Source of the DNA: a phage
Strand: one strand, 5' to 3'
Sequence record: PQ821741.1
Length of the DNA: 40,867 bases
In this document: one piece after another, positions 1-40,867 of the stretch
Numbering within the stretch: position 1 is the first letter of the stretch
Layout of the letters: the number at the start of each line of letters is the position of its first letter
Notes under the pieces: model-generated
What the model was told of the DNA's origin: nothing
Databases searched by the model: none
What the model saw: the letters and a program-made list of their open reading frames with translations, nothing else
Position numbers and translations under genes: made by a program

Positions 1-31
1 ATGAAGTGGTGTGATGCAATCATACCGCTGA
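1..31. other. 31-nt segment that is the exact reverse complement of 40390-40420
   Basis: Manual reverse-complement comparison; adjacent to the terminal direct repeat. Confidence 0.85.
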
Positions 32-480
32 ATCCCTATAGAGTCAAGTCCTAGGGTATACCCATAAAGAGCCTCTAATGGTCTATCCTAAGGTATATAC
101 CTAAAGATAGGCCATCCTATCAGTGTCACCTAAAGAGGGTCTTAGAGATGGCCTAGGGAGTTCCTAGAGGGTCCTTTAAAATATACCATAAAAATCTGAG
201 TGACTATCTCACAGTGTACGGACCTAAAGTTCCCCCATAGGGGTACCTAAAGCCCAGCCAATCACCTAAAGTCAACCTTCGGTTGACCTTGAGGGTCCCT
301 AAGGGTTAGGGTTGACCCTTTGAGTGGGCCTTGGGTGTTACCTTGAGTGTCTCTCTGTGTCCCTATCTGTTACAGCCTCCTAAAGTATCCTCCTAAAGTA
401 TCCTCCTAAAGTCACCTCCTAAAGTCATTCCTACCGTCTACAACCTAAAGACTACACCTAAAGACCCATCAAGTCAACGC
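32..480. repeat. Left copy of 449-bp direct repeat shared with window end (wrap-around of genome ends)
   Basis: Identical to 40419-40867 except one mismatch (54 g vs 40441 a); offset 40387. Confidence 0.95.
207..364 (+). repeat. T7-type terminal repeat, left copy
   Basis: Begins TCTCACAGTGTACGGACC and ends CTCTCTGTGTCCCT as in T7; repeated at 40594-40751. Confidence 0.8.
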
Positions 481-560
481 CTATCTTAAAGTATCCTTAA
501 AGACCAGCCTAAAGCCTATTCCTAAAGATGCCTTGTTGTTACCTATAAAGAGATTATCTT
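367..560 (+). repeat. Array of short CCTAAAG-type motifs next to the terminal repeat (natural T7 left-end feature)
   Basis: Reiterated cctaaag / cttaaag motifs every 10-20 bp. Confidence 0.6.
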
Positions 561-573
561 TAATCATTGTCTT

Positions 574-596
574 TAATACAACTCACTATAGGGAGA
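574..596 (+). promoter_or_regulatory. T7 RNAP promoter phiOL (minor, left end)
   Basis: taatacaactcactatagggaga; 22/23 match to consensus. Confidence 0.8.
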
Positions 597-649
597 GTCT
601 ACTTAAAGAGGGCCAAAGAGAGATTAATCAAAATAATTTAAAAAGAGTA

Positions 650-678
650 TTGACTTAAAGAGTCCTACCGGTTACTAT
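650..678 (+). promoter_or_regulatory. Host sigma70 early promoter A1
   Basis: -35 ttgact (650-655), 17-bp spacer, -10 tactat (673-678). Confidence 0.7.
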
Positions 679-777
679 TCATCTCGTCAACGGGGACAAC
701 GGCCTAAAGCCACTCCCTGAGATACCGGGGTCAACCGGATAAGTAGACAGCCTGATAAGTCATACGAAAAACAGGCA

Positions 778-807
778 TTGACAACACGAAGTAACATGCA
801 GTAAGAT
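778..807 (+). promoter_or_regulatory. Host sigma70 early promoter A2
   Basis: -35 ttgaca (778-783), -10 taagat (802-807); matches T7 A2 core. Confidence 0.7.
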
Positions 808-1028
808 GTATCACATAGTAAGGAGCCTCCCACAGCTTGATAGTTCGAGGGGCGTACTAGCTAGGACGACAATCTAGCGAGTGTGGCGCAGCACTATAAA
901 GTGAGAGATGCGTAAACGGTTGACCACCGAGGACAGAGCGGGAGAAGTTGAACGGCCCGGCTGCGAAAGCCAAATAAGGTTAGGCACAGCGCCGTAATGC
1001 TGAGCAGTGTGGGATTCACTGCAAATGA

Positions 1029-1057
1029 TTGACAACACGAAGTAAACACGGTACGAT
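1029..1057 (+). promoter_or_regulatory. Additional A3-like sigma70 promoter
   Basis: -35 ttgaca, 17-bp spacer, -10 tacgat; near-identical core to the promoter at 1140. Confidence 0.6.
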
Positions 1058-1139
1058 GTACCACATAGCGTCAACCAACTGATGCGGTGTCTTCTAGGTG
1101 ACTTAAGCGCACCACGGCACATAAAGCGAAACAAAATGG

Positions 1140-1168
1140 TTGACAACATGAAGTAAACACGGTACGAT
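1140..1168 (+). promoter_or_regulatory. Host sigma70 early promoter A3
   Basis: -35 ttgaca (1140-1145), -10 tacgat (1163-1168). Confidence 0.7.
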
Positions 1169-1279
1169 GTACCACAGCTACCACAGGGTAGTACATGAAA
1201 CGACAGTGAGGCGCAACACTGAAACGCGCTAGGGTCTAACGAAACCTGACCGACATGCTCTTTAACAATCTGGTAAATA

Positions 1280-1345
1280 GCTCTTGAGTGCATGACTAGC
1301 GGATAACTCAAGGGTATCGCAAGGTGCCCTTTATGATATTCACTA
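1280..1345 (+). promoter_or_regulatory. RNase III processing hairpin R0.3
   Basis: Position and sequence as T7 R0.3, upstream of gene 0.3. Confidence 0.5.
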
Positions 1346-1368
1346 ACAACTGCACGAGGTAACACAAG

Positions 1369-1737
1369 ATGGCTATGTCAAACATGACTTACAACAACGT
1401 TTTCGACCACGCTTACGAAATGCTGAAAGAAAACATCCGTTATGATGACATCCGCGACACTGATGACCTGCACGATGCTGTTCATATGGCTGCCGATAGC
1501 GCCGTTCCGCACTATTACAGTGACGTTTTCAGCGTAATGGCGAGCGAGGGCATTGACCTTGAGTTCGAAGACTCTGGCCTGATGCCGGACACCAAGGACG
1601 TAATCCGTATCCTGCAAGCTCGCATCTATGAGCAACTCACGATTGACCTCTGGGAAGACGCTGAGGACTTGCTGAACGAGTACCTTGAGGAAGTCGAAGA
1701 AGAGGAAGAGGAAGACTACGCAGAGGATGAAGAGTAA
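1369..1737 (+). CDS. 0.3: Ocr, DNA-mimic anti-restriction protein (gene 0.3)
   Basis: 122 aa, acidic C-terminus, N-terminus [27 protein letters not shown] as in T7 Ocr. Confidence 0.93.
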
Positions 1738-1877
1738 TGGTTAAATACGGTCTAACAAGAGAAATGCTCCAAACGTACCGCGTGGCTATGGCTTATGGTG
1801 CTTCTTTCGGGTACTGTATGGCACAATTAGCACAGACATACCGAGCACGTAAGGCGATGTACGGTAATAGTAAGTGA
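1737..1877 (+). CDS. 0.4: Gene 0.4-like small early protein (46 aa)
   Basis: ATG overlaps 0.3 stop (TAATG); [12 protein letters not shown]... resembles T7 gp0.4. Confidence 0.6.
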   Translation: MVKYGLTREMLQTYRVAMAYGASFGYCMAQLAQTYRARKAMYGNSK

Positions 1878-1925
1878 TAGGCTCAAGGTCGCTCCATGCG
1901 AGTGGCCTTTATGATTATCATTTAA
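1878..1925 (+). promoter_or_regulatory. RNase III hairpin (ggtcgct...gagtggccttt atgattat motif)
   Basis: T7-type RNase III site motif; second copy at 2288-2335 inside the duplication. Confidence 0.55.
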
Positions 1926-1991
1926 CATGCAATAGGACTAACACCATGAGTAATCTTCTGGTCACCTCCTAGGTCTAGGTGTATGCGCTCT

Positions 1992-2147
1992 ATGCCGGAC
2001 ACCAAGGACGTAATCCGTATCCTGCAAGCTCGCATCTATGAGCAACTCACGATTGACCTCTGGGAAGACGCTGAGGACTTGCTGAACGAGTACCTTGAGG
2101 AAGTCGAAGAAGAGGAAGAGGAAGACTACGCAGAGGATGAAGAGTAA
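1992..2147 (+). pseudogene. Ocr C-terminal fragment ORF created by the duplication (51 aa from internal Met)
   Basis: Identical to 3' 156 nt of gene 0.3; no convincing RBS. Confidence 0.4.
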
Positions 2148-2287
2148 TGGTTAAATACGGTCTAACAAGAGAAATGCTCCAAACGTACCGCGTGGCTATG
2201 GCTTATGGTGCTTCTTTCGGGTACTGTATGGCACAATTAGCACAGACATACCGAGCACGTAAGGCGATGTACGGTAATAGTAAGTGA
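2147..2287 (+). CDS. 0.4: Second identical copy of gene 0.4-like ORF
   Basis: Exact copy of 1737-1877 within the duplicated unit. Confidence 0.5.
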   Translation: MVKYGLTREMLQTYRVAMAYGASFGYCMAQLAQTYRARKAMYGNSK

Positions 2288-2355
2288 TAGGCTCAAGGTC
2301 GCTCCATGCGAGTGGCCTTTATGATTATCATTTAACATGCAATAGGACTAACACC

Positions 2356-2556
2356 ATGAGTAAACTTCTGGCAACCTCCAAAATCCAAGGCCAATGCACT
2401 GTAACGCTGCGTGAGTACTATCACGGGTCAATGGGATGCACCTATGTTGTGCGCTATGGCAAACAGGTCACACATTGGGTAAACCTGATTTTAGCGCAAG
2501 AGGAGTATCAAGCCTGTGTGATACACCAAGCAACATGTGCAGGTTGGAACGATTGA
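2356..2556 (+). CDS. Hypothetical early protein (66 aa)
   Basis: ATG after RNase III site; ORF MSKLLATSKIQGQC...; no T7 counterpart recognised. Confidence 0.5.
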   Translation: MSKLLATSKIQGQCTVTLREYYHGSMGCTYVVRYGKQVTHWVNLILAQEEYQACVIHQATCAGWND

Positions 2557-2574
2557 CAACAGCCTTCAAGTCTA

Positions 2575-2630
2575 CCAAGTGGTAAACTCAAGGTCGCTCC
2601 TAGCGAGTGGCCTTCATGATTATCACTTTA
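2575..2630 (+). promoter_or_regulatory. RNase III hairpin (R0.5-like)
   Basis: ctcaaggtcgctcctagcgagtggccttcatgattatc. Confidence 0.55.
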
Positions 2631-2644
2631 CTTACGAGGGAGTA

Positions 2645-2779
2645 ATGCATATGCTTACTATCGGTCTGCTCACCGCTCTAGGTCTAGCTGTAGGCGCATC
2701 CTTTGGGAAGTCTTTGGGTGTAGCTGTAGGCGCTTACTTGGTGGCTTGTATCATCACGGGAGCACTACGCAAATGTTGA
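2645..2779 (+). CDS. 0.5: Gene 0.5-like small membrane protein
   Basis: [22 protein letters not shown]...; hydrophobic; RBS gaggga upstream. Confidence 0.65.
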
Positions 2780-2949
2780 AACATTACGTTATGCCTATCC
2801 ACACTTCCAACGGGGCAACCGTATGCACACCTGATGGGTTCGCAATGAAACAGCGAATCGAACGCCTTAAGCGTGAACTGCGCATCAACCGCAAGATTAA
2901 CAAGATAGGTTCCAGCTATGATCATAACGAACATAAAGGACACACTGAA

Positions 2950-4029
2950 ATGAACATTACCGACATCATGAACGCTATCGACGCAATCAAAGCACTTCCA
3001 ATCTGTGAACTTGACAAGCGTCAAGGTATGCTTATCGACTTACTGGTCGAGATGGTCAACAGCGAAACGTGTGATGGCGAGATAACCGAACTGAATCAGG
3101 CACTTGAGCATCAAGATTGGTGGACTACCTTGAAGTGTCTCACGGCTGACGCTGGGTTCAAGATGCTTGGTAATGGTCACTTCTCGGCTGCTTATAGTCA
3201 CCCGCTGCTGCCCAACAGAGTGATTAAGGTGGGCTTTAAGAAAGAGGATTCAGGCGCAGCCTATACCGCATTCTGCCGCATGTATCAGGGCCGTGCCGGT
3301 ATCCCTAACGTCTACGATGTGCAGCGCCACGCTGGATGCTATACGGTGGTACTCGATGCACTGAATGATTGCGAGCGTTTCAACAATGATGAACATTATA
3401 AATACGCTGAGATTGCAAGCGACATCATTGACTACAAATCAGATGCGCACGATGGGCTAACTGGATGGGATGGCGAGTTCGTCGAGACTTGTAAGCTAAT
3501 CCGCAAGTTCTTTGAGGGCATCGCTTCGTTCGACATGCACAGCGGGAACATCATGTTCAGTGACGATGATGTACCATACATTACCGACCCGGTATCATTC
3601 TCGCAGAAGAAAGATGGTGGCGCATTCAGCATTGACCCTGAGGAACTCATCAAGGAAGTCGAGGAGGTCGCACACCAGCGAGCAATCGACCGCGCTAAGG
3701 AACGTAAGGCACGTCATGTGGGTCGAGTGGAGGCACGTAAAGTAAAGCGCCGTAACCGTAAGGCACGTAAAGCACACCAAGAGAAGCACAAGCGAATGGT
3801 TGCTGCGTGGCGCATGGCTGAGCGTCAGGAACGACGCAACCACGAGGTAGCTGTAGATGTACTGGGAAGGACCAATAACGCTATGCTCTGGGTCAACATG
3901 CTCGCTATGGACTTTAAGGCTCTTGAGGAACGAATTGCGGCGAACTGGTTTCAAGCTGACCGGATGACTATCGCTAACGGTCTTCCGCTCAACATCGACA
4001 AGCAACTTGACGCAATGCTAATGGGCTGA
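2950..4029 (+). CDS. 0.7: Gene 0.7 serine/threonine protein kinase and host shut-off protein
   Basis: 359 aa from [23 protein letters not shown], matches T7 gp0.7; an in-frame upstream 0.6-like reading (from 2773) has no intervening stop. Confidence 0.88.
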
Positions 4030-4095
4030 TAGTCTTATCTTACAGGTCATCTGACTGAGGGTGGCCTGAATAGATACGATTTACTAACTGGAAGA
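4030..4095 (+). promoter_or_regulatory. Probable RNase III site R1
   Basis: Position between 0.7 and gene 1; hairpin-capable ggtcat...gggtggcct. Confidence 0.35.
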
Positions 4096-4103
4096 GGCAC
4101 TAA

Positions 4104-6755
4104 ATGAACACGATTAACATCGCTAAGAACGACTTCTCTGACATCGAACTGGCTGCTATTCCGTTCAACACTCTGGCTGACCATTACGGTGAGCGCTTAG
4201 CTCGCGAACAGTTGGCCCTTGAGCATGAGTCTTACGAAATGGGTGAAGCACGATTCCGCAAGATGTTTGAGCGTCAACTTAAAGCTGGTGAGGTTGCGGA
4301 TAACGCTGCCGCTAAGCCTCTCATTACTACCCTACTCCCTAAAATGATTGCACGCATCAACGACTGGTTTGAGGAAGTGAAAGCTAAGCGCGGCAAACGC
4401 CCGACAGCCTTCCAGTTCCTGCAAGAAATCAAGCCGGAAGCTGTAGCGTACATCACCATTAAGACCACTCTGGCTTGCCTAACTAGCGCAGACAATACAA
4501 CCGTTCAGGCTGTAGCAAGCGCAATAGGTCGCGCAATTGAGGATGAGGCACGCTTCGGTCGTATCCGCGACCTTGAAGCTAAGCACTTCAAGAAAAACGT
4601 TGAGGAACAACTCAACAAGCGCGTAGGGCACGTCTACAAGAAAGCATTCATGCAGGTTGTCGAAGCGGACATGCTCTCTAAGGGTCTACTTGGTGGCGAG
4701 GCGTGGTCTTCGTGGCATAAGGAAGACTCCATTCACGTTGGGGTGCGCTGCATTGAGATGCTCATTGAGTCAACCGGAATGGTTAGCTTACATCGTCAAA
4801 ACGCTGGCGTAGTCGGTCAAGACTCTGAGACTATCGAACTCGCACCGGAATACGCTGAGGCTATCGCAACCCGTGCAGGTGCCCTAGCGGGTATCTCTCC
4901 TATGTTCCAGCCTTGCGTAGTTCCTCCTAAGCCTTGGACCGGTATTACTGGTGGAGGTTATTGGGCTAACGGTCGCCGTCCTCTGGCGCTGGTGCGTACT
5001 CACAGTAAGAAAGCACTGATGCGATACGAAGACGTTTACATGCCTGAGGTGTACAAAGCGATTAACATTGCGCAAAACACCGCATGGAAAATCAATAAGA
5101 AAGTCCTAGCGGTCGCCAACGTGATAACCAAGTGGAAGCACTGCCCTGTAGAGGACATCCCAGCGATTGAGCGTGAAGAACTCCCGATGAAACCGGAAGA
5201 CATCGACACGAATCCTGAGGCTCTCACCGCGTGGAAACGTGCCGCTGCCGCTGTGTACCGTAAAGACAAGGCACGCAAGTCTCGCCGTATCAGCCTTGAG
5301 TTCATGCTTGAGCAAGCCAACAAGTTCGCTAACCATAAGGCCATCTGGTTCCCTTACAACATGGACTGGCGTGGTCGCGTTTACGCTGTGTCAATGTTCA
5401 ACCCGCAAGGTAACGATATGACCAAAGGACTGCTGACGCTGGCTAAAGGTAAACCAATCGGCAAGGAAGGTTACTACTGGCTGAAAATCCACGGTGCAAA
5501 CTGCGCTGGCGTTGATAAAGTTCCGTTCCCTGAGCGCATCAAGTTCATTGAGGACAACCACGAGAACATCATGGCCTGCGCTAAGTCTCCTCTGGAAAAC
5601 ACTTGGTGGGCTGAGCAAGATTCTCCATTCTGCTTCCTAGCGTTCTGCTTTGAGTACGCTGGGGTACAGCACCACGGCCTGAGCTACAACTGCTCTCTTC
5701 CGCTGGCGTTCGATGGGTCTTGCTCCGGCATTCAGCACTTCTCCGCGATGCTTCTCGATGAGGTAGGCGGTCTTGCTGTTAACCTGCTGCCTAGTGCAAC
5801 AGTTCAGGACATCTACGGGATTGTCGCTAAGAAAGTCAATGTGATTCTGCAAGAAGATGTAATCAACGGGACCGACAACGAAGTAGTTACCGTGACTGAT
5901 GAGAACACTGGTGAAATCTCTGAGAAAGTCAAGCTGGGCACCAAGGCGCTGGCTGGTCAGTGGCTGGCTTATGGTGTTACTCGTAGTGTGACTAAGCGTT
6001 CAGTCATGACGCTGGCGTATGGGTCCAAAGAGTTCGGCTTCCGTCAACAAGTGCTGGAAGATACCATTCAGCCAGCTATTGATTCAGGCAAGGGTCTGAT
6101 GTTTACTCAACCGAATCAGGCTGCTGGGTACATGGCTAAGCTGATTTGGGAAGCTGTAAGTGTGACGGTGGTAGCTGCGGTTGAAGCAATGAACTGGCTC
6201 AAGTCTGCTGCTAAGCTGCTGGCTGCTGAGGTCAAAGATAAGAAGACTGGAGAGATTCTTCGCAAGCGTTGCGCTGTACACTGGGTGACTCCTGATGGCT
6301 TCCCTGTATGGCAGGAATACAAGAAGCCTATTCAGACTCGCTTGAACCTGATATTCCTCGGTCAGTTCCGTCTACAGCCGACCATTAACACAAACAAGGA
6401 TAGTGAGATTGACGCACACAAGCAGGAGTCCGGCATAGCTCCTAACTTTGTGCATAGCCAAGATGGTAGCCACCTACGTAAGACTGTAGTGTGGGCGCAC
6501 GAGAAGTACGGAATCGAATCGTTTGCACTGATTCACGACTCCTTCGGGACCATTCCGGCTGACGCTGCCAACCTGTTCAAAGCTGTGCGCGAAACTATGG
6601 TTGACACCTATGAGTCTTGTGATGTACTGGCTGACTTCTACGACCAGTTCGCTGACCAGTTGCATGAGTCTCAATTGGACAAAATGCCAGCACTTCCGGC
6701 TAAAGGTAACTTGAACCTCCAAGACATCCTTAAGTCAGACTTCGCGTTCGCGTAA
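4104..6755 (+). CDS. 1: T7 RNA polymerase (single-subunit DNA-directed RNA polymerase)
   Basis: 883 aa, MNTINIAKNDFSDIELAAIPFNTLADHYGERLAREQ...; identical length to T7 gp1. Confidence 0.98.
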   Translation: MNTINIAKNDFSDIELAAIPFNTLADHYGERLAREQLALEHESYEMGEARFRKMFERQLKAGEVADNAAAKPLITTLLPKMIARINDWFEEVKAKRGKRPTAFQFLQEIKPEAVAYITIKTTLACLTSADNTTVQAVASAIGRAIEDEARFGRIRDLEAKHFKKNVEEQLNKRVGHVYKKAFMQVVEADMLSKGLLGGEAWSSWHKEDSIHVGVRCIEMLIESTGMVSLHRQNAGVVGQDSETIELAPEYAEAIATRAGALAGISPMFQPCVVPPKPWTGITGGGYWANGRRPLALVRTHSKKALMRYEDVYMPEVYKAINIAQNTAWKINKKVLAVANVITKWKHCPVEDIPAIEREELPMKPEDIDTNPEALTAWKRAAAAVYRKDKARKSRRISLEFMLEQANKFANHKAIWFPYNMDWRGRVYAVSMFNPQGNDMTKGLLTLAKGKPIGKEGYYWLKIHGANCAGVDKVPFPERIKFIEDNHENIMACAKSPLENTWWAEQDSPFCFLAFCFEYAGVQHHGLSYNCSLPLAFDGSCSGIQHFSAMLLDEVGGLAVNLLPSATVQDIYGIVAKKVNVILQEDVINGTDNEVVTVTDENTGEISEKVKLGTKALAGQWLAYGVTRSVTKRSVMTLAYGSKEFGFRQQVLEDTIQPAIDSGKGLMFTQPNQAAGYMAKLIWEAVSVTVVAAVEAMNWLKSAAKLLAAEVKDKKTGEILRKRCAVHWVTPDGFPVWQEYKKPIQTRLNLIFLGQFRLQPTINTNKDSEIDAHKQESGIAPNFVHSQDGSHLRKTVVWAHEKYGIESFALIHDSFGTIPADAANLFKAVRETMVDTYESCDVLADFYDQFADQLHESQLDKMPALPAKGNLNLQDILKSDFAFA

Positions 6756-6763
6756 CGTCAAAT

Positions 6764-6786
6764 TAATACGACTCACTATAGAGGGA
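6764..6786 (+). promoter_or_regulatory. T7 promoter phi1.1A
   Basis: taatacgactcactatagaggga. Confidence 0.85.
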
Positions 6787-6790
6787 CAAA

Positions 6791-6835
6791 CTCGAGGTCA
6801 TTCGCAAGAGTGGCCTTTATGGTTGACCTTCTTCC
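6791..6835 (+). promoter_or_regulatory. RNase III site R1.1
   Basis: ctcgaggtcattcgcaagagtggcctttatggttgacc. Confidence 0.5.
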
Positions 6836-6838
6836 GGT

Positions 6839-6861
6839 TAATACGACTCACTATAGGAGAA
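6839..6861 (+). promoter_or_regulatory. T7 promoter phi1.1B
   Basis: taatacgactcactataggagaa. Confidence 0.85.
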
Positions 6862-6939
6862 CCTTAAGGTTTAACTTTAAGACCCTTAAGTGTTAATTAG
6901 AGATTTAAAGTAAAGAATTACTAAGAGAGGACTTTAAGT
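6862..6939 (+). other. AT-rich region downstream of phi1.1A/B, candidate primary origin of replication
   Basis: AT-rich tract placed as in T7 primary origin (inference by position). Confidence 0.5.
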
Positions 6940-7068
6940 ATGCGTAACTTCGAAAAGATGACCAAACGTTCTAACCGTAACGCTCATGACTTCGAGGAAA
7001 CCAAAGGTCGCAAGTTTAATAAACCATTACGAACCCGTTCACATAAACGCTGCTGGGAGGGTCAGTAA
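6940..7068 (+). CDS. 1.1: Gene 1.1 protein (42 aa, basic)
   Basis: MRNFEKMTKRSNRNAHDFEE... Confidence 0.8.
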   Translation: MRNFEKMTKRSNRNAHDFEETKGRKFNKPLRTRSHKRCWEGQ

Positions 7069-7069
7069 G

Positions 7070-7327
7070 ATGGTACGTTTATATAGTGGGAACTTGAATG
7101 ACTTCAAGGCTGCTTGCAACAGGCTCTACCAGTTAGACTTTGCTGTTATTTGTGATGAATGGTACGATGCTTACAAACGCCTTGAGTGTATGCGCCTACG
7201 CGTAGAGGACAGGGCTGGAAATCTGATTGATACCAATACGTTCTGTCACCACGATGAAGACGTCTTGTACAATACGTGTACTGACTGGCTGAACCGCATG
7301 TACGACCAGTTGAAGGACTGGAAGTAA
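7070..7327 (+). CDS. 1.2: Gene 1.2, inhibitor of host dGTPase
   Basis: 85 aa MVRLYSGNLNDFKAACNRLYQLDFAVI... ends ...MYDQLKDWK as T7 gp1.2. Confidence 0.88.
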   Translation: MVRLYSGNLNDFKAACNRLYQLDFAVICDEWYDAYKRLECMRLRVEDRAGNLIDTNTFCHHDEDVLYNTCTDWLNRMYDQLKDWK

Positions 7328-7347
7328 TACGACTCAGTATAGGGATA
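7325..7347 (+). promoter_or_regulatory. T7 promoter phi1.3
   Basis: taatacgactcagtatagggata. Confidence 0.8.
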
Positions 7348-7362
7348 ACCCAGAGGTACTTC

Positions 7363-7800
7363 ATGAGAATACATTTTGACATTATGAGTCCATCCTTTCT
7401 CTCATGGGACAATGGTCGCCCAGTAGGAGCCTCTATTCGTAATGGCTATAAGAGGGTTAGATGTGGTGGTAAATGGTTAAATCATCACGTCCTAATCTGG
7501 GAACATTTTAACGGCCCAATCCCTGAGGGAATGGAGATAGACCACATTGACCGTAACAGAGGTAATAACGCACCAAGTAACCTGCGTCTTGTGACTCGCT
7601 CTCAAAATAGCAGAAACAAGTCTACACATAAGAACAACAAGTCTGGAATAAAGGGAGTGTACTGGCACAAACATAGAGAATACTGGTATGGTCAGTGTAA
7701 GAAAAATGGTCAAACATTCAGAACATCCTGCTGCCACACAAAGGAACAGGCGGCTTTACTACTTACTAAACTTAGAGAGGAAATAGGTTATGCAGATTAA
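7363..7800 (+). CDS. HNH homing endonuclease (HNH nuclease motif plus AP2-like DNA-binding region)
   Basis: HHVLIWEHFNGPIPEGMEIDHIDRNRGNNAPSNLRLVTRSQNSRN and GIKGVYWHKHREYWYGQ motifs; overlaps ligase start by 11 nt; not in T7 at this locus. Confidence 0.8.
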   Translation: MRIHFDIMSPSFLSWDNGRPVGASIRNGYKRVRCGGKWLNHHVLIWEHFNGPIPEGMEIDHIDRNRGNNAPSNLRLVTRSQNSRNKSTHKNNKSGIKGVYWHKHREYWYGQCKKNGQTFRTSCCHTKEQAALLLTKLREEIGYAD

Positions 7801-8863
7801 AACAATGCCATTTAAAGCTGTGTCTTTCGTAGAGTCTGCCATTAAGAAAGCTCTGGACAACGCTGGGTATCTTATAGCCGACATCAAGTACGATGGTGTA
7901 CGCGGGAACATCTGCGTAGACAATACCGCTAACAGTTGCTGGCTCTCTCGTGTATCAAAAACGATTCCGGCGCTTTCTTACCTTAATGGGTTCGATACAC
8001 GTTGGCAGCGTCTACTAAAGGATGACCGTTGCTTCTACCCTGATGGCTTCATGCTGGATTGCGAACTTATGGTCAAGGGAGTGGACTTCAATACTGGCTC
8101 CGGCCTTCTGCGGACCAAGTGGCTCAACAAGAAGAACATGCAATTCGATATTGGCGGCCCATATGAATCGTGGGACGCGAGCATGAAGGGACTTCCTTTC
8201 GGCCTTGACCCGAACTTACTAACAGTCAAGCTGTACGCCATCCTTCCGCTGCACATCGTGGAGTCTGGAGAAGACTGTGACGTTATGACGTTGCTAATGC
8301 AGGAACACGTTAAGAACATGCTGCCTCTGCTACAGGAATACTTCCCTGAAATCGAATGGCAAGCGGCTGAGTCTTACGAGGTCTACGACATGGTTGAACT
8401 ACAGCAACTGTACGAGAAGAAGCGTGAAGAAGGTCATGAGGGTCTCATTGTGAAAGACCCGATGTGTATCTATAAGCGCGGCAAGAAGTCCGGCTGGTGG
8501 AAGATGAAGCCAGAGAATGAGGCCGATGGTGTCGTTGTGGGACTCAACTGGGGAACTCCCGGTCTTGCCAACGAGGGAAAGGTGATTGGCTTCGAGGTTC
8601 TCCTTGAGTCTGGTCGAGTGGTATCCGCCAACAACATCTCTCAGGCACTTATGGAGGAGTTCACTAAGACTGTAGCTGAGGCAAGCGGTTACACACTAAC
8701 AGGTGGACCCGTAGTAATTCAAGATGGTCAACCAAAGGTCAACCCTTACGAGGGCTGGGCGTGCCAGATTAGCTACATGGAGGAAACCCCAGACGGCTCT
8801 CTGCGTCACCCATCGTTCGTAATGTTCCGTGGCACCGAGGACAACCCTCAAGAGAAAATGTAA
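7790..8863 (+). CDS. 1.3: ATP-dependent DNA ligase
   Basis: 357 aa; KYDGVRG adenylation motif; C-terminus ...DGSLRHPSFVMFRGTEDNPQEKM as T7 ligase. Confidence 0.95.
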   Translation: MQIKTMPFKAVSFVESAIKKALDNAGYLIADIKYDGVRGNICVDNTANSCWLSRVSKTIPALSYLNGFDTRWQRLLKDDRCFYPDGFMLDCELMVKGVDFNTGSGLLRTKWLNKKNMQFDIGGPYESWDASMKGLPFGLDPNLLTVKLYAILPLHIVESGEDCDVMTLLMQEHVKNMLPLLQEYFPEIEWQAAESYEVYDMVELQQLYEKKREEGHEGLIVKDPMCIYKRGKKSGWWKMKPENEADGVVVGLNWGTPGLANEGKVIGFEVLLESGRVVSANNISQALMEEFTKTVAEASGYTLTGGPVVIQDGQPKVNPYEGWACQISYMEETPDGSLRHPSFVMFRGTEDNPQEKM

Positions 8864-8865
8864 AC

Positions 8866-8900
8866 ACACTGGCTCACCTTAGGGTGGGCCTTTCTGCGTT
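8866..8900 (+). terminator. Early terminator TE (rho-independent)
   Basis: ggctcacc-ttag-ggtgggcc hairpin followed by tttctgcgttt. Confidence 0.85.
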
Positions 8901-8923
8901 TAATACGACTCACTAAAGGAGGT
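8901..8923 (+). promoter_or_regulatory. T7 promoter phi1.5
   Basis: taatacgactcactaaaggaggt. Confidence 0.85.
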
Positions 8924-8930
8924 ACACACC

Positions 8931-9077
8931 ATGATGTACTTAATACCATTATTCATCCCTTACGAGGGCTGGGCGTGCCAGATTAGCTACATGGAGGAAA
9001 CCCCAGACGGCTCTCTGCGTCACCCATCGTTCGTAATGTTCCGTGGCACCGAGGACAACCCTCAAGAGAAAATGTAA
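8931..9077 (+). pseudogene. Chimeric ORF from the duplication: 9 N-terminal codons of the small gene fused in frame to the last 39 codons of ligase
   Basis: MMYLIPLFI + PYEGWACQISYMEETPDGSLRHPSFVMFRGTEDNPQEKM; has the native RBS ggagg. Confidence 0.6.
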
Positions 9078-9079
9078 AC

Positions 9080-9114
9080 ACACTGGCTCACCTTAGGGTG
9101 GGCCTTTCTGCGTT
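9080..9114 (+). terminator. Second copy of TE terminator (in duplication)
   Basis: Identical to 8866-8900. Confidence 0.8.
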
Positions 9115-9137
9115 TAATACGACTCACTAAAGGAGGT
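9115..9137 (+). promoter_or_regulatory. Second copy of phi1.5 promoter (in duplication)
   Basis: Identical to 8901-8923. Confidence 0.8.
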
Positions 9138-9144
9138 ACACACC

Positions 9145-9234
9145 ATGATGTACTTAATACCATTATTCATCGTCATCCTAGGATGCCTTGCGCTCACCTG
9201 TAGCGACGACGATATGCCAGATGGTCACGCTTAA
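9145..9234 (+). CDS. Small protein, gene 1.4/1.5-like (29 aa)
   Basis: MMYLIPLFIVILGCLALTCSDDDMPDGHA; RBS aggagg. Confidence 0.7.
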   Translation: MMYLIPLFIVILGCLALTCSDDDMPDGHA

Positions 9235-9254
9235 TACGACTCACTAAAGGAGAC
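9232..9254 (+). promoter_or_regulatory. T7 promoter phi1.6
   Basis: taatacgactcactaaaggagac. Confidence 0.85.
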
Positions 9255-9259
9255 ACTAT

Positions 9260-9520
9260 ATGTTCCAACTTCATTACAACAAAAGCATTAAGAGTTTCAC
9301 GGTTCGCCGTGCTGACCGCTCAATCCTATGTGCGAGCGAACGTCGAGCTAAGTTACCTCTTATTGGTGACACAGTTCCTTTGGCACCGAGCGTCCACATC
9401 ATTATCACTCGTGGTGACTTTGAGAAAGCAATAGACAAGAAACGTCCGGTTCTTAGTGTGGCTGTGACCCGCTTCCCGTTCGTCCGTCTGTTACTCAAAC
9501 GTATCAAGGAGGTGTTCTGA
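9260..9520 (+). CDS. 1.6: Gene 1.6 protein
   Basis: 86 aa [21 protein letters not shown]...LLKRIKEVF. Confidence 0.85.
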
Positions 9521-10043
9521 TGGGATGCATAGCGTGCTTAGAGAAAGACGACCGTTACCCACATACCTGTAATAAAGGAGCTAACGATATGACCGAACGT
9601 GAACAAGAGATTATCATTAAGTTAATAGACAATAACGAAGGTCGCCCAGATGATTTGAATGGCTGCGGACTACTCTGCTCTAATGTCCCTTGTCACCTCT
9701 GCCCAGCAAATAACAATCAAAAGATAACCTTAGGTGAAATCCGAGCGATGGACCCACGTAAACCTAAACTGGATAAACCAGAGGTAACTCCTACAGATGA
9801 CCAGCAAGCAACCGAGTCAATCGAAGGTGTCACTAAGCCTTCCCATTACATGCTGTTCGACGACATTGAGGCTATCGAAGTGATTGCCCGTTCAATGACT
9901 CGTGAGCAGTTCAAAGGTTATTGCTTCGGGAACATCTTAAAGTACAGACTACGTGCTGGTAAGAAATCCGAACTGGCTTACTTAGAGAAAGACATGGCTA
10001 AGGCCAACTTCTATGGAGAACTCTATGAGCAACATAAAGACAA

Positions 10044-10056
<13 letters not shown>
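9520..10056 (+). CDS. 1.7: Gene 1.7 nucleotide kinase
   Basis: 178 aa; TGATG overlap with 1.6; matches T7 gp1.7. Confidence 0.85.
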
Positions 10057-10561
<505 letters not shown>

Positions 10562-10564
<3 letters not shown>

Positions 10565-10584
10565 TACGACTCACTATTAGGGAA
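10562..10584 (+). promoter_or_regulatory. T7 promoter phi2.5
   Basis: taatacgactcactattagggaa. Confidence 0.8.
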
Positions 10585-10629
10585 GACTCCCTCTGAGAAA
10601 CTAAACTAAACCTAAAGGAGATTAACATT

Positions 10630-11331
10630 ATGGCTAAGAAGATTTTCACCTCTGCGCTGGGTACTGCTGAACCTTACGCTTACATCTCTAAGCCGGACTA
10701 CGGCAACGAAGAGCGCGGCTTTGGGAACCCTCGTGGTGTCTACAAAGTTGACCTGACTATTCCCAACAAAGACCCGCGCTGCCAGCGTATGGTCGATGAA
10801 ATCGTGAAGTGTCACGAAGAGGCTTATGCTGCTGCCGTTGAGGAATACGAAGCGAATCCACCTGCGGTAGCTCGCGGCAAGAAACCGCTGAAACCGTATG
10901 AGGGTGACATGCCGTTCTTCGATAACGGTGACGGTACGACTACCTTTAAGTTCAAATGCTACGCGTCTTTCCAAGACAAGAAGACCAAAGAGACCAAGCA
11001 CATCAATCTGGTTGTGGTTGACTCCAAAGGTAAGAAGATTGAAGACGTTCCGATTATCGGTGGCGGCTCTAAGCTGAAAGTCAAGTACTCTCTGGTCCCG
11101 TACAAGTGGAACACTGCTGTGGGTGCGAGCGTTAAGCTGCAACTTGAATCCGTAATGCTGGTAGAACTGGCTACCTTTGGTGGCGGTGAAGACGATTGGG
11201 CTGACGAAGTTGAAGAGAACGGCTATGTTGCCTCTGGTTCTGCCAAAGCGAGCAAACCACGCGACGAAGAAAGCTGGGACGAAGACGACGAAGAGTCCTA
11301 CGAAGAAGAAGACGAAGACGGAGACTTCTAA
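10630..11331 (+). CDS. 2.5: Single-stranded DNA-binding protein gp2.5
   Basis: 233 aa; acidic C-terminal tail ...EEEDEDGDF. Confidence 0.95.
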   Translation: MAKKIFTSALGTAEPYAYISKPDYGNEERGFGNPRGVYKVDLTIPNKDPRCQRMVDEIVKCHEEAYAAAVEEYEANPPAVARGKKPLKPYEGDMPFFDNGDGTTTFKFKCYASFQDKKTKETKHINLVVVDSKGKKIEDVPIIGGGSKLKVKYSLVPYKWNTAVGASVKLQLESVMLVELATFGGGEDDWADEVEENGYVASGSAKASKPRDEESWDEDDEESYEEEDEDGDF

Positions 11332-11787
11332 GTGGCTGGCGCATACGCTGCGCGTGGTATCCGAAAGGTCGGGACATTCCGTTCCGGCCTAGAAGATAAG
11401 GTCTCTAAGCAGCTAGAGGGTAAGGGCATTAAGTTCGACTATGAACTGTGGAAAATCCCTTACGTTGTCCCTGCGAGCAACCATGTGTATACTCCAGACT
11501 TCCTGCTGCCTAACGGAATCTTCATTGAAACCAAAGGTTTATGGGAGAGTGACGACCGAAAGAAACACTTATTGATTCGCGAACAGTTTCCCGAACTGGA
11601 CATCCGTCTGGTTTTCTCAAGCTCGCGCACCAAGCTGTACAAAGGGTCTCCGACCAGCTACGGTGAGTGGTGCGAGAAGCACGGTATTCTGTTTGCTGAC
11701 AAATTAATTCCTGTGGAATGGCTCAAAGAACCCAAAAAGGAGGTGCCATTTGACAAGCTGAAACAATCGAAGGGAGGTAAGAAATAA
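11332..11787 (+). CDS. 3: Endonuclease I (Holliday junction resolvase)
   Basis: 151 aa, GTG start directly after 2.5 stop; ...PDFLLPNGIFIETKGLWESDDRKKHLL... Confidence 0.9.
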   Translation: MAGAYAARGIRKVGTFRSGLEDKVSKQLEGKGIKFDYELWKIPYVVPASNHVYTPDFLLPNGIFIETKGLWESDDRKKHLLIREQFPELDIRLVFSSSRTKLYKGSPTSYGEWCEKHGILFADKLIPVEWLKEPKKEVPFDKLKQSKGGKK

Positions 11788-12242
11788 TGTCGCGTGTACA
11801 ATTCAAACAACGTGAATCCACTGACGCAATCTTTGTCCACTGCTCTGCTACAAAGCCAAGTCAGAATGTGGGGGTCCGTGAGATTCGCCAGTGGCATAAA
11901 GAGCAAGGTTGGCTCGATGTTGGGTATCACTTTATCATCAAGCGTGATGGTACTGTAGAGGCGGGTCGAGACGAGATGGCTGTAGGTTCTCACGCTAAGG
12001 GCCACAATCACAACTCTATTGGTGTCTGCCTTGTAGGTGGTATCGACGATAAAGGTAAGTTCGAAGCTAACTTTACGCCAGCCCAAATGCAATCCCTTCG
12101 CTCACTGCTTGTCACACTTCTGGCTAAGTACGAAGGTGCTGTACTGAAAGCCCATCACGATGTCGCACCTAAGGCTTGCCCATCGTTCGACCTTAAGCGT
12201 TGGTGGGAGAAGAACGAACTGGTCACTTCTGACCGTGGATAA
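11787..12242 (+). CDS. 3.5: Lysozyme (N-acetylmuramoyl-L-alanine amidase, T7 RNAP inhibitor)
   Basis: 151 aa MSRVQFKQRESTDAIFVHCSATKPSQNVGVREI... Confidence 0.95.
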   Translation: MSRVQFKQRESTDAIFVHCSATKPSQNVGVREIRQWHKEQGWLDVGYHFIIKRDGTVEAGRDEMAVGSHAKGHNHNSIGVCLVGGIDDKGKFEANFTPAQMQSLRSLLVTLLAKYEGAVLKAHHDVAPKACPSFDLKRWWEKNELVTSDRG

Positions 12243-12243
12243 T

Positions 12244-12261
12244 TAATTGAACTCACTAAAG

Positions 12262-12266
<5 letters not shown>
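12244..12266 (+). promoter_or_regulatory. T7 promoter phi3.8
   Basis: taattgaactcactaaagggaga. Confidence 0.8.
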
Positions 12267-14017
<1,751 letters not shown>

Positions 14018-14081
14018 TCGAGTCTTGGATGACTTCAAGTGCCCTTGTGGTAATTGGGACTGCGATGGGTATAAATATCAT

Positions 14082-14104
14082 TAATACGACTCACTAAAGG
14101 AGAC
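14082..14104 (+). promoter_or_regulatory. T7 promoter phi4.3
   Basis: taatacgactcactaaaggagac. Confidence 0.85.
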
Positions 14105-14111
14105 ACACACC

Positions 14112-14324
14112 ATGTTCAAACTGATTAAGAAATTAGGCCAACTGCTGGTCCGTATGTACAACGTGGAAGCCAAGCGTCTGAACGATGAGGCTCGTAAAGA
14201 GTCCACTCAGTCACGCGCTCTTGCTATTCGAGCCAACGAACTGGCTGACAGTGCATCCAATAAGGTTACAGAAGCTGCCCGTGTAGCCAACCAAGCCCAG
14301 CAACTTTCCAAATTCTTTGAGTAA
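14112..14324 (+). CDS. 4.3: Gene 4.3 protein
   Basis: 70 aa MFKLIKKLGQLLVRMYNVEAKRLNDEARKE... Confidence 0.85.
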   Translation: MFKLIKKLGQLLVRMYNVEAKRLNDEARKESTQSRALAIRANELADSASNKVTEAARVANQAQQLSKFFE

Positions 14325-14343
14325 TCAAACAGGAGAAACCATT

Positions 14344-14607
14344 ATGTCAAACGTAGCTGAAACTATCCGCTTATCCGATACCGCTGACCAGTGGAACCGT
14401 CGAGTCCACATCAACGTCCGCAACGGTAAGGCGACTATGGTTTACCGCTGGAAGGACTCTAAGTCCTCTAAGAATCACACTCAGCGTATGACGTTGACAG
14501 ATGAGCAAGCACTGCGTCTGGTCAATGCGCTTACCAAAGCTGCCGTGACAGCAATCCATGAGGCTGGTCGCGTAGATGAAGCTATGGCTATCCTCGAAAA
14601 GATTTGA
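14344..14607 (+). CDS. 4.5: Gene 4.5 protein
   Basis: MSNVAETIRLSDTADQWNRRVHINVRNGKATMVYRW... Confidence 0.8.
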   Translation: MSNVAETIRLSDTADQWNRRVHINVRNGKATMVYRWKDSKSSKNHTQRMTLTDEQALRLVNALTKAAVTAIHEAGRVDEAMAILEKI

Positions 14608-14614
14608 TAGCTAA

Positions 14615-14660
14615 GAGTGGTATACTCAAGGTCGCCCAAGTGGTGGCCTTCATGAATATT
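14615..14660 (+). promoter_or_regulatory. RNase III site R4.7
   Basis: actcaaggtcgcccaagtggtggccttcatgaatatt. Confidence 0.55.
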
Positions 14661-14681
14661 ATTCGACTCACTATAGGAGGT
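14659..14681 (+). promoter_or_regulatory. T7 promoter phi4.7
   Basis: attcgactcactataggagg. Confidence 0.75.
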
Positions 14682-14687
14682 ATTACC

Positions 14688-15101
14688 ATGCGTGACCCTA
14701 AAGTTATCCAAGCAGAAATCGCTAAGTTGGAAGGTGAGCTAGCCGATGTACTGGCCCACGAGTCCATGACGCGCTCGGCTGTCCACATCTTGAAGAACTT
14801 AGGGTGGACTTGGACTCGTAAAGGTGGCTGGAAGAAACCTGAACCGAAGATGGACTTTAAGACGTTCGATAAGGACTCAATGACCCACATAAAGGCTGGT
14901 GATTGGGTTAAGATTGACACTGGAATAACTGGAGGATATGGCTACGTGAGGAACGTAAGCGGTAATATTGCGCGAGTCTCGTTTGTAGAACGCGTAACTT
15001 TCGCTGGTGCTGTGGTCCAAGAGTCGTCCAGAATGTACAATACTAACTACCTGAAAGTTGTATCTCATACCGAAATCGTTCGTGCTCTGACAGGTAAGTA
15101 A
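14688..15101 (+). CDS. 4.7: Gene 4.7 protein
   Basis: 137 aa MRDPKVIQAEIAKLEGELADVLAHE... Confidence 0.8.
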   Translation: MRDPKVIQAEIAKLEGELADVLAHESMTRSAVHILKNLGWTWTRKGGWKKPEPKMDFKTFDKDSMTHIKAGDWVKIDTGITGGYGYVRNVSGNIARVSFVERVTFAGAVVQESSRMYNTNYLKVVSHTEIVRALTGK

Positions 15102-15120
15102 TCAAATAGGAGAAATCAAT

Positions 15121-17352
15121 ATGATCGTTTCTGACATCGAAGCTAACGCCCTCTTAGAGAGCGTCACTAAGTTCCACTGCGGGGTTATCTACGACTACTC
15201 TACCGCTGAGTACGTAAGCTACCGTCCGAGTGACTTCGGTGCGTATCTGGATGCGCTGGAAGCCGAGGTTGCACGAGGCGGTCTTATTGTGTTCCACAAC
15301 GGTCACAAGTATGACGTTCCTGCATTGACAAAACTGGCAAAGCTGCAATTGAACCGAGAGTTCCACATTCCTCGTGAGAACTGTATCGACACCCTTGTGC
15401 TGTCACGCTTGATTCACTCTAACCTCAAGGACACCGACATGGGTCTTCTGCGTTCCGGTAAACTTCCGGGTAAACGCTTTGGGTCTCACGCTTTGGAGGC
15501 GTGGGGTTATCGCTTAGGCGAGATGAAGGGTGAATACAAGGACGACTTTAAGCGTATGCTTGAAGAGCAGGGTGAAGAATACGTTGACGGAATGGAGTGG
15601 TGGAACTTCAACGAAGAGATGATGGCCTATAACGTTCAGGACGTTGTGGTCACTAAGGCTCTCCTTGAGAAATTACTGTCAGACAAGCACTATTTCCCTT
15701 TAGGTTTAGAGCACGTTAATTATGATTCTATAATCTTTTGGAAAGACTCTATCGAAGCTATTGATGTTGAACATAGAGCAGCTTGGTTGTTAGCTAAACA
15801 GGAGCGTAATGGTTTCCCATTTGACGCTAAGGCAATCGAGGAGTTGTACGTAGAGTTAGCTGCTCGCCGCTCTGAGTTGCTCCGCAAATTGACCGAAACG
15901 TTCGGCTCATGGTATCAGCCCAAAGGTGGCACCGAAATGTTCTGCCATCCGAGGACTGGTAAGCCACTGCCCAAATACCCTCGCATTAAGACACCTAAAG
16001 TTGGTGGTATCTTTAAGAAGCCTAAGAACAAGGCACAGCGAGAAGGCCGTGAGCCTTGCGAACTGGATACCCGCGAGTACGTTGCTGGTGCCCCTTACAC
16101 CCCAGTTGAGCATGTAGTGTTTAACCCATCGTCTCGTGACCACATCCAGAAGAAACTCCAAGAGGCTGGATGGGTCCCAACCAAGTACACCGATAAGGGT
16201 GCGCCTGTGGTGGACGATGAGGTACTCGAAGGAGTACGTGTAGATGACCCTGAGAAGCAAGCTGCAATCGACCTCATTAAAGAATACTTGATGATTCAGA
16301 AGCGAATCGGACAGTCTGCTGAGGGAGACAAGGCGTGGCTTCGTTACGTTGCCGATGATGGTAAGATTCACGGCTCTGTAAACCCTAACGGGGCAGTTAC
16401 TGGTCGCGCTACCCATGCTTTCCCCAACCTTGCGCAAATTCCGGGTGTGCGTTCACCTTATGGAGAGCAGTGTCGCGCTGCTTTTGGTGCTGAACATCAC
16501 CTAGACGGTATTACTGGTAAGCCTTGGGTTCAGGCGGGTATCGACGCATCCGGTCTGGAACTACGCTGCTTGGCCCACTTCATGGCTCGCTTTGATAACG
16601 GCGAGTACGCTCACGAGATTCTTAATGGAGACATCCACACTAAGAACCAGATGGCTGCCGACGCATCCGGTCTGGAACTACGCTGCTTGGCCCACTTCAT
16701 GGCTCGCTTTGATAACGGCGAGTACGCTCACGAGATTCTTAATGGAGACATCCACACTAAGAACCAGATGGCTGCCGAATTGCCTACCCGTGATAACGCC
16801 AAGACGTTCATCTATGGGTTCCTCTACGGTGCTGGCGATGAGAAGATTGGGCAGATTGTCGGTGCTGGTAAAGAGCGTGGTAAGGAACTCAAGAAGAAAT
16901 TCCTTGAGAACACCCCTGCGATTGCGGCACTCCGAGAGTCTATCCAACAGACACTTGTTGAGTCCTCTCAGTGGGTAGCTGGCGAACAGCGAGTCAAGTG
17001 GAAACGCCGCTGGATTAAAGGTCTGGATGGTCGCAAGGTACACGTTCGTAGTCCTCACGCTGCCCTGAATACCCTACTGCAATCCGCTGGTGCGCTCATC
17101 TGCAAACTGTGGATTATCAAGACCGAAGAGATGCTCGTAGAGAAAGGCTTGAAGCATGGCTGGGATGGGGACTTTGCGTACATGGCGTGGGTCCACGATG
17201 AAATCCAAGTGGGTTGTCGTACCGAAGAGATTGCTCAGGTGGTCATTGAGACAGCACAAGAAGCGATGCGCTGGGTTGGAGACCACTGGAACTTCCGGTG
17301 TCTTCTGGATACAGAAGGTAAGATGGGTCCTAATTGGGCCGTATGTCACTAA
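15121..17352 (+). CDS. 5: DNA polymerase (family A), carrying an internal 39-aa in-frame tandem duplication
   Basis: 743 aa against 704 in T7; otherwise near-identical to T7 gp5. Confidence 0.95.
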   Translation: MIVSDIEANALLESVTKFHCGVIYDYSTAEYVSYRPSDFGAYLDALEAEVARGGLIVFHNGHKYDVPALTKLAKLQLNREFHIPRENCIDTLVLSRLIHSNLKDTDMGLLRSGKLPGKRFGSHALEAWGYRLGEMKGEYKDDFKRMLEEQGEEYVDGMEWWNFNEEMMAYNVQDVVVTKALLEKLLSDKHYFPLGLEHVNYDSIIFWKDSIEAIDVEHRAAWLLAKQERNGFPFDAKAIEELYVELAARRSELLRKLTETFGSWYQPKGGTEMFCHPRTGKPLPKYPRIKTPKVGGIFKKPKNKAQREGREPCELDTREYVAGAPYTPVEHVVFNPSSRDHIQKKLQEAGWVPTKYTDKGAPVVDDEVLEGVRVDDPEKQAAIDLIKEYLMIQKRIGQSAEGDKAWLRYVADDGKIHGSVNPNGAVTGRATHAFPNLAQIPGVRSPYGEQCRAAFGAEHHLDGITGKPWVQAGIDASGLELRCLAHFMARFDNGEYAHEILNGDIHTKNQMAADASGLELRCLAHFMARFDNGEYAHEILNGDIHTKNQMAAELPTRDNAKTFIYGFLYGAGDEKIGQIVGAGKERGKELKKKFLENTPAIAALRESIQQTLVESSQWVAGEQRVKWKRRWIKGLDGRKVHVRSPHAALNTLLQSAGALICKLWIIKTEEMLVEKGLKHGWDGDFAYMAWVHDEIQVGCRTEEIAQVVIETAQEAMRWVGDHWNFRCLLDTEGKMGPNWAVCH
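16542..16775 (+). repeat. Exact in-frame tandem duplication, 117-bp unit (16542-16658 and 16659-16775)
   Basis: 120 nt identity at offset 117 with cga microhomology; encodes DASGLELRCLAHFMARFDNGEYAHEILNGDIHTKNQMAA twice. Confidence 0.95.
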
Positions 17353-17814
17353 TTCTAAAGGAGAAATTATTATGGCTATGACCAAGAAATTTAAAGTGTC
17401 CTTCGATGTTACCGCTAAGATGCCATCTGACGTTCAGGCAATCTTAGAGAAAGACATGCTACACCTGTGTAAGCAGGTTGGCTCCGGTGCTATCGTGCCA
17501 GATGGTAAACAGAAGGAAATGATTGTACAGTTCCTGACATATGGTTGGAGACCACTGGAACTTCCGGTGTCTTCTGGATACAGAAGGTAAGATGGGTCCT
17601 AATTGGGCCGTATGTCACTAATTCTAAAGGAGAAATTATTATGGCTATGACCAAGAAATTTAAAGTGTCCTTCGATGTTACCGCTAAGATGCCATCTGAC
17701 GTTCAGGCAATCTTAGAGAAAGACATGCTACACCTGTGTAAGCAGGTTGGCTCCGGTGCTATCGTGCCAGATGGTAAACAGAAGGAAATGATTGTACAGT
17801 TCCTGACATATGGT
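17277..17814 (+). repeat. Exact tandem duplication, 269-bp unit (17277-17545 and 17546-17814)
   Basis: 272 nt identity at offset 269 with ggt microhomology; spans gene 5 3' end, intergenic RBS and 5' 56 codons of gene 5.5. Confidence 0.95.
17372..17590 (+). pseudogene. Truncated gene 5.5 copy fused out of frame to a duplicated gene 5 tail (72 aa)
   Basis: First 56 codons identical to gene 5.5, then frame-shifted tail WRPLELPVSSGYRR*. Confidence 0.7.
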
Positions 17815-17940
17815 ATGGAAGGTGTGATGACGTTCGTAGTGCGTACAGCGTTTCGTGAGGCCATCAAGGACATGCACGAAGAGTATGCCGATAAGGACTC
17901 CTTCAAACTATCTCCTGCAACAGTACGGGAGGTGTTCTAA
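17641..17940 (+). CDS. 5.5: Gp5.5 (H-NS-binding protein)
   Basis: 99 aa MAMTKKFKVSFDVTAKM...SPATVREVF. Confidence 0.9.
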   Translation: MAMTKKFKVSFDVTAKMPSDVQAILEKDMLHLCKQVGSGAIVPDGKQKEMIVQFLTYGMEGVMTFVVRTAFREAIKDMHEEYADKDSFKLSPATVREVF

Positions 17941-18149
17941 TGTCCGACTACCTGAAAGTGCTGCAAGCAATCAAAAGTTGCCCTAAGACTTTCCAGTCCA
18001 ACTATGTACGGAACAATGCGAGCCTCGTAGCGGAGGCCGCTTCCCGTGGTCACATCTCGTGCCTTACTACGAGTGGGCGCAATGGTGGCGCTTGGGAAAT
18101 TACCGCTTCCGGTACTCGCTTTCTGAAACGAATGGGAGGGTGTGTCTGA
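17940..18149 (+). CDS. 5.7: Gp5.7
   Basis: 69 aa MSDYLKVLQAIKSCPKTFQSNYVRNNASLVAEAASRGH... Confidence 0.9.
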   Translation: MSDYLKVLQAIKSCPKTFQSNYVRNNASLVAEAASRGHISCLTTSGRNGGAWEITASGTRFLKRMGGCV

Positions 18150-18307
18150 TGGTTCGTGATACTGTAACAATTACTCGTGATGCATGGAACGATATGCAGG
18201 GCTACATCGACTCTCTGGAACGTGAGAACGATAGCCTTAAGAATCAACTTATGGAAGCTGACGAATACATAGTTGAGCTAGAGGAGAAACTTAATGGCAC
18301 TTCTTGA
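18149..18307 (+). CDS. 5.9: Gp5.9 (RecBCD inhibitor)
   Basis: 52 aa MVRDTVTITRDAWNDMQGYIDSLERENDSLKNQLMEADEY... Confidence 0.85.
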   Translation: MVRDTVTITRDAWNDMQGYIDSLERENDSLKNQLMEADEYIVELEEKLNGTS

Positions 18308-19196
18308 CCTTAAACAATTCTATGAGTTACGCGAGGGCTGTGACGACAAAGGAATCCTTGTGATGGATGGTGACTGGCTGGTATTCCAAGCTATGAGTGC
18401 TGCTGAGTTTGACGCCTCATGGGAGGAAGAGATTTGGCACCGCTGCTGTGACCACGCTAAGGCGCGTAAGATTCTTGAGGATTCCATCAAGTCCTACGAG
18501 ACCCGCAAGAAGGCTTGGATAGGCGCTCCGATTGTCCTTGCGTTCACCGATAGCGTTAACTGGCGTAAAGAACTGGTTGACCCGAACTACAAGGCTAACC
18601 GTAAGGCAACTAAGAAACCTGTAGGTTACTTTGAGTTCCTTGATGCACTATTTGAGCGAGAAGAGTTCTACTGCATCCGTGAGCCTATGCTTGAGGGTGA
18701 TGACGTTATGGGAGTTATTGCTTCCAATCCGTCTGCATTCGGTGCTCGTAAGGCTGTAATCATCTCGTGTGATAAGGACTTTAAGACCATCCCCAACTGC
18801 GACTTCCTATGGTGTACCACTGGTAACATCCTGACTCAGACCGAAGAGTCCGCTGACTGGTGGCACCTCTTCCAGACCATCAAGGGTGACATTACCGATG
18901 GTTACTCAGGGATTGCCGGATGGGGCGATACAGCCGAGGACTTCTTGAATAACCCGTTCATAACCGAGCCTAAAACGTCTGTGCTTAAGTCTGGAAAGAA
19001 CAAAGGCCAAGAGGTCACCAAGTGGGTTAAGCGCGCCCCTGAGCCTCATGAGACACTTTGGGACTGCATTAAGTCCATCGGTGCTAAGGCTGGCATGACC
19101 GAAGAGGATGTTATTAAGCAGGGCCAGATGGCTCGAATCTTGCGGTTCAATGAGTACAACTTTATTGACAAGGAGATTTACCTGTGGAGACCATAG
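18294..19196 (+). CDS. 6: 5'-3' exonuclease gp6
   Basis: 300 aa, same length as T7 gp6; MALLDLKQFYELREGCDDKGILVMDGDWLVF... Confidence 0.95.
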   Translation: MALLDLKQFYELREGCDDKGILVMDGDWLVFQAMSAAEFDASWEEEIWHRCCDHAKARKILEDSIKSYETRKKAWIGAPIVLAFTDSVNWRKELVDPNYKANRKATKKPVGYFEFLDALFEREEFYCIREPMLEGDDVMGVIASNPSAFGARKAVIISCDKDFKTIPNCDFLWCTTGNILTQTEESADWWHLFQTIKGDITDGYSGIAGWGDTAEDFLNNPFITEPKTSVLKSGKNKGQEVTKWVKRAPEPHETLWDCIKSIGAKAGMTEEDVIKQGQMARILRFNEYNFIDKEIYLWRP

Positions 19197-19297
19197 CGTA
19201 TATTGGCATTGGTCTTTGTGTCCTCGGAATGTGCCTCATTTCGTGGGGCCTTTGGGACTTAGCCAGAATAATCAAGGCGTTACAAGACTCTAAGTGA
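19184..19297 (+). CDS. 6.3: Gp6.3 small membrane protein
   Basis: 37 aa ...IGIGLCVLGMCLISWGLWDLARIIKALQDSK; GTG start inferred; overlaps gene 6 by 13 nt as in T7. Confidence 0.55.
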   Translation: METIAYIGIGLCVLGMCLISWGLWDLARIIKALQDSK

Positions 19298-19360
19298 TAA
19301 ACTCAAGGTCCCTAAATTAATACGACTCACTATAGGGAGATAGGGCCTTTATGATTATTA
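19296..19360 (+). promoter_or_regulatory. RNase III site R6.5 flanking the phi6.5 promoter
   Basis: actcaaggtccc ... gggcctttatgattat arms either side of the promoter. Confidence 0.55.
19318..19340 (+). promoter_or_regulatory. T7 promoter phi6.5
   Basis: taatacgactcactatagggaga exact consensus. Confidence 0.9.
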
Positions 19361-19393
19361 CTTTAAGATTTAACTCTAAGAGGAATATTTATC

Positions 19394-19648
19394 ATGTTAA
19401 CACCTATTCAACAATTACTTAAGAACCCTAACGATATTCCAGATGTGCCTCGTGCAACCGCTGAGTATCTACAGGTTCGATTCAACCATGCGTATCTCGA
19501 AGCATCTGGTCATATAGGATTTATGCGTGCTAGTGGTTGTAGTGAAGCTCACATCTTGGGTTTCATTCAGGGCCTACAGTATGCCTCTAACATCATTGAT
19601 GAGATTGAGTTACGTAAGGAACAACTAAGAGACGATGGGGAGGATTGA
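19394..19648 (+). CDS. 6.5: Gp6.5
   Basis: 84 aa [30 protein letters not shown]... Confidence 0.85.
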
Positions 19649-19652
19649 CACT

Positions 19653-19919
19653 ATGTGTTTCTCACCGAAAATTAAAACTCCAAAGATGGATACCAATCAG
19701 ATTCGAGCCATTGAGCCAGCGCCTCTGACCCAAGAAGTGTCAAGCGTAGAGTTCGGTGGGTCTTCTGATGAGACGGATACCGAAGGCACCGAAATGTCTG
19801 GACGCAAAGGACTCAAGGTCGAACGTGATGATTCAGTAGCGAAGTATAAAGCCAGCGATAATGGCTCCGCTCGTATGAAATCTTCAATCCGTAAGTCCGC
19901 ATTCGGAGGTAAGAAGTGA
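19653..19919 (+). CDS. 6.7: Gp6.7 (virion protein)
   Basis: MCFSPKIKTPKMDTNQIRAIEPAPLTQEV... Confidence 0.8.
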   Translation: MCFSPKIKTPKMDTNQIRAIEPAPLTQEVSSVEFGGSSDETDTEGTEMSGRKGLKVERDDSVAKYKASDNGSARMKSSIRKSAFGGKK

Positions 19920-20320
19920 TGTCTGAGTTCACATGTGTGGAGGCCAAGAGTCGCTTCCGTGCAATCCGGTGGACTGTGGAACACCTTGGGTTGCCTAAAG
20001 GATTCGAAGGACACTTTGTGGGCTACAGCCTCTACGTAGATGAAGTAATGGACATGTCTGGTTGCCGTGAAGAGTACATTCTGGACTCTACCGGAAAACA
20101 TGTAGCGTACTTCGCGTGGTGCGTAAGCTGTGATATTCACCACAAAGGAGACATTCTGGATGTAACGTCAGTTGTCATTAATCCTGAGGCAGACCCTAAG
20201 GGCTTACAACGATTCCTAGCGAAACGCTTTAAGTACCTTGCAGAACTCCACGATTGCGATTGGGTGTCTCGTTGTAAACATGAAGGCGAGACAATGCGTG
20301 TATACTTTAAGGAGGTATAA
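19919..20320 (+). CDS. 7: Gp7 (host-range/virion protein)
   Basis: 133 aa MSEFTCVEAKSRFRAIRWTVEHLGLPKGFE... Confidence 0.85.
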   Translation: MSEFTCVEAKSRFRAIRWTVEHLGLPKGFEGHFVGYSLYVDEVMDMSGCREEYILDSTGKHVAYFAWCVSCDIHHKGDILDVTSVVINPEADPKGLQRFLAKRFKYLAELHDCDWVSRCKHEGETMRVYFKEV

Positions 20321-20323
20321 GTT

Positions 20324-20623
20324 ATGGGTAAGAAAATTAAGAAGGCCGTTAAGAAAGTCACTAAGGCCGCTAAGAAAGTCGTTAAGGAAGTGACCCGCCC
20401 AGTTAAGCAGGTTGCAGGTGGTCTGGCTGGTGGTTCTGGTGAAGCACAGGTAGTGGAAGTACCACAAGCTGCCACTCCTGCTGCACAGATTGTTGACGTA
20501 CCAGAGAAAGATGTTTCCACTGAGGACGAAGCACAGACCGAAAGCGGACGTAAGAAAGCTCGTTCTGGCGGTAAGAAGTCATTGAGTGTAGCACGTAGCT
20601 CCGGTGGCGGCATCAACATTTAA
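20324..20623 (+). CDS. 7.3: Gp7.3 tail-associated protein
   Basis: 99 aa lysine-rich MGKKIKKAVKKVTKAAKKVVKEVTRPVKQ... Confidence 0.88.
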   Translation: MGKKIKKAVKKVTKAAKKVVKEVTRPVKQVAGGLAGGSGEAQVVEVPQAATPAAQIVDVPEKDVSTEDEAQTESGRKKARSGGKKSLSVARSSGGGINI

Positions 20624-20637
20624 ACAGGAGGTGACAC

Positions 20638-22248
20638 ATGGCTGAGAAGCGTACAGGTCTAGCCGAGGAAGGCGCAAAGTCCGTTTATGACCGATTGAAG
20701 AACGACCGCGCTCCTTATGAGACTCGTGCTCAAAACTGCGCTCAGTACACCATTCCGTCCCTCTTCCCTAAGGATTCCGATAACTCATCCACAGACTACA
20801 CGACTCCGTGGCAAGCTGTGGGTGCTCGCGGTCTCAATAACTTGGCCTCTAAGCTCATGTTGGCGCTCTTCCCGATGCAAACGTGGATGAAGCTAACCAT
20901 CTCTGAGTATGAGGCAAAGCAGTTACTGGATGACCCAGATGGACTCGCTAAGGTTGATGAGGGTCTATCGATGGTAGAGCGTATCATCATGAACTACATT
21001 GAGTCTAACAGCTACCGAGTGACTCTCTTTGAGGCACTCAAGCAGTTAGTCGTAGCGGGTAACGTCTTGCTGTACCTGCCGGAACCAGAAGGGTCAAACT
21101 ACAATCCCATGAAGCTGTACCGATTGTCTTCTTATGTGGTCCAACGAGACGCATTCGGCAACGTTCTGCAAATGGTGACTCGTGACCAGATAGCTTTTGG
21201 TGCTCTCCCTGAGGACATCCGTAAGGCTGTAGAAGGTCAAGGTGGTGAGAAGAAAGCCGATGAGACCATCGACGTGTACACTCACATCTATCTGGATGAG
21301 GACACAGGTGAATACCTCCGATACGAAGAGGTCGAGGGCATGGAGGTACAAGGCTCAGACGGGTCTTACCCTAAAGAGGCTTGCCCATACATCCCTATTC
21401 GGATGGTTCGACTGGACGGCGAATCCTACGGGCGTTCGTACATTGAGGAATACTTAGGCGACTTACGGTCCCTTGAGAATCTCCAAGAGGCCATCGTTAA
21501 GATGTCAATGATTAGCTCTAAGGTTATCGGCTTAGTGAACCCTGCTGGTATCACCCAGCCACGCCGACTAACCAAAGCTCAGACTGGTGACTTCGTTACG
21601 GGTCGTCCAGAAGACATCTCGTTCCTCCAACTGGAGAAGCAAGCAGACTTTACCGTAGCCAAGGCTGTCAGTGACGCTATCGAGGCTCGCCTTTCGTTTG
21701 CCTTTATGTTGAACTCTGCGGTTCAGCGTACAGGGGAACGTGTGACCGCCGAAGAGATTCGGTATGTCGCTTCTGAACTTGAAGATACTTTAGGCGGTGT
21801 CTACTCCATCCTTTCTCAAGAATTGCAATTGCCTCTGGTACGAGTGCTCTTGAAGCAACTACAAGCCACGCAACAGATTCCTGAGTTACCTAAGGAAGCC
21901 GTAGAGCCAACCATTAGTACAGGTCTGGAAGCAATTGGTCGAGGGCAAGACCTTGATAAGCTGGAGCGTTGCGTTTCTGCGTGGGCTGCACTGGCTCCTA
22001 TGCGCGATGACCCTGACATCAACCTTGCAATTATTAAGTTGCGCATTGCTAACGCTATCGGTATTGACACTTCTGGTATCCTTCTTACCGAAGAACAGAA
22101 GCAACAGAAGATGGCTCAACAGGCTATGCAAATGGGTATGGATAATGGTGCTGCTGCGCTTGGTCAAGGTATGGCTGCACAGGCTACAGCTTCGCCTGAG
22201 GCTATGGCTGCTGCTGCTGATTCCGTAGGTTTACAGCCGGGCATTTAA
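20638..22248 (+). CDS. 8: Portal (head-tail connector) protein
   Basis: 536 aa, same length as T7 gp8. Confidence 0.96.
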   Translation: MAEKRTGLAEEGAKSVYDRLKNDRAPYETRAQNCAQYTIPSLFPKDSDNSSTDYTTPWQAVGARGLNNLASKLMLALFPMQTWMKLTISEYEAKQLLDDPDGLAKVDEGLSMVERIIMNYIESNSYRVTLFEALKQLVVAGNVLLYLPEPEGSNYNPMKLYRLSSYVVQRDAFGNVLQMVTRDQIAFGALPEDIRKAVEGQGGEKKADETIDVYTHIYLDEDTGEYLRYEEVEGMEVQGSDGSYPKEACPYIPIRMVRLDGESYGRSYIEEYLGDLRSLENLQEAIVKMSMISSKVIGLVNPAGITQPRRLTKAQTGDFVTGRPEDISFLQLEKQADFTVAKAVSDAIEARLSFAFMLNSAVQRTGERVTAEEIRYVASELEDTLGGVYSILSQELQLPLVRVLLKQLQATQQIPELPKEAVEPTISTGLEAIGRGQDLDKLERCVSAWAALAPMRDDPDINLAIIKLRIANAIGIDTSGILLTEEQKQQKMAQQAMQMGMDNGAAALGQGMAAQATASPEAMAAAADSVGLQPGI

Positions 22249-22268
22249 TACGACTCACTATAGGGAGA
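22246..22268 (+). promoter_or_regulatory. T7 promoter phi9
   Basis: taatacgactcactatagggaga. Confidence 0.9.
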
Positions 22269-22347
22269 CCTCATCTTTGAAATGAGCGATGACAAGAGGT
22301 TGGAGTCCTCGGTCTTCCTGTAGTTCAACTTTAAGGAGACAATAATA

Positions 22348-23271
22348 ATGGCTGAATCTAATGCAGACGTATATGCATCTTTTGGCGTGAACTCCGCTGT
22401 GATGTCTGGTGGTTCCGTTGAGGAACATGAGCAGAATATGCTGGCTCTTGATGTTGCTGCCCGTGATGGCGATGATGCAATCGAGTTAGCGTCCGACGAA
22501 GCGGAAACTGAACGTGACCTGTATGACAACTCTGACCCATTCGGTCAAGAGGACGATGAGGGGCGCATTCAGGTTCGCATTGGCGATGGCTCTGAGCCGA
22601 CCGATATGGACGCTGGAGAAGAAGACTTTGAGGGCACAGAAGGTTCCGAAGAGTTTACCCCACTGGGTGAGACTCCAGAAGAACTGGTAGCTGCCTCTGA
22701 GCAACTTGGTGAGCACGAAGAGGGCTTCCAAGAGATGATTAACATTGCTGCCGAGCGTGGTATGAGTGCCGAGACCATTGAGGCCATCCAGCGTGAGTAC
22801 GAGGAGAACGAAGAGTTGTCCGCTGAGTCCTACGCTAAGCTGGCTGAAATTGGCTACACGAAGGCTTTCATCGACTCATACATCCGTGGTCAAGAAGCTC
22901 TGGTGGAGCAGTACGTAAACAGTGTCATTGAGTACGCTGGTGGTCGTGAGCGTTTTGACGCGCTGTACAATCACCTTGAGACGCACAACCCTGAGGCTGC
23001 ACAGTCGCTGGACAGTGCGCTGACCAATCGTGACTTAGCGACCGTTAAGGCTATCATCAACTTGGCTGGTGAGTCTCGCGCTAAGGCGTTTGGTCGTAAG
23101 CCCACTCGTAGTGTGACTAATCGCGCTATTCCGGCTAAACCTCAGGCTACCAAGCGTGAAGGCTTTGCGGACCGTAGCGAGATGATTAAAGCTATGAGCG
23201 ACCCTAGGTATCGCACGGATGCCAACTATCGTCGTCAAGTCGAACAGAAAGTAATCGATTCGAACTTCTGA
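22348..23271 (+). CDS. 9: Capsid assembly scaffolding protein
   Basis: 307 aa acidic; same length as T7 gp9. Confidence 0.93.
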   Translation: MAESNADVYASFGVNSAVMSGGSVEEHEQNMLALDVAARDGDDAIELASDEAETERDLYDNSDPFGQEDDEGRIQVRIGDGSEPTDMDAGEEDFEGTEGSEEFTPLGETPEELVAASEQLGEHEEGFQEMINIAAERGMSAETIEAIQREYEENEELSAESYAKLAEIGYTKAFIDSYIRGQEALVEQYVNSVIEYAGGRERFDALYNHLETHNPEAAQSLDSALTNRDLATVKAIINLAGESRAKAFGRKPTRSVTNRAIPAKPQATKREGFADRSEMIKAMSDPRYRTDANYRRQVEQKVIDSNF

Positions 23272-23284
23272 TAGACTCTGAAAT

Positions 23285-23307
23285 TAATACGACTCACTAT
23301 AGGGAGA
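23285..23307 (+). promoter_or_regulatory. T7 promoter phi10 (strong late promoter)
   Basis: taatacgactcactatagggaga followed by ccacaacggtttccctctag. Confidence 0.92.
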
Positions 23308-23365
23308 CCACAACGGTTTCCCTCTAGAAATCATTCTTGTTTAACTTTAAGAAGGAGACACACAT

Positions 23366-24397
23366 ATGGCTAACATGACTGGTGGACAGCAACTGGGTAC
23401 TAACCAAGGTAAAGGTGCGAGCGGTTCCGACAAACTAGCGCTGTTCCTGAAAGTATTCGGTGGTGAAGTTCTGACTGCATTCGCACGTACCTCTGTGACC
23501 ACTTCTCGCCACATGGTTCGTTCCATCTCCAGCGGTAAATCTGCTCAGTTCCCTGTTCTGGGCCGCACTCAGGCAGCATATCTGGCTCCGGGTGAGAACC
23601 TCGATGATAAACGTAAAGACATCAAACACACCGAGAAGGTAATCACCATTGATGGTCTCCTGACGGCTGACGTTCTGATTTACGATATTGAGGACGCGAT
23701 GAACCACTACGACGTTCGCTCTGAGTATACCTCTCAGTTAGGTGAGTCTCTGGCGATGGCTGCTGATGGCGCGGTTCTGGCTGAGATTGCTGGTCTGTGT
23801 AACTTGGCGAGCACCGCTGATGAGAACATTGCGGGTCTAGGCTCTGCCACTGTTATTGGGACCACTCAGGCCAAGGCTGAAATTGTAGACCAAGTTGCTC
23901 TTGGTAAGGAGATTATTGCGGCTCTTACCAAAGCTCGCGCTGCCCTGACCAAGAACTACGTTCCGGCTGCTGACCGTGTGTTCTACTGTGACCCAGATAG
24001 CTACTCTGCGATTCTGGCAGCACTGATGCCGAACGCTGCAAACTACGCTGCTCTGATTGACCCTGAGAAGGGTTCTATCCGCAACGTTATGGGCTTTGAG
24101 GTTGTAGAAGTTCCTCACCTGACCGCTGGTGGTGCAGGTACTACTCGTGAGGATGCTACTGGTCAGAAGCACGCCTTCCCTGCAACTGCGAGCGGAGCCA
24201 TCAAGGTTGCTCAGGACAACGTTATCGGCCTGTTCATGCACCGCTCTGCGGTAGGTACTGTTAAGCTGCGTGACTTGGCTCTGGAGCGCGCTCGCCGTGC
24301 TAACTTCCAAGCTGACCAGATTATCGCTAAGTACGCAATGGGCCACGGTGGTCTGCGCCCAGAAGCTGCTGGTGCAGTGGTTTTCAAGGGGGAGTAA
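23366..24397 (+). CDS. 10A: Major capsid protein 10A
   Basis: 343 aa MANMTGGQQLGTNQGKGASGSDKLALFLKVFGGEVLTAF... Confidence 0.97.
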   Translation: MANMTGGQQLGTNQGKGASGSDKLALFLKVFGGEVLTAFARTSVTTSRHMVRSISSGKSAQFPVLGRTQAAYLAPGENLDDKRKDIKHTEKVITIDGLLTADVLIYDIEDAMNHYDVRSEYTSQLGESLAMAADGAVLAEIAGLCNLASTADENIAGLGSATVIGTTQAKAEIVDQVALGKEIIAALTKARAALTKNYVPAADRVFYCDPDSYSAILAALMPNAANYAALIDPEKGSIRNVMGFEVVEVPHLTAGGAGTTREDATGQKHAFPATASGAIKVAQDNVIGLFMHRSAVGTVKLRDLALERARRANFQADQIIAKYAMGHGGLRPEAAGAVVFKGE

Positions 24398-24555
24398 TGC
24401 TGGGAGTGACCTCAACGGTCGCTGCTAGTTCCGAAGAGGTGAGTATTGCTTCAACCGAAGAAACCTTAACGCCAGCACAGAAGGCCGCACGCACACGCGC
24501 TGCTAACAAAGCCCGAAAGGAAGCTGAGTTGGCTGCTGCTGCTGCTGAGCAATAA
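23366..24555 (+). CDS. 10B: Minor capsid protein 10B, made by -1 ribosomal frameshift near 24380-24385 (ggttttc)
   Basis: -1 frame continues ...TSTEETLTPAQ...AAAAEQ* to 24555; established T7 mechanism. Confidence 0.75.
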
Positions 24556-24603
24556 CTAGCATAACCCCTTGGGGCCTCTAAACGGGTCTTGAGGGGTTTT
24601 TTG
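24556..24603 (+). terminator. Tphi late terminator for T7 RNA polymerase
   Basis: ctagcataaccccttggggcctctaaacgggtcttgaggggttttttg. Confidence 0.92.
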
Positions 24604-24620
24604 CTTAAAGGAGGAACTAT

Positions 24621-25211
24621 ATGCGCTCATACGATATGAACGTTGAGACTGCCGCTGAGTTATCCGCTGTGAACGACATTCTGGCATCTATCGGTGAACC
24701 TCCGGTATCGACGCTGGAAGGTGATGCTAACGCAGACGTGGCTAACGCTCGGCGCATTCTCAACAAGATTAACCGTCAGATTCAGTCTCGTGGCTGGACG
24801 TTCAACATTGAGGAAGGCATAACGCTATTACCTGATGTTTACTCCAACCTGATTGTATACAGCGACGACTACCTGTCACTAATGGCTACCTCTGGTCAGT
24901 CAATCTATGTCAACCGTGGTGGCTATGTGTATGACCGAACGAGCCAAACAGACCGCTTTGACTCCGGCATTACCGTGAACATTATCCGTCTTCGAGACTA
25001 CGATGAGATGCCTGAATGCTTCCGCTATTGGATTGTCACTAAGGCTTCCCGTCAGTTCAACAACCGATTCTTTGGGGCACCAGAAGTAGAAGGTGTACTC
25101 CAAGAAGAGGAAGACGAAGCTCGACGCCTCTGCATGGAGTACGAAGTGGACTACGGTGGGTACAACATGCTGGATGGTGATGCGTTCACTTCTGGTCTAC
25201 TGAATCGCTAA
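24621..25211 (+). CDS. 11: Tail tubular protein A
   Basis: 196 aa, same length as T7 gp11. Confidence 0.93.
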
Positions 25212-25231
25212 TAATCAATAAGGAGGCTCTA

Positions 25232-27619
25232 ATGGCACTCATTAGCCAATCAATTAAGAACTTGAAGGGTGGTATCAGTCAACAGCCTGACATCCTTCGC
25301 TATCCCGACCAAGGGGCACGCCAAGTTAACGGTTGGTCTTCGGAGACTGAGGGCCTCCAAAAGCGTCCACCTCTGGTTTTCCTTAAGACACTTGGAGGTA
25401 GTGGAGACTTAGGGCCGGCTCCATATATCCACCTTATCAACCGTGATGAGAACGAACAGTACTACGCTGTGTTCACAGGTAGCGGCATCCGTGTGTTTGA
25501 CCTTGCTGGTAACGAGAAGGAGGTACGATACCCAACAGATGGCGCTACATATATCCAGACAGCAAACCCAAGGAATGACTTGAGGATGGTCACTGTGGCT
25601 GACTATACGTTCATCGTCAACAGGAATGTCCGAGTCACAAGGAATACAAACGCTGTTAACCTAGCTGGGTTTAACCCTAAGCAGGACGCTTTGATAAACG
25701 TTCGCGGTGGTCAATATGGTCGAACATTGCAAATCATGATTAATGGTGGCACACAAGCGTCCTACCAGATTCCTGACGGTTCCCAACCAGCGCACGTTAA
25801 CAATACGGACGCTCAATGGTTGGCAGAAGAGTTGGCTAAGCAGTGTAGGGCCAATGCGCCGGGATGGACATTCAATGTTGGTCAAGGTTTCATTCACATT
25901 ATAGCACCTACTGGTCAACAGATTGATTCCATCATGACGAAGGATGGCTACGCCGACCAGTTGATTAACCCTGTTACTCACTACGCTCAGTCGTTCTCTA
26001 AGTTACCACCTAATGCGCCCGATGGGTACATGGTGAAAATCGTAGGGGATTCCTCTAAGTCTGCCGACCAATATTATGTTCGGTACGACGCTACACGTAA
26101 GGTATGGACTGAGACACTAGGCTGGAACGTTAACAATCAGCTTCTGTGGGACACGATGCCTCACGCATTGGTACGTGCTGCTGATGGTAACTTTGAGTTC
26201 AAATGGCTTGAGTGGAACCCAAAAACCTGCGGTGACGACGACACAAACCCGTGGCCTTCCTTCATGGACTCCACAATCAACGATGTGTTCTTCTTCCGTA
26301 ACCGCTTGGGGTTCCTAAGTGGAGAGAATATCATCTTGAGCCGAACCGCTAAGTATTTCAACTTCTATCCAGCGTCAATTGCAAACTTGAGTGACGATGA
26401 CCCTATCGATGTAGCCGTGAGTACCAACCGAATAGCAATCCTTAAGTACGCCGTTCCGTTCTCAGAGGAGCTACTCATCTGGTCTGACGAAGCACAATTC
26501 GTGCTCACAGCTTCTGGTACTCTCACGTCGAAGTCGGTTGAGTTGAACCTAACGACTCAGTTTGATGTACAGGACCGAGCGAGACCTTACGGCATTGGTC
26601 GTAATGTCTACTTTGCTAGTCCAAGGTCCAGCTTCACGTCCATCCACAGGTACTACGCTGTGCAGGATGTAAGTTCCGTTAAGAATGCTGAGGACATCAC
26701 AGCACACGTTCCTAACTACATCCCAAATGGTGTGTTTAGTATTTGTGGTAGTGGTACGGAAAACTTCTGTTCTGTGCTATCTCATGGTGACCCTAGTAAA
26801 ATCTTCATGTACAAATTCCTGTACCTGAATGAAGAGCTACGACAACAGTCGTGGTCTCACTGGGACTTTGGGGAAAACGTACAGGTTCTAGCGTGCCAAA
26901 GTATCAACTCAGACATGTATGTGATTCTACGTAATGAGTTCAATACGTTCCTAGCTAAAGTCTCTTTCACTAAGAATGCTATTGACTTACAAGGCGAACC
27001 TTACCGTGCCTTTATGGACATGAAGATTCGCTATACGATTCCTAGCGGGACATATAACGATGACACCTATACTACCTCGATTCACCTGCCAACAATATAT
27101 GGTGCAAACTTCGGGAGGGGTAAAATCACTGTACTGGAGCCTGACGGTAAGATAACAGTCTGTGCGCAACCTACTGGTGGGTGGCATAGCGACCCTTGGC
27201 TGAGACTCGACGGTAACTTAGAGGGACGAATGGTGTACATTGGGTTCAACATCGACTTCGTATATGAGTTCTCTAAGTTCCTAATCAAGCAAACTGCCGA
27301 CGATGGGTCTACCTCCACGGAAGACATTGGGCGCTTGCAGTTACGCCGAGCGTGGGTGAACTACGAGAACTCTGGGGCGTTCGACATTTATGTTGAGAAC
27401 CAATCGTCCAACTGGAAGTACACAATGGCTGGTGCTCGTTTAGGCTCTAACACGCTGAGGGCTGGGCGATTGAACTTAGGGACCGGACAATACCGATTCC
27501 CTGTGGTGGGTAACGCCAAGTTCAATACAGTGTCCATATTGTCTGATGAGACTACCCCGTTGAACATCATTGGGTGTGGCTGGGAAGGTAACTACTTACG
27601 GAGAAGTTCCGGTATTTAA
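25232..27619 (+). CDS. 12: Tail tubular protein B
   Basis: 795 aa; T7 gp12 homolog. Confidence 0.95.
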   Translation: MALISQSIKNLKGGISQQPDILRYPDQGARQVNGWSSETEGLQKRPPLVFLKTLGGSGDLGPAPYIHLINRDENEQYYAVFTGSGIRVFDLAGNEKEVRYPTDGATYIQTANPRNDLRMVTVADYTFIVNRNVRVTRNTNAVNLAGFNPKQDALINVRGGQYGRTLQIMINGGTQASYQIPDGSQPAHVNNTDAQWLAEELAKQCRANAPGWTFNVGQGFIHIIAPTGQQIDSIMTKDGYADQLINPVTHYAQSFSKLPPNAPDGYMVKIVGDSSKSADQYYVRYDATRKVWTETLGWNVNNQLLWDTMPHALVRAADGNFEFKWLEWNPKTCGDDDTNPWPSFMDSTINDVFFFRNRLGFLSGENIILSRTAKYFNFYPASIANLSDDDPIDVAVSTNRIAILKYAVPFSEELLIWSDEAQFVLTASGTLTSKSVELNLTTQFDVQDRARPYGIGRNVYFASPRSSFTSIHRYYAVQDVSSVKNAEDITAHVPNYIPNGVFSICGSGTENFCSVLSHGDPSKIFMYKFLYLNEELRQQSWSHWDFGENVQVLACQSINSDMYVILRNEFNTFLAKVSFTKNAIDLQGEPYRAFMDMKIRYTIPSGTYNDDTYTTSIHLPTIYGANFGRGKITVLEPDGKITVCAQPTGGWHSDPWLRLDGNLEGRMVYIGFNIDFVYEFSKFLIKQTADDGSTSTEDIGRLQLRRAWVNYENSGAFDIYVENQSSNWKYTMAGARLGSNTLRAGRLNLGTGQYRFPVVGNAKFNTVSILSDETTPLNIIGCGWEGNYLRRSSGI

Positions 27620-27649
27620 CTGAATGTTCTCCCTGTGGTGGCTCGAAAT

Positions 27650-27672
27650 TAATACGACTCACTATAGGGAGA
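27650..27672 (+). promoter_or_regulatory. T7 promoter phi13 (followed by R13 hairpin region to ~27695)
   Basis: taatacgactcactatagggaga. Confidence 0.9.
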
Positions 27673-27699
27673 ACAATACGACTACGGGAGGGTTTTCTT

Positions 27700-28116
27700 A
27701 TGATGATTATAAGACCTACTAAAAGTACAGACTTTGAGGTATTCACTCCGGCTCACCATGACATTCTTGAAGCTAAGGCTGCTGGTATTGAGCCGAGTTT
27801 CCCTGATGCTTCCGAGTGTGTCACGTTGAGCCTACATGGGTTCCCTCTAGCCATCGGTGGCAACTGCGGGGACCAGTGCTGGTTCGTAACGAGCGACCAA
27901 GTGTGGAGACTTAGCGGAAAAGCTAAGCGAGAGTTCCGTAAGTTAATCATGGAGTATCGCGATAAGATGCTTGAGAAGTATGATACTCTTTGGAATTACG
28001 TATGGGTAGGTAATACGTCCCACATTCGTTTCCTCAAGACTATCGGTGCGGTATTTCATGAAGAGTACACACGAGATGGTCAATTTCAACTATTCACAAT
28101 AACGAAAGGAGGATAA
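27700..28116 (+). CDS. 13: Internal virion protein A (gp13)
   Basis: 138 aa MMIIRPTKSTDFEVFTPAHHDILEAKAAG... Confidence 0.92.
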   Translation: MMIIRPTKSTDFEVFTPAHHDILEAKAAGIEPSFPDASECVTLSLHGFPLAIGGNCGDQCWFVTSDQVWRLSGKAKREFRKLIMEYRDKMLEKYDTLWNYVWVGNTSHIRFLKTIGAVFHEEYTRDGQFQLFTITKGG

Positions 28117-28120
28117 CCAT

Positions 28121-28711
28121 ATGTGTTGGATGGCTGCAATTCCAATCGCATTGGCTGGTGCTCAGGCTATTAGCGGTCAGAACACTCAGGCCAAAATGAT
28201 TGCCTCTCAGACCTCTGCGGGTCGTCGTCAAGCTATGGAAATCATGAAGCAGACGAACATCCAGAATGCTGACCTATCGTTGCAAGCCCGAAGTCGCCTT
28301 GAGGAAGCGTCCTCTGAGTTGACCTCTCAGAACATGCAGAAGGTTCAGGCTATGGGGTCTATCCGAGCGGCTATAGGTGAGAGTATGCTTGAAGGTGCCT
28401 CAATGGACCGCATTAAGCGAGTCACGGAGGGTCAGTTCATTCGGGAAGCCAATATGGTAACTGAGAACTATCGCCGTGACTACCAAGCAATCTTCGCACA
28501 GCAACTTGGCGGCACTCAAAGTGCTGCAAGCCAGATTGACGAAATCTATAAGGGCGAGCAGAAGCAGAAGAGTAAGCTACAGATGATTCTTGACCCTCTG
28601 GCTATCATGGGGTCTGCCACTGCGAGTGCTTACGCAGACGGTAAGTTCGACTCTAAGTCAACAAATAAGGCACCTATTGTTGCCGCTAAAGGAACCAAGA
28701 CGGGGAGGTAA
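28121..28711 (+). CDS. 14: Internal virion protein B (gp14)
   Basis: 196 aa MCWMAAIPIALAGAQAISGQNTQAKMIASQ... Confidence 0.92.
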   Translation: MCWMAAIPIALAGAQAISGQNTQAKMIASQTSAGRRQAMEIMKQTNIQNADLSLQARSRLEEASSELTSQNMQKVQAMGSIRAAIGESMLEGASMDRIKRVTEGQFIREANMVTENYRRDYQAIFAQQLGGTQSAASQIDEIYKGEQKQKSKLQMILDPLAIMGSATASAYADGKFDSKSTNKAPIVAAKGTKTGR

Positions 28712-28717
28712 TGAATT

Positions 28718-30979
28718 ATGAGTAAGATTGAATCTGCCCTTCAAGCGGCACAACCGGGACTCTCTCGGTTACGTGGTGGTACTGGTGGTATGGGCTATCG
28801 TGCAGCAACCACTCAAGCTGAGCAACCAAAGTCCAGCCTATTGGACACTATTGGTCGGTTCGCTAAGGCTGGTGCTGATATGTATGCCGCTAAGGAGCAA
28901 CGAGCACGTGACCTAGCCGATGAACGCTCAAACGAGATTATCCGTAAGCTGACTCCTGAGCAACGCCGAGAAGCTCTCAACAAAGGAACCCTTCTGTATC
29001 AGGACGACCCATACGCTATGGAAGCACTACGAGTCAAGACTGGTCGTAACGCTGCGTACCTTGTGGACGATGACGTTATGCAGAAGATTAAAGAGGGTGT
29101 CTTCCGTACTCGTGAAGAGATGGAAGAGTATCGCCATAGTCGTCTTCAAGAGGGCGCTAAGGCATACGCGGAGCAGTTCGGGATTGACCCTGATGACGTT
29201 GACTATCAGCGTGGGTTCAATGGTGACATCACTGAGCGTAACATCTCACTGTATGGGGCACATGATAGCTTCTTGAGCCAGCAAGCTCAGAAGGGTGCCA
29301 TCATGAACAGCCGAGTGGAACTCAACGGTGTCCTTCAAGACCCTGACATGCTGCGCCGCCCAGACTCTGCGGACTTCTTTGAGAAGTACATCGACAATGG
29401 TCTGGTTACTGGAGCAATCCCGTCTGACGCTCAAGCAACACAGCTTATAAGTCAAGCGTTCAGTGACGCTTCTAGCCGTGCTGGTGGTGCTGACTTCCTG
29501 ATGCGAGTCGGCGACAAGAAGGTAACACTCAACGGTGCCACTACTACCTATAAGGAACTTATGGGCGAAGAGCAGTGGAATGCCCTTATGGTGACAGCCC
29601 AGAGAGCACAATACGACAACGATGCGAAACTGAACGAGAAGTTTCAACTAGATGTCAACTCTGCGTTGTTCGTAGACGACCCTCGTGTTGGCTGGGAGAA
29701 GCTCCAAGGAATCAAGGCTGAGCTAGATAAATACCAGCCGGGAGAGCAGATGACCCCTCAACGCGCCACGCTTATAGAGGCACAGAAGCAACTAAGAGCC
29801 AAGATGGTAGAGTGGGCCAAGAACGAGGCCAAAGCGCTTGATGAGGCTCAGAAGGCCGATAATAAGTTTAGGGTTATTGACGCTCAGTATCAGAAGCGAA
29901 TCAACGGAGAGTGGGTCTCTACGGACTTTAAGGACATGCCCACAAACGATAACACTGGGGAGTTCAAGCATAGCGACATTGTAAACTACGCTAACAAGAA
30001 GCTGGCAGACATAGACGCTATGGACATCCCAGATGGAGCAAAAGATAGACTCAAACTACAGTACCTGCAATCAGACTCTAAGGACGGGCCTTTCAGGACT
30101 GCCATAGGAACGATGGTTCAAGATGCGGCTCAGGAGTGGTCTTCTTCTGTGATGAACGGTAAGTTAGCAGATAAGACTCCAGCGATGGATGCCTTACGTA
30201 GAATCCGTAACGCAGACCCATACCTAATAGCGGCACTGTACCCTGAGCAGGCTGAGCTATTCTTGACGATGGACTTAGCTGACCGACAGGGTGTTGATGT
30301 GCAGGAGTTGATTGATGCTGAACGTCAGATTGCTACACGTTCTAAGGAGCAACGATTCGAAGATGATATAGCCTTTGAGAAATCACTTAATGACTCTAAA
30401 GTTCCAGAGATAGCTAATATGCCGACAGAACTAAGGGGGCTTGCTCGTAAGATTTATGACTCGGTTAAGTACCGCACCAACAACGTTGACATGGCTATGA
30501 CCGAGATGCAGAAGTTCCTTAAGGAGTCCACTACTACCTTTAACGATGATAGCCCAGACAACGAGGGAGTCATTGGGGTAATTCCGAGGAACTATCTACA
30601 GGTAAACGATGACCCTAAATCTTGGAAGCAAGGTAAGGATATTATCGACGCTGCCCTTAAAGGAATCATGGCGGCTAACCCAAGTATGGCCTCTGATAAG
30701 ATGACCGTATCGGTAATCGGGAAGTCTATCTACATCATGCCAACTACAGGGACTGGTCCACGGGTTCGTTACGACAAGGAGATGCTGTCCAAGGTCTGGA
30801 AGGAAACACAAGAGCGTCTCGCAACGGAAGCCGTTGAGAAGGCCCGTGATAAAGCTATAGCTGATGCCAACAAGCGAGCACCTATAGTCGCAGCTAAGAA
30901 AGCTCGTGAGGCTGGCGCTAAACGAGTACGAGATAAACGTAAACAGACTCCGAAGTTCATCTATGGACGCAAGGAGTAA
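28718..30979 (+). CDS. 15: Internal virion protein C (gp15)
   Basis: 753 aa; T7 gp15 homolog. Confidence 0.93.
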   Translation: MSKIESALQAAQPGLSRLRGGTGGMGYRAATTQAEQPKSSLLDTIGRFAKAGADMYAAKEQRARDLADERSNEIIRKLTPEQRREALNKGTLLYQDDPYAMEALRVKTGRNAAYLVDDDVMQKIKEGVFRTREEMEEYRHSRLQEGAKAYAEQFGIDPDDVDYQRGFNGDITERNISLYGAHDSFLSQQAQKGAIMNSRVELNGVLQDPDMLRRPDSADFFEKYIDNGLVTGAIPSDAQATQLISQAFSDASSRAGGADFLMRVGDKKVTLNGATTTYKELMGEEQWNALMVTAQRAQYDNDAKLNEKFQLDVNSALFVDDPRVGWEKLQGIKAELDKYQPGEQMTPQRATLIEAQKQLRAKMVEWAKNEAKALDEAQKADNKFRVIDAQYQKRINGEWVSTDFKDMPTNDNTGEFKHSDIVNYANKKLADIDAMDIPDGAKDRLKLQYLQSDSKDGPFRTAIGTMVQDAAQEWSSSVMNGKLADKTPAMDALRRIRNADPYLIAALYPEQAELFLTMDLADRQGVDVQELIDAERQIATRSKEQRFEDDIAFEKSLNDSKVPEIANMPTELRGLARKIYDSVKYRTNNVDMAMTEMQKFLKESTTTFNDDSPDNEGVIGVIPRNYLQVNDDPKSWKQGKDIIDAALKGIMAANPSMASDKMTVSVIGKSIYIMPTTGTGPRVRYDKEMLSKVWKETQERLATEAVEKARDKAIADANKRAPIVAAKKAREAGAKRVRDKRKQTPKFIYGRKE

Positions 30980-31005
30980 CTAAAGGCTACATAAGGAGGC
31001 CCTAA

Positions 31006-34000
31006 ATGGATAAGTACGATAAGAACGTACCAAGTGAGTATGATGGTCTGTTCCAGAAGGCGGCTGATGCCAACGGGGTCTCTTATGACCTTTTACGTAA
31101 AGTCGCTTGGACAGAATCACGGTTTCAACCCACAGCCAAGTCCAAGACTGGACCATTAGGCATGATGCAGTTCACCAAGGCCACAGCTAAGGCTATGGGA
31201 CTTAATGTAACCGATGGTCCTGATGATGACCGACTGGTTCCAGAGTTGTCTATCAACGCTGCTGCCAGACATCTTGCTGAGTTGGTGAATAAATTCGACG
31301 GAGATGAACTTAAGGCTGCACTTGCGTATAACCAAGGTGAGGGGAGACTAGGCGCTCCCCAGCTTGAGGCATACTCTAAGGGTGACTTCTCAGCTATCTC
31401 CGACGAGGGTCGCAACTACATGCGAAACCTCATGGATGTGGCTAAGTCTCCCATGGCTGGACAGTTGGAAGCGTTCGGAGGCATTACCCCAAAGGGTAAA
31501 GGCATCCCTTCTGATGTTGGTTTAGGAGACATTAAGGTCGAAGGGAAGCGTAAAGTAACAGATGCTATCCCAGAGTCAACTGGATTGGACATTAAAGGTA
31601 TCGAACAGGAGGCTCCGGCGAAATCATTCGCTACGGACTTTTGGGACCATCATAAACAGAAACCATCTGAGTATGACGACCGCTCAACATTCTTCGGATT
31701 CAAAGATGCTGCAAGTGCCGAAATTGACAACTCAGTCCTCGGTATGGCCTTCCGTGCTGGTCGCCTCGATAATAGTTTTGATGTGTTTAAGGATGTTATC
31801 ACGCCTACACGTTGGAACTCTACTATCTGGACTCCTGAGGAACTAGAGAGGATTCGAACAGAAGTTAAGAACCCAGCGTATCTAAATGTTGTTACAGGAG
31901 GTTCCCCTGAGAACCTTGACGACCTAATTAGATTAGCCAACGAGAACTATGAGAATGACCTAAAGAAAGCTGACGCAGGTATCGGGGCACAGCTTTCCGC
32001 TGGCGTTGTTGGTGCGGCATTCGACCCACTATCGTATGTACCGTTGGTTGGTGTGACAGGTAAGGGCTTTAAGTTAATCAATAAGGCTCTTGTGGTTGGT
32101 GCTGAGAGTGCGGCTATTAACATGGCCTCAGAAGGGCTGCGAACATCTATAGCTGGTGGAGACGCTAATTACACTGGTGCGGTGCTAGGTGGCCTTGTGT
32201 TTGGGGCAGGAATGTCTGCAATCAGTGACGCTATAGCCGCTGGGTTGAGACGTAGCAAACCTGAGGCTGAGTTCAACAATGAGTTCGTCGGGCCGTTGAT
32301 GCGTATGGAAGCCCGTGAGACTGCCTTTAACGCTAACTCTGTGGATATGTCTAAGATGAACACTGACAGCACCAAATTCGACCGAGAGTACAGCGGGGTT
32401 AACTACGCACCACTGGATACCGAGCCGGGTGCAGTTGTCCTCCCTCAAGGTCAAATCCTCAGTGACACTAACCCACTGAACCCACAGACCCTCAGTGAGT
32501 TTGAGGCGATAAATCCTGAACGTGCGGCAAGAGGTATCTCCTTAGGTGGGTTCACTGAGATTGGCCTTAAGACACTACGTTCTGAGAACGCGGGAGTTCG
32601 CTCCATTGCGCGTGACCTAGTGCGCTCTCCAACTGGTATGGAATCGGGGTCTAACGGTAAGTTCGGCTCGACCGCTGATGATATTCATAGTCGGCTATCA
32701 TCCAACGATAACCGCGATTGGAACCTATACTATGATAAGATGCGGGAAGTCATGAAAGACCCTGAGTTCACAACAGGTGCGCCTAAGATGAGCAAAGCAG
32801 AGGCCGTTGAGTTCATCGACCGCAAAATTGCGATGGCAATAGAGCACCCTGAGTTACAGGTAAACTTGTCTCCTAAAGAGCTAGACCTGATGCGCCACGT
32901 TAAGGGTCACTACGACCTCAAGCGTGAACTTATGGAAAACCCTGCTGTGTTCGGTAATCCAAATGCGGTTAGCATCTTCCCCGGCAGTCGCAACAAAGGC
33001 ACATACATTCCGAGAGTATATGACACCCAATCGAAGAATTTATATATTCAACGTTTGGGGAGCCGAGAGGCTTTACAGGATGCTATCGCTGAAAGTTCCC
33101 TTGCGTCATACTACCTGCGTCCAGAAGTTAAGGCGCGTATTGATGAGCACCTGATGGAAGTCAATGGACTTAAGTCAACTAAAGAAGTAACACATGATAT
33201 GGTTCGAAAGTATGCGATGGATAAGGCTTACGGTATCTCCCATACAGACCAATTCTCGTCGTCTTCTATTGTTGATGAGAACATCACGGGGCTTGTCGGC
33301 ATCGAGAACAATAACTTTCTGGAAGCACGTAACCTCTTTGACACCGATGTGCCAACCACGTTACCGGATGGCTCTACGTTCTCAGTAGACGACCTTCGCG
33401 TGTTCAGCCAGCGCATCCTTATGCCAGCATATGACCGCCGTGTAAATGGTGATATTGCTATCATGGGTAGCTCTGGTAAAACTACCAAGGAACTCAAGGA
33501 TGAAATTATGGCACTGAGTAAGCAGGCCGAAGGTAACGGGAAGTTGAAGGGAGAAGTCGAAGCTCTCAAGGATACCGTGAAGATTCTAACTGGTCGCGCC
33601 CGTCGCAGCCCAGAAGGTGCTTTAGGGACAGCTTTACGCTCTCTGAACGACATGACGTTCTTTGCTAAGAACTTCTATATGCCTCTCCAGAACTTCACGG
33701 AGATTGCCGGTATGCTGGTCAAAGGTAATGTCTCTGCTGTGACTCACGGAATCCCTGTGATTAACGATTGGGTTAACCGAAGGAAACCAATGCGAGCCTC
33801 TGAGATTAAAGAACTCCACAGTATGGTGTTCGGTAAGGAACTTGACCAGCTAATCCGTCCGAGTCGCGAAGACCACATTCGCAGACTTAGGGAGTCTACA
33901 GACACCAACGCTGTGTTGGCTAATGTGGTTGGTACTCTTCGTTTCGGTACTCAGGAGTTAGCTGCTCGTTCACCGTGGACGGTTATGCTAAATGGTACCA

Positions 34001-34980
34001 CTAACTACATCATTGACGCTGCCCGTCAAGGTGTCCTTGGGGATATTGCAAGTGCGGTATTATCAGGGACTGGTGCTAAGTTTGGTAAGGCAAATTATCT
34101 TAAGTCTGCATCAATAAGCCCTGAGCAGTGGAATGGTATCAAGCAACTATTTAGAGACCACGCCACTCGTGATTCTAGCGGTAAGTTCACAATCAGGGAC
34201 AAAAGAGCGTTCACCTATGACCCTCGCACAATGGACCTGTGGAGACTTGCTGATAAAGTTGCAGGTGAGACAATCATGCGACCGCACAAGATTTCCTCAC
34301 AGGACTCAGTTGCGTATGGGGCAGGTGTTAAGATGGTGATGCAGTTTAAGAACTTCGTCATTAAGTCTCTTAACGCCAGATTCGTGCGTAGCTTCTATGA
34401 GGCCACAAAGAACAACCGTGCGTTAGACCAAGCGTTAACACACATTGTCGCCTGTGGTCTTGCTGGTGGGTATTATGTTGGACAGGCTCATCTTAAGGCC
34501 GCTTCCTTACAGGAGGACAAACGTAAGGAGTACCTCAAGATGGCACTAGACCCGAAGATGATTGCTCATGCATCCATCTCTCGTAGCTCACATTTAGGTT
34601 CGCCACTTAGCATCTACGATATGATCGCTGGGGTGTTTGGTGATGACACCTATAAGTACACACGTTCCACTGTACTACCGAAGCAACCAGAAGAACGCGA
34701 TCGCACAAAAGCGGTCTCAGGTCGTCAGGTTACTGGTATGATTAGTGGTGCTTTAGGCGAGCAGATTCCTGCTTTAGGGTTCGCAGGGCAGGTTGGCGGT
34801 ACGGCACTTAATGCTGTATCACTACTGAAAGCGCCCAACAAGGCTACCGAGATGGAGTTCCGTACAGGGATGTTTAATACCATGCGTGAGATTGTTCCGA
34901 ACGACCCTATCACGCAGCAACTCATTATGAAAATTTATGAGGCAAACGGTATCCACATCAAGGAGACACCTAGGAAATAA
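31006..34980 (+). CDS. 16: Internal virion protein D (gp16) with N-terminal lytic transglycosylase domain
   Basis: 1324 aa; transglycosylase motifs ...WTESRFQPTAKSKTGPLGMMQF... Confidence 0.95.
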   Translation: MDKYDKNVPSEYDGLFQKAADANGVSYDLLRKVAWTESRFQPTAKSKTGPLGMMQFTKATAKAMGLNVTDGPDDDRLVPELSINAAARHLAELVNKFDGDELKAALAYNQGEGRLGAPQLEAYSKGDFSAISDEGRNYMRNLMDVAKSPMAGQLEAFGGITPKGKGIPSDVGLGDIKVEGKRKVTDAIPESTGLDIKGIEQEAPAKSFATDFWDHHKQKPSEYDDRSTFFGFKDAASAEIDNSVLGMAFRAGRLDNSFDVFKDVITPTRWNSTIWTPEELERIRTEVKNPAYLNVVTGGSPENLDDLIRLANENYENDLKKADAGIGAQLSAGVVGAAFDPLSYVPLVGVTGKGFKLINKALVVGAESAAINMASEGLRTSIAGGDANYTGAVLGGLVFGAGMSAISDAIAAGLRRSKPEAEFNNEFVGPLMRMEARETAFNANSVDMSKMNTDSTKFDREYSGVNYAPLDTEPGAVVLPQGQILSDTNPLNPQTLSEFEAINPERAARGISLGGFTEIGLKTLRSENAGVRSIARDLVRSPTGMESGSNGKFGSTADDIHSRLSSNDNRDWNLYYDKMREVMKDPEFTTGAPKMSKAEAVEFIDRKIAMAIEHPELQVNLSPKELDLMRHVKGHYDLKRELMENPAVFGNPNAVSIFPGSRNKGTYIPRVYDTQSKNLYIQRLGSREALQDAIAESSLASYYLRPEVKARIDEHLMEVNGLKSTKEVTHDMVRKYAMDKAYGISHTDQFSSSSIVDENITGLVGIENNNFLEARNLFDTDVPTTLPDGSTFSVDDLRVFSQRILMPAYDRRVNGDIAIMGSSGKTTKELKDEIMALSKQAEGNGKLKGEVEALKDTVKILTGRARRSPEGALGTALRSLNDMTFFAKNFYMPLQNFTEIAGMLVKGNVSAVTHGIPVINDWVNRRKPMRASEIKELHSMVFGKELDQLIRPSREDHIRRLRESTDTNAVLANVVGTLRFGTQELAARSPWTVMLNGTTNYIIDAARQGVLGDIASAVLSGTGAKFGKANYLKSASISPEQWNGIKQLFRDHATRDSSGKFTIRDKRAFTYDPRTMDLWRLADKVAGETIMRPHKISSQDSVAYGAGVKMVMQFKNFVIKSLNARFVRSFYEATKNNRALDQALTHIVACGLAGGYYVGQAHLKAASLQEDKRKEYLKMALDPKMIAHASISRSSHLGSPLSIYDMIAGVFGDDTYKYTRSTVLPKQPEERDRTKAVSGRQVTGMISGALGEQIPALGFAGQVGGTALNAVSLLKAPNKATEMEFRTGMFNTMREIVPNDPITQQLIMKIYEANGIHIKETPRK

Positions 34981-35000
34981 TACGACTCACTATAGGGAGA
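34978..35000 (+). promoter_or_regulatory. T7 promoter phi17
   Basis: taatacgactcactatagggaga, overlapping gene 16 stop. Confidence 0.9.
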
Positions 35001-35052
35001 GGTGAAAGAATCTTCTCCCTGTAGTCTCTTAGATTTACTTTAAGGAGGTAAA

Positions 35053-35736
35053 ATGGCTAACGTAATTAAAACAGTTTTGACTTACCCGTTAGATGGCTCC
35101 ACTCGTGATTTTAATATCCCGTTTGAGTATCTAGCCCGTAAGTTCGTAGTGGTAACTCTTATTGGTGTAGACCGCAAGGTCCTTACGATTAATACAGACT
35201 ACCGTTTTGCTACTCGCACTACCATCTCATTAACCAAGGCTTGGGGTCCAGCGGATGGATATACTACCATCGAGTTGCGCCGAGTAACCTCAACTACCGA
35301 CCGATTGGTTGACTTTACAGATGGTTCAATCCTCCGTGCATATGACCTTAACGTGGCTCAGATTCAGACTATGCATGTGGCAGAAGAGGCACGTGACTTA
35401 ACTGCGGATACAATCGGTGTCAATAGTGACGGTCACTTGGATGCCCGTGGTCGTCGAATTGTGAACCTAGCGAACGCTGTAGATGATTATGATGCCATCA
35501 ACCTACGTCAGGTTAAGCTGTGGAACAATAGTGCGTATCAATCAGCCGTGAACGCGAAGACCTCTGAGACGAACGCTAAGACCTCTGAGACAAACGCCTT
35601 AACATACCGCAATTCTGCTGCTGCTAGTGCCACCGCTGCAAGCACTTCTGAGACGAACGCGAAGACCTCTGAGACGAACGCGAAGACCTCTGAGACGAAC
35701 GCGAAGACCTCTGAGATTACTGCGAAGTTCCTATAA
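35053..35736 (+). pseudogene. 17: Tail fibre gene 17, N-terminal part, ending at premature TAA
   Basis: MANVIKTVLTY...FNIPFEYLARKFVVVTLIGVDRKVLT... matches T7/T3 gp17 N-terminus; frame ends ...TSEITAKFL* at 35734-36. Confidence 0.85.
35556..35723 (+). repeat. 21-bp tandem repeats encoding the heptad TSETNAK (2 units, 42-bp spacer, 4 units)
   Basis: gaagacctctgagacgaacgc repeated; two adjacent units are nucleotide-identical. Confidence 0.85.
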
Positions 35737-35868
35737 GGATGCTGCTGCTTCAAGTGCCACTGCTTCTGCTGCTAGTGCAGCTACCTGTAAGGCAGTTGCT
35801 ATAAGGATGCTGCTGCTTCAAGTGCCACTGCTTCTGCTGCTAGTGCAGCTACCTCTAAGGCAGAGGCC
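35733..35868 (+). repeat. Imperfect 68-bp tandem repeat inside gene 17 (35733-35800 and 35801-35868)
   Basis: First ~55 nt identical, 3' ends differ; copy 1 is +1 relative to the gene frame and carries TAA/TAG/TAA stops. Confidence 0.85.
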
Positions 35869-36489
35869 GACCGCGCGGAGCTACGTGCAAACCAAGCAGG
35901 TGGAGCTAGGGTTATAAACGGAATCTATCCAGATTCTAGTGGAAGCGTAACACTCACTACTGATGACATCAAAGACCCATCTGGTGTTACCATAATGATG
36001 GCTGTTCGATCTATGATTGACGCTATCTTTCCTGTCGGTATTCGCATGGATTGGCCTCTCGCTTCCCTTCCCGATAATCCAACACTTGGTGTTAAGTTTC
36101 TTAGGTTGGATGGGTCTAGCTTTGATAAAACACAGTACCCCAAGCTGGCTGCCATATATCCGTCTGGAGTTTTGCCAGATTTACGTGGTGAGTTTATTCG
36201 TGGCTGGGATGACGGGCGCGGGGTTGATGGTGGGCGCGTTGTTTTAACTGGTCAGAGCCAATCAGTACAGCAGCATACTCATGGTCTAGCGATGGCATAC
36301 AGTTCAGAGAGCGGTTACAAGGACAAGCTAGGCGCTGGCCCTAACTCTGACATGATTCCGATTAAAGATATGATTAAAGTAACCACTTTTACTGGTTCTG
36401 GTGAGTATTACTTAAAGGCGAATGATTCAACAGGTGTTGAAACTCGCCCGCGCAACGTCGCATTTAACTTCATCGTGAGGGCCGCATAA
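35803..36489 (+). pseudogene. 17: Tail fibre gene 17, C-terminal part with tip 1 (in frame with N-terminal part but separated by stops)
   Basis: KDAAASSATASAASAATSKAEADRAE...GEFIRGWDDGRGVDGGR...TRPRNVAFNFIVRAA*; no own start or RBS. Confidence 0.8.
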
Positions 36490-36841
36490 TGACACAGGCA
36501 AAATTAAACAGTGAATTTATTGCCACAGTAGCGGGTGATATGAAGATTCTAGTGGAAGCGTAACACTCACTACTGATGACATCAAAGACCCATCTGGTGT
36601 TACCATAATGATGGCTGTTCGATCTATGATTGACGCTATCTTTCCTGTCGGTATTCGCATGGATTGGCCTCTCGCTTCCCTTCCCGATAATCCAACACTT
36701 GGTGTTAAGTTTCTTAGGTTGGATGGGTCTAGCTTTGATAAAACACAGTACCCCAAGCTGGCTGCCATATATCCGTCTGGAGTTTTGCCAGATTTACGTG
36801 GTGAGTTTATTCGTGGCTGGGATGACGGGCGCGGGGTTGAT
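35931..36841 (+). repeat. 298-bp exact direct repeat (35931-36228 and 36544-36841), period 613 bp
   Basis: Base-by-base identical; both copies encode ...DSSGSVTLTTDDIKDPSGVTIMMAVRSMIDAIFPVGIRMDW...GEFIRGWDDGRGVD. Confidence 0.95.
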
Positions 36842-37123
36842 AGAGGGCGCGGATTAATGAGTGCTCAGGGCGATGCCATTCGGAATATTACTGGTCGCAT
36901 TAGGGGCGGGTCATCTGGGTCTTATGGTAAAATCTTCCTGGATGAATCTAGTGGTGCTTTTTTCCCTTCCGGTGAGGATGGAGAACAGTTCCATCCTTCA
37001 TCGACACCTCTACCTTATGGGAGATACAACACTGTAGATTTTGATGCTAGCAGGGTAGTCCCAACTGCCGACGAAAACCGCCCAAGAAACGTTGCGTGGA
37101 ATATGATTGTGAGGGCATCGTAA
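36539..37123 (+). other. Promoterless, startless second tail-fibre C-terminal cassette (tip 2)
   Basis: Reading frame opens after TGA at 36536-38; shared 298-bp stem then divergent tip ...NRPRNVAWNMIVRAS*; no RBS; first ATG is the internal Met-Met at 36608. Confidence 0.75.
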
Positions 37124-37157
37124 GCCTCGATATACTATAACAAATGAGGAGCACTTT

Positions 37158-37361
37158 ATGTTTTCGATTGATTTTAACAATGAGTTAGTCAAGGCTGCAC
37201 CTATTGTTGGCACAGGGGTGGCTGATGGTGCCGCCCGTCTTTTCTTCGGGCTGAGTCTTAATGAGTGGTTCTATGTTGCTGCTATCGCCTATACAGTGGT
37301 TCAGATTGGTGCCAAGGTAGTCGATAAGATGATTGACTGGAAGAAAGCCAATAAGGAGTGA
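37158..37361 (+). CDS. 17.5: Class II holin
   Basis: 67 aa MFSIDFNNELVKAAPIVGTGVADGAARLFFGLSLNEWFYVAAIAYTVVQIGAKVVDKMIDWKKANKE. Confidence 0.93.
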   Translation: MFSIDFNNELVKAAPIVGTGVADGAARLFFGLSLNEWFYVAAIAYTVVQIGAKVVDKMIDWKKANKE

Positions 37362-37366
37362 TACAT

Positions 37367-37636
37367 ATGGAAAAAGATAAGAGCCTTATCACGTTCTTAG
37401 AGATGTTGGACACTGCGATGGCACAGCGTATGCTTGCTGATTTATCAAACGACGAGCGTAGGACTCCACAACTCTATAACGCCATCAACAAACTGTTAGA
37501 CCGTCATAAGTTCCAGATTGGTAAGTTGCAACCTGATGAGCACATCTTGGGTGGCCTCGCTGGTGCTCTGGATGAGTACAAGTCTAAAGTTGGGGACGAT
37601 GGCCTCACTGATGACGATATTTACACTTTGCAGTGA
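37367..37636 (+). CDS. 18: Terminase small subunit
   Basis: 89 aa MEKDKSLITFLEMLDTAMAQRMLADLS... Confidence 0.9.
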   Translation: MEKDKSLITFLEMLDTAMAQRMLADLSNDERRTPQLYNAINKLLDRHKFQIGKLQPDEHILGGLAGALDEYKSKVGDDGLTDDDIYTLQ

Positions 37637-37690
37637 TATACTCAAGGCCACTACATATAGTGGTCTTTATGGATGTCATTGTCTACACGA
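37634..37690 (+). promoter_or_regulatory. RNase III site R18.5
   Basis: tactcaaggccactacatatagtggtctttatggatgtcatt. Confidence 0.55.
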
Positions 37691-37730
37691 GATGCTCCTA
37701 CGTGAAATCTGAAAGTTAACGGGAGGCATT

Positions 37731-38174
37731 ATGCTAGAATTTTTACGTAAGCTAGTCCCTTGGGTTCTCGCTGGGATGCTATTCGGATGGGGATGGCAAC
37801 TTGGGGCTGACTCAATGGACGCCAAGTGGAAACAGGAGGTACAGAATGAGTACGTTAAGAGAGTTGAGGCTACAGCGAGCACTCAAAGAGCACTCAATGA
37901 AATATCGGCTAAGTATCAAGAAGACCTTGCCGCGCTGGAAGGGAGCACTGATAGGATTATTTCTGATTTGCGTAGCGACAATAAGCGGCTGCTCGTCAGA
38001 GTCAAAACTACCGGAACCTCCGATGGTAAGTGTGGATTCGAGCCTGATGGTCGAGCCGAACTTGACGAGCGAGATGCTAAAAGTATTCTCGCAGTGACCC
38101 AAAGGGGTGACGCTTGGATTCGCGCTCTACAGGACACTATACGCGAACTACAGAATAAGCAGGAGGTTAAATAA
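37731..38174 (+). CDS. 18.5: i-spanin (Rz-like) gp18.5
   Basis: 147 aa with N-terminal transmembrane segment [22 protein letters not shown]... Confidence 0.9.
37846..38097 (+). CDS. 18.7: o-spanin (Rz1-like lipoprotein) gp18.7, embedded in 18.5 in the +1 frame
   Basis: [52 protein letters not shown]... lipobox ISGC. Confidence 0.8.
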   Translation: MSTLRELRLQRALKEHSMKYRLSIKKTLPRWKGALIGLFLICVATISGCSSESKLPEPPMVSVDSSLMVEPNLTSEMLKVFSQ

Positions 38175-39946
38175 TGAGGAAAGGTGTATCCGCTCAGTCC
38201 AATCGTAATGCGCTCGTTGTGGCGCAACTAAAGGGTGACTTCGTGGCGTTCCTGTTCGTCTTATGGAAGGCGTTAAACCTGCCAGTACCAACTAAGTGCC
38301 AAATTGACATGGCTAAGGTGCTGGCGAATGGGGACAACAAGAAGTTCATCCTACAGGCTTTCCGTGGTATCGGTAAGTCGTTCATCACGTGTGCGTTCGT
38401 TGTGTGGTCACTATGGAGGGACCCTCAGTTGAAGATACTTATCGTATCAGCTTCTAAAGAACGTGCAGACGCTAACTCCATATTCATCAAGAACATCATT
38501 GACCTGCTACCGTTTCTCAGTGAGTTGAAGCCGAGACCCGGACAGCGTGACTCTGTGATTAGCTTTGATGTTGGTCCTGCGAGTCCTGACCACTCTCCTA
38601 GTGTGAAATCAGTAGGTATCACTGGTCAGTTAACTGGTAGTCGTGCTGATATTATCATTGCAGATGACGTTGAGATTCCATCTAACAGCGCAACTATGGG
38701 TGCCCGTGAGAAGCTATGGACTCTTGTTCAGGAGTTCGCTGCGTTGCTTAAACCGCTGCCTTCCTCACGAGTTATCTACCTTGGCACACCTCAGACCGAG
38801 ATGACTCTCTATAAGGAACTTGAGGATAACCGTGGGTACACAACCATTATCTGGCCCGCTCTGTATCCAAGGACACGTGAAGAGAACCTCTATTACTCAC
38901 AGCGTCTTGCTCCTATGTTACGCGCTGAGTACGATGAGAACCCTGAGGCCCTCGCTGGGACTCCTACGGACCCTGTGCGCTTTGACCGTGATGACCTCCG
39001 TGAGCGTGAGTTGGAATACGGTAAGGCTGGCTTCACACTACAGTTCATGCTTAACCCGAACCTGAGTGATGCCGAGAAGTACCCTCTGAGGCTCCGTGAC
39101 GCTATCGTAGCGGCCTTAGACTTAGAGAAGGCACCAATGCATTACCAGTGGCTTCCGAACCGTCAGAACCTCATTGAGGACCTTCCTAACGTGGGCCTTA
39201 AGGGTGATGACCTGCACACCTACCACGATTGCTCCAATAACTCTGGTCAGTATCAACAGAAGATTCTGATTATTGACCCAAGTGGTCGTGGTAAGGACGA
39301 AACAGGTTACGCTGTGCTGTACACCCTCAACGGTTACATCTACCTTATGGAAGCTGGAGGTTTCCGTGATGGTTACTCTGATAAGACCCTTGAGTTGCTC
39401 GCTAAGAAAGCTAAGCAATGGGGAGTCCAGACGGTCGTCTATGAGAGTAACTTCGGTGACGGTATGTTTGGTAAGGTATTCAGTCCTATCCTTCTTAAAC
39501 ACCACAACTGTGCTATGGAAGAGATTCGTGCTCGTGGTATGAAGGAGATGCGCATTTGTGATACCCTTGAGCCAGTCATGCAGACTCACCGACTTGTCAT
39601 TCGTGATGAGGTCATTAGGGCCGACTATCAGTCCGCTCGTGATGTAGACGGTAAGCATGACGTTAAGTATTCACTGTTCTACCAGATGACTCGTATCACT
39701 CGTGAGAAAGGCGCTCTGGCCCATGATGACCGATTGGATGCCCTTGCGCTAGGCGTTGAGTATCTCCGTGAGTCCATGCAGTTGGATTCCGTTAAGGTCG
39801 AAGGTGAAGTGCTTGCTGACTTCCTTGAGGAACATATGATGCGTCCTACGGTTGCTGCTACGCATATCATTGAGATGTCTGTGGGAGGAGTTGATGTGTA
39901 CTCTGAGGACGATGAGGGCTACGGTACGTCTTTCATTGAGTGGTGA
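38174..39946 (+). CDS. 19: Terminase large subunit (DNA maturase B)
   Basis: 590 aa; T7 gp19 homolog. Confidence 0.96.
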
Positions 39947-40026
39947 TTTATGCATTAGGACTGCATAGGGATGCACTATAGACCACGGATGGTCAGTTCT
40001 TTAAGTTACTGAAAAGACACGATAAA

Positions 40027-40049
40027 TTAATACGACTCACTATAGGGAG
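40027..40049 (+). promoter_or_regulatory. T7 promoter phiOR
   Basis: taatacgactcactatagggaga. Confidence 0.9.
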
Positions 40050-40204
40050 AGGAGGGACGAAAGGTTACTATATAGATACTGAATGAATACTTATAGAGTG
40101 CATAAAGTATGCATAGTAGTGTACCTAAAGTGACCTCTAAGAATGGTGATTATATTGTATTAATATCACCTTAACTTAAAGTCCAACATAAAGGGAGGAG
40201 ACTC

Positions 40205-40354
40205 ATGTTCCGCTTATTGTTGAACCTACTGCGGCATAGAGTCACCTACCGATTTCTTGTGGTACTTTGTGCTGCCCTTGGGTACGCATCTCTTACTGGA
40301 GACCTCAGTTCACTGGAGTCTGCCGTTTGCTCTATACTCACTTGTAGCGATTAG
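40205..40354 (+). CDS. 19.5: Gp19.5
   Basis: 49 aa MFRLLLNLLRHRVTYRFLVVLCAALGYASLTGDLSSLESAVCSILTCSD; RBS aagggaggag. Confidence 0.85.
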   Translation: MFRLLLNLLRHRVTYRFLVVLCAALGYASLTGDLSSLESAVCSILTCSD

Positions 40355-40418
40355 GGTCTTCCTGACCGACTGATGGCTCACCGAGGGATTCAGCGGTATG
40401 ATTGCATCACACCACTTC

Positions 40419-40867
40419 ATCCCTATAGAGTCAAGTCCTAAGGTATACCCATAAAGAGCCTCTAATGGTCTATCCTAAGGTATATACCTAAAGATAGGCC
40501 ATCCTATCAGTGTCACCTAAAGAGGGTCTTAGAGATGGCCTAGGGAGTTCCTAGAGGGTCCTTTAAAATATACCATAAAAATCTGAGTGACTATCTCACA
40601 GTGTACGGACCTAAAGTTCCCCCATAGGGGTACCTAAAGCCCAGCCAATCACCTAAAGTCAACCTTCGGTTGACCTTGAGGGTCCCTAAGGGTTAGGGTT
40701 GACCCTTTGAGTGGGCCTTGGGTGTTACCTTGAGTGTCTCTCTGTGTCCCTATCTGTTACAGCCTCCTAAAGTATCCTCCTAAAGTATCCTCCTAAAGTC
40801 ACCTCCTAAAGTCATTCCTACCGTCTACAACCTAAAGACTACACCTAAAGACCCATCAAGTCAACGC
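40419..40867. repeat. Right copy of 449-bp direct repeat (wrap-around into the genome left end)
   Basis: Identical to 32-480 except one mismatch. Confidence 0.95.
40594..40751 (+). repeat. T7-type terminal repeat, right copy
   Basis: Identical to 207-364. Confidence 0.8.

Follow-up and report, generated by a model that had tools for sequence, protein, structure and literature searches.

Locus and contig ends

The window, as the whole stretch of DNA analyzed here is called, comprises 40,867 nucleotides of sequence record PQ821741.1 and, judged from its sequence, comes from a new member of Teseptimavirus (T7-like). Its best relatives in GenBank, which include EFA-2, N30, CICC 80001, and T7, were 91-93% identical over approximately 90% of a 23-kb query. 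Near the right end of the window, a promoter that corresponds in position to T7 phiOR is followed by a homolog of gene 19.5, a 41-bp quasi-palindrome, a second imperfect palindrome, and the right copy of the terminal repeat (Table 1). The exact protein of the gene 19.5 homolog is present in four GenBank records of T7-like phages, with the Pfam domain DUF5465, and T7 gene 19.5 is annotated at 39389-39538. Looked up as exact proteins, the terminase and the RNA polymerase were not found, and the capsid protein and gp19.5 led to relatives only.

Table 1. Features of the window (positions counted from its first base; +, given strand;., no strand assigned).
Feature	Position	Strand	Remarks
Inverted leader	1-37	+	Positions 5-41 of the 41-bp quasi-palindrome as read on the bottom strand; the native right flank follows without a gap
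Wrap-around overlap, copy 1	32-480	+	175 bp of pre-repeat sequence, terminal repeat, and 116 bp of the genome left end
Private G	54	+	A in the second copy (40441) and in 19 of 19 relatives; 17 nt from the flip junction
Terminal repeat, left copy (158 bp)	207-364	+	Identical to 40594-40751; predicted mature left end at 207
ATCTGTT	365-371, again 40752-40758	+	Directly after the repeat; read from the sequence
Tandem duplication	1582-2379		Period 410 nt
Tandem duplication	8739-9171		Period 214 nt
Tandem duplication	10044-10372		Period 163 nt
Tandem duplication, DNA polymerase ORF	16542-16778		Period 117 nt
Tandem duplication	17274-17819		Period 269 nt
Tandem duplication	35726-35863		Period 68 nt
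Partial tandem duplication, 1.5 copies	35931-36851		Period 613 nt
T7-type promoter, phiOR position	40023-40050	+	Repeat family D1, 100% to the reference copy; reads towards the palindrome and the repeat
Gene 19.5 homolog (49 aa)	40205-40354	+	From the translation; ends 30 bp before the palindrome
Native 41-bp quasi-palindrome, candidate M-hairpin	40384-40424	.	AGGGATTCAGCGGTATGAT-TGC-ATCACACCACTTCATCCCT
Wrap-around overlap, copy 2	40419-40867	+	Native context
Second imperfect palindrome, ATGGTCTATCCTAAGGTATATACCTAAAGATAGGCCAT	40465-40502, also 78-115	.	Between the first palindrome and the repeat
Terminal repeat, right copy	40594-40751	+	Predicted mature right end at 40751

The terminal repeat has the form of a T7-type direct terminal repeat: it stands at both ends, is homologous to that of T7, and its boundaries coincide with the ends of deposited records, the end of the T7 record (39937) aligning to window position 40751 and position 1 of the N30 record to 207. 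The predicted mature genome spans 207-40751, with the window starting 206 bp before the predicted left end and stopping 116 bp past the predicted right end. The heptamer that follows the repeat is one which we take to be the core of the class II pause and termination signal for T7 RNA polymerase at the concatemer junction.

Comparison of the two window ends by script showed that 32-480 equals 40419-40867 save for the G at 54 (A at 40441), which gives an overlap of 449 bp and a period of 40,387 bp between the copies. The assembly path passed through one collapsed copy of the terminal repeat, as at a concatemer junction, and the 449 bp thus came to stand at both ends. Nothing is out of the ordinary in an assembly that wraps around in this way. 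The length of the overlap matches no k-mer size, and no repeat was found at position 480 that would account for the stop of the contig at 40867. For annotation, the first 206 and the last 116 bases are wrap-around and are to be trimmed. The earlier note, made from the sequence, had placed the terminal repeat at these same two intervals and had described the window as longer than one genome, wrapping around its ends and joining pre-right-end sequence via the repeat to the left end; this description is borne out by the exact 158-bp identity and the homology to T7, by the 449-bp overlap with its one mismatch, and by the agreement with the T7 and N30 record ends.

Conserved quasi-palindrome beside gene 19.5

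The quasi-palindrome has 19-nt arms and a 3-nt loop; the six outermost pairs match throughout, and there are four mismatched positions. Its center lies 190 bp ahead of the terminal repeat, and its start 30 bp past the stop codon of gene 19.5. The 41-mer is identical in T7 (39568-39608) and, save for one loop base, was the same in 19 of the 19 Teseptimavirus loci examined, with a left flank that varies. A 41-mer of like shape is present in T3 and phiYeO3-12, and a 45-mer in K11-type phages. Four compensatory double changes (positions 9/33, 10/32, 17/25, and 18/24) separate the T7 and T3 forms; they were counted by script on these equal-length forms, MAFFT alignment of the 41-mers with the 45-mers being gapped asymmetrically. 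At one palindrome position, the T7 and T3 forms both have G.T on the bottom strand, where the top strand has A.C.

Folding energies were computed with DNA parameters for each strand separately. The bottom-strand hairpin was more stable than the top-strand hairpin in every genus tested (bottom and top strand, respectively, in kcal/mol: T7, -10.6 and -6.7; T3, -8.9 and -6.8; K11, -10.5 and -7.9; K1F, -12.7 and -11.2; Berlin, -6.8 and -6.4; gh-1, -12.3 and -9.3), and the folding z-scores ranged from -3.9 to -5.7 against shuffles. A foldable inverted repeat is conserved among the relatives, and the palindrome is a real, conserved, hairpin-prone element. Since the bias is towards the bottom strand and phiOR transcripts carry the top-strand sequence, a bottom-strand DNA hairpin is suggested rather than an RNA structure. 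The latter was considered separately and found unlikely, because the transcripts would have A.C/C.A mismatches where the bottom strand pairs G.T.

Hairpins of unrelated sequence were found at the same place in K1F, Berlin, and gh-1, before a motif resembling NTANAGTCAA. This motif stands directly after the hairpin in the window (40425-40434) and is conserved in T7-, T3-, and K11-type phages; the versions in K1F, Berlin, and gh-1 are approximate, despite the unrelated hairpin sequences, and NTANAGTCAA may be a protein recognition or nicking site. The second imperfect palindrome is also conserved in T7 (39649-39686) and is unflipped in both window copies. In addition, two 7-kb contigs of IMG/VR (L053 and L073) have a 43-nt AGGGAT...ATCCCT element followed by TTACAGTCAA, the rest of the sequence being different; the element could be a distant relative or a chance match.

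According to PMC2680503, which cites Kim & Chung 1996 and Kim et al. 1997, the M-hairpin of T7 adjoins gene 19.5, and its deletion leads to small plaques, late lysis, and concatemer-processing defects in a phage that is still viable. A hairpin structure containing the terminal repeat occurs during T7 infection (PMC4281155). The order of gene 19.5, palindrome, and repeat in the window agrees with this location, and the 41-bp element is a candidate M-hairpin by position and sequence. A hairpin in T7 DNA was reportedly put about 190 bp left of the junction by Chung, Nardone, and Hinkle in 1990; this distance agrees with the 190 bp measured here and is a lead only.

Inverted leader at the start of the window

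The reverse complement of 40384-40420 is reproduced without a mismatch by bases 1-37 (37 of the 37 positions), and the window has no other long perfect inverted repeat. The same 37-mer is also found on the minus strand in T7. When 1-37 was compared with 40388-40424 in the direct register, 11 of the 37 positions were mismatched, so the leader is a true flip and not the native orientation. A chance match was rejected, as the exact identity extends over 37 nt in 41 kb, against the 11 mismatches of the native register. Six nucleotides (32-37, ATCCCT) are common to the direct overlap and the inverted stretch; they belong to both since the outer arms of the palindrome, AGGGAT and ATCCCT, are perfectly complementary. 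The first 37 bases are not to be taken as a genome feature.

The inversion had been described in the earlier note as running from 1 to 31 (reverse complement of 40390-40420), which is exact as far as it goes, the full extent being 37 nt. A snap-back, a chimeric read, or an artefact had been ranked there ahead of a T7 processing hairpin, and the present analysis agrees with that order. What had been missed is that the flipped segment is a conserved imperfect palindrome with the junction within its 6-bp perfect outer arms, that this palindrome sits where the T7 M-hairpin has been reported, beside gene 19.5, and that the same architecture is found in the GenBank record of phage KMI2.

The longest word common to 40371-40440 and its own reverse complement is 6 nt. 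With so little in common between the strands, a k-mer graph needs real reads that carry the junction. Invention of the junction by a k-mer assembler was rejected on this ground, a shared word of 6 nt being too short. At k = 31, novel k-mers were unbroken from position 8 to 54, and the junction and the private G at 54 therefore lie on the same reads. The start of the window has the form of a fold-back chimera, in which a sequence is joined to the reverse complement of its neighbor at an imperfect palindrome.

For comparison of the possible structures, the native top strand was written as X-P-Y, where P is the palindrome, X and Y are its left and right flanks, and Pflip is the reverse complement (RC) of P. 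In these terms, the window begins with the final 37 nt of Pflip and passes straight into Y. After folding back and extending itself, a bottom strand reads RC(Y)-Pflip-Y, and an in-place inversion reads X-Pflip-Y. As the contig starts 4 nt inside Pflip and the left flank is unseen, the window alone is compatible with both a snap-back and an in-place inversion, and the AT with which it opens suits one model as well as the other. Quasi-palindromes are known sites of mutation by template switching; if such switching took place twice at this element while the genome replicated, X-Pflip-Y would be present in a fraction of the phage population, and the assembler would have broken the circle at this polymorphism. 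Such a flip is, however, a simple bubble in an assembly and gives no reason for a contig end 4 nt inside the palindrome, whereas a snap-back leads into its own reverse complement.

Tandem duplications in the contig

The window contains seven near-perfect tandem duplications, which add approximately 1.85 kb in total and are highly atypical of T7-like phages. Wherever the duplication positions can be aligned, T7 has one copy, and a 3-nt microhomology was found at two of the duplication junctions. The 117-nt duplication repeats 39 aa, including DASGLELR, within the DNA polymerase ORF (15121-17352, 743 aa); when one unit was removed, a polymerase of 704 aa was obtained, the length of T7 gp5. DASGLELR is motif A of the DNA polymerase, which holds a catalytic aspartate. 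Since an active-site motif is duplicated in an essential enzyme, the contig is unlikely to represent a viable consensus.

Rare junction reads appear to have been threaded into the contig path, the alternative source of the duplications being a rearranged or amplified template. If the contig threads rare junction reads, the prior that the inverted leader is of the same kind is raised. For quality control, a contig with seven tandem duplications is to be flagged as unreliable.

In the tail-fiber region (35053-37123), ORFs of 227, 164, and 171 aa were found together with 21-nt repeats, the 68-nt duplication, and the 613-nt partial duplication. Collapsing the duplications of this region did not restore a single long gene 17 ORF. 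Either the region is misassembled or the fiber is organized unlike that of T7.

Flipped junctions in other records

No exact match to the T7-type flipped junction was found in IMG/VR, JGI metagenome contigs, or GTDB genomes, and a degenerate T7/T3/K11-type pattern of the junction had no match in IMG/VR or metagenomes. Two matches to the K11 pattern in IMG/VR (L085 and L086) were dismissed as unrelated sequence without the palindrome. In GenBank, the flipped junction was absent from approximately 170 T7-type and 98 T3-type records and present in two of approximately 370 K11-type records, KMI2 and RCIP0157. That the flip is a fixed variant of this phage lineage was considered as well and is unsupported, the junction having had no hit in IMG/VR, JGI metagenomes, or GTDB genomes and being carried by no T7- or T3-type record of GenBank.

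KMI2 (MN101216, a Klebsiella phage of Przondovirus) has RC(Y, 39 nt)-Pflip-Y at 19512-19634. Its inverted leader is exact over 84 nt, made up of the 39 nt of RC(Y) and the flipped 45-mer, and the 39 nt of RC(Y) prove a true snap-back there. A native segment with X, P, Y, and part of the repeat precedes the junction, and a stretch of 284 nt that starts with P is then repeated; its two copies agree at all 239 nt outside the palindrome. The record starts with the capsid gene. Most probably, the original KMI2 contig began at 19512 and ended at 19511, and what was deposited would seem to be a raw contig, inverted leader included, after rotation to start at the capsid gene. Within the "complete genome" MN101216.1, the snap-back junction and the 284-bp duplication around the concatemer-junction region occupy 19228-19834, and the record probably needs correction.

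RCIP0157 (PV854173.1, a Klebsiella phage) has the 45-mer flipped in place at approximately 2045-2089, with both flanks collinear. Its 45-bp quasi-palindrome is inverted relative to all other K11-type phages, and the phage may show, as a natural experiment, whether it makes a difference which way the hairpin faces. Folding back or flipping at the palindrome is rare but recurrent in assemblies. RCIP0157 thus carries exactly the kind of flip, of a homologous 45-mer, that the in-place model proposes for the window; the nearest architectural parallel of the window is nevertheless KMI2, a proven snap-back, and an in-place flip was considered improbable as the source of the leader.

The rotation seen in KMI2 bears on yet another origin, in which the junction would have been made by software or by hand (by end-joining, rotation, or trimming of a palindromic long read) and no junction molecule would have existed. 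In its favor, rotation and re-joining of the KMI2 record, whether manual or by a pipeline, are evident, and the window contig has other structural oddities. To produce what is observed, however, the join would have had to fall, in two unrelated projects, exactly on the 6-bp outer arm of the sole conserved hairpin and in the orientation that folding back predicts, and splitting a genuine fold-back long read would still imply that such a molecule existed. This origin was therefore regarded as very improbable.

Possible origins of the inverted leader

The inverted leader probably marks a strand that folded back at the presumed processing hairpin known from T7, and is a trace rather than a heritable part of the genome. 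In the reading preferred here, to which a probability of roughly one half is given, the leader stems from minority molecules that had folded back at the palindrome, most likely made or enriched in vitro, and that were used as the contig end. The bottom strand, which runs 5' to 3' leftwards, would fold back at the 41-bp quasi-palindrome just past gene 19.5, and its folded-back end would prime its own copying, giving the reverse complement of the right flank, the flipped palindrome, the right flank, and the terminal repeat. Folding back during fragmentation, end repair, or amplification would make or enrich such molecules as a minority, and the assembler would take them as a contig end that starts 4 nt inside the flipped palindrome. 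The status as a minority form or artefact is based on the rarity of the junction, the linked G at 54, and the tandem duplications. We infer that RC(flank) lies on the left side of the window junction and that the folding back took place in the tube.

The same sequence could have been formed in the infected cell, and the leader would then record an in vivo intermediate of concatemer processing at the M-hairpin, or a replicated inverted-dimer form. Leftward synthesis of the bottom strand would cross the repeat, the nascent 3' end would fold back at the palindrome and copy itself, and the resulting arm would end in a hairpin and carry the repeat a second time; the virion DNA would have been sequenced together with DNA of infected cells or with DNA left unpackaged in the lysate. 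The palindrome lies 30 bp past gene 19.5, where PMC2680503 puts the M-hairpin, and a hairpin with the terminal repeat is known from T7 infection (PMC4281155). Conservation of the structure is accompanied by compensatory changes, and the more stable hairpin is that of the bottom strand, the one whose fold-back gives the observed junction. The polarity also fits, as the arm runs into the repeat, and an independent assembly from another genus, KMI2, has the same junction. Against this, folding back in vitro at the same palindrome yields an identical sequence, the junction occurs in one of approximately 640 related GenBank records and in none of the IMG/VR or JGI contigs, and the linked private base at 54 and the other anomalies of the contig suggest poor-quality or minority reads. 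An in vivo origin of the window leader is possible but doubtful.

A broader proposition is that the leader and the KMI2 junction capture, at base resolution, an in vivo hairpin intermediate in which the nascent bottom strand reverses at the quasi-palindrome beside gene 19.5 and so duplicates the terminal repeat, by a mechanism that would be shared across genera of Studiervirinae and would occasionally leave a heritable in-place flip, as in RCIP0157. In this breadth the proposition is rather unlikely. Should read-level data place the formation of the junctions in infected cells, they would locate to the base where an intermediate so far characterized mainly on gels turns around, and would bear on the old question of how the terminal repeat of T7 is duplicated.

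Biologically, the trace draws attention to a short hairpin, highly conserved and biased towards one strand, that T7-like phages retain beside gene 19.5. Useful by-products of the analysis are the support that comparison of the genera lends to a bottom-strand hairpin, the parallels in two GenBank records, and the caution called for by the tandem duplications.

Comparison with known systems

In circularly closed or concatemer-style assemblies of phages with short direct repeats, pre-right-end sequence is likewise joined via a single repeat copy to the left end, and the contig ends overlap there too. The window is unusual among these only in the length of its overlap (449 bp).

Chimeric reads that arise in library preparation at mismatched palindromes and inverted repeats have been documented in enzymatic and sonication libraries (PMC10908179). 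The window resembles these library chimeras (PDSM model, PMC10908179) and the inverted chimeras of multiple displacement amplification in having its junction at a mismatched palindrome, with an inverted adjacent copy at a read or contig end and a linked base error. It differs from them in that those were described as low-frequency reads from human capture libraries, whereas the junction of the window reached a contig and its palindrome is a functional viral element.

KMI2 resembles the window in that its leader is inverted at the homologous palindrome and is succeeded by a direct overlap, which starts with the palindrome and runs into the terminal repeat. Unlike the window, it has an 84-nt leader with RC(flank), a junction that lies in the interior of the record after rotation, and no tandem duplications.

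The T7 M-hairpin is a physical intermediate seen on gels from infected cells, whereas the window has a 37-nt trace at a contig end alone. The two agree in genome position, in the identical 41-bp sequence, and in a hairpin arm that includes the repeat, and the window junction is what folding back at the T7 element predicts.

Follow-up and report, generated by a model that had tools for sequence, protein, structure and literature searches.

The window that we analysed (the 40,867 nt of record PQ821741.1) is the genome of a T7-like phage (Teseptimavirus), and the nearest public records are 91-93% identical to it over 20 kb. Its early genes are in the same order as those of T7 (V01146): ocr (gene 0.3), gene 0.4, an RNase III hairpin, gene 0.5, gene 0.6, the gene 0.7 kinase, and the RNA polymerase. 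Compared to T7, this phage and many of its relatives have two additions between genes 0.4 and 0.5, namely a further hairpin and a 66-codon ORF. What sets the window apart from both T7 and the relatives is that the block formed by the 3' end of ocr, gene 0.4, and the hairpin is doubled.

All of the features that we describe in this region are on the forward (+) strand. The complete ocr ORF (1369-1737) encodes 122 amino acids and matches Pfam family PF08684 (E = 1.4e-62, 208.9 bits, where the gathering cut-off is 25 bits). It is followed by a homologue of gene 0.4 (46 amino acids, 1737-1877), whose start codon overlaps the stop codon of ocr (TAATG). The entry for the identical protein, which is found on nine metagenome contigs, has a precomputed match to PF26807 (Phage_T7_GP04), and tblastn aligns the protein to T7 gene 0.4 at 35% identity; our local copy of Pfam gave no match. 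The product of T7 gene 0.4 is reported to interact with FtsZ (PMC4944311) and to be sensed by a CapRel defence system (PMC13423816).

At the end of gene 0.4 is a hairpin (1871-1924) with two stems around an internal loop and a folding energy of -22.7 kcal/mol (z = -3.6). It is 85% identical to the resident hairpin just before gene 0.5 (2577-2631), which lies outside the duplication. The resident hairpin (placed at 2577-2628 as a feature) aligns with the hairpin that separates genes 0.4 and 0.5 in T7, and its sequence is nearly the same as in T7. Given the two stems, the internal loop, and the homology to this T7 site, we classify the hairpin at 1871-1924 as an R0.5-type site, and it is predicted to be cleaved by RNase III. 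Rfam has no family for this type of hairpin.

When we compared the window to itself, we found that 1582-1953 is identical to 1992-2363 (372 of 372 nt) at a spacing of 410 nt. The two copies are adjacent and head to tail, so this is a tandem segmental duplication. Copy 1 (1582-1991) consists of the 372 identical nucleotides and a 38-nt junction tail; copy 2 (1992-2401) runs unbroken into the intact 66-codon ORF (2356-2556). To the left of 1582 and 1992, the identity between the copies ends. The repeated sequence holds the last 156 nt of ocr (1582-1737), the 46-codon ORF, the hairpin, and the leader and the first 8 nt of the 66-codon ORF. As a result, the window has a second gene 0.4 (2147-2287, also in the list of ORFs) and a second R0.5-type hairpin (2281-2334), both identical to those of copy 1, which makes the resident hairpin the third of its type.

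Two partial genes come with the duplication. In copy 1, the 66-codon ORF is cut to a stump that begins at the ATG at 1946, reads MSNLLVTS, and ends with a stop codon at 1972. At the start of copy 2 is a free-standing ORF (1992-2147) for Ocr residues 72-122. This 51-residue fragment matches positions 70-101 of the Pfam ocr model (E = 6.7e-16, 59 bits), and its stop codon overlaps the start of the second gene 0.4 in the same way as for the first (TAATG). There is an alternative ATG at 1983, and AGGT or AGGTG motifs lie 8-10 nt upstream of both candidate start codons, so the fragment may be translated. On its own it is probably inert. The 410-nt period, the 372-bp identity, the contents of the unit, the truncated ORF, and the additional hairpin, gene 0.4, and Ocr fragment had all been described in a sequence-only reading of this DNA, and the coordinates given there hold.

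The 66-codon ORF itself lies immediately 3' of gene 0.4 in the single-copy contigs L007-L012 and L015, and tblastn finds it in 20 loci at 87-98% identity. More broadly, the side of the duplication that includes copy 2 (1992-2630) is collinear with the relatives at 98.1-98.3% identity.

The junction between the copies

The 38-nt tail of copy 1 (1954-1991) had been described as a mutated version of the corresponding part of copy 2, with around 60% identity. This holds for the beginning of the tail only. Compared to 2364-2401, the tail matches at 19 of 38 positions (50%) without gaps, or at about 26 of 40 if one gap is allowed, and the similarity is confined to the first 16 nt (13 of 16); over the last 22 nt, the match is no better than chance would give. 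By local alignment and a three-way comparison, 1954-1961 still follow the 66-codon ORF, while 1962-1988 fit gene 0.5 far better, and for those positions we rejected the idea of a mutated 66-codon ORF.

The gene 0.5 segment in question lies about 710 nt downstream (2665-2697, within the ORF at 2645-2779), and it is the tail's best local match elsewhere in the window. Positions 1957-1988 are an imperfect copy of it: 28 of 33 columns are identical (85%), and the differences are four substitutions and one missing base (TCTGGTCACCTC-CTAGGTCTAGGTGTATGCGC over TCTGCTCACCGCTCTAGGTCTAGCTGTAGGCGC; score 39). The 30-nt core of this alignment scores 34, as compared to 21.9 ± 2.1 for shuffled sequences, and none of 300 shuffles reached 34. 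The 20-mer at 1969-1988 matches 2678-2697 at 18 of 20 positions (expected number of such matches, 0.00). The apparent donor is the phage's own gene: the alleles of gene 0.5 from the other loci that we compared score at most 34 against the tail, so we rejected a foreign allele as the source.

The two donors share TCTG at 1957-1960. The last three nucleotides (TCT, 1989-1991) match neither donor, and codon 72 of ocr comes next. Across 1954-1988, 33 of 35 positions are identical to one of the two donors, which are the 66-codon ORF (at an offset of +410) and gene 0.5 (at +708 or +709), and none of 20,000 permutations equalled this. Because so many positions fit one donor or the other, and because the match to gene 0.5 exceeds that of shuffled sequences, the junction is a patchwork from two donors and not a decayed copy.

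The offsets are similar to the distance between the hairpins (705 nt), so the filler and gene 0.5 lie at similar distances from their respective hairpins. We looked for new elements created by the junction and found neither a sigma-70-type promoter nor a terminator on the forward strand nor an RNA in Rfam.

In microhomology-mediated tandem duplication, the joint has shared bases and no filler, but here it has a 38-nt patchwork. In a templated insertion, we would expect a nearby donor, which is present, and a faithful copy, which this is not. One known parallel is the complex template-switch junctions with templated insertions of the FoSTeS/MMBIR type (named in PMC3597517). As in those, there is a short insertion at the breakpoint that comes from a few hundred bases away, and TCTG is a possible 4-nt microhomology at the first switch. 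However, the inserted copy is just 85% identical to its donor, and FoSTeS/MMBIR was described for cellular replication and is not known to operate in the T7 replisome.

Related phages

Our comparison covered 40 related loci of the early region, which came from IMG/VR, Logan, ENA, and the phages in GenBank. All of them have one ocr C-terminus, no more than one homologue of gene 0.4, and no more than one 66-codon ORF, and direct repeats of at least 90 nt are absent from all 40. In the nine contigs that encode the identical 46-residue protein, ocr is followed by gene 0.4 and then (where the contig reaches that far) by the 66-codon ORF, each of them once. Alignments of related contigs to copy 1 break off at about 1961-1969, and for the closest contigs they resume at 1991-1992. 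Some records seemed to span the whole query, but these have an extra 285-nt gene instead of the repeat.

Neither a 36-mer nor a 20-mer from the junction was found in IMG/VR, and the 20-mer was also absent from the JGI metagenomes and the GTDB genomes. (The pattern ATGAGTAANCTTCTGGTCACC had zero occurrences in IMG/VR, and CTAGGTCTAGGTGTATGCGC had zero occurrences in IMG/VR, the JGI metagenomes, and the GTDB genomes.) The ORF that is created at the junction has no exact match on record. We also looked for the same phage without the duplication and did not find it; the closest contigs are 94-98% identical.

From these comparisons, the duplication is private to this sequence. It is also very recent, because the two copies are identical at 372 of 372 positions in a genome whose backbone has diverged from every relative by 2-7%. 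The sequence-only reading had allowed that relatives might conserve the arrangement as an ancestral state, but as all 40 related early regions are single-copy, it is not ancestral.

A related idea is that the lineage has long had two paralogous gene 0.4 cassettes and that the junction between them has decayed. The one point for this is the degenerate look of the junction. The perfect identity of the copies in a backbone that differs by 2-7% from that of any relative, the single-copy state of 40 of 40 related loci, and the fact that the decayed part copies gene 0.5 instead of the expected ORF all argue against it. We consider it refuted by the identity, the filler, and the relatives, and we give this idea a negligible probability.

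The backbone of the phage looks natural. Between its RNA polymerase and that of phage 3A_8767, there are 160 synonymous and 8 non-synonymous codon differences, and the other core genes show a similar bias. Because the codon differences are mostly synonymous, the divergence from the relatives appears to have evolved naturally, and the bias rules out random in silico mutation of the backbone.

This bears on another potential explanation, which is that the sequence was not read from any DNA molecule: if the genome was generated or edited by a computer, then the repeats and the blended junction could be by-products. The junction does blend the sequences that follow two R0.5-type hairpins, in nearly the same register (705 versus 708-709). 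The overlap between the ends of the record is near-identical instead of exact, and when we looked for exact matches to the RNA polymerase, the DNA polymerase, and the exonuclease, none of these proteins had a match on record. On the other hand, there is no positive evidence for this explanation, the divergence looks naturally evolved, and natural contigs encode exactly the same Ocr and gene 0.4 proteins. Generated eukaryotic sequence has been reported to be depleted in direct repeats (bioRxiv 10.64898/2026.01.17.700093), which gives no reason to expect the excess that we see. A computational origin is very unlikely, and generation by a language model in particular is supported by neither the literature that we consulted nor our data.

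Other tandem duplications

The window contains four other private tandem duplications. These have periods of 214 nt (8739-9171), 163 nt (10044-10372), 117 nt (16542-16778), and 269 nt (17274-17819). Each of them has microhomology at its joint: an imperfect 5 nt (TCAAC/TCATC) for the first and 3 nt for the others (ATG, CGA, and GGT, respectively). The early junction, with its 38-nt filler, is thus not as clean as these joints, as the sequence-only reading had pointed out. All four sites are single-copy in phage 3A_8767, and the sites with periods of 214 and 163 nt are also single-copy in Logan contig L042. At any one joint, the chance of 3 or more nt of microhomology is roughly 1/64. Since it is present at four joints, these duplications appear to have been made by a copying process that senses homology.

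Three of the four duplications cross a gene boundary and keep intact copies of the genes, and the 117-nt duplication is in frame. If we include the early duplication, then four of the five cross a gene boundary, the fifth is in frame, and there are no frameshifts (a rough chance of about 0.05). This hints at a filter for viability.

The 117-nt repeat lies in the DNA polymerase ORF (15121-17352) and doubles 39 residues (DASGLELRC...HTKNQMAA). The predicted polymerase has 743 amino acids, as compared to about 704-710 in the relatives. The doubled stretch covers what we take to be the catalytic motif A region of T7 gp5, and it is doubtful that the 743-residue polymerase is still functional.

The 214-nt duplication doubles a 34-nt element (8900-8933 and 9114-9147) that recurs at 14081-14114. 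This element is probably a phage promoter.

Short-homology tandem duplications are textbook events in phages. One explanation for the early duplication is that it is genuine and fixed, that it arose by microhomology-mediated or unequal recombination, and that the additional gene 0.4 and RNase III site are neutral or mildly useful. The short microhomology at the sister joints, the absence of frameshifts in five duplications, and the natural and mostly synonymous divergence of the backbone all fit with this, and the tail-fibre region shows natural-looking exchange of modules with P2/HK97-type fibre and tfa genes. There is also a precedent in phages, which is the amplification of dmd-tifA in T4 (PMC9391042).

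Several observations argue against a fixed duplication. It would require an unexplained high rate of duplication, or selection, to account for at least five unstable duplications in 40 kb with none in the relatives, and perfect 372-nt repeats should be readily lost in a recombination-proficient T7-type phage. The fibre gene is broken as written, the 39-residue repeat adjoins a catalytic motif of the polymerase, errors are concentrated at the junctions, and the two ends of the record disagree and are partly inverted. We view a fixed duplication as a real possibility, but we doubt that it is the explanation.

T7-type packaging cuts at specific sites and is not headful, so the constraint on genome size differs from that in T4. 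The T4 amplification is similar in that a head-to-tail repeat in the early region carries a small anti-host gene and is private to one lineage. The segmental amplification of dmd-tifA uses 6-10 bp of microhomology (PMC9391042), and the sister duplications in our window also have short microhomology. In contrast to T4, the early repeat has just two copies, with no ladder; its joint has a 38-nt filler instead of clean microhomology; and no selection is known.

Another explanation is that gene 0.4 or the processing site has been amplified under selection by a host factor, as in the "accordions" of T4 tifA or poxvirus K3L. The homologue of gene 0.4 is the only complete gene in the unit, the unit is in the anti-host early region, T4 provides a precedent (PMC9391042), and Gp0.4 is relevant to host defence, as it is reported to be sensed by a CapRel system (PMC13423816). 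However, there are only two copies, and we saw zero variation in copy number at this site among the relatives. The other duplications are at unrelated places, so they do not point to selection here, and if Gp0.4 triggers a defence system, then extra dosage could be costly. Overall, an adaptive amplification seems very unlikely.

Possible origin

We propose that the 410-nt duplication is a private and very recent product of illegitimate template switching, and that it is a feature of the sequenced molecule or of the assembly and not a stable, selected genotype. We consider this probable, although our confidence in it is modest. The polymerase would first have copied ocr, gene 0.4, and the RNase III hairpin and gone about 16 nt into the 66-codon ORF. 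At the shared TCTG, it would then have slipped onto gene 0.5, about 710 nt downstream, where about 30 nt were copied. A second switch, from gene 0.5 back to codon 72 of ocr, would have let copying go on. We infer this order of jumps from the junction. A weakness of this scheme is that a templated insertion is expected to be exact, while the filler is 85% identical to its donor.

We slightly favour a defect of the molecule or the assembly over a fixed feature of the phage because the record has at least four further duplications, its errors cluster at junctions, the tail-fibre gene is broken, and the ends are unpolished. The absence of the junction from the public collections that we searched is an indirect sign in the same direction. 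Substitutions and indels are concentrated at joints, both here and at the fibre repeat, while the genes are otherwise intact over about 38 kb. Two observations count against such an origin. First, microhomology at four junctions is expected from real recombination, and we know of no standard assembler error that yields it. Second, no reading frame is shifted by any of the five duplications (again, a chance of about 0.05).

Among artefacts, we considered chimeras from multiple displacement amplification (MDA). These arise by priming at 2-21 nt of complementary sequence and rearrange DNA over a few hundred bases, and over 85% of them are inversions with deletions (PMC1855051). The microhomology at the junctions, the short range of the rearrangements, and an inverted 37-mer at the start of the window are reminiscent of MDA. 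However, at least five direct duplications and one inversion is not the expected mix, as direct repeats dominate here and over 85% of MDA-type chimeras are inverted (PMC1855051). Also, random chimeras should not reach the consensus sequence. We therefore view MDA as a poor fit for the specific artefact.

Alternatively, this could be a wild T7-like phage that underwent a real burst of microhomology-mediated duplications, and its own polymerase, with the 39-residue repeat, might have caused them by switching templates. We think that this is very improbable. If it were true, then the doubled gene 0.4 and the additional RNase III site would be raw material for selection. If the whole set of duplications is real, then nature would have provided a system in which to study a raised rate of duplication in a T7-type replisome. 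The two-donor junction is a neat illustration of a double template switch.

Either way, this is an ordinary rearrangement or an assembly error, and nothing suggests a new function. If the duplication is physically present, then the dosage of gene 0.4 would be doubled, which could help or harm the phage. There would be a third R0.5-type hairpin, and the one added cut by RNase III would be expected to release a short extra mRNA with the ocr fragment and gene 0.4. The 8-codon stump and the probably inert Ocr fragment would be left behind, and recombination between the 372-nt repeats would tend to remove the duplication. Annotators should not call the second gene 0.4, the "Ocr-like" 51-residue protein, or the 8-codon ORF real until the reads have been checked.

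We also noticed irregularities in other parts of the window. As written, the tail-fibre gene is broken: its ORF runs from 35053 (region 35053-35863) to a stop codon at 35736, which falls in the first copy of a 68/69-nt repeat. There is an extra A before the first copy and a missing A after it, so the first copy is out of frame and these indels compensate for each other, and the copies differ at two bases. Perfect 21-nt repeats lie upstream of the 68/69-nt repeat (35647-35716). Farther along (region 35931-37123) are two alternative C-terminal modules for the fibre (collar-type), which share 308 nt at 99.4% identity (35931-36238 and 36544-36851). Next to the first module is a 55-nt remnant (MTQAKLNSEFIATVAGDMK) of a gene that comes after the fibre genes in P2/HK97-type phages, at the position of their tail-fibre assembly gene. 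The second module is orphaned, and it is separated from the first by the end of the first module and this remnant.

At the ends of the record, 38-480 is the same as 40425-40867 except for one mismatch (G/A at 54), so the record exceeds one genome unit. The first 37 nt are the reverse complement of 40384-40420, and all of the relatives have the orientation that is seen at the right end.

Finally, relative to T7 and N30, the window has a private deletion of about 209 nt (within 2773-4029) that removes the gene 0.6B region. The joint of this deletion is not found in IMG/VR or the JGI metagenomes. The deletion joins gene 0.6 and the gene 0.7 kinase in frame, which gives an ORF of 418 codons.

Follow-up and report, generated by a model that had tools for sequence, protein, structure and literature searches.

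The whole stretch of phage DNA analysed here (the window; 40,867 nucleotides, record PQ821741.1) carries five direct, head-to-tail duplications, with periods of 410, 214, 163, 117 and 269 bp, and with a probability of roughly 55% these are real, very recent, microhomology-associated tandem duplications formed in phage DNA. Short homology at the junctions and the sparing of open reading frames (ORFs) argue for real junctions, made by a polymerase or by recombination and filtered by selection; they speak against inserts placed at random in silico and against contig overlaps left unmerged. Microhomology-mediated tandem duplication is an already known type of event, and the case is one of ordinary mutation or of an assembly oddity, with no new biological system or genetic element.

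Structure of the duplications

The initial annotation had described five direct, head-to-tail duplications of 117-410 bp, and an exact-run scan, TRF, a repeat search and a copy-by-copy check agree on all of them. The copies are the following.

1582..1991, + strand: 410-bp unit, copy 1; ocr from codon 72 to its end, complete gene 0.4 (1737-1877), the conserved element between the genes and the first part of the ORF that follows
1992..2401, + strand: 410-bp unit, copy 2; C-terminal ocr fragment, another gene 0.4 (2147-2287) and the beginning of a 66-aa ORF that is intact (2356-2556)
8743..8956, + strand: 214-bp unit, copy 1; 3'-terminal 120 nt of the ligase gene (stop 8861-8863), terminator (TE-type hairpin, 8871-8901), promoter (T7-type core, 8901-8919) and 5'-terminal 26 nt of the gene 1.5 homologue
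8957..9170, + strand: 214-bp unit, copy 2; second terminator (9085-9115), second promoter (9115-9133) and, from 9145, the beginning of the gene 1.5 homologue in its intact form
10044..10206, + strand: 163-bp unit, copy 1; 3' end of gene 1.7 (stop at 10056), with the larger part of gene 1.8, which is intact (10013-10204)
10207..10369, + strand: 163-bp unit, copy 2; 5'-truncated gene 1.8, adjoining the gene 2 ATG (10370)
16542..16658, + strand: 117-bp unit, copy 1; within the DNA polymerase gene (15121-17352), residues D475-A513 in T7 gp5 numbering
16659..16775, + strand: 117-bp unit, copy 2; in frame, 39 codons
17274..17542, + strand: 269-bp unit, copy 1; last 79 nt of the polymerase gene with its stop, the ribosome-binding site between the genes and the initial 57 codons of gene 5.5
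17543..17811, + strand: 269-bp unit, copy 2; polymerase 3' fragment, followed by the beginning of gene 5.5 in its intact form (17641-17940)

All five loci hold two copies. As had been stated, the copies are exact except at the 1582 event, with 0 mismatches in the 214-, 163-, 117- and 269-bp events, and the 1-3 bp of junction microhomology attributed to these four is found as an excess of the exact run over the period of 1 nt (C), 3 nt (ATG), 3 nt (CGA) and 3 nt (GGT, 17812-17814), respectively. The last event is real as well, and its run begins at 17274, not at the 17277 first given. In the 410-bp event the initial 372 nt are identical and the 19 mismatches all fall within the final 38 nt of copy 1 (1954-1991); the junction is complex, not clean, and its microhomology arm is undefined. 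Since the copies are direct, head-to-tail and undiverged, the duplications are recent.

By chance, an excess of at least 3 nt in at least three of the four exact events would have a probability of about 5e-4 by the analytic estimate and 5.8e-4 by the empirical one on this genome; for a total excess of 10 nt or more it would be about 0.003-0.004. Undiverged copies and above-chance microhomology bear out the earlier suggestion that recent slippage or microhomology-mediated recombination fits the events, and template switching fits them too. The microhomology also weighs against the possibility, doubtful in our view, of an assembly or finishing artefact, in which the copies would be unmerged overlaps of contigs or amplicons, or assembler loops and false duplications, present in no DNA molecule. 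Unmerged overlaps would leave arbitrary junction bases, a model under which the microhomology has a probability of about 5e-4 to 4e-3; moreover, the overlap lengths vary, with no constant k, and the junctions are free of N runs and gaps. However, the unit sizes of 117-410 bp are similar to read and insert lengths, as an artefact would have it, and shorter exact duplications are absent; exact tandem repeats of 7-100 bp show no excess over the relatives, though a slippage-prone lineage should show one. Hairpin propensity at the ten duplication boundaries is the same as at random genome positions.

Gene boundaries and the DNA polymerase

Several essential functions had been thought to be hit, a claim that holds for the polymerase, which is changed, in frame, and fails on the gene map for ligase, terminator and gene 2. 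The ligase gene (7790-8863) is intact, and the terminator, the promoter and the gene 1.5 portion are merely doubled; a chimeric 48-aa ORF (8931-9077) at this event fuses 8 aa of gp1.5 with the C-terminal 40 aa of ligase. The supposed damage to the start of gene 2 is likewise not present, the 163-bp unit stopping right before the ATG and genes 1.7, 1.8 and 2 being intact; as copy 2 ends directly before that ATG, the native sequence upstream of gene 2 is kept. The 269-bp unit bridges the polymerase stop and the gene 5.5 start and leaves one intact copy of both, gene 5.5 of copy 1 (start 17372) continuing out of frame into copy 2. The 410-bp unit covers part of ocr, the whole of 0.4 and the start of the next ORF, an intact copy of all three persisting, and its second copy contains an ocr fragment ORF (1983-2147) composed of 'MRS' and Ocr 72-122. 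Four events thus straddle gene boundaries, so that ocr, ligase and genes 1.7, 1.8, 2, 5 and 5.5 each have an intact copy, and the proposal of a damaged genome, as applied to these duplications, is mostly wrong.

When the four frameshifting unit lengths are placed at random, 51-71% of placements are confined to one CDS, as are 76% of those with the in-frame length of 117 bp, and the probability that all four straddle a boundary is 0.019; the one intragenic event, of 117 bp, is a multiple of three. For an assembly artefact the sparing of ORFs by four out of four frameshifting events (P ~0.02) is a further difficulty. ORF-sparing by all events would also be produced by adaptive amplification, with selection on each duplication for the dosage of a gene, for an additional promoter and terminator or for a genome length restored for packaging; the 410-bp unit includes gene 0.4 in full, and in the 214-bp unit it is a terminator and a T7-type promoter that are doubled. 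We hold this explanation to be most improbable, as there are never more than two copies, at least three of the five units lack a complete gene (a whole gene, 0.4, is found in the 410-bp unit only, and the 214-bp unit comprises only terminator and promoter), and convergent duplications are absent from the relatives. The de-duplicated genome, of about 39,372 bp, is within the 38.2-40.9 kb of the relatives and therefore has no length deficit to restore. With the duplications the genome measures about 40,545 bp, for which packaging is no obstacle, since an engineered T7 is on record with 41,208 bp.

DNA polymerase is the sole essential protein altered by the five events. With the 117-bp repeat it has 743 aa, versus 704 aa without it, and the repeated D475-A513 spans motif A and the first half of the fingers; a repeat that covers the catalytic D475 and that half of the fingers could easily be deleterious. 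An AlphaFold2 model of the whole 743-aa protein (32-sequence alignment; mean pLDDT 54.6, residues 477-526 below 50) is too poor to judge how the fold accommodates the repeat. The best 120 polymerase homologues have 693-723 aa and none contains the repeat, and a duplication at this site is absent from 193 phage records. It is conceivable, and very improbable, that all five events sit on one viable genome in which the polymerase repeat came first, the enzyme being working but switch-prone and acting as a duplication mutator that caused the other junctions.

Origin of the backbone and state of the record

The window derives from a natural T7 relative, with about 90-93% nucleotide identity and divergence at third codon positions; of the 158 nt at which the RNA polymerase gene differs from that of T7, 145 are third codon positions. 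The five events greatly exceed chance, for a scan of about 305 kb, made up of five complete relatives and some 105 kb from partial ones, has 0 exact tandem duplications of at least 40 bp. Metagenome relatives L007-L014 have the units in single copy, and a further metagenome contig, L015, aligns collinearly with the de-duplicated sequence at 98.4-98.8% identity; at the 410-bp site the duplication is missing from a metagenome contig of 98.5% identity. The 117-, 269- and 214-bp junction sequences have no exact match in IMG/VR, nor has the 117-bp junction in JGI metagenomes. That five undiverged duplications should occur simultaneously, and without precedent among the relatives examined, counts against their being real.

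Five perfect events in one genome and zero in its relatives would also suit a deliberate or in-silico change, that is, an engineered or simulated derivative in which the duplications were put together into a natural genome; RNA polymerase, the duplicated DNA polymerase and gp1.8 have no exact counterpart in a collection of about 15 billion proteins. Against this explanation, which we find improbable, random insertion would give neither the microhomology nor the ORF-sparing, and vector, scar and reporter sequences are absent. Metagenome contigs of wastewater type encode Ocr and gp5.5 in exactly the present form, and the backbone is therefore natural. All five events lie in the variable early/middle region, in the left 42% of the genome, a clustering that suits an assembly artefact and is unlikely for inserted duplications (P ~0.012 under uniform placement). 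The odd 38 nt at 1954-1991, for which neither the rest of the window nor the relatives nor IMG/VR contain an exact match, are only about 80-85% similar to a hybrid of the starts of the 66-aa ORF and of gene 0.5, and such a diverged hybrid of two neighbouring gene starts is not expected of a design.

Other irregularities, which lie outside the range of the initial annotation and are missing from it, concern the record as such. It has a terminal redundancy of 447 nt (34-480 equal to 40421-40867 except for one G/A SNP) and an inverted 33-nt end, 1-33 being the exact reverse complement of 40388-40420; a natural palindrome at the left end was considered and rejected, the end being an exact inversion of a quasi-palindrome. 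The tail-fibre gene 17 is broken by a sixth, out-of-register near-duplication with stops (68-nt near-tandem repeat, 35726-35861, 2 mismatches). A 299-nt exact direct repeat (35931-36229 and 36544-36842) is followed at each site by a different fibre tip. The sequence as written does contain a lethal-looking defect, which is the interrupted gene 17 and not the five duplications. Because the tail-fibre gene is broken and the redundant ends are not identical, the record is not a finished clonal genome. Redundancy with a G/A difference, the inverted end and the near-copy in gene 17 are marks of raw assembly that speak for an artefact, as does the appearance of two alleles in series given by the 38-nt variant end and by the 299-nt repeat with its different tips; these signs of a raw assembly and of a heterogeneous population keep a mixed population or an assembly path among the live options. 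A two-strain (heterotype) origin of the four exact duplications was rejected, with 0 differences over 117-269 nt against 5-8% divergence among co-occurring relatives, and the exact identity over 163-269 nt by itself excludes two strains at such a divergence.

Should the duplications be real, as we favour, template switching or slippage of the T7-type replisome could have created them or, alternatively, a broken end could have annealed through 1-3 bp of homology upstream on a sister, concatemeric or co-infecting genome. Selection on replicating phage would then leave the ORF-sparing pattern, variants that do not kill the phage reaching high frequency, and the duplications would be neutral or slightly deleterious passengers that provide one more gp0.4 copy, one more terminator and promoter, and a few small chimeric ORFs. 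The duplications should disappear again through homologous recombination of one copy with the other. The DNA pool behind the contig was probably heterogeneous and, the contig being seemingly a raw assembly of such a pool, the five junctions may sit on different molecules.

Relation to known duplications

Microhomology-mediated tandem duplications (MTDs), of about 10-500 bp, are universal, reversible and abundant subclonally in deep viral data sets, and their working definition includes microhomology arms of at least 4 bp (bioRxiv 10.64898/2026.02.28.708716). As in MTDs, single-copy segments are doubled head to tail here, the exact copies being adjacent and the relatives single-copy; the units of 117-410 bp are within the length range; short homology is found at the unit start and just past the unit end; and the new copies are identical. 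In contrast to MTDs, the arms of 1-3 bp, while above chance, are under the 4-bp threshold of the strict definition, five events stand at consensus level in one 40-kb genome, and the 410-bp junction is complex. The five events thus appear, from their sequence features, to work like MTDs outside the strict definition.

For T7 itself, the literature search on tandem duplications and genome-size selection found no direct precedent. Pierce, Kong and Masker reportedly studied, in 1991, recombination between short direct repeats in bacteriophage T7, measuring deletions and not duplications. That system shares with the present case the replisome and recombination machinery and the short homologies, a duplication being the reciprocal of a deletion, and it predicts instability of perfect repeats of 117-410 bp such as those found here. 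False duplications of assembly, homotype or heterotype, are adjacent exact or near-exact copies in an unpolished contig, with more than one haplotype in the data. The window resembles them in its adjacent copies in a raw contig and in its signs of more than one haplotype; to our knowledge neither junction microhomology nor respect for gene boundaries is expected of them, and instead of arbitrary junctions, often beside gaps, the window shows a microhomology excess, ORF-sparing and no Ns. In the 'genomic accordion' of poxvirus type a whole gene is amplified under selection to many copies. The duplications described here, like those, are recent, tandem and in a viral genome, selectable and later collapsible; however, a complete selected gene in more than two copies is the mark of the accordion, whereas here there are two copies, mostly of gene fragments.

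If the duplications are an artefact, they would be a caution on depositing raw phage contigs. If they are real, the polymerase would be a natural family A enzyme that tolerates a 39-aa repeat across an active-site motif, and the genome would offer a snapshot of the birth and filtering of tandem duplications in a T7-type phage, in which only boundary-spanning or in-frame events survive.

Five tandem duplications on a T7-like backbone

The initial annotation had listed five head-to-tail duplications, and all five were borne out by a scan for runs in which s[i] = s[i+p], by TRF, by a repeat search and by direct comparison of the copies, four approaches that agree on the same events. The positions it gave were accurate for every start except the last, as that run begins at 17274 and not at 17277. 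The excess of a run over its period is the junction microhomology; in the 410-bp event, the initial 372 nt are the same in both copies.

Tandem duplications in the window (copy 1; copy 2)
1582-1991; 1992-2401: 410-bp event, 19 mismatches, confined to the final 38 nt of copy 1, run excess not defined
8743-8956; 8957-9170: 214-bp event, 0 mismatches, run excess 1 nt (C)
10044-10206; 10207-10369: 163-bp event, 0 mismatches, run excess 3 nt (ATG)
16542-16658; 16659-16775: 117-bp event, 0 mismatches, run excess 3 nt (CGA)
17274-17542; 17543-17811: 269-bp event, 0 mismatches, run excess 3 nt (GGT)

Teseptimavirus genomes (T7, CICC 80001, N30 and Cedecea phage Yanou) match most of the window at ~90-93% nucleotide identity, T7-type promoters are present (TAATACGACTCACTATAGG), and a gene map based on T7 and Yanou places the usual genes 0.3 to 19.5 in order, with homologues of T7 genes 1.4, 2.8, 5.3 and 7.7 absent from the window. 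A 145-aa ORF at 7363-7800, between gene 1.2 and the ligase gene, is similar to the HNH endonucleases T7 gp3.8 and Yanou ORF12. The divergence from T7 is natural: of the 158 differences in the RNA polymerase gene, 145 fall in third codon positions, and the protein is changed at only 12 of 883 residues.

Judged from the relatives, the five events are unusual. Exact tandem duplications of at least 40 bp were found neither in five complete relatives nor in ~105 kb of partial ones, and the polymerase region is single-copy in 193 of 193 matching phage records. Among 5.8 billion clustered proteins, the best 120 polymerase homologues measure 693-723 aa, versus 743 aa in the window. The junctions of the 117-, 269- and 214-bp events, the three searched, had no match in IMG/VR, and that of the 117-bp event was not found in JGI metagenome contigs. 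Wherever metagenome contigs encoding an identical Ocr or gp5.5 cover one of the sites, they have a single copy there, and L015, the nearest of these contigs (98.4-98.8% identity), is collinear with the 410-bp event in its de-duplicated form. In ENA assemblies ERZ24991165-8 (loci L011, L012 and L015-L017), the sequences most closely related to the ocr region (98-99% identity) are all very short contigs, of 595-1029 bp, a hint that the assembly graph of natural samples is complex at strain level at this locus.

Gene content of the repeated units

The 410-bp unit runs from ocr codon 72 through the complete gene 0.4 to the start of the next ORF; Ocr remains intact (1369-1737), gene 0.4 is present twice, and copy 2 retains the 66-aa ORF intact (2356-2556). 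The 214-bp unit starts 120 nt ahead of the ligase stop and ends 26 nt inside the gene 1.5 homologue, leaving the ligase (7790-8863) and gene 1.5 (at 9145) intact. It contains two regulatory elements, which the event doubles while creating a 48-aa chimeric ORF.

Elements within the 214-bp unit
8871-8901: TE-type terminator hairpin
8901-8919: T7-type promoter

The 163-bp unit takes in the end of gene 1.7 together with most of gene 1.8, and its last base lies directly before the gene 2 ATG. Genes 1.7 and 1.8 remain intact, and the native sequence upstream of gene 2 is preserved. In the 269-bp unit, the polymerase stop and the opening 57 codons of gene 5.5 are repeated, and an intact copy of both genes remains. 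The sole event inside a gene is the 117-bp one, whose 39 codons repeat polymerase residues D475-A513 (numbering from mapping to T7 gp5 chains 6n7w and 1t7p). This event may well be harmful, because the repeat covers D475, one of the two catalytic aspartates of T7 gp5, and H506, which contacts the incoming nucleotide; an AlphaFold model of the repeat-bearing polymerase was too poor to show its effect (mean pLDDT 54.6).

The earlier argument that several events hit essential functions is therefore largely wrong, since the gene map shows that four of them leave an intact copy of each gene. It holds for the polymerase, where the repeat lies within the gene and covers D475; ligase and gene 2 are intact, and the terminator is doubled.

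Contig ends, the 38-nt patch and gene 17

The contig ends are redundant: 40421-40867 repeats 34-480 except for one G/A site (54 versus 40441), so that two alleles of one locus are present, which looks like a polymorphic population. Positions 40388-40420, a 33-nt quasi-palindrome ~170 nt upstream of the sequence homologous to the T7 terminal repeat, are found again as their exact reverse complement at 1-33.

Terminal-repeat homologue
207-364 and 40594-40751

The contig starts exactly at the inverted loop, and this looks like the product of a snap-back or hairpin molecule. A passage of PMC4281155 citing Chung and Hinkle 1990 reports a hairpin containing the terminal repeat during T7 infection, to which we infer that the inverted end may be linked. 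The 38-nt patch with which the first 410-bp copy ends (1954-1991) resembles a diverged hybrid of the starts of the 66-aa ORF (2356) and of gene 0.5 (2645); an exact source was found nowhere among the sequences searched, which points to a complex junction or to a second haplotype of the early region.

The tail-fibre gene 17 (35053-36489) is interrupted by a 66-nt segment (35728-35793) identical at 64 of 66 positions to 35796-35861, 68 nt downstream. The segment is read out of register with three in-frame stops, and its removal restores a 456-aa fibre. This gene-breaking near-tandem duplication (35726-35861) is a sixth such event, absent from the initial list. Positions 35931-36229 recur exactly and in direct orientation at 36544-36842. 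This 299-nt repeat encodes the collar-type portion of the fibre C-terminus, and a different tip follows each copy (ORFs 35995-36489 and 36608-37123). The second tip shares ~50% identity with the C-termini of tail fibres on many prophage-derived IMG/VR contigs. The arrangement could represent two alternative receptor-binding cassettes, or two haplotypes, in series. The fibre shaft (35529-35723) carries arrays of 21-nt repeats encoding NAKTSET heptads, which the fibres of T7, Yanou and EG1 lack.

The ends, gene 17, the 299-nt repeat and the 38-nt patch argue against a finished clonal genome and suggest that the DNA came from a pool of more than one haplotype or structure; in such a pool the five junctions need not be linked.

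Origin of the junctions

By chance alone, a tandem junction placed at random would extend by 0.67 nt on average. The probability of an excess of 3 nt or more in at least three of four events is 5.0e-4 (analytic) or 5.8e-4 (empirical, this genome), and that of a summed excess of at least 10 is 0.003-0.004. When units were placed at random on the genome with second copies removed (90.5% coding), 51-76% of placements, depending on unit length, fell strictly within one CDS, and all four frameshifting units straddled a gene boundary with a probability of 0.019. All five events lie in the left 42% of the genome (post hoc, P ~0.012 for uniform placement and ~0.023 conditioned on ORF-sparing).

Microhomology together with boundary straddling is expected if a polymerase or strand annealing made the junctions and selection then filtered them; it is unexpected under unmerged contig overlaps or randomly planted inserts. 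A pure software artefact would agree with the raw state of the record, with unit sizes on the scale of reads and with the absence of shorter duplications, but it leaves the microhomology and the ORF-sparing unaccounted for and is unlikely. In-silico or engineered insertion fits worse and is improbable; adaptive amplification, also a worse fit, is less probable still. We favour, at a probability of about 0.55, real and recent microhomology-associated duplications in phage DNA, passengers that would survive selection because every gene is spared. That the five stand together on one viable genome has roughly one chance in three. Packaging imposes no constraint, because the genome measures ~40,545 bp from terminal repeat to terminal repeat (39,372 bp without the duplications) and the records include an engineered T7 of 41,208 bp.

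The mechanism is of a known kind. Microhomology-mediated tandem duplications, reversible and with units of ~10-500 bp, are described as abundant among the subclonal variants of viral samples sequenced in depth (bioRxiv 10.64898/2026.02.28.708716); the five events are of that kind, although their arms are shorter than the 4-bp working definition used there. The idea that the polymerase is viable with its motif A duplicated, and acts as a duplication mutator, has no direct support and is very improbable; if true, it would be the only surprising reading of this genome.

Follow-up and report, generated by a model that had tools for sequence, protein, structure and literature searches.

What is encoded by the 145-codon open reading frame (ORF) that separates the phi1.3 promoter from the DNA ligase gene in the phage sequence PQ821741.1, and how did it come to lie there? 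To address this question, we analysed a stretch of 40,867 nucleotides from this record (hereafter the window), which represents a near-complete Teseptimavirus genome whose first 25 kb are ~91-93% identical to T7 and its relatives; an identical record is absent from the phage collection. The original prediction, made from the letters alone, had described the ORF as a free-standing HNH homing endonuclease with an AP2-like DNA-binding segment, inserted between phi1.3 and the ligase gene, and had read it as a sign of homing-endonuclease turnover between relatives. Our analysis suggests that the ORF very probably encodes a homing endonuclease of this kind, with an I-HmuI-like His-Me finger and an AP2-type domain, which is predicted to be active and is carried on a cassette of ~440 bp fixed between phi1.3 and the ligase gene of T7-group phages.

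The gene between the phi1.3 promoter and DNA ligase

In the window, a T7-type RNA polymerase gene at 4104-6755 is followed by homologues of gene 1.1 and gene 1.2, and then by the features summarized in Table 1. The translation of the ORF was identical to the one quoted in the original prediction. The phi1.3 promoter was assigned by a base-for-base alignment with T7 phi1.3, in which ESh2 and vB_Yep_9 were also aligned, and a promoter regular expression also matches at this position. As in T7, the promoter begins with the 3 nt of the gene 1.2 stop codon, TAA. The +1 G lies 21 nt before the start of the ORF, which is preceded by a ribosome-binding site (GAGG, 7353-7356) located 6 nt 5' of its ATG. 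At the other end, its stop codon ends at 7800 and the ligase ATG is found at 7790, which results in an overlap of 11 nt, while the ribosome-binding site of the ligase gene (GAGAGGA, 7774-7780) resides within the endonuclease coding sequence. Both the predicted position directly behind phi1.3 and the predicted 11-nt overlap thus agree with the coordinates and the T7 promoter alignment. The gene is free-standing, as it forms a separate ORF equipped with a start codon and a ribosome-binding site of its own. An intron-encoded endonuclease was also considered and was rejected, as Rfam gave no match to any RNA family, including group I and group II introns, in 6700-9300.

Table 1 Features of the gene 1.2/ligase locus and its surroundings, in positions of the window.
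Feature	Position	Strand	Remarks
Gene 1.2 homologue (dGTPase inhibitor), left neighbour	7070-7327	+	tblastn with T7 gp1.2, 77% identity
Tract common to the window and the T7-like carriers vB_Yep_9, L069 and L071	7318-7969	+	~88-100% identity, sliding window
phi1.3-type T7 RNA polymerase promoter	7325-7345 (TAATACGACTCAGTATAGGGA); 7325-7347 (TAATACGACTCAGTATAGGGATAA)	+	+1 = G7342
Segment without T7 counterpart	7349-7789	+	441 bp; blastn of the window against T7
ORF of the predicted free-standing HNH-AP2 homing endonuclease	7363-7800	+	145 aa, ATG start
HNH (His-Me finger) catalytic core	7486-7614	+	aa 42-84
AP2-like DNA-binding domain	7642-7785	+	aa 94-141; three β-strands, then a helix
DNA ligase gene (1.3)	7790-8863	+	ATG within the 3' end of the endonuclease ORF
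Variant ligase codons 4-10	7799-7818	+	AAAACAATGCCATTTAAAGC; in endonuclease-free genomes AAGACYAAYCCNTTYAARGC

The encoded protein matches the Pfam family HNH_3 over residues 42-84 with E=7.4e-22 and 77.2 bits (cut-off 24.8). Its best PHROG match is PHROG 99, 'HNH endonuclease' (E=3e-47), and every top-ranking PHROG family carries an HNH endonuclease annotation. A search with a profile of the orthologues revealed I-HmuI (PDB 1U3E, E=6.5e-8) as the sole solved relative detectable by sequence, and this alignment spans the segment containing the catalytic D-H and both Asn residues. Among the orthologues, D60, H61, N73 and N82 are invariant; the catalytic His, the Asp/Asn metal ligands, the structural Asn and the ββα-fold expected of an HNH (His-Me finger) nuclease are all present. 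Taken together, the Pfam, PHROG and I-HmuI profile matches confirm the ORF as an HNH nuclease.

An AlphaFold model calculated from the orthologue alignment was confident (mean pLDDT of 83.8) and consists, in order, of an N-terminal β-region, the ββα-core, and three strands followed by a helix at residues 98-140. The three-stranded sheet and helix correspond to the AP2/ERF fold. Pfam AP2, however, matches residues 94-120 only weakly (E=0.007, 17 bits) and below the cut-off of 33.3 bits. The AP2-like segment of the original prediction is thus supported by the modelled fold, short of the Pfam threshold. Judging from the profile match, the residues and the model, we therefore assign the protein to the HNH(HNN)-AP2 architecture. 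Furthermore, dN/dS amounts to ~0.05-0.13 relative to the orthologues (pairs with estimable dS) and to ~0.07 relative to the close ones, and this purifying selection argues for a working protein.

The closest phage orthologue shows a different state of the gene. In vB_Yep_9 (L001, at about 2300), an A-run has lost 1 nt, which shifts the frame of the AP2-like C-terminus and yields a protein of 140 aa, whereas the copy of the window is full length with 145 aa. Since several independent metagenomic contigs carry the 140-aa form as well (proteins P0008, P0021 and P0022), it probably represents a genuine variant in decay and not a sequencing error.

Replacement, distribution and mosaicism of the cassette

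Alignment of the locus with T7 and its relatives defined the boundaries of the segment. Blastn aligned window 2922-7348 with T7 1993-6415 and the window from 7790 with T7 from 6478; homology with endonuclease-free genomes likewise stops at ~7348. The 441 bp of the cassette therefore stand in place of 62 bp of T7 (nt 6416-6477). Thus, the location between phi1.3 and the ligase gene was predicted correctly, while the event is a replacement and not a pure insertion. The 62 bp lost relative to T7 contain the ligase ribosome-binding site and a strong hairpin, which we take to be the RNase III site R1.3 of the T7 map. The folding energy of this leader is -23 kcal/mol in T7 (z -3.3) and -21 kcal/mol in ESh2 (z -3.8). 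Folding of the window revealed no equivalent hairpin, neither in the endonuclease leader nor before the ligase ATG.

We then asked how widely the gene is distributed. Only one of the 40 phage records that match the locus best carries it (vB_Yep_9), the others aligning across a clean gap, and it is absent from all 50 IMG/VR ligase loci. We hence do not observe what the original prediction had named as speaking against it, namely a gene that is non-mobile and conserved at this position throughout the group. A tblastn search of 50,697 phage records returned only four with an orthologue of at least 74% identity, namely vB_Yep_9 (98%) and the Teetrevirus phages ChM-G5, Sekstaphage-1 and VSG32 (75%). 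All four copies are located between gene 1.2 and the ligase gene and overlap the ligase start. A large protein collection contributed 11 clusters of 66-97% identity, and the exact protein of the window was found on six ENA contigs; on all contigs inspected, RNA polymerase, 1.1, 1.2, the HNH gene and ligase follow each other in this order. Scanning IMG/VR with the endonuclease protein yielded only distant relatives, with at most 54% identity along most of its length and in unrelated contexts, and was of no help in defining the family. Orthologues with 66-98% amino acid identity were thus found solely at the gene 1.2/ligase site, in a small minority of T7-like phages, T3-like phages and two further lineages. 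The surveyed loci show strict site specificity across these four phage lineages, and the patchy presence at one genomic site among close relatives is that expected of a mobile gene. Between genera, the identity of the endonuclease (66-75% at the amino acid level) roughly tracks that of the ligase (66-69%), a co-divergence that is explained equally well by lasting vertical inheritance with losses and by repeated homing.

The same junction also hosts another endonuclease. A different HNH_3 gene of 138 aa with zinc-binding Cys motifs is present at four of the 50 IMG/VR loci, all in T7/T3-like genomes (L081, 1088-1504; L104, L105 and L108, 1079-1495). As two endonuclease families use the gene 1.2/ligase site, it can be regarded as a hotspot. 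In the Klebsiella phage VSG32 (L007, 1928-2488), the ligase frame runs for ~31 codons and then passes, without a change of frame, into a second HNH_3 endonuclease (186-aa ORF); the ligase body is missing, so that this phage has two tandem endonuclease genes and apparently no ligase. More HNH_3 genes are located directly 3' of the ligase gene in L071 (1918-2169), L093 and L126 (about 2522-2803) and L009 (RDN8.1; 1678-1920). The ligase gene can therefore be bracketed on both sides in relatives. L080 was rejected as a further insertion, since its apparently long gene 1.2-ligase gap results from a misplaced gene 1.2 end.

To follow the movement of the cassette, we compared the window with the T7-like carriers vB_Yep_9, L069 and L071 in a sliding window. 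Identity is 94-100% over most of the common tract and drops to 30-70% on both sides of it, in gene 1.2 (3' half) and in the ligase gene beyond 7970. Outside the tract, the window instead matches the endonuclease-free ESh2/C5 at 87-100%. Besides the cassette, the shared tract includes the first 60-180 nt of the ligase gene; both are thus more alike between these genomes than their backbones. From the carrier-like tract and the ESh2/C5-like flanks, we therefore conclude that the cassette and the ligase start reside in a foreign backbone, and such a pattern is the product that would be expected of homing with co-conversion. The rarity of the gene, its fixed site and a cassette more alike than its flanks support the predicted homing-endonuclease turnover between relatives.

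A candidate target in the ligase gene

Which sequence might the endonuclease recognize? In endonuclease-free genomes, the ligase codons for K-T-N-P-F/Y-K-A (AAGACYAAYCCNTTYAARGC) are nearly constant, while the ligase leaders vary by lineage. T7 contains the endonuclease-free consensus a single time, at 6487-6506; in the window, it is absent even when 3 mismatches are allowed. In the window, an ATG at 7805-7807 replaces the Asn codon (codon 6/7). All 14 carrier loci lack this Asn codon, with five different replacements, namely ATG (the window type), ATT, GTC, GCG and TCG; among the 47 endonuclease-free loci, it is kept in 36 and lost in 11. The association between Asn loss and carriage yields a Fisher p=2e-7 by locus and p=0.0017 when the five carrier lineages are counted once each, both values being uncorrected for phylogeny. 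Moreover, comparing each carrier with its nearest endonuclease-free relative shows that the differences cluster in ~16-20 nt around the Asn codon and are followed by ~40 identical bases.

This correlative pattern fits target-site immunity. The variant codons of the window may represent the candidate recognition site in its protected form, and a candidate cutting position in T7 gene 1.3 would lie at or near AAGACTAACCCGTTTAAAGC. The association could, however, also simply mark the right-hand end of a co-inherited cassette. Codons other than Asn are also found in endonuclease-free genomes (Ser, Lys; TCG in L101), and the codon is hence not diagnostic. We rejected that the overlapping endonuclease frame imposed the change of the Asn codon in the window, L072 and L074, as the stop precedes the codon in these three; the explanation does apply to the Teetrevirus copies.

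Two sets of loci provide additional observations on this codon. L101 (1350-1570) is endonuclease-free and has a normal leader hairpin, and it carries the TCG (Ser) allele found in the related carrier contigs L074-L077; this allele could be resistant without an endonuclease or could have been left behind by endonuclease loss. Among the four carriers of the 138-aa HNH_3 gene, two are without the ligase Asn codon (L081, AGC; L108, GCG).

We propose the following course of events. T7 RNA polymerase would transcribe the endonuclease gene from phi1.3 as the first gene of a unit that also expresses ligase. In a mixed infection, the protein would bind the cassette-free allele and introduce a nick or cut within the conserved 5' sequence of the ligase gene (AAGACYAAYCCNTTYAAAGC) or close to it. 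Repair by recombination with the carrier genome would then copy the cassette together with adjoining ligase sequence into the cut genome. The carrier itself would escape cutting because its target sequence is altered, with another codon in place of Asn and without the upstream 62 bp.

The recognition site might instead reside in the replaced 62-bp leader with its hairpin (AAGGTC...GGCCTT) and ligase ribosome-binding site; carriers would then be immune because the site is absent, and the ligase codon changes would represent hitch-hiking donor sequence or a recombination end-point. Such a leader target is in line with the presence of the hairpin in endonuclease-free genomes of three lineages and its loss from all carriers, and disruption of a target by the insertion is the classic route to immunity. 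We nevertheless consider it rather unlikely, as the leaders are very different among T7-like, T3-like and L100-like lineages, whereas the ligase stretch AAGACYAAYCC.TTYAAAGC is nearly constant across the same three. In addition, the same codon was changed differently in each lineage, by 1-3 nt, which would be unexpected from hitch-hiking alone.

Two further explanations concern the gene itself. It might be a vertically inherited and domesticated nuclease of an old T7-group lineage, mostly lost and no longer mobile, which is kept for host DNA breakdown, for competition with co-infecting phages or for replication. Strong purifying selection, an inter-genus divergence that parallels the ligase, the fixed position and the translational overlap onto the ligase gene would all agree with this. 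However, the Teseptimavirus cassettes are 94-100% identical although the gene 1.2 and ligase bodies of these genomes diverge by 20-60%, and a near-identical cassette in divergent backbones needs horizontal transfer by recombination. As the gene is also extremely rare in close relatives, and the site is taken in other genomes by another, unrelated HNH gene, as expected of a homing hotspot, domestication appears improbable. A decaying, inactive remnant is the least credible of the explanations and can be given very little weight: the 140-aa form without the AP2 part, known from vB_Yep_9 and several metagenomic contigs, indicates that decay occurs in the family, but the copy in the window is full length, with intact catalytic residues, a confident fold and the low dN/dS given above. 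We thus favor an active homing endonuclease that would target a site at or near the start of the ligase gene.

Beyond this, we tentatively raise the possibility that the gene 1.2/ligase junction is a contested homing site, at which two unrelated families, the 145-aa HNH-AP2 type and the 138-aa zinc-finger HNH type, could both read the conserved first ligase codons. The repeated, independent multi-nucleotide replacement of one Asn codon would then reflect an ongoing contest between cutting and resistance that includes endonuclease-free resistant alleles such as that of L101. With the hairpin gone and both ribosome-binding site and start codon placed within the endonuclease ORF, the cassette would also have taken over the expression signals of the ligase gene in carriers, and ligase translation may now depend on a selfish endonuclease gene in these phages.

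Related endonucleases and further features of the window

The orthologue of vB_Yep_9 (Yersinia phage, PV596790.1; XUE03821.1, 98% amino acid identity) is annotated as 'HNH endonuclease', occupies the same site and overlaps the ligase start; the gene is thus not new to databases. The orthologues WPH66028.1 and WNV46631.1 (Klebsiella phage ChM-G5 and Escherichia phage Sekstaphage-1; 75%) also share the site. These Teetrevirus copies differ from that of the window in that they comprise 151 aa, lie behind a T3-type promoter and extend 29 nt into the ligase gene. Literature searches found no published study of the vB_Yep_9, ChM-G5 or Sekstaphage-1 copies, or of an endonuclease between genes 1.2 and 1.3.

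As judged from the model, I-HmuI of the Bacillus phage SPO1 is the structurally closest known enzyme. It is encoded by a group I intron and its C-terminal DNA-binding part is not AP2, whereas the gene of the window is free-standing and AP2-like. I-HmuI nicks one strand.

T7 itself encodes gp2.8, gp3.8 and gp7.7, which belong to Pfam HNH_3, and gp5.3, a PD-(D/E)XK endonuclease. As stated in the original prediction, none of the genes 2.8, 3.8, 5.3 and 7.7 is present here: tblastn and blastn against T7 showed that T7 9861-10277, 11214-11585, 16469-16833 and 19844-20239 are without a counterpart in the window, where the neighbouring genes are directly joined. The sole match in the window to gp3.8 (50%, residues 15-90) and to gp7.7 (32%) by tblastn is the ORF at the ligase locus. 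It resembles gp2.8, gp3.8 and gp7.7 in its Pfam family and in being a small free-standing gene just 5' of an essential replication or morphogenesis gene. The T7 genes differ in their loci, which precede genes 3, 4 and 8, and the similarity is confined to the HNH core; they are paralogues, not orthologues. We also rejected an orthology with T7 gene 3.8, as only residues 15-90 align and the locus is a different one. There is no gene between phi3.8 and gene 4 in the window, and the window-specific segments, which hold ocr, tail-fibre and DUF3310 ORFs, contain no other endonuclease genes.

Free-standing HNN/HNH-AP2 endonucleases have been described in the Xanthomonas phages Xp10, Xop411 and OP1 (PMC2248197). 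These enzymes share with the protein of the window an H-N-N core without CX2C dyads that is followed by AP2, and they are likewise patchily distributed in intact and truncated forms (PMC2248197). In contrast, they belong to unrelated siphoviruses, occur in several dispersed copies per genome and have no tie to ligase. In T4-type phages and ICP1, free-standing endonucleases are located at genetic-exchange boundaries adjoining essential genes (PMC10448857). The action proposed here resembles that of the T4/ICP1 Seg/Mob endonucleases, as an allele without the gene would be cut near the insertion point and repair would co-convert the flanks. Seg/Mob enzymes differ in that they are mostly GIY-YIG or other HNH subtypes, and for the gene of the window this action is deduced from sequence. 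For T7-like phages, a patchy occurrence of endonuclease genes is well documented (PMC4925675, PMC8861465, PMC10448857).

We therefore regard the gene as an ordinary, uncharacterised representative of the free-standing homing endonucleases of the HNH-AP2 type, whose orthologues are already labelled 'HNH endonuclease' in a few GenBank records. The finding changes no concept; its main added value is a testable candidate target together with a candidate immunity polymorphism in T7 gene 1.3. If our reading is correct, a 145-aa nuclease, a candidate 20-bp target and natural resistant alleles would provide a compact and tractable homing system in the best-understood phage. Such a system could be used to measure the effects of endonucleases on mosaicism and marker exclusion in T7-like phages, many of which are part of therapy cocktails, and could extend the range of specificities known for small HNH-AP2 nucleases.

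Several other features of the window deserve mention. Five tandem duplications of 99-100% identity are located at 1582-2401, 8739-9166, 10044-10369, 16542-16775 and 17274-17811, with periods of 410, 214, 163, 117 and 269 bp, respectively, and none of them is present in T7. The three that were checked in detail have only 3 nt in common at their junctions. The 214-bp duplication repeats the 3' end of the ligase gene. The 117-bp duplication creates an in-frame repeat of 39 codons in the DNA polymerase gene 5 that covers DASGLELR, and the 269-bp duplication comprises the end of gene 5 together with the start of gene 5.5 and is located precisely at the position of T7 gene 5.3. These duplications are either real or assembly artefacts.

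At the left end, window 1-37 is the reverse complement of T7 39568-39604, 5-364 match the right end of T7, and T7 nt 1 is found at window 207. The last ~270 nt (40594-40867) repeat the left end (1-480), and the last 40 nt recur at 441. The ends of the window thus look like assembly ends across a concatemer junction.

The tail-fibre region at 35053-37123, which is unlike that of T7, is broken up into several ORFs. One of 227 aa (35053-35736) encodes the N-terminal domain of the T7 tail fibre, and two ORFs of 164 aa (35995-36489) and 171 aa (36608-37123), 613 bp apart, each contain a phage Tail Collar domain. The split could reflect frameshifts, a diverged duplication or alternative receptor-binding tips.

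Follow-up and report, generated by a model that had tools for sequence, protein, structure and literature searches.

Analyzing a 40,867-nucleotide stretch of phage DNA (hereafter the window), a complete T7-like genome of the genus Teseptimavirus, we found a 214-bp tandem duplication across the boundary between the DNA ligase gene and gene 1.5, which we interpret, with moderate confidence, as a very young, unselected, microhomology-mediated event whose junction is real, was not in the majority of molecules, and was included at the level of the assembly. Within this explanation, what we infer is that the second copy arose by template switching and that its junction entered at the level of the assembly. 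It is the number of duplications in this genome, and not the 214-bp one, that is the unusual part, and because at least one of six such events is lethal as written, the sequence, taken as given, very probably does not represent the clonal majority genome of any viable phage.

An exact 214-bp tandem duplication spans the ligase and gene 1.5 boundary

Letter for letter, positions 8743–8957 equal positions 8957–9171 (215 nt at an offset of 214, from an exact scan of the whole window), and the two resulting 214-bp copies (8743–8956 and 8957–9170, both on the plus strand) are identical and lie head-to-tail without a spacer, meeting at a novel junction at 8956/8957. A 215-nt exact repeat within 41 kb cannot be chance. 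The original prediction of a 214-bp tandem duplication with 215 nt of identity was confirmed by direct reading, by the exact scan, by a repeat search (8739–8952 equal to 8953–9166) and by TRF (8739–9171, period 214, 2.0 copies, 99%). Across the wider interval of 8739–8957 the sole mismatch (A at 8742 vs T at 8956) lies outside of the true unit, and between the copies themselves we found no divergence. The unit carries ligase codons 319–357 plus the stop, orthologs of the TE terminator and the phi1.5 promoter, an RBS, and the opening 9 codons of gene 1.5, such that the "last 40 codons" of ligase originally assigned to it are found as 39 residues, starting at codon 319, and a stop. Both breakpoints fall inside coding sequences (ligase and gene 1.5), and do not frame the regulatory elements.

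Upstream of the junction, the DNA ligase gene (gene 1.3 ortholog; 7790–8863, plus strand) is intact at 357 aa, with its last 39 codons and stop lying in copy 1, and it matches T7 gp1.3 residues 1–359 at 80% (tblastn). The closest ligases among 5.8 billion proteins, which carry PF01068 and PF17879, are only 87–88% identical, and an exact look-up of the ligase protein in public collections returned no match. Downstream, the intact small gene that had been placed at 9145 is present as the 29-aa gene 1.5 (9145–9234, plus strand; 86% to T7 gp1.5), followed by a single-copy phi1.6 promoter ortholog with a T7-RNAP consensus match (9232–9254, plus strand), and then by gene 1.6 (9260–9520, plus strand), which was matched with T7 proteins by tblastn. 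Gene 1.4, which sits between TE and phi1.5 in T7, is missing here and is also missing in several natural relatives, and the compact layout is therefore native.

A TE-type intrinsic terminator occurs 3' of the ligase stop at 8871–8901 (hairpin 8871–8890, tract to 8901) and again, with identical sequence, at 9085–9115, both on the plus strand. Its hairpin, GGCTCACC-TTAG-GGTGGGCC followed by the tract TTTCTGCGTTT, possesses an 8-bp G+C stem with a TTAG loop and folds as RNA at −19.2 kcal/mol (z = −3.96). A generic terminator scan did not call this element, the U-tract of which is interrupted, and it was identified via fold and orthology instead. Window positions 8957–9116 align to T7 7434–7593 (ligase tail plus TE, the latter annotated at 7588) at 93.8%, and a multiple alignment revealed the terminator to be nearly invariant among relatives. 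Fold and alignment together support the earlier identification of the hairpin as the T7 TE ortholog.

Seeing the same arrangement for the promoter, we located the two phi1.5 copies at 8901–8923 (TAATACGACTCACTAAAGGAG at 8901–8921, predicted +1 at 8918) and 9115–9137 (TAATACGACTCACTAAAGGAG at 9115–9135, predicted +1 at 9132), both on the plus strand and with 0 mismatches to the T7-RNAP consensus TAATACGACTCACTAWAGGRR at 8901 and 9115. The window holds 16 T7-RNAP consensus sites against 0 expected by chance. Positions 8901–8957 align to T7 7761–7817 (phi1.5, +1 annotated at 7778) at 96.5%, which, together with the consensus matches, agrees with the promoter just upstream of gene 1.5 being the T7 phi1.5 ortholog, as had been proposed.

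The RBS (AAGGAGGT) stands 7 nt ahead of an ATG at both 8931 and 9145. From the first of these runs a junction ORF of 48 aa (8931–9077, plus strand), present in the ORF list as anticipated, in which gene 1.5 codon 9 is joined in frame to ligase codon 319 behind the gene 1.5 RBS, giving 9 gene 1.5 codons fused to ligase residues 319–357 (product MMYLIPLFI+PYEGW...QEKM). T7 gp1.3 residues 321–359 match positions 8958–9074 at 97% (tblastn), and the exact 48-aa chimera returned no match in a public protein collection. Judging from its residues, the chimera cannot be a ligase, because it holds only ligase residues 319–357, the end of the C-terminal domain, without the adenylation domain or the catalytic lysine.

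Relatives carry a single copy of the duplicated interval

Every relative examined possesses one copy of the interval (360 phage records, 50 IMG/VR loci and 9 complete genomes), and a sensitive search of the 360 phage records (360 places) found no second copy of the ligase-tail/TE segment. Once de-duplicated, the window lines up colinearly, with no gaps and at ~92%, with IMG/VR loci L012, L011, L051 (CICC 80001) and L005, each of which aligns to exactly one copy in the multiple alignment, and the ancestral state is single-copy. Relatives diverge from the window by ~8% within the duplicated interval, yet its two copies are identical to each other, which makes the duplication very recent. Neither the junction 28-mer nor the parental 34-mer found a match in IMG/VR, JGI metagenomes or GTDB genomes, and the duplication was neither conserved nor recurrent among the same 360 records, 50 loci and 9 genomes.

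With TE and phi1.5 intact and identical in both copies, the event might be read as adaptive regulation, where a doubled TE tightens host RNA polymerase termination at the early/middle boundary and a doubled phi1.5 lifts class II transcription of genes 1.5–1.7, selected in the manner of the phi13 duplication in evolved T7. That precedent is T7:LME_2000, in which a 154-bp tandem duplication with promoter phi13 had risen to consensus frequency, at 50% or more, by 2000 generations and was judged likely regulatory (Cecchini et al. 2013, PMC3737178). The likeness is that of a T7-group genome with a short tandem duplication that holds a complete T7-RNAP promoter and thereby sets two promoters in tandem. 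The differences are that the phi13 event is intergenic and arose in an engineered, rearranged genome under strong selection, whereas the event in the window has its breakpoints in two genes, co-duplicates a terminator, creates a fusion ORF, shows no sign of selection, and is accompanied by five more duplications. Native T7 promoter pairs offer a second comparison, as phi1.1A/phi1.1B (75 nt apart) and phi1.5/phi1.6 (117 nt apart) are likewise class II promoters on the same strand, and phi1.5 and phi1.6 in the window share 24/25 nt; unlike the 214-bp pair, which is identical throughout and unique to the window, these native pairs are conserved across the genus, have diverged flanks, and serve separate downstream genes.

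Weighing this, we consider adaptive regulation highly improbable. It would have to accommodate the lack of conservation or recurrence in 360 records, breakpoints placed within two coding sequences so that the regulatory elements are not framed, and five other duplications among which we found no common regulatory content. Furthermore, phi1.6 already lies 117 nt downstream of phi1.5, so that an added promoter would be largely redundant, and T7 RNA polymerase reportedly reads through TE, as established T7 biology has it.

The 214-bp event is one of at least six tandem duplications in the window

The 214-bp repeat had been taken as an isolated feature, a view that did not hold, as it is one of at least six two-copy tandem duplications of the same class spread across the genome, the other five being of 410, 163, 117, 269 and 68 bp. 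Three of these five are exact, namely the 163-bp duplication over the gene 1.7 end, gene 1.8 and the gene 2 RBS (10044–10372, plus strand), the 117-bp duplication in frame inside the DNA polymerase gene 5 (16542–16778, plus strand), and the 269-bp duplication across the gene 5 stop and the gene 5.5 start (17274–17815, plus strand). The imperfect ones are a pair of 388-nt copies at an offset of 410 with 99.2% identity, which carries the 3' part of gene 0.3 (1582–2379, plus strand), and a 68-nt repeat with 2 mismatches inside the tail-fibre gene 17 (35726–35863, plus strand). The window also holds a dispersed repeat of 308 nt (35931–36238 and 36544–36851).

Comparable events are rare in relatives, with one in nine complete genomes (357 kb) and two small ones in fifty 6-kb loci, and at this base rate six events in 41 kb have a Poisson P of order 1e-8 or less. 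None of the duplications in the window was found in any relative examined. A comparable event occurs in Dickeya phage vB_DsoP_JA10 (NC_048052, 7577–7830), the ligase gene of which has 127 bp of its last part exactly duplicated in tandem; the closest relatives of JA10 lack this duplication, and its genome has no other such event. JA10 resembles the window in belonging to the Autographiviridae/Studiervirinae and in carrying, toward the 3' end of ligase, an exact tandem duplication specific to the strain, after which an almost complete ligase remains together with a spare ligase-tail ORF that is annotated there as a second 'DNA ligase' CDS; it differs in that the duplication lies wholly inside the ligase CDS, doubles neither terminator nor promoter, and shows no microhomology, its exact run being just as long as the period. 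Taken together, JA10 and T7:LME_2000 indicate that single strain-specific duplications do reach deposited genomes.

Against this background, the ligase-tail chimera is a generic by-product, since other boundary-spanning events also give RBS-driven junction ORFs (three of the tandem duplications yield one), and the chance of its falling in frame was one in three. Gene boundaries are likewise crossed by the 163-bp and 269-bp events, both of which leave the flanking genes intact. Overall, 4/6 tandem duplications spare every gene and a fifth (gene 5) is in frame. The placement of at least four of six across a gene boundary (P = 0.085) is weakly suggestive of selection filtering, and we used it for neither side of the argument.

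Junction microhomology points to real template-switch or annealing molecules

Among the four exact events, junction microhomology amounts to 3, 3, 1 and 3 nt (ATG, CGA, C and GGT for the events at 10044, 16542, 8743 and 17274, respectively), and at least three of four events with at least 3 nt would be expected with P = 5e-4 under random placement. For the 214-bp event the 1 nt of the original prediction was recovered by the exact scan (C, with flanks TCAaC/TCAtC that match at 4/5 positions), and its chance P is ~0.44; this 1 nt, taken alone, is not significant and counts against the microhomology reading. From the excess over the four junctions we infer real template-switch or strand-annealing molecules behind them, and such molecules would in turn disfavor contig concatenation and arbitrary editing.

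Short junction homology is a known signature of microhomology-mediated tandem duplication (MTD), and at low frequency such junctions are common in viral populations sequenced to great depth (bioRxiv 10.64898/2026.02.28.708716). The 214-bp event is like the MTD class of that work in its two head-to-tail copies, short junction homology, single-copy ancestor and expected reversibility by recombination; it differs in that arms of 4–25 bp were used for calling there and 1–3 nt are found here (for the 214-bp event, an imperfect 4/5), so that it fits the broad class and not the strict criterion. Under such a mechanism, a nascent strand or resected end reading ...TTCATC (gene 1.5 codon 9) would re-pair ~214 nt upstream at ...GTCAAC/C in the ligase gene, and the interval would then be copied again. 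With the interval straddling a gene boundary, the ligase tail, TE, phi1.5, the RBS and 9 gene 1.5 codons would be carried along passively, leaving ligase and gene 1.5 intact, and the extra TE, the extra promoter and the fused 48-aa ORF would be by-products.

Alternatively, the repeat could be purely in silico, with no molecule behind the junction, as from untrimmed overlapping contigs or amplicons or from an edited or generated sequence. Several perfect two-copy repeats together with a 480-nt overlap of the contig ends do resemble untrimmed overlaps, and neither the genome nor, as an exact match, its ligase or the junction turned up in the public collections searched. Even so, we regard this reading as very unlikely, because it predicts chance-level junction homology where 3, 3, 1 and 3 nt are seen (P ~5e-4), and because differences from the nearest natural contigs in portal and capsid are only synonymous, as in a genuine natural genome. 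Untrimmed contig or amplicon overlaps specifically are disfavored by the microhomology excess. Nothing specific was found in the literature on tandem duplications created by assemblers in phage genomes.

The genomic backbone was assessed in the same light. The window shares 91–93% nucleotide identity with Escherichia phages CICC 80001, N30, C5 and T7, and tblastn with T7 proteins recovered the T7 gene order whole, from 0.3 to 19.5. Half of the proteins tested (5/10) match proteins of natural public contigs exactly, and the differences from the nearest natural contigs are synonymous throughout (portal 44/44, capsid 15/15), which argues for high base-level quality. The backbone is that of a genuine natural lineage, and a generated or synthetic backbone was rejected in view of the exact natural proteins and the all-synonymous portal and capsid differences.

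Gene lesions and contig ends suggest an unpolished consensus

One lesion lies in the tail-fibre gene 17, where translation from the ATG at 35053 would run into three in-frame stops within the first 68-nt copy, after which the frame resumes in the second copy and continues to a stop at 36489, such that a full-length tail fibre is not makeable from the sequence as written. No natural full-length gp17 with the same tip was found as a template, the tip matching only myovirus or prophage tail fibres. In gene 5, the 117-bp event doubles DNA polymerase residues D475–A513 (743 aa vs 704 in T7), a segment that in the T7 gp5 structure includes H506 as well as D475, the metal-ligand aspartate of motif A. 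Further along, the left edge of the 308-nt repeat is the exact frame break of a second collar-domain gene. These gene 17, gene 5 and collar-domain lesions share one rearrangement class, and since all other large genes are intact, they are not general sequencing noise.

The ends of the contig add to this picture. The sequence overruns one genome unit (40,387 bp) by 480 nt, positions 32–480 equal 40419–40867 save for one mismatch at position 54, and the opening 33 nt repeat 40388–40420 exactly in inverted orientation. These contig ends look unpolished, as from a concatemer or from circular assembly run-around.

One may instead propose that the duplication is real and fixed in the isolate, carried along as a passenger that is neutral or mildly deleterious, in a genome that is essentially as written. 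This would invoke a burst of microhomology-mediated duplications, arising for example through bottlenecked laboratory passaging or a defect in the replisome or in Okazaki processing, with the tail-fibre lesion put down to an unrelated sequencing problem in low-complexity sequence. The microhomology excess and the perfect two-copy structure are compatible with it, as are the four events that spare all genes and the fifth that is in frame in gene 5; split tail-fibre annotations are found in other deposited genomes, and single fixed events are precedented in JA10 and T7:LME_2000. Genome length is no objection to real events, since an engineered T7 of 41,208 bp exists and a 40,387-bp unit would therefore be packageable. 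Over-length T7 records PP384393–97 were considered as further duplication cases; PP384397 is an engineered mCherry recombinant and is irrelevant beyond packaging at 41.2 kb.

Several observations nonetheless make fixation in the isolate rather unlikely. Six unstable direct repeats of 68–410 bp would have to become fixed together without divergence, while T7-type recombination is said, from the Masker laboratory, to remove long direct repeats efficiently, such repeats being unstable. The gene 17 stops and the duplication of polymerase motif A both speak against viability, and none of the events is common to any relative.

A stronger form of that proposal holds that the genome is viable essentially as written and belongs to a 'duplication mutator' T7-like lineage, in which the doubling of the early/middle boundary through ligase, TE and phi1.5 is truly fixed, a scenario that we consider distinctly unlikely. 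Its cause could conceivably be the phage's own rearranged DNA polymerase, with D475–A513 duplicated, or a defect in Okazaki-fragment processing. The original prediction had implied a distinctive doubling of the early/middle boundary, a significance that the data do not support, as the doubling is absent from relatives, shows no divergence between copies, and is one of at least six events, some of which damage essential genes.

Returning to a real junction of minority standing within a raw assembly, which we prefer, the junctions would come from a T7-like lysate sequenced to great depth, as minority variants, defective genomes or chimeric molecules, and would have been taken up into an unpolished consensus. 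A single viable clone with all events is unlikely given the gene 17, gene 5 and collar lesions, the reported instability of repeats, and the ragged contig ends. Counting against an assembly-level origin are the intact state of the other large genes and the clean natural backbone, the sparing of genes by 4/6 events with a fifth in frame, as expected of survivors of selection, and the occurrence of single strain-specific tandem duplications in T7-group genomes (JA10, T7:LME_2000).

Implications for T7-group phages

Strain-specific tandem duplications are a known mutation class in T7-group phages, and the 214-bp duplication, which leaves all genes intact, represents a further instance with little import at face value. 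Its practical value is that of a quality flag, such that six fresh duplications, tail-fibre stops and ragged ends call for a re-check against the reads before the sequence is used for annotation or comparative work.

If the duplications were real and co-resident, the phage would let duplication bursts in a T7-type replisome be studied in a natural setting, and the locus would offer a ready-made test of how a second TE and a second phi1.5 affect early and middle transcription. Early transcripts of host RNA polymerase would then meet two TE hairpins 214 nt apart, with less read-through predicted, and T7 RNA polymerase, which reads through TE, would have an extra class II start, predicted at ~8918, ahead of both the start in native position (~9132) and phi1.6 (9232), for what would be a marginal gain.

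Repeats in genes 0.3, 1.7-1.8, 5 and 5.5

An exact tandem duplication of 163 bp (10044-10372), with ATG as the microhomology at its junction, runs from the last part of gene 1.7 through most of gene 1.8, includes the ribosome-binding site (RBS) of gene 2, and creates a 63-aa ORF whose RBS is the duplicated one of gene 2. Two 388-nt copies at an offset of 410 and with 99.2% identity (1582-2401) carry the 3'-terminal third of gene 0.3 (ocr), with a third, diverged copy of part of this repeat at 2577-2697; because the units differ over their last 22 nt, the repeat is not a clean tandem duplication. Inside the DNA polymerase gene (gene 5), we found an exact, in-frame tandem duplication of 117 bp (16542-16778) that repeats residues D475-A513 (DASGLELRC...KNQMAA), a segment that includes the motif A catalytic aspartate, and the polymerase ORF is 743 aa long in the window as compared with 704 in T7. 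An exact 269-bp tandem duplication (17274-17815; junction microhomology GGT) takes in the stop codon of gene 5 along with codons 1-57 of gene 5.5, giving rise to a 72-aa truncated gp5.5 fusion; the intact copy of gene 5.5 lies downstream at 17641.

ORFs around the ligase gene and defects in related records

Inserted between gene 1.2 and ligase is a 145-aa ORF of HNH endonuclease type (7363-7800) that shows 50% identity to part of T7 gp3.8 and shares 11 nt with the start of ligase; it probably encodes a homing endonuclease. On the other side of ligase, the gene 1.5 product (MMYLIPLFIVILGCLALTCSDDDMPDGHA; 9145-9234) begins with a hydrophobic segment, after which comes a lipobox-like ILGC, and may be a very small lipoprotein; just its first 9 residues are retained in the 48-aa chimera at the ligase duplication junction.

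Turning to related phages, Dickeya phage JA10 (RefSeq NC_048052, our locus L066) possesses an exact 127-bp tandem duplication at the ligase 3' end (7577-7830; one and the same site as 3399-3652 of our locus L050) that is absent from the closest relatives of JA10. The duplicated region carries two CDS annotated "DNA ligase", and only the last three ligase residues are altered. The tail-fibre gene of phage 64795_ec1 (NC_031114, locus L061, 354-2226) and the ligase gene of CICC 80001 (NC_027387, locus L067, 12057-13078) are each present as two overlapping CDS, probably through frameshift errors, and such defects are thus common in deposited records of this group.

Contig ends and the tail-fibre gene

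The contig is 480 nt longer than one genome unit (40,387 bp), with 1-480 overlapping 40388-40867. An exact inversion (positions 1-33 versus 40388-40420) and a single mismatch (54 G versus 40441 A) are, together with this overrun, signs of an unpolished assembly end.

In tail-fibre gene 17 (35053-36489), three in-frame stops are introduced by a tandem repeat of 68 nt (35726-35863; 2 mismatches). The frame is picked up again in the second copy, and the gene is thus broken as written. Directly upstream are 21-nt arrays coding for SETNAKT (35550-35716). A 308-nt direct repeat (35931-36238 and 36544-36851; 99.4%, copies 305 nt apart) appears to be a product of ectopic copying or gene conversion. 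A downstream ORF (MTQAKLNSEFIATVAGDMK...) goes out of frame exactly where the second copy starts, and the right edge of the repeat grades into the natural paralogy of two collar-domain proteins.

The fibre tip (35965-36489), a phage tail collar domain (PF07484), shares 66-79% identity with the fibres of E. coli, Salmonella and Yersinia prophages, which have baseplate neighbourhoods of myovirus type, and has no match among T7-group fibres. This pattern suggests that the receptor-binding module was gained horizontally.

Follow-up and report, generated by a model that had tools for sequence, protein, structure and literature searches.

T7 DNA polymerase, the product of gene 5 (gp5), is the closest described relative of the enzyme analysed here. 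This 704-aa protein, for which structures have been solved (PDB 1T7P, 2AJQ and 6N7W), combines an exonuclease, a thumb with the thioredoxin-binding loop, a palm and fingers with the conserved motifs A, B and C and a C-terminal His. In T7 DNA polymerase, Asp475, Ala476 and Asp654 coordinate the catalytic Mg2+ ions (PMC8715121). Also described are T7-like polymerases of 718-722 aa with a longer loop, which are encoded by Cedecea phage Yanou, Escherichia phages EG1 and CICC 80001, Yersinia phage vB_Yep_9 and many Klebsiella Przondovirus phages.

The window analysed here, i.e. the whole stretch of 40,867 nt in sequence record PQ821741.1, is a single contig that holds a complete T7-like (Teseptimavirus) genome with T7-type promoters. 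Its nearest records, which are N30, C5, 04922B, Cedecea phage Yanou and T7, share about 92% DNA identity with it. By sequence comparison the gene 5 product is clearly a family A polymerase of the T7 gp5 type, with the same domains, motifs and C-terminal His as listed above, and outside the duplication described below it is about 97% identical to T7 gp5. The Pfam family PF00476 (DNA_pol_A) matched with 170.1 bits against a gathering cut-off of 34.3, and the match was split into two stretches because of the repeat. The N-terminal 3'-5' exonuclease and the thumb insertion (the thioredoxin-binding region) are colinear with T7 residues 1-474 without any gap. The exonuclease keeps D5 and E7, and neither motifs B and C nor the C-terminal His are damaged. 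Motif A (D-x-S-x-x-E) was found twice, as DASGLELR at residues 475-482 and 514-521, motif B (R-x-x-x-K-x-x-x-F/Y-G-x-x-Y-G) as RDNAKTFIYGFLYG at residues 557-570, and motif C as HDE at residues 692-694; the three motifs align to T7 D475, R518, K522, Y526 and D654.

The doubling of motif A results from an exact repeat in the DNA. TRF reported the interval 16542-16778 with a period of 117, 2.0 copies, 100% matches and 0 indels. An exact-match scan and self-BLAST gave an offset of 117 and an identical run of 120 nt (16542-16661 = 16659-16778), which is made up of the 117-bp unit and 3 nt (CGA) of junction microhomology. In the sequence of positions 16400-16900 the unit begins with CGACGCATCC, ends with GATGGCTGC and occurs twice without spacer, the two copies (16542-16658 = 16659-16775) being arranged head-to-tail and 100% identical. 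The repeat is exact, adjacent and 120 nt long, and therefore it is not due to chance. When the protein was aligned to the solved T7 DNA polymerase, query residues 1-514 corresponded to T7 residues 1-514 and query residues 514-743 to T7 residues 475-704; T7 residues 475-513 (DASGLELRCLAHFMARFDNGEYAHEILNGDIHTKNQMAA) are thus present twice, in frame. An earlier first-pass annotation of the window had described an in-frame 39-aa tandem duplication in the DNA polymerase at 16542-16775, made of an exact 117-bp unit with 120 nt of identity including a cga microhomology, giving 743 aa against 704 in T7, starting at the equivalent of T7 Asp475 and doubling motif A. Its coordinates and numbers are all right: the duplication was recovered by TRF, the exact-match scan and the ORF, the unit and its extended identity by the same scan, the protein length by the ORF and the PDB alignment, and the starting residue with the doubled motif by the PDB alignment. 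A hairpin bringing the two breakpoints together was also considered and was rejected, since the single-stranded DNA of the unit folds no better than shuffled sequences (z = -0.12). The features of this locus and of the related duplications are collected in Table 1.

Table 1. Positions in the window of the gene 5 repeat, its surroundings and the other tandem duplications
Feature	Position	Strand	Description
Gene 5 DNA polymerase ORF	15121..17352	+	743 aa + stop; ORF list, tblastn with T7 gp5, PDB alignment, Pfam
Copy 1 of the 117-bp unit	16542..16658	+	Residues 475-513, with Asp475 (codon 16543-16545), Ala476, Glu480 and His506
Copy 2 of the 117-bp unit	16659..16775	+	Residues 514-552; second Asp codon 16660-16662; identical to copy 1
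Novel junction	16658/16659	+	GCTGC/CGACGC
CGA microhomology	16776..16778	+	Also opens each copy (16542-16544 and 16659-16661); breakpoint ambiguous by 3 nt
Loop (E)LPT and O helix / motif B RDNAKTFIYGFLYG (residues 557-570)	16779..16830	+	Directly 3' of copy 2; alignments, tblastn, DSSP of models
410-bp offset, 388 bp repeated	1582..2379	+	3' part of gene 0.3 and a 0.4-like ORF
214 bp x2	8743..9171	+	Exact, 1-nt microhomology (C); last ~40 ligase codons, stop and ~90 bp downstream
163 bp x2	10044..10372	+	Exact, ATG microhomology; whole gene 1.8, from its ATG to the ATG of gene 2
269 bp x2	17274..17814	+	Exact, GGT microhomology; last 25 codons and stop of gene 5, intergenic sequence, first ~57 codons of gene 5.5
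68 bp x2	35726..35861	+	2 mismatches; inside tail-fibre gene 17; the only gene-disrupting duplication

The gene 5 repeat is not alone in the contig, which carries five further tandem duplications with units of 410, 214, 163, 269 and 68 bp, i.e. six in total. The first-pass annotation had overlooked these siblings, one of which spans the 3' end of gene 5 too. In the 269-bp duplication copy 1 preserves the full gene 5 and copy 2 the full gene 5.5 (17641-17940), and in the 214-bp duplication the ligase gene (7790-8863) is preserved with copy 1. The 410-bp duplication, in which 3 mismatches adjoin the junction and are followed by a 22-nt filler (1970-1991), leaves gene 0.3 (1369-1737) undamaged. 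T7, Yanou, N30 and 04922B have a single copy at all five larger duplications, the 117-bp unit included, and no counterpart of the 68-bp tail-fibre unit was seen in these four. A 308-bp repeat at offset 613 was rejected as an event of the same kind, as it represents two paralogous Collar-domain ORFs. Comparable duplications numbered one in 885 kb of related sequence (96 loci) against six in the 41-kb contig. With six private duplications in one contig, the polymerase repeat needs to be explained together with its siblings.

The junctions and the placement of the duplications both depart from random expectation. The microhomology at the four exact duplications is 3, 3, 1 and 3 nt (CGA, ATG, C and GGT, respectively). 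When duplications were placed at random in the contig genome, microhomology of at least 3 nt arose in 5% of cases; the probability of at least 3 nt in at least three of the four is 5e-4, and that of a sum of at least 10 nt is 0.0035. Such an excess is incompatible with naive in-silico concatenation; it speaks for template switches that took place on real molecules. On a gene map derived from T7 and Yanou proteins, each of the 410-, 214-, 163- and 269-bp units extends across a gene end, so that one intact copy of every gene is left; none of these four lengths is divisible by 3. The only intragenic units are the 117-bp unit, whose length is divisible by 3, and the disruptive 68-bp unit. By random placement this gene-sparing pattern has a probability of 0.016 for the four units, and of 0.04 for at least four of five when the 68-bp unit is counted. 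The microhomology excess and the gene-sparing placement suggest real template-switch events that were filtered by selection.

We also inspected the quality of the contig. About 50 T7 or Yanou proteins aligned to it by tblastn over their full length, in one frame and without frameshifts. T7 position 1 corresponds to window position 207 and the T7 right end to approximately position 40751, and the contig overruns both physical ends. Positions 55-480 are an exact copy of 40442-40867 (426 bp), and the contig opens with 37 nt that read as 40384-40420 in reverse complement, these being a quasi-palindrome that is inverted in place; the terminal overlap, which runs across the concatemer junction, can be counted as 426-476 bp. 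Noisy sequence or a strain mixture was rejected as the source of the 10 mismatches in the overlap, given the in-place inversion of the quasi-palindrome and the exactness of the other 426 bp. The contig is a raw one, either spanning the concatemer junction or taken from a circular assembly graph, and an unfinished genome. Its tail-fibre gene 17 is broken as written: the frame-1 ORF from 35053 stops at 35734, within copy 1 of the 68-bp unit, and the C-terminal part with the Collar domain (35791-36489) is open in frame 1 and has no start codon. Deleting 68 bp leaves the frame unrestored, and a search for an intact homologue across the break gave no informative match. With gene 17 in this state, the contig, taken in its entirety, does not represent the sequence of a viable genome.

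To see how widespread the repeat is, we compared it with phage, protein and metagenomic collections. The first-pass annotation had named related polymerases that naturally carry the insertion as the finding that would speak against it, and the phage, protein and IMG/VR comparisons returned none: the 39-aa duplication occurs in no relative among 50,697 phage records, the best 120 protein clusters and 80 IMG/VR loci. In the 40 phage records listed with a close polymerase gene, every alignment was split in two and covered about 2,115 nt, as it does for a single copy; the best 120 protein clusters of 3,233 hits are 693-723 aa long; and the polymerase matches at the 80 IMG/VR loci are at most 2,190 nt, never 2,229. 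The junction peptide had no colinear tblastn match in the 50,697 phage records, and the exact junction 37-mer had 0 matches in IMG/VR and 0 in GTDB genomes. A degenerate pattern of the junction peptide gave seven matches in IMG/VR and JGI metagenomes, all of which are false leads from distant polymerases, because they have the native motif A context LAAADASGLE in a single copy. The native 54-mer from the left boundary had 0 matches in IMG/VR, so that no near-identical relative is present there. Exact-protein look-ups of the polymerase, the primase-helicase and the RNA polymerase in a large protein collection gave no match. A search for an independent assembly of the phage found none: the portal protein led to one Logan contig, which at 96.4% DNA identity is a different phage, and the P0001 contigs, considered as a further candidate, were rejected as they are T7 itself.

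These comparisons bear directly on the idea that the repeat is an established lineage-specific insertion, namely a natural, conserved extra subdomain of some T7-like clade. Insertions of this kind do exist in family A polymerases, the thioredoxin-binding domain being an example, and the loop extension of 14 aa described below shows that members of this family carry loop insertions. But the two copies are 100% identical in nucleotide sequence, with zero divergence, and the insertion is absent from 739 phage records, from the 3,233 protein hits (the best 120 being those of 693-723 aa) and from the 80 IMG/VR loci, by which this idea is effectively refuted. As far as the sequences go, the repeat represents either an error or a structural variant that is private to this contig and arose very recently, and not a new kind of polymerase.

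The consequence for the enzyme was considered on structural models. In the T7 control model, a strand at residues 470-475 is followed by helices at 479-491, 495-502 and 505-513, a loop at 514-517 and the O helix at 518-529; by DSSP of this model the 117-bp unit encodes the catalytic Asp and the three helices, and stops at the loop before the O helix. A tandem duplication of this length can be read as 39 aa inserted at whichever single position of the unit one chooses, and taking copy 1 as native puts copy 2 into the loop 514-517. It is this loop, between the helix 505-513 and the O helix, that alignments and tblastn showed to be 14 aa longer in about 40 phage records (Yanou, EG1, CICC 80001, vB_Yep_9, EFA-2 and about 34 Klebsiella Przondovirus records), where LAPNVARDKHNKEHDLM replaces ELPT; the extended loop thus occurs in two genera. 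These records show that insertions at the loop before the O helix can be tolerated in viable phages. The extension itself, with the pattern LAPN..(D/E)K...EH..M between helix N and the O helix, is absent from the contig polymerase, which has ELPT as in T7; the contig polymerase as a natural long-loop variant was rejected, as its extra residues are the repeat and its loop is ELPT.

The AlphaFold (AF2) model of the 743-aa protein had a mean pLDDT of 67 and a pTM of 0.65, the mean pLDDT of the T7 control being 72, and its TM-score to T7 DNA polymerase structures was 0.7-0.8. In this model the strand 470-475 is kept, residues 478-516 are looped out (pLDDT < 50) and the three helices come from copy 2, and the resulting disordered loop of 39 residues emerges two residues past the catalytic Asp. 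In comparison with the T7 control built from the same alignment, only 478-516 is newly disordered, residues 100-138 and 400-440 being weak in both. The choice of the native copy by AF2 is biased, as MAFFT had aligned copy 2 to the homologues, and for this reason the model goes no further than to show that the 743-aa sequence allows a native-like fold. In this modelling, which the first-pass annotation had proposed, the fold is kept with one copy looped out, and AF2 cannot decide which copy is native. Whichever copy takes the native place, a full active-site set (D475, A476, E480 and H506 together with the equivalents of R518, K522, Y526 and D654) is retained, and the polymerase has probably kept its activity, though perhaps at a reduced level. 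That folding or catalysis would suffer had been expected from the letters; such damage is possible, but as an expectation it is unsupported in view of the natural 14-aa loop extension and of the fold kept with 39 residues looped out, and the in-frame, loop-adjacent site argues against outright loss.

The explanation that we prefer, with a probability of about 50%, is that the head-to-tail duplication is very recent and was made in real phage DNA, where a template switch at a microhomology produced it as one of six private events. The setting would be the replication or recombination of a concatemeric T7-type genome. A 3' end at ...GCTGC-CGA (the Ala513/Glu514 codons) would re-pair with the CGA located 117 bp upstream (Ile474/Asp475), and the re-paired end would copy the 117-bp segment a second time and add 39 residues. 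The protein could then build its native chain from the entire copy 1, copy 2 becoming an insertion in the 514-517 loop that precedes the O helix; alternatively, following the AlphaFold model, it could keep the strand 470-475, loop out 478-516 and take the helices from copy 2. The exact copies, the sharp junction, the otherwise clean contig, the permissive loop site and the intact motifs speak for a real event. Against it, six private duplications in 41 kb need a special cause and errors of the pipeline are commoner than biology; the copies are identical or nearly so, and all six would have to be very recent. T7 reportedly deletes between direct repeats, at a rate rising steeply with repeat length, which should make repeats of 117-410 bp unstable and their fixation difficult. 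The classical work on T7 concerned deletions between repeats of 5-20 bp.

Nearly as likely as such a real event is an artefact of the library or the assembly, in which the junction would come from rare chimeric molecules (template switching in PCR or MDA, self-ligated fragments) or from a small minority variant, and the assembler would thread the loop once and so write into the consensus a duplication absent from the dominant genome. The contrast of six private tandem duplications in one contig with one in 885 kb of relatives favours this explanation, as do unit sizes that never exceed 410 bp, the scale of sequencing-library fragments, the identity of the copies, the break in an essential tail-fibre gene and the raw contig ends with their 426-476 bp terminal overlap across the concatemer junction and inverted 37-nt start; moreover, the junctions are absent from all relatives and independent assemblies examined. 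The microhomology excess does not exclude it, because template switching in vitro leaves microhomology too. Chimeric reads, though, are unfiltered by selection, yet five of the six duplications spare every gene (P of about 0.016-0.04), and the remaining 40 kb are without frameshifts. Assemblers tend to collapse exact tandem repeats, not to generate them, and a majority consensus should drop rare junctions. What is left of the probability is shared by minor explanations. In one, which was that of the first-pass annotation, the duplication is real but inactivating, and the defective genomes are carried at high multiplicity by complementing wild-type phage. The doubled segment does start with Asp475, which is a metal ligand, and contains four residues of the active site, the AF2 loop of 39 disordered residues lies close behind that Asp, and the tail-fibre gene of the same contig is broken too; but the duplication is in frame next to a loop that naturally tolerates 14 more aa, the other duplications spare genes, unlike those of complemented junk genomes, and a defective genome is rarely dominant in a consensus, all of which makes this explanation unlikely. 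Still more doubtful is a mutator link, by which a viable polymerase prone to slippage or template switching would have caused the other five duplications in its own genome. In its favour, the many duplications are found together with a replicase whose fingers/palm region is altered, gene 5 is touched by two of the six events (P of about 0.045), and T7 DNA polymerase is said to slip in vitro; however, the co-occurrence is equally explained by a pipeline artefact, and the unit has, by the z-score given above, no secondary structure that would favour slippage.

What the repeat means depends on which of these explanations holds. If the duplication is real and the phage viable, a model replicative polymerase tolerates a duplication of 39 residues where it is most conserved, from the catalytic Asp to the helices before the O helix, and the genome would be a natural starting point for studying the origin and persistence of tandem duplications in T7-type genomes, possibly with a mutator allele; were the mutator link true, a model replicase would have a naturally occurring mutator allele for structural variation. 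If the repeat is an artefact, the contig contains six duplications that are spurious, along with a broken tail-fibre gene, and is unfit for annotation, protein-family length statistics and phage engineering.

Compared with known systems, the duplications resemble the products of microhomology-mediated duplication and deletion, by slippage or template switching, in T7 and E. coli, which are likewise head-to-tail, with identical copies and 1-3 nt of microhomology; six simultaneous duplications in one genome, as in this contig, are unusual for such processes. They are also like assembly or library chimeras in the many short (at most 410 bp) exact duplications in one contig, the raw ends and the one broken essential gene, whereas their gene-sparing placement is unlike that of random chimeras. 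The long-loop T7-like polymerases have their extra residues at the same position of the fold as copy 2 would have if it were the insertion, but theirs is a conserved, diverged and non-repetitive extension of 14 aa, whereas the contig polymerase has an exact 39-aa copy that includes motif A. In T7 gp5 itself residues 475-513 are single; in the contig polymerase they are present twice, and the segment doubled relative to T7 gp5 comprises the catalytic Asp and the helices 479-491, 495-502 and 505-513.

Beyond the polymerase repeat, four large tandem duplications with units of 410, 214, 163 and 269 bp were found in the window, all of them private to this contig (see the table below). A gene end lies inside each of the four; therefore, an intact copy is left for every gene. 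When 885 kb of related DNA (96 loci) were scanned for comparable exact tandem duplications, a single one was obtained, that in the locus L067. In that phage it lies about 1 kb upstream of the polymerase gene.

Tandem duplications and the natural polymerase loop variant, with their locations
Feature	Location	Details
410-bp duplication	window 1582-2379	22-nt filler and 3 mismatches at junction
214-bp duplication	window 8743-9171	junction microhomology C
163-bp duplication	window 10044-10372	junction microhomology ATG
269-bp duplication	window 17274-17814	junction microhomology GGT
68-bp duplication in gene 17	window 35726-35861	2 mismatches
66-bp in-frame tandem duplication	L067 1998-2137 (IMGVR_UViG_2974555077_000001)	exact
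Long-loop polymerase variant	L002 16229-16595 (Cedecea phage Yanou); L015; L016	counterpart at window ~16776-16790

Among the relatives, the polymerase also occurs in a conserved natural form whose loop before the O helix is 14 aa longer than that of T7. Some Teseptimavirus genomes share this longer loop with many genomes of Klebsiella Przondovirus, and we know of no description of its function.

As the sequence stands, gene 17 for the tail fibre is interrupted (window 35053-36489). Its ORF opens at 35053 and meets a stop at 35734, within copy 1 of the 68-bp duplication. The C-terminal part with the Collar domain (35791-36489) shares the frame of the 35053 ORF and is without a start codon. Deletion of 68 bp does not restore the gene 17 frame. 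There are two consecutive receptor-binding modules of the tail-collar type (PF07484), ORFs 35995-36489 and 36608-37123, the second of which is without the N-terminal fibre part. The two modules have 308 bp in common at 99% identity with an offset of 613 (35931-36238 and 36544-36851) and are divergent thereafter. This arrangement may represent an alternative tip cassette, or it may have been left behind by recombination with P2/HK97-type fibre genes.

On both sides the contig extends past the physical end of the genome, as T7 position 1 corresponds to window 207 and the T7 end to about 40751. Its own ends (1-480 and 40388-40867) overlap, and 426 bp of the overlap are exact. Nucleotides 1-37 match 40384-40420 in reverse complement; this is a quasi-palindrome that has been inverted in place, about 206 nt to the left of the terminal repeat. 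Chung, Nardone and Hinkle (1990) reportedly found that concatemer processing in T7 forms a hairpin end, located somewhere in the neighbourhood of the concatemer junction.

An HNH-endonuclease-like ORF (7363-7800), flanked by gene 1.2 and the ligase gene, is 50% identical to T7 gp3.8 over 76 aa. The window lacks the T7 genes 2.8, 5.3 and 7.7, and their absence is ordinary mosaicism for the group. In the tail-fibre shaft (35550-35716), 21-bp in-frame repeats encode (T)SETNAK heptads arranged in two blocks, one with 3.3 exact copies. The repeats are similar to the L-shaped fibre found in T5-like Salmonella phages, with 78% identity over 64 aa.

Follow-up and report, generated by a model that had tools for sequence, protein, structure and literature searches.

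The phage genome PQ821741.1 carries, across the junction between gene 5, which encodes the DNA polymerase, and gene 5.5, an exact head-to-tail repeat of 269 bp, which we attribute, with a probability of roughly 0.55, to a very recent microhomology-mediated tandem duplication. The window, that is the whole stretch of DNA that was analysed (40,867 nt), corresponds to an entire T7-like genome. Gene 5 terminates normally in the first copy, gene 5.5 is complete in the second one, and the sole new coding product of the duplication is an ORF of 72 aa. The duplication would most plausibly be a passenger, either neutral or of slight cost. Taken alone the finding is minor: the mutation is structural and of a textbook type, it leaves both genes intact, and the small ORF that it adds is probably inert.

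Structure of the repeat

The two copies of the 269-bp unit are 100% identical, with zero intervening sequence (Table 1), and the TRF program run on the window returned a period of 269, 2.0 copies and a score of 1083. The exact-match run (17274-17545 = 17543-17814) is 272 nt long, which corresponds to the period of 269 plus a 3-nt GGT microhomology, this triplet being found at all three boundaries (17274-17276, 17543-17545 and 17812-17814). An exact repeat of 272 nt cannot arise by chance within 40.9 kb. The novel junction reads CATATGGT up to position 17545 and TGGAGACC from position 17546. Copy 1 is composed of the last 25 codons of gene 5 and its stop, an intergenic spacer of 19 nt bearing the RBS, and the initial 57 codons of gene 5.5. 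An earlier note on this DNA had described a tandem duplication with ggt microhomology across gene 5 and gene 5.5, and the 272-nt run with its period of 269 confirms it, as well as the 25 codons of gene 5, to which the stop has to be added. Its count of 56 codons for gene 5.5 was too low, the unit containing 57 full codons plus the shared GGT (Gly58), and the chimera keeps 58 native residues; its start at 17277 is equivalent to ours, as any position in 17274-17277 can serve as the boundary. Within the unit, neither T7 promoters nor terminators were detected by the promoter/terminator search, and no inverted repeats were found that would confer a regulatory function on it or account for the position of the switch.

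Table 1 Features of the gene 5/gene 5.5 region and the other duplications of the genome.
Feature	Coordinates	Strand	Remarks
Gene 5, DNA polymerase, 743 aa	15121..17352	+	native C-terminus kept
Copy 1 of the 269-bp unit	17274..17542	+	gene 5 tail, spacer and gene 5.5 start
Shine-Dalgarno AAGGAG of the chimeric ORF	17358..17363	+	8 nt upstream of ATG 17372
Chimeric ORF, 72 aa	17372..17590	+	8.1 kDa, pI 9.5
Copy 2 of the 269-bp unit	17543..17811	+	100% identical to copy 1
Orphan second gene 5 tail (VGDHWNFRCLLDTEGKMGPNWAVCH, then stop)	17544..17621	+	no own initiation site in copy 2
Second Shine-Dalgarno AAGGAG, for intact gene 5.5	17627..17632	+	
Intact gene 5.5, 99 aa, H-NS-binding protein family PF11247	17641..17940	+	
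Third GGT, right microhomology arm	17812..17814	+	
Period-410 duplication: gene 0.3 (ocr) 3' end, 46-aa gene, start of the next gene	1582..2379	+	
214-bp tandem duplication	8743..9171	+	1-nt microhomology
163-bp tandem duplication: gene 1.7 end, most of gene 1.8 and its stop	10044..10372	+	
117-bp in-frame tandem duplication within gene 5	16542..16778	+	CGA microhomology
Imperfect 68-nt duplication plus 1 extra nt within gene 17	35725..35861	+	2 mismatches

The gene 5 product ends in NWAVCH, like that of T7, and this native terminus lies within copy 1, where the earlier note had also placed the normal end of the gene. The product of the intact gene 5.5 matched positions 1-99 of the 99 of the PF11247 profile (E = 1.8e-64), shared 94% identity with T7 gp5.5 and exhibited every position conserved in gp5.5, which bears out its assignment as the full gene; the identical protein is encoded on 11 other public contigs, all of single-copy architecture. 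The ATG codons at 17372 and 17641 lie in the same context, identical over 98 nt upstream (AAGGAG included) and 171 nt downstream, and both copies have thus kept the same translation signals, as had been proposed. No independent product is predicted from the orphan gene 5 tail.

The chimeric ORF

The first copy of gene 5.5 enters the polymerase tail out of frame, a reading that the translation of the ORF confirmed. The chimera consists of residues 1-58 of gp5.5 followed by 14 residues, WRPLELPVSSGYRR, derived from the duplicated gene 5 tail; its C-terminal end reads LTYGWRPLELPVSSGYRR and its diagnostic peptide is EMIVQFLTYGWRPLELPVSSGYR. It covers positions 1-62 of the 99 of PF11247 and is devoid of G61, F65, R72 and residues 91-98. 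In the gp5.5 family, residues T4, T14, G58 and R72 are invariant and the C-terminal motif SPATVREV (with the end SPATVREVF), absent from the chimera, is conserved. The proteins are 96-102 aa long in 57/57 family clusters, with no natural short form among them. The AF2 model of gp5.5 (pLDDT 83) exhibited two helices, 19-37 and 45-82, and according to this model the break at residue 58 would fall in the middle of helix 2, with helix 1 kept. A sequence search of the PDB gave no solved relative of gp5.5, only chance matches with legumain.

Since its initiation region is identical to that of gene 5.5 and it would be carried by the same class II transcripts, the chimera would probably be translated. 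It seems unlikely, from its sequence and from the model, that it is a working gp5.5 fragment, because the cut falls in the predicted helix 45-82, R72 and SPATVREVF are lost and all the family clusters are 96-102 aa long, and it is most likely an inert, unstable and functionless by-product. The proposal that a truncated N-terminal fragment could be made beside full-length gp5.5 holds for the ORF and its identical RBS, and a working fragment is unlikely.

Single-copy state in the relatives

The gene 5/5.5 region is in single copy in 14/14 relatives compared (T7, an engineered T7, IME390, PHB20, EFA-2, ESh6, PDP351P2, 3A_8767 and six Logan/ENA contigs). Most of them have CTGGGT followed by TGGAGACC and GGT followed by ATGGAAGG, with a spacing of 269 nt unless an extra gene lies in between, and in three of them the right arm is GGC, not GGT. 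This comparison of sequences shows the single copy as the ancestral state. The genome of the window is 4-8% diverged from every relative and, as the two copies are 100% identical in such a diverged genome, the duplication is recent. The 34-nt junction gave zero matches in viral_contigs, genome_contigs and metagenome_contigs, and exact-protein look-ups found no record of the chimera, of the 743-aa gp5 or of gp6. That no independent sequence carries the junction counts against the preferred reading. No duplications were found in oversized T7 records (LR745708), the extra length of which corresponds to engineered insertions.

Other duplications and sequence quality

The 269-bp event does not stand alone. 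The genome contains at least six long near-perfect duplications, this one included; five of them are clean (410, 214, 163, 117 and 269 bp), and two further messy duplications were found in gene 17. With several duplications, the question moves from the biology of gene 5.5 to genome-wide duplication or assembly quality. The 117-bp duplication repeats 39 aa of gp5, D475-A513 in T7 numbering, motif A included, and the extra copy sits at the 513/514 loop, where EFA-2 has a natural insertion of +14 aa. The microhomology of the 163-bp duplication is ATG, at the start of gene 2, and the 214-bp unit runs from the 3' end of the ligase gene through a TE-like hairpin and the phi1.5 promoter into gene 1.5, of which it includes the first 9 codons. 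In the period-410 duplication, the end of copy 1 exhibits 3 substitutions and an orphan filler of 22 nt (1970-1991), no source of which was found in the window or in the phage collection.

The four clean junctions that were scored showed microhomology of 3, 3, 3 and 1 nt, with a chance probability of 5e-4 of having 3 nt or more in at least three of four; the summed microhomology is 10 nt for a chance mean of 2.7 nt (P = 0.003 for 10 or more). Taken alone, the GGT of the gene 5/5.5 junction has a probability of 0.05 (3 nt or more). A gene end is spanned by 4/4 of the duplications with a length that is not a multiple of 3, leaving an intact copy of each gene, which under random placement has a probability of 0.014-0.019, and the sole intragenic clean duplication (117 bp) is in frame. 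This gene sparing, together with the above-chance microhomology, argues that the clean duplications were real molecules filtered by viability.

Against this, a 69-nt insert carrying stop codons breaks gene 17 as written. The stop codons are brought by the 68-nt event, and the deletion of positions 35725-35793 restores a tail fibre of 455 aa. The closest relatives of gene 17, searched at the DNA level, by tblastn and in a large protein search, reach only about 50-79% protein identity and the ancestral state is not recoverable from them; the single-copy 34-mer of gene 17 gave no match in viral_contigs. At its start, the contig shows 37 nt inverted in place; in T7, IME390 and EFA-2 this segment is 100% conserved. 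The comparison with the relatives revealed no further in-place inversion, and the two ends of the contig share an overlap of ~476 nt. As gene 17 is broken, the sequence is not a faithful copy of one viable clone and, with the contig-end artefacts added, the assembly is not trustworthy as one clonal genome.

Origin of the duplications

Such defects could indicate that overlapping contigs or fragments were joined end to end, their overlaps being left unmerged, and that no such molecule exists. A single mechanism would then produce the overlaps of 410, 214, 163, 117, 269 and 68 bp together with the ~476-bp overlap of the ends. The mismatched end of the 410-bp copy 1 with its orphan 22 nt resembles a poor contig end, and the 68-nt repeat with 2 mismatches and an extra base, the inverted contig start, the non-functional gene 17 and the absence of the junctions from every relative and public contig searched point in the same direction. 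However, arbitrary ends predict microhomology at the chance mean, not the 10 nt observed, and they would be intragenic 50-78% of the time, whereas all four out-of-frame events span gene ends (P about 0.015). Moreover, the in-frame duplication falls at a naturally permissive loop, and joins on an overlap of 1-3 nt are impossible for graph and overlap assemblers. We hold a construction artefact to be rather unlikely.

A real duplication could also have been kept by selection, for a restored packaged length, for an altered translation of gene 5.5, or for an N-terminal fragment modulating H-NS/tRNA binding. With the duplications, a backbone of ~38.7 kb gains about 1.2-1.9 kb and reaches about 40.4 kb, near the 39.9 kb of T7; every clean event spares gene function, and the chimera, with a full-strength RBS, keeps 58 native residues, among them helix 1. 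We give this little credence, since relatives that lack such additions are viable at 38.2-39.4 kb and the unit, with just 25 codons of gene 5 and 57 of gene 5.5, contains no complete gene twice; it is therefore not a dosage-type gene duplication and, no complete gene 5.5 copy being added, brings no dosage gain. The fragment has neither the invariant R72 nor the conserved C-terminus and has no short counterpart in the 57 clusters, and the identity of the copies gives no sign of long retention.

That the sequence is non-natural, the T7-like genome having been simulated, generated by a model or altered in silico by structural variants, with the repeats as copy-back artefacts, appears very improbable. 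The many exact local repeats, the in-place inversion, the orphan filler and the broken gene 17 in a genome whose remaining genes are intact would fit this origin, as would gp5 and gp6 not being exactly on record in a very large collection. Yet the substitution pattern is natural (98.6% protein identity with T7 for gp1 and 99.1% for gp19, for about 92% DNA identity), 11 natural contigs encode a protein identical to the gp5.5 of the window, each of the 16 T7 promoters lies where it would be expected, and neither the gene-sparing placement nor the permissive-loop position is expected from random edits. Both the unrolling of a strain-mixture bubble and an unequal crossover between different parental phages were rejected, the two copies being identical.

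We favour a very recent microhomology-mediated tandem duplication, for which we infer a template switch. During replication or recombination-dependent repair of the T7-like genome, a nascent 3' end stopping at GGT (codon 58 of gene 5.5) would re-anneal to the GGT located 269 nt upstream, at codons 718/719 of gene 5, and the interval would then be copied a second time from this upstream GGT. No gene is lost, because the unit is made of a gene end, an intergenic RBS and a gene start. The 269-bp event belongs to a burst of five or more events of this type.

Recombination between the 269-bp copies would readily delete the duplication. In T7 genetics (Studier; Masker and colleagues), direct repeats of such length reportedly recombine out at high frequency. 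The persistence of several unselected tandem repeats in T7 is not expected, which counts against the preferred reading; our literature search on tandem duplications and direct-repeat instability in T7 found nothing T7-specific. That a single lytic phage of 40 kb should recently have acquired six or seven long duplications would be extraordinary, and this also counts against that reading, no comparable long duplication being found in ~366 kb of relatives.

If all the duplications are real in one clone, the genome would be an unusual natural case, in a compact lytic phage, of tandem duplications that arise in bursts and are filtered by selection; it would also hint at a replisome variant promoting template switching. 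The practical value of the 269-bp finding is that of a quality flag for the genome, the annotation and biology of which need read checking first; this includes the polymerase of 743 aa, both copies of gene 1.8, the phi1.5 promoter, which is duplicated, and the two tips of the tail fibre.

Comparison with known systems

Microhomology-mediated tandem duplications (MTDs) are the dominant class of tandem duplications and are frequent subclonally in deeply sequenced viruses (bioRxiv 10.64898/2026.02.28.708716). The present case is similar by its exact head-to-tail copy, by an ancestral single copy flanked by GGT and, 269 nt further, GGT, and by a junction microhomology that is above chance in the genome. 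It differs by arms of 1-3 nt, units of 117-410 bp and several events in one 40-kb genome. A duplication-prone replisome in the phage lineage might give bursts of MTDs, which we regard as a long shot. The candidates would be the 39-aa duplication of gp5 (D475-A513, next to motif A) and the unique changes Q59K and V76I in the FEN-family gene 6 exonuclease, the latter because of the analogy with the rise of MTDs in rad27/FEN1 mutants. If this were true, purifying selection would keep only duplications spanning gene ends, yielding RBS-equipped chimeric ORFs as raw material for gene birth in a lytic phage.

The 269-bp unit also spans the exact point (17353/17355) at which relatives have an extra gene: T7 has gene 5.3 there, L007 and L008 have HNH genes and L003 an ORF of 75 aa. 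PDP351P2 has about 601 extra nt within gene 5 at point 17196, 78 nt from the unit. The window is empty at both insertion points and may therefore be a cleavage target in mixed infections; that the repair of such a cleavage caused the 269-bp duplication is a conjecture.

T7 gp5.5 binds the central oligomerisation domain of H-NS and forms an H-NS/tRNA complex (PMC8501957). The intact gene 5.5 encodes a full-length member of this family (PF11247), unlike the chimeric ORF, which, with a partial match and a foreign tail of 14 residues, is no functional member. The chimera resembles the product of T7 gene 5.5-5.7 (annotated as possible gene 5.5-5.7, V01146) in being a second protein that shares the gene 5.5 N-terminus; in T7, recoding extends the full gp5.5 into gp5.7, whereas here a DNA rearrangement truncates it at residue 58.

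Tandem duplication at the gene 5/gene 5.5 junction

Direct comparison showed that nucleotides 17274-17542 and 17543-17811 are identical copies, for which Tandem Repeats Finder gave 2.0 copies of period 269 with a score of 1083. The exact-match run found by direct scan at this period is 272 nt, 3 nt beyond the unit, so the unit is extended by a 3-nt microhomology, GGT, present at 17274-76, 17543-45 and 17812-14. The exact 269-bp duplication with ggt microhomology described in the earlier note is thus confirmed. The gene 5 ORF (15121-17352), coding for the DNA polymerase gp5, does end normally, with the C-terminus ...NWAVCH as in T7 gp5. As that note had also seen, the first copy of gene 5.5 runs out of frame into the polymerase tail: a 72-codon ORF from ATG 17372 to the stop at 17590 codes for gp5.5 residues 1-58 followed by WRPLELPVSSGYRR, which is the duplicated tail read in a different frame. 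The intact gene 5.5 lies at 17641-17940; its product has 94% identity to T7 gp5.5 and spans the full PF11247 (Pfam) profile with an E-value of 1.8e-64. Upstream of the two 5.5 ATG codons 98 nt are identical, including the AAGGAG sequence 8 nt before the ATG, so both copies keep the RBS as had been proposed, and 171 nt are identical downstream. The duplicated part of gene 5.5, given before as 56 codons, has to be corrected to 57 full codons plus the common Gly58 codon.

The locus is single copy in every relative examined. A comparison over 3 kb gave 2,615 bp for the relatives against 3,001 bp for the window, whose additional 386 bp are the sum of this 269-bp unit and a 117-bp one within gene 5. 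The left-arm GGT is found in the relatives and the right-arm GGT in most of them, 269 nt apart unless an extra gene intervenes. On 11 other public contigs a gp5.5 identical to that of the window is encoded, and all 11 carry a 704-aa gene 5 and then a single gene 5.5. Sequence searches of viral, genome and metagenome contig collections did not retrieve the junction, and exact-protein look-up gave no record for the chimera or for the 743-aa gp5 of the window. Since the two copies are identical while the genome is 4-8% diverged from all relatives, the duplication must be very recent.

The 269-bp unit covers point 17353/17355, where an extra gene is found in T7 (gene 5.3) and in the relatives L003 (a 75-aa ORF), L007 and L008 (HNH genes), and lies 78 nt from 17196, where gene 5 of PDP351P2 contains an additional stretch of about 601 nt. 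Comparison with five relatives (L013, L002, L003, L007 and L008) showed that the window is empty at both 17196 and 17353-17355. We may conjecture that an endonuclease of a co-infecting relative could cut here and that an error-prone restart could then seed a duplication.

Predicted expression and properties of the chimera

The 269-bp unit was found to be free of promoters, terminators and notable inverted repeats. The two 5.5 starts share their class II transcripts and have identical initiation regions, so translation of the chimera should be about as efficient as that of gp5.5, a protein that binds tRNA and the oligomerisation domain of H-NS (PMC8501957). In the gp5.5 family, all 57 clusters are 96-102 aa long, with invariant residues T4, T14, G58 and R72 and a conserved SPATVREV at the C-terminus. 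A PDB sequence search gave no solved gp5.5 structure for comparison; an AlphaFold model built on the family alignment (pLDDT 83) exhibited a helix at 19-37 and a long helix at 45-82. The native part of the chimera stops at G58, with the loss of 24 residues of this modelled second helix, R72 and the C-terminus, and the foreign tail that it gains contains two prolines. Most likely the peptide is unstable and inert; that it binds H-NS in part or acts as a dominant negative is conceivable but unsupported.

Genome background and other duplications

The window is a complete T7-like genome, collinear from gene 0.3 to gene 19.5 by tblastn with T7 proteins, and its 16 T7-type promoters all lie where expected. 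The closest records (IME390, PHB20, EFA-2, T7 and Logan/ENA contigs) show about 92-96% DNA identity. T7 genes 1.4, 2.8, 5.3 and 7.7 have no counterpart in the window, and a homologue of T7 gp3.8 (HNH endonuclease-like, 50% identity) lies between genes 1.2 and 1.3, at 7486-7713, another position than that of the T7 gene. The genome under MT350293.1, a record named 'Enterococcus phage EFA-2', is collinear, T7-like and of the coliphage type, with about 92% identity to the window, and the Enterococcus host stated for it looks doubtful.

Tandem and spaced duplications in the window
Event	Coordinates	Period or spacing (nt)	Region	Microhomology or mismatch
Clean	1582-2379	410	gene 0.3 (ocr) 3' end, 46-aa gene, start of next gene	
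Clean	8743-9171	214	ligase 3' end, TE-like hairpin, phi1.5 promoter, 9 gene 1.5 codons	1 nt
Clean	10044-10372	163	gene 1.7 end, most of gene 1.8	ATG
Clean	16542-16778	117	within gene 5, in frame, exact	CGA
Clean (target)	17274-17814	269	gene 5/5.5 junction	GGT
Messy	35725-35861	68 plus one extra A	gene 17, stop codons in frame	2 mismatches
Messy	35931-36238 = 36544-36851	613 (308-nt repeat)	head of two alternative tail-fibre tip cassettes	

In about 366 kb from eight complete relatives plus fragments, we found no tandem duplication of period at least 40, the sole exception being a 13-nt array at the PHB20 genome end. In the 410-bp event, copy 2 agrees with the EFA-2 ancestral state, and the end of copy 1 carries three clustered substitutions and a 22-nt orphan filler (1970-1991) with no source in the window or the phage collection searched; an ATG within the filler opens a 54-aa ORF (1983-2147) that continues in frame into the duplicated Ocr tail. 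The 214-bp event doubles the phi1.5 promoter (8901 and 9115) and the TE-like terminator hairpin, and fuses 9 gene 1.5 codons in frame to the last 39 ligase residues (ORF 8931-9077). The 163-bp event leaves most of gene 1.8 repeated, without a start, directly before gene 2. In T7 numbering, the 117-bp event duplicates gp5 D475-A513, a stretch that holds the aspartate of motif A, and brings gp5 from 704 to 743 aa; the extra copy sits at loop 513/514, immediately ahead of the O-helix segment RDNAKTFIYGFLYG, a loop where the EFA-2 polymerase also has a natural net +14-aa insertion.

In the gene 17 region (35053-35920), the ORF is halted at 35736, and a clean protein of 455 aa is restored by deleting 35725-35793. 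In its present form the gene cannot yield a tail fibre, and the phage would be without a functional one. The tandem tip cassettes within 35931-37123 (ORFs 35995-36489 and 36608-37123) are both of collar-domain types, with 65-79% identity to E. coli prophage fibres. Recombination between the identical heads would replace tip 1 by tip 2 in frame, and the arrangement could represent a one-way host-range switch or the assembly of a mixed population.

The contig is a circular permutation, and over the concatemer junction and terminal repeat its two ends share about 476 nt: 38-480 equals 40425-40867 but for one mismatch, at position 54. Nucleotides 1-37 match 40384-40420 in reverse complement and are thus inverted in place; in its normal orientation this segment is 100% conserved in T7, IME390 and EFA-2. 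The inverted segment and overlapping ends are an assembly artefact at the contig end.

Origin of the duplications

The clean junctions are not random. Microhomology at the four tested is 3, 3, 3 and 1 nt; the chance probability of at least three of four junctions with at least 3 nt is 5e-4, and that of a total of at least 10 nt is 0.003. A tandem unit damages a gene only when it falls entirely inside it; with random placement on the gene maps of T7 or IME390, units of such lengths would do so in 51-78% of cases. Yet all four units with a length not divisible by 3 extend across a gene end (P = 0.014-0.019), and the sole intragenic clean unit, of 117 bp, has a length divisible by 3. Viability selection would leave such a gene-sparing, microhomology pattern, which argues for real, replicating molecules as the source of the clean junctions. 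On the other side, the gene 17 defect, the degraded 410-bp junction and the unmerged contig ends, one of them inverted, mean that the sequence is not a faithful image of a single viable clone. Two readings reconcile these observations: the duplications are real and some or all are subclonal variants threaded by the assembler into one path, or the five clean duplications are genuine and linked, with a separate mis-assembly of the tail-fibre region. A pure scaffold with unmerged overlaps would explain the overlap of the ends and the number of events by a single cause, but predicts neither the microhomology nor the gene-sparing placement, and is an unlikely source of the duplications.

The cluster of duplications in one genome is more notable than the target alone. 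It indicates a sequence-quality problem or, less likely, a duplication-prone replisome, for which the 39-aa gp5 duplication and the gp6 changes Q59K and V76I are candidates. These two changes in the gene 6 exonuclease (18294-19196) were unseen in eight relatives, and two gp5 substitutions, Y203S and T204I, were likewise unseen in the relatives compared.

Microhomology-mediated duplications are reported as abundant subclonal variants in deep-sequenced viral samples (bioRxiv 10.64898/2026.02.28.708716). The target is a microhomology-mediated tandem duplication, a known kind of mutation in a new place; it is probably functionless, and it is uncertain whether the consensus carries it.

Follow-up and report, generated by a model that had tools for sequence, protein, structure and literature searches.

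In bacteriophage T7, the tail fibre gene 17 lies behind a phi17-type promoter, encodes an N-terminal attachment domain and a heptad-repeat shaft, and is followed by a class II holin gene and gene 18. In P1 (S/U with cin) and Mu (S/U with gin), two alternative C-terminal tips stand behind a common constant segment. Several ways are known in which a reading frame broken by stop codons can still yield a product with its distal part in frame, among them the +1 frameshift of Escherichia coli prfB, the -1 frameshift of T7 gene 10A/10B and the bypass in T4 gene 60, where a stop directly follows the take-off site and a hairpin is present. Breaks in a frame may also come from tandem duplication mediated by microhomology, and the chimeras of multiple displacement amplification likewise form by template switching at microhomology.

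The window considered here, a stretch of 40,867 nucleotides of phage DNA, is a complete T7-like (Teseptimavirus-type) genome with ~92% identity to phages such as CICC 80001 and N30 across its first 25 kb. It has ten T7-consensus promoters, including a perfect phi17-type promoter at 34978-35000, just 5' of gene 17. As in T7, this promoter is followed by an attachment domain and a heptad-repeat shaft, and the class II holin and gene 18 come after gene 17. Unlike T7 gp17, the ORF is interrupted after codon 227, two tips lie in tandem, and the distal half has a tip with a Collar domain (PF07484), of the type seen in side fibres of P2, Mu, P1 and lambdoid phages and also in the metagenomic fibre protein P0001. 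Outside the lesions every gene gives a full-length, single-frame match to N30 proteins (40 intact genes). This indicates high base-level quality, so that the defects are structural junctions and not base-calling noise; for the same reason, general indel noise was rejected as the cause of the break.

The 5' ORF of gene 17 (35053..35736, + strand) encodes the tail-attachment domain and the start of the shaft in 227 codons, ending ...TSEITAKFL before a TAA at 35734-36. Its residues 1-156 match Pfam PF03906 (Phage_T7_tail, E=2.1e-69), and residues 1-238 of N30 gp17 give a single tblastn HSP at 35053-35724, with no second PF03906 anchor domain found elsewhere in the window by Pfam or tblastn. Directly 5' of the break are 3.3 copies of a perfect 21-nt repeat encoding AKTSETN heptads (35647..35716, + strand, found by TRF), and a second block of 21-nt repeats encoding the same heptad is located at 35550-35597. 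These repeats are a natural shaft motif; the tail fibre of Klebsiella phage 31 has AKTSETN too, and homology to such fibres stops exactly at 35727, the point at which the frame breaks. After the first TAA, frame 1 meets a TAG at 35773-75 and a TAA at 35788-90, opens again at 35791 (GSCYKDAAASS...) and continues to a TAA at 36487-89. In all of this the first-pass annotation proved correct: it had ended the frame from 35053 at TAA 35734-36, had counted three in-frame stops (TAA, TAG, TAA) after codon 227 and had the original frame reopening distally. Gene 17 as written is not one continuous ORF of anchor, shaft and receptor-binding tip, being cut by the stops at 35734, 35773 and 35788. The fibre fragment of 227 aa that was predicted as its product is likewise what the sequence encodes, namely anchor plus shaft only, with no start in frame 1 from 35791 to 35995. 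A model of two genes, an anchor and a separate tip, was rejected because frame 1 has no ATG, GTG or TTG from 35791 to 35994, and the ATGs within the TAAGGATG motifs lead into nothing but short nonsense ORFs (MLLLQVPLLLL...).

A search of 5.8 billion proteins returned one full-length homologue of this gp17, the 477-aa P0001, encoded on the 2.4-kb ENA contig L001. There the segment is single-copy, gp17 is one uninterrupted ORF of 477 codons and the holin gene is directly downstream; nucleotide identity to window positions 35830-36238 is 92%. Further protein searches for closer gp17 relatives returned no match or prophage fibre tips only, a scan of viral-contig proteins found distant collar domains only, and one of metagenome proteins found nothing. 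Exact-pattern scans of IMG/VR with five window sequences (among them the repeat joint, unit core, upstream unit and downstream flank) and a scan of JGI metagenomes with a 24-mer gave no match, and the fibre ORFs and holin of the window have no exact sequence in a collection of 15 billion proteins. A literature search for tandem duplications in tail fibres of T7-like phages turned up nothing directly relevant.

The break itself consists of two lesions, a 68-nt duplication and a separate +1 within a few bases of its left edge. Two repeat finders describe a head-to-tail repeat of 2.0 copies with 97% matches (66/68 identical, far above chance), and the unit that is present twice here is present once in L001. 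Copy 1 (35726..35793, + strand) reads TAA, TAG, TAA in frame 1, and copy 2 (35794..35861, + strand) is in the original frame; as 68 is 3x22+2, copy 1 reads in frame 2 (SSYKDAAASSATASAASAATCKAVA) when copy 2 reads in frame 1. The copies differ at C35730/G35798 and G35787/C35855. G35798 stands against C in copy 1, G35787 stands against C in both copy 2 and L001, and L001 backs the C variants (ACCTCTAAGGCAGAGGCC) as ancestral. Both mismatches are C->G, one 7 nt to the left and the other 5 nt to the right of the novel joint, which suggests error-prone or low-quality sequence at the junction. The dinucleotide AG at 35726-27 recurs at 35862-63, right after copy 2, as a microhomology. A foreign donor of the unit was sought and rejected, with no match in E. 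coli genomes and just three matches at 81%, in Klebsiella phages.

The second lesion is a frame discrepancy of 1 nt at AAGTTCC (35725..35731, + strand), 5' of which the coding is in frame 1 and 3' of which the sensible reading (SSYKD...) is in frame 2. Between the anchors GC(G/T)AAG and GCTTCTGCTGC there are 34 nt in the window versus 33 nt in L001, with MAFFT placing a 1-nt gap here, and the alternatives considered for the written AAGTTCC are AAGTCC or AAGAGTTCC. Deletion of one 68-nt copy leaves the stop at codon 228 in place; removal of 69 nt (35734-35802, or one copy plus one base of AAGTTCC) gives a 455-codon ORF. Duplication and extra base together make 69 nt, so the distal frame is kept and copy 1 falls out of frame with its three stops. 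That the +1 coincides with the duplication boundary points to a single complex event, or to a local mis-join, more than to two events independent of each other. The first-pass annotation was thus right about a slightly mutated, frame-shifted 68-nt tandem repeat, but the block whose removal restores the frame is 69 nt long and is not the repeat unit. Removing 35734-35802, the check that it had proposed, produced a 455-codon ORF that aligns end to end with the intact gp17 P0001 at 61.6% identity.

The distal half of the gene holds a second, larger rearrangement. The reopened frame (35791..36489, + strand, frame 1, start-less before 35995) encodes an Ala/Ser shaft, a neck, a Collar domain (PF07484, E=2e-7) and a tip that we call tip A. 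A stretch of 372 nt (36172..36543, + strand), comprising the conserved PDLRGEFIRGWDDGRGVD motif, tip A, the stop and the first 55 nt of an assembly gene, is 100% identical to bases 1681-2052 of the E. coli plasmid pEC213_2 (NZ_CP061103.1). This 92.7-kb P1-like element carries tail fibre, assembly protein, recombinase remnant, holin and head genes, and a search of 5,426 complete E. coli genomes and 72,556 plasmids gave the match in this record only. An exact run of 57 nt at 36172-36228, in the conserved collar motif ...PDLRGEFIRGWDDGRGVD, is common to the fibre genes of phage and plasmid. The assembly (tfa/U) gene start that follows tip A is truncated (36489..36563, + strand, 24 codons plus stop) and plasmid-like only in its first 55 nt; exact 36-mer matches to it occur in 12 prophage-type contigs of IMG/VR. 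Past base 36543 the sequence returns abruptly from plasmid-like tfa/U to the phage collar segment, where 36544-36851 repeats 35931-36238 with 306/308 positions identical as a 613-nt tandem duplication within gene 17. This second collar copy and its tip B (36544..37123, + strand, stop at 37121-23) have no start codon before 36608 and no promoter, and the holin gene is next, at 37158.

It is tip B, and not tip A, that corresponds to the tip of P0001. L001 matches the second region at 36544-36888 (89%) and 37040-37359 (79%), and a gp17 reconstructed with tip B (462 aa) is 66.6% identical to P0001 along the full length, as against 61.6% with tip A. From these alignments tip B (36842-37123) is the probable native 3' end of gene 17, and the true gene is likely to be a single ORF of ~462 codons ending in tip B. 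The segment 36229-36486, earlier taken for the receptor-binding end of the gene, is 100% plasmid-identical, and the probable native tip is located further downstream. The plasmid-identical stretch is either a chimera with host DNA or a receptor-binding tip captured very recently. Two tips in tandem recall the P1 and Mu cassettes, and the likeness to P1 extends to one tip and the chaperone gene start being identical to the fibre and assembly genes of a P1-like plasmid. In contrast to those cassettes, the collar repeats here are direct and not inverted, and the second cassette is without a start codon. No invertase or crossover sites were found, and no N30 protein maps to 35725-37157, the interval from the gp17 anchor to the holin, whose ORFs are two collar and tip fragments and short ORFs of at most 96 aa. 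The two-tip arrangement looks like a one-off chimeric junction.

These are not the only duplications in the record. Self-comparison of the window brings the tandem duplications to seven, the 68-nt and 613-nt ones included, and the five outside gene 17 are all perfect or nearly perfect copies. With a period of 410 nt, 1582-1953 is repeated exactly, in near-tandem, at 1992-2363 in the early region, over the 3' end of gene 0.3, gene 0.4 and downstream sequence. This site is complex, the last 38 nt of its first unit (1954-1991) differing from the sequence after the second, and a third, diverged partial copy is seen at 2557-2697. A 214-nt period (8739-8957 = 8953-9171) spans the end of the ligase gene with TCA(T/A)C at its joint, one of 163 nt (10044-10209 = 10207-10372) spans the end of gene 1.7 with ATG, and one of 269 nt (17274-17545 = 17543-17814) spans a gene end at DNA polymerase/gene 5.5 with GGT. 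The remaining one, of 117 nt (16542-16661 = 16659-16778), is perfect, in-frame and inside the DNA polymerase gene, with CGA at its joint. Of the five perfect duplications, four lie across the ends of genes, so that one intact copy of each gene is left. Every duplication site open to comparison is single-copy in relatives: the 214-, 163-, 117- and 269-nt sites in the alignment with N30 (L101), and the 117- and 269-nt sites in ENA contig L096 as well.

The 117-nt event deserves particular attention. It repeats D475-A513 of T7 gp5, which comprises the motif A catalytic Asp475 and the dNTP-contacting region, so that the polymerase gene (15121-17352) encodes 743 aa instead of 704, and none of the 194 matching phage records has its junction as contiguous sequence. 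The polymerase otherwise matches T7 gp5 closely, and judged by the known structure of T7 DNA polymerase, the duplication is very probably disabling. With gp17 truncated and the active-site region of the polymerase duplicated, two essential genes are hit, and selection has therefore not filtered these events. The record as written is not a viable phage. It also departs from what is expected of a selected natural genome in having as many as seven tandem duplications within 40 kb, essential genes among those affected.

The novel joints have microhomology in common: 3 nt each at ATG, CGA and GGT, 4/5 at TCA(T/A)C, and AG at the 68-nt duplication. For random junctions in this genome the probability of at least 3 nt is 0.056 and that of at least 2 nt is 0.16. 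Of 20,000 simulated sets, none had at least 2 nt at all five junctions together with at least 3 nt at three, a mark that the observed set itself narrowly misses, with only 1 exact nt at the 214-nt junction (4/5, one mismatch). Such microhomology is a signature of polymerase template switching and not of arbitrary cut-and-paste. With its head-to-tail copies, 2-5 nt of identity at the joints, single-copy relatives and changes clustered at the joint, the lesion fits microhomology-mediated tandem duplication in every testable respect.

Taken as sequence, then, the stops are real, and the lesion is most likely a sequencing or assembly error or a defective molecule, and not recoding. Of the three options that the first-pass annotation had offered, error is favoured, and both engineering and recoding are unsupported. 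Our preferred account, to which we give a probability of roughly 0.55, is that the junctions arose outside the propagating genome as amplification or library chimeras that were taken in by the assembler, the chimera with the host P1-like plasmid included; we infer at the same level, rather than directly show, that they are artefacts and were not present in the phage stock. At gene 17, a polymerase would have switched template at the AG dinucleotide and so produced the 68-nt head-to-tail duplication in the region coding for the Ala/Ser-rich shaft, just 3' of the perfect 21-nt AKTSETN repeats (35647-35716), which are difficult both to replicate and to assemble. Chimeric molecules or reads from amplification or library preparation would then have been threaded by the assembler into the consensus, and the 613-nt event would be a chimera with P1-like plasmid DNA of the host formed via the common 57-mer.

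Several lines of evidence point to this account. The closest full-length homologue has the segment once, in one uninterrupted ORF with the holin next to it; the record has six sister duplications, four of them at sites that are single-copy in N30, with the polymerase junction in 0/194 records; microhomology at the junctions goes together with two C->G mismatches near the 68-nt joint; two essential genes are hit while all others are intact; the ends of the window resemble a raw contig; and the 100% plasmid match ends 55 nt into the next plasmid gene before phage sequence takes over. Other observations argue against it. Several tandem duplications inside one sequence are not an artefact typical of assemblers, and those that work with k-mers normally collapse repeats of this kind. 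Slippage during replication in vivo would be equally expected to give microhomology. After the 68-nt collapse a +1 frameshift is left, which requires a second error or event at the same spot. Moreover, four of five perfect duplications spare genes, as a filter for viable phage would have it; a rough estimate puts the chance of this at 0.02-0.2, the value varying with whether the in-frame event in the polymerase is taken to be tolerated or not.

In the strongest rival, the duplications are real products of slippage or microhomology-mediated template switching during T7-type replication in vivo and the sequenced molecule is a defective genome. The 613-nt event would in that case be homology-facilitated illegitimate recombination with the P1-like host plasmid, and the defective genome could have been carried by complementation in a mixed population or sampled from intracellular, replicating DNA. 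Microhomology at the junctions is as much at home here; the perfect copies imply recent events, the coding sequence is otherwise flawless, with four of the five perfect duplications leaving genes intact, and the common run of 57 nt (36172-36228) is long enough for homologous exchange. Against this, gp17 and probably gp5 are non-functional and the genome cannot propagate alone, and nothing comparable to seven fixed duplications was seen in the relatives examined. The efficient recombination of T7, furthermore, rapidly removes direct repeats of 100-400 bp. We regard this explanation, together with its version of the 613-nt event, as possible and hold it only tentatively.

A bolder variant has all junctions real in one T7-like lineage, which would have captured the receptor-binding tip of a P1-like phage-plasmid of its E. 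coli host, at 100% nucleotide identity, by one homologous crossover in the 57-nt collar motif and one illegitimate joint, with its old tip left silent downstream. The many duplications flanked by microhomology, the 68-nt one of gene 17 among them, would then come from duplication-prone replication, possibly linked to the duplicated motif-A region of the polymerase. We find this scenario, crossover and joint together, doubtful.

Another origin would be that overlapping contigs or amplicons were joined end to end without trimming, one of the contigs having run into host-plasmid DNA. The variable lengths of the duplications, their mostly perfect copies, the mismatches close to the 68-nt joint, and the fold-back at one end of the window with an overlap common to both ends would suit such joins. 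However, 2-5 nt of microhomology is unexpected at arbitrary contig ends (joint probability of the order of 1e-4), and gene 17 is still out of frame after the 68-nt overlap has been trimmed, which makes untrimmed joining improbable.

Slightly less credit still is due to a non-natural sequence, whether from an engineered construct, from editing of the record by hand or from a T7-like genome generated by computer. The window is missing from every searched collection, and loops that copy back from short matching words, along with an abrupt verbatim switch to plasmid sequence at a motif that is widely conserved, would fit generated text. Yet divergence from relatives follows a natural mosaic, the capsid protein is identical to public ones, and the segment that includes the capsid gene is ~97.5% identical in DNA to contig L100; the T7 promoters are correct, 40 genes are intact and the 69-nt insert has no foreign tag. 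The engineered insertion that had been suggested for the break meets the same objection, as the extra bases merely copy neighbouring sequence and bring in no foreign tag or cassette.

The resemblance of the break to programmed frameshifting or to T4 gene 60 bypassing is superficial, residing in stops that interrupt an ORF with an in-frame distal part; unlike prfB, 10A/10B and gene 60, the locus has no slippery or take-off/landing architecture, stimulatory structure, upstream SD-like element or conservation. Bridging the break would take a +1 shift between 35716 and 35733 and then a -1 shift after 35790. No slippery X XXY YYZ heptamer or prfB-type CUU-UGA site is found at GCG AAG UUC CUA UAA, and no slippery heptamer or prfB-like site at the second shift. 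The RNA of 35700-35830 folds at -33.3 kcal/mol versus a shuffle mean of -39.4 (z=+1.75, less stable), and Rfam matched no family in 35400-36700. The frame change is also not conserved in the one close homologue available, P0001/L001, which reads straight through. The sole frame-compatible hop would take off at AAG 35725 and land at AAG 35803; two sense codons stand between its take-off and the stop, and it has no stable hairpin, where T4 gene 60 has matched take-off and landing codons, its stop directly after the take-off and a hairpin at that site. The recoding or bypass once proposed thus finds neither a slippery site, an RNA structure nor an Rfam match, and the homologue needs none. We therefore consider it scarcely credible that ribosomes bridge the break in expression, be it through a programmed +1 shift near 35728-35734 followed by a programmed -1 shift after 35790 or through a hop: a net insertion of exactly 69 nt does preserve the distal frame and the AAG...AAG pair is at compatible positions, but CUA-UAA and UUC-CUA re-pair poorly in +1, two sense codons separate the candidate take-off codon from the stop, the fold is weaker than that of shuffled sequence, and six sister duplications lie elsewhere in the record.

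The finding is real as sequence and ordinary or artefactual as biology. Its main value is in quality control. Annotating the record as it is would yield a tail fibre that is cut short, a DNA polymerase of 743 aa and, for receptor binding, a spurious tip of plasmid origin, and host-range predictions made from tip A would probably be wrong; gene 17 (68-nt and 613-nt events) and gene 5 (117-nt event) need re-checking against reads before the record is annotated or used to infer host range. Should the junctions be real, the 613-nt event, and not the 68-nt repeat, would be the interesting one. It would mean that a fibre tip had passed very recently from a P1-like plasmid to a T7-like phage, and would catch a virulent phage and a phage-plasmid in the act of exchanging tail-fibre modules.

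The ends of the window deserve a final comment. Bases 1-37 form a fold-back, matching the reverse complement of 40384-40420 exactly, and bases 38-480 are those of 40425-40867 again, with one mismatch. The window thus starts ~206 nt before the left terminal repeat, in what looks like a concatemer junction or an untrimmed circularised contig, and its ends look like untrimmed raw assembler output. The fold-back lies at a near-palindrome, some 175-210 nt to the left of the terminal repeat. Within the terminal repeat, 3.8 copies of the 13-nt repeat CCTCCTAAAGTAT are found at 376-425 and at 40763-40812, and they are probably the usual terminal-repeat array of the T7 group.

Follow-up and report, generated by a model that had tools for sequence, protein, structure and literature searches.

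The concatemer junction of bacteriophage T7 contains, in order: gene 19.5; a quasi-palindrome; repeats of the CCTAAAG type; a terminal repeat (TR) of 160 nt running from TCTCACAGTGTACGG to GTGTCCCT; the sequence ATCTGTT; and the promoter phiOL. ATCTGTT, the CJ site, serves T7 RNA polymerase as the class II pause/termination signal at this junction. A 'hairpin end' is also said to arise in T7 concatemer processing, reportedly described by Chung, Nardone and Hinkle (J Mol Biol 1990;216:939). In phage T3, the experimentally determined termini (PMC3896407) carry the motifs TCTCA.AG... and ...GTGTCCCT, both of which recur in the TR of the DNA analysed here.

Template switching at short inverted repeats is an established mechanism of spacer inversion and of arm correction (PMC8604942). 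In the quasi-palindrome template-switch mutations of the Ripley model, the breakpoints lie in the arms and the segment between them is an exact reverse complement of the original (PMC8604942, PMC7202029); a nearby point change may also raise the perfection of a palindrome (PMC8604942). Short-read assemblies of T7-like phages (Studiervirinae) have their own characteristic artefacts: the genome is commonly opened at an arbitrary internal position, the direct terminal repeat (DTR) lies away from the contig ends, and spurious repeats can appear outside it (PMC10438801).

The window, the whole 40,867-nt stretch of sequence record PQ821741.1, has features in common with each of these systems. Its junction follows the T7 order of parts at 93-97% nucleotide identity. 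It differs from T7 in having a TR of 158 nt, one additional 13-nt CCTCCTAAAGT.. unit after the CJ site, and a sequence that is given in permuted form, where artificial redundancy adds 289 nt around the TR. As in the template-switch mutations, an exactly reverse-complemented segment has its breakpoints in palindrome arms and is accompanied by a point change, G54, that perfects a neighbouring palindrome. Compared with the cases in PMC8604942, the perfect arms are only 6 bp, the 29-nt spacer is longer, only one of the two inversion junctions is visible, and an in vitro origin is equally possible. The arbitrary opening, the displaced DTR and the repeats outside it match the short-read artefacts, whereas here the DTR has been kept and traversed twice rather than collapsed, and the contig tip is inverted. 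Finally, a fold-back at 40384-40424 would yield a hairpin-ended molecule with the TR in it, similar in general terms to the T7 'hairpin end' reportedly described by Chung, Nardone and Hinkle (1990). The T7 equivalent of the window's palindrome is deleted in mutant clones.

Genome layout and terminal repeat

The window is colinear with T7 along its full length and contains 17 T7-type promoters. It belongs to a Teseptimavirus, a T7 relative, whose nearest GenBank phages are ~91-93% identical to it; no GenBank record is identical to the window. No sibling assembly was found, whether by exact protein matches to the RNA polymerase, gp5, the large terminase and the tail-fibre tip or by a search of three collections for a strain-specific 34-mer of the TR. 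Scanned in full against Rfam, the window matched no family.

An earlier note on this DNA had read positions 40388-40867 as the right-hand copy of a wrap-around repeat that differs from the left copy by a single base. The wrap-around is borne out: the end-to-end repeat has a period of 40387, which corresponds to a unit genome of exactly 40,387 bp, and the contig passes the T7-type junction twice. The extent of the repeat is different from that proposed. When 1-480 is set against 40388-40867 there are 12 differences. Positions 3-31 account for 11 of these, since the head of the window is inverted: 1-37 matches 40384-40420 perfectly as its reverse complement. The true direct repeat pairs 34-480 with 40421-40867, with its left boundary in the right copy at 40421, and the G54/A40441 difference that the note had picked out is the sole mismatch in its 447 nt. 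In 40.9 kb, chance can account for neither the direct match of 447 nt nor the perfect inverted match of 37 nt, and the end-to-end repeat lies far beyond it. An assembly-defined DTR has its first N bases equal to its last N. Here 11 of the first 31 bases differ, and identity of the contig ends begins only at base 34, in the sole register of high identity.

Homology places the physical ends of the genome within this repeat. Base 1 of T7, N30, C5, UFV01 and vB_YpYeO9 aligns to window 207 and the last T7 base, 39937, aligns to window 40751; the TR is therefore 207-364, repeated at 40594-40751. The two copies are identical to each other, with the conserved left-terminal sequence at 207 and 40594 and the conserved right-terminal GTGTCCCTATCTGTT at 357 and 40744. 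In Yersinia phage Y, the stretch homologous to the window TR is annotated as a TR, and the TRs of relatives at the homologous place measure 148-231 nt. The flanks are also those of T7: phiOR lies upstream, phiOL lies downstream, and the gene order is colinear; the TR length fits the ~150-240 bp expected of this type. With every sequence-level defining feature that was tested present, the region appears to be a normal T7-type concatemer junction (Table 1).

The window is thus a circularly permuted contig that runs through the concatemer junction twice, its opening being 206 nt to the left of the TR. By homology, 158 of the 447 repeated nucleotides are also repeated in the virion, and the other 289 nt are artificial redundancy around the TR, 34-206 being right-end sequence only and 365-480 left-end sequence only. 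The T7/T3 homology likewise bears out the earlier placement of the G/A difference outside the TR proper, in sequence that is single-copy in a linear genome. Within the right-end sequence, a 38-nt quasi-palindrome that is 84% self-complementary (ATGGTCTATCCTAAGGTATATACCTAAAGATAGGCCAT) occurs at 78-115 and 40465-40502; T7 also has one.

Table 1. Features of the concatemer junction and of the contig ends (positions in the window)
Feature	Position	Strand	Remarks
Inverted head	1..37	-	37 nt, 100% reverse complement of 40384-40420 (inverted pair I1)
Left copy of direct repeat, contig start	34..480	+	Repeat family D5
G54 allele, perfect 10-nt palindrome GGGTATACCC (native AGGTATACCC)	54..63	.	Left copy only
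TR proper, left-end copy	207..364	+	207 is the probable physical left end, by homology
T7-type promoter, phiOL equivalent, just past repeat	569..596	+	Family D1; T7 phiOL at 405
T7-type promoter, phiOR equivalent	40023..40050	+	Family D1; T7 phiOR at 39229 maps here
Gene 19.5 homologue, 49 aa, last gene before junction	40205..40354	+	ORF; T7 gene 19.5 (39389-39538) aligns
Quasi-palindrome AGGGATTCAGCGGTATGAT-TGC-ATCACACCACTTCATCCCT	40384..40424	.	AGGGAT...ATCCCT arms, 15/19 possible pairs; equals T7 39568-39608
Right copy of direct repeat, from right-end region across TR into left-end region	40421..40867	+	Equals 34-480 with 1 mismatch in 447; colinear with virtual T7 concatemer junction and permuted relatives
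Right-end short-repeat region, C[CA]TAA[AG]G heptamers, single-copy in virion	40421..40593	+	Between 41-nt palindrome and TR; I2-I4, D2
A allele, family-wide base	40441..40441	+	57-mer in GenBank, 31-mer in IMG/VR
TR proper, right-end copy, 158 nt, TCTCACAGTGTACGG...GTGTCCCT	40594..40751	+	T7 39778-39937 aligns; equals 207-364
CJ site ATCTGTT, directly after TR	40752..40758, also 365-371	+	'CJ' terminator annotated at homologous position in phage Y
Left-end array of 13-nt repeats CCTCCTAAAGT.., single-copy in virion	40763..40827, also 376-440	+	Family D2, spacing 13

The inverted contig head

The head of the contig consists of a 33-nt inverted segment and a further 4 nt that are common to the palindrome arm. 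It reads as the reverse complement of the spacer, then ATCCCT, then the downstream sequence, and the inverted segment is bounded exactly by the 6-bp arms AGGGAT/ATCCCT. Where the native junction joins CACTTCATCCCT to ATAGAGTC, the inverted junction joins GCTGAATCCCT to ATAGAGTC. The second junction of an inversion would be expected to join CACCGAGGGAT to GAAGTGG; the contig starts inside the left arm.

Relatives carry the native arrangement. In an alignment of the virtual T7 junction with seven permuted relatives, the 33-mer is always in the orientation of the right copy, and 33 palindrome-containing loci present just three sequence variants, all of them in native orientation. IMG/VR, JGI metagenomes and GTDB genomes all lack a 28-mer that crosses the inverted junction, and among the 184 matches in GenBank phages none covers the inverted head at full length. 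Given these empty searches, the inverted junction is not a recurrent natural form. The predicted second junction, CACCGAGGGATGAAGTGGTGTGATGC, which combines the upstream flank with the inverted spacer, is likewise not found in IMG/VR.

The inverted head also creates a sigma-70-like promoter match at 47-19 on the minus strand (TTGACT, 17 nt, TATGAT; 10/12), which the scan did not report in the native right copy. This match is probably a meaningless by-product of the inversion.

The single-base difference

At the other anomalous position, the base of the right copy is that of the family. A 57-mer with the A allele has 100% identity in 136 of 180 GenBank relatives, whereas none of 177 GenBank records reaches 99% identity with the corresponding G-allele 57-mer. 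The A-allele 31-mer is present in nine IMG/VR contigs and the G-allele 31-mer in no IMG/VR contig. The virtual T7 junction and the seven permuted relatives all have A at the 40441 site. Because relatives share both its orientation and its A allele, while the inverted junction and the G are absent from the collections searched, the right copy (40421-40867) is the authentic one and the left copy aberrant, with both anomalies contained in its first 54 bases.

The change from A to G has a particular local consequence. The native context is A-GGTATACC-C, and the substitution extends the 8-nt palindrome GGTATACC to the 10-nt GGGTATACCC. Only 12 of the 1341 substitutions possible in the repeat (0.9%) give a perfect palindrome of at least 10 nt, and a lone mismatch would fall as close to the inversion breakpoint as G54 does (17 nt) with P ~0.04 by chance; both figures were computed post hoc, after the pattern had been seen, and are optimistic values to be discounted. 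The combination of proximity and palindrome perfection nevertheless favours one linked template-switch event over ordinary standing polymorphism.

A conserved quasi-palindrome at the breakpoints

The inversion breakpoints fall in the arms of a 41-nt quasi-palindrome that lies between gene 19.5 and the TR, its centre ~190 nt to the left of the TR. As single-stranded DNA the element folds modestly (-8.5 kcal/mol, z -2.2). Together with the next 20 nt it forms the most conserved block of the junction, at 99-100% across 17 sequences, a set that takes in one relative just 70% identical in the flanks.

T3, which belongs to a different genus, has a quasi-palindrome at the equivalent place (L020 575-615). 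The T7-type and T3-type elements differ at ten positions, eight of which make up four complementary pair swaps; the other two are one already mismatched position and one at the loop centre. All 15 of the 15 pairs are kept in every variant, the four mismatched positions stay mismatched, and the covariation is absent in controls slid by 1-3 columns. Taken as one evolutionary comparison, which is what the two lineages amount to, this pattern indicates that the dyad symmetry of the quasi-palindrome is under selection. Such selection fits a DNA hairpin, an RNA hairpin or the site of a dimeric protein alike. Candidate roles for the element are: a pair of packaging-signal half-sites; a hairpin; a fold-back site; and a protein dimer site.

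In MZ375240, MZ375276 and other mutant T7 clones, which are complete-genome deposits, T7 39429-39608 has been lost. This 180-bp deletion runs between two 8-bp ATAGAGTC direct repeats, which are also present in the window at 40236 and 40425, and takes out most of gene 19.5 along with the entire quasi-palindrome. Because these clones delete it, the quasi-palindrome appears to be dispensable. The same clones match the window only from 40425 and had been considered as carriers of the same breakpoint; they were rejected as such, the 180-bp deletion being the explanation.

Repeats and gene integrity elsewhere in the contig

Four perfect (100%) head-to-tail duplications are present in the contig, at 8743-9171, 10044-10372, 16542-16778 and 17274-17814. 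Their periods are 214, 163, 117 and 269 nt, their junctions lie at 8957, 10207, 16659 and 17543, and each junction has 1-3 nt of microhomology. T7 has none of the four. They are either mis-assembly, the products of chimeric reads, or very recent duplications.

The 117-nt duplication (16542-16778) is in frame inside gene 5 (15121-17352), which encodes the DNA polymerase. It repeats 39 amino acids (DASGLELR...KNQMAA, T7 residues 475-513), so that the protein has 743 residues as compared to 704 in T7. T7 residues 475-513 include the catalytic aspartate of motif A. Since the duplicated stretch holds this aspartate, it is doubtful that the gene 5 enzyme is functional.

Spaced repeats occur with periods of 410 and 613 nt. 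The former is a 372-nt exact repeat, 1582-1953 and 1992-2363, which doubles gene 0.3 in its 3' part together with the small gene that comes next. A 55-nt hairpin-containing element, which may resemble a T7 early-region RNase III site, is present in three copies (1872-1926, 2282-2336 and 2577-2631). A strong sigma-70 promoter region similar to T7 A3 (TTGACA...TACGAT) occurs twice, at 1023-1065 and 1134-1176, the copies being 95% identical and 111 nt apart.

Four ORFs take the place of a single tail-fibre gene 17 (35053-37123); the N-terminal T7 tail-fibre domain is intact. Two alternative C-terminal 'collar' receptor-binding tips follow in series (35791-36486 and 36539-37120); both match the same part of phrog_523 and they have a 298-nt identical core in common. 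The shaft contains 21-nt and 68-nt tandem repeats, and in this region nucleotide matches to known phages are confined to 35000-35486. A single ORF hidden by the repeats was considered and rejected: the gene stays broken when the 68-nt and 613-nt repeats are collapsed. The tips are either alleles of two strains that the assembler placed one after the other or genuine tip cassettes. Genes other than the tail fibre are mostly intact and T7-sized, and the problem of this contig is therefore structural rather than one of base-level noise.

Origin of the aberrant left end

The reading we prefer, with a probability of roughly 0.6, is that an assembly overlap across a T7-type junction was combined with a tip derived from a strand-switched molecule or read, or a few of them. 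The sequence of events would likely involve: extension of the assembly past the concatemer junction a second time, leaving 447 nt at both ends; a strand switch by a polymerase within the arms AGGGAT/ATCCCT, inverting the intervening 29-33 nt; a change from A to G 17 bases further on, templated by the neighbouring palindrome (AGGTATACCC to GGGTATACCC); and attachment of the aberrant molecule or read by the assembler as the contig tip. The first 54 bases would then be a poorly supported tip of that origin.

The geometry of the head is that of a switch between the arms, each anomaly is unique to this contig end, and each is associated with a palindrome. From this we infer that both came from one aberrant molecule or read, which the assembler would have joined to the contig as its tip. 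The switch may have occurred in vitro, during library preparation, amplification or end repair, or in vivo, giving a rare variant genome; both fit the sequence, and a real variant at low frequency is a possible alternative to a contig-end artefact. The single novel junction of the head is expected from spacer inversion and from fold-back alike; with a contig that starts inside the left arm, these are not separable. Further signs of mis-assembly, namely the perfect tandem duplications and the fragmented tail-fibre gene, support an artefact. Counting against it are: the behaviour of a plain de Bruijn assembler, which given a circle would not yield a 447-nt end overlap; the two tail-fibre tip alleles, given which the sample may hold more than one strain and the G/A difference may be ordinary polymorphism; and the intact state of most other genes, which have T7 gene lengths and point to generally good base-level quality.

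The earlier note had offered population heterogeneity or an error made on joining the ends. Both belong among the options; the inversion of the first 33-37 bases and the aberrant nature of the left copy had escaped it. Under heterogeneity, two strains or variants carrying A and G would each have supplied the allele of one junction pass, and the inverted head would be a separate artefact. The two alternative tail-fibre tips in series could reflect such a mixture, but the G allele is missing from every GenBank and IMG/VR sequence compared, its site is in the most conserved block of the junction, and the closeness to the breakpoint and the perfection of the palindrome would both be coincidences; we regard this account as unlikely. 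Somewhat less probable again is that G54 is a random base-calling or polishing error, independent of any template switch, at a contig end of low coverage. Contig ends are typically thinly covered and G54 is only 54 nt from this one. However, few random substitutions (the 12 in 1341 above) perfect a palindrome of at least 10 nt, and outside the tail-fibre gene frame-breaking errors are not scattered through the contig.

The head could also represent a real in vivo snap-back or hairpin intermediate of replication and packaging, in which leftward synthesis folds back at the quasi-palindrome and copies itself. A fold-back there would produce one novel junction, and the head has exactly this one, with the palindrome in reverse complement running on into downstream sequence. 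The palindrome itself, with dyad symmetry that appears to be selected, lies ~190 nt to the left of the TR, and hairpin DNA that contains the TR is reported from T7 infection (PMC4281155). Set against this, deposited mutant T7 clones lack all of the palindrome, which thus appears non-essential; the junction is found in no other public assembly among those of IMG/VR, JGI metagenomes, GTDB and GenBank; and the contig stops inside the arm, leaving the other side of any hairpin outside it. This reading is improbable. The least credible of the alternatives, and a very improbable one, is a genuine long direct terminal repeat that takes up all of the 447-480 nt. A DTR usually shows itself in an assembly by identical ends, but these ends are non-identical, with the first 33 nt inverted; conserved T7/T3 terminal motifs lie inside the repeat, at 207 and 364; the TRs of relatives at the homologous place are far shorter; and T7-type replication regenerates both TR copies from one, so that differences between them are unexpected.

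Implications

The wrap-around redundancy, the inverted head and, most likely, G54 appear to be products of assembly on a strand-switched template. In kind, this is an ordinary finding that has already been explained, either a rare variant or an artefact of the contig end. The consequence is mainly one for curation: 207 should become the new opening point, and the 289 nt of redundancy and the aberrant first 54 bases should be dropped. Subject to checks of the internal duplications, the genome to report would then measure ~40,545 bp and have terminal repeats of 158 bp. It would be mistaken to read biology into the G/A difference or to call the 447-480 nt a DTR. The useful outputs are: corrected coordinates; identification of the left, not the right, copy as aberrant; and a warning about the internal duplications.

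The breakpoints also expose a strongly conserved quasi-palindrome beside the T7/T3 packaging region, the symmetry of which has been kept by four compensatory changes. It is improbable, as judged above, that the inverted head and the palindrome-perfecting G are the trace of an in vivo strand switch or snap-back at this dyad element left of the TR. If they are, the quasi-palindrome (T7 39568-39608) would be the fold-back site of the proposed hairpin intermediate that duplicates the TR in concatemer processing.
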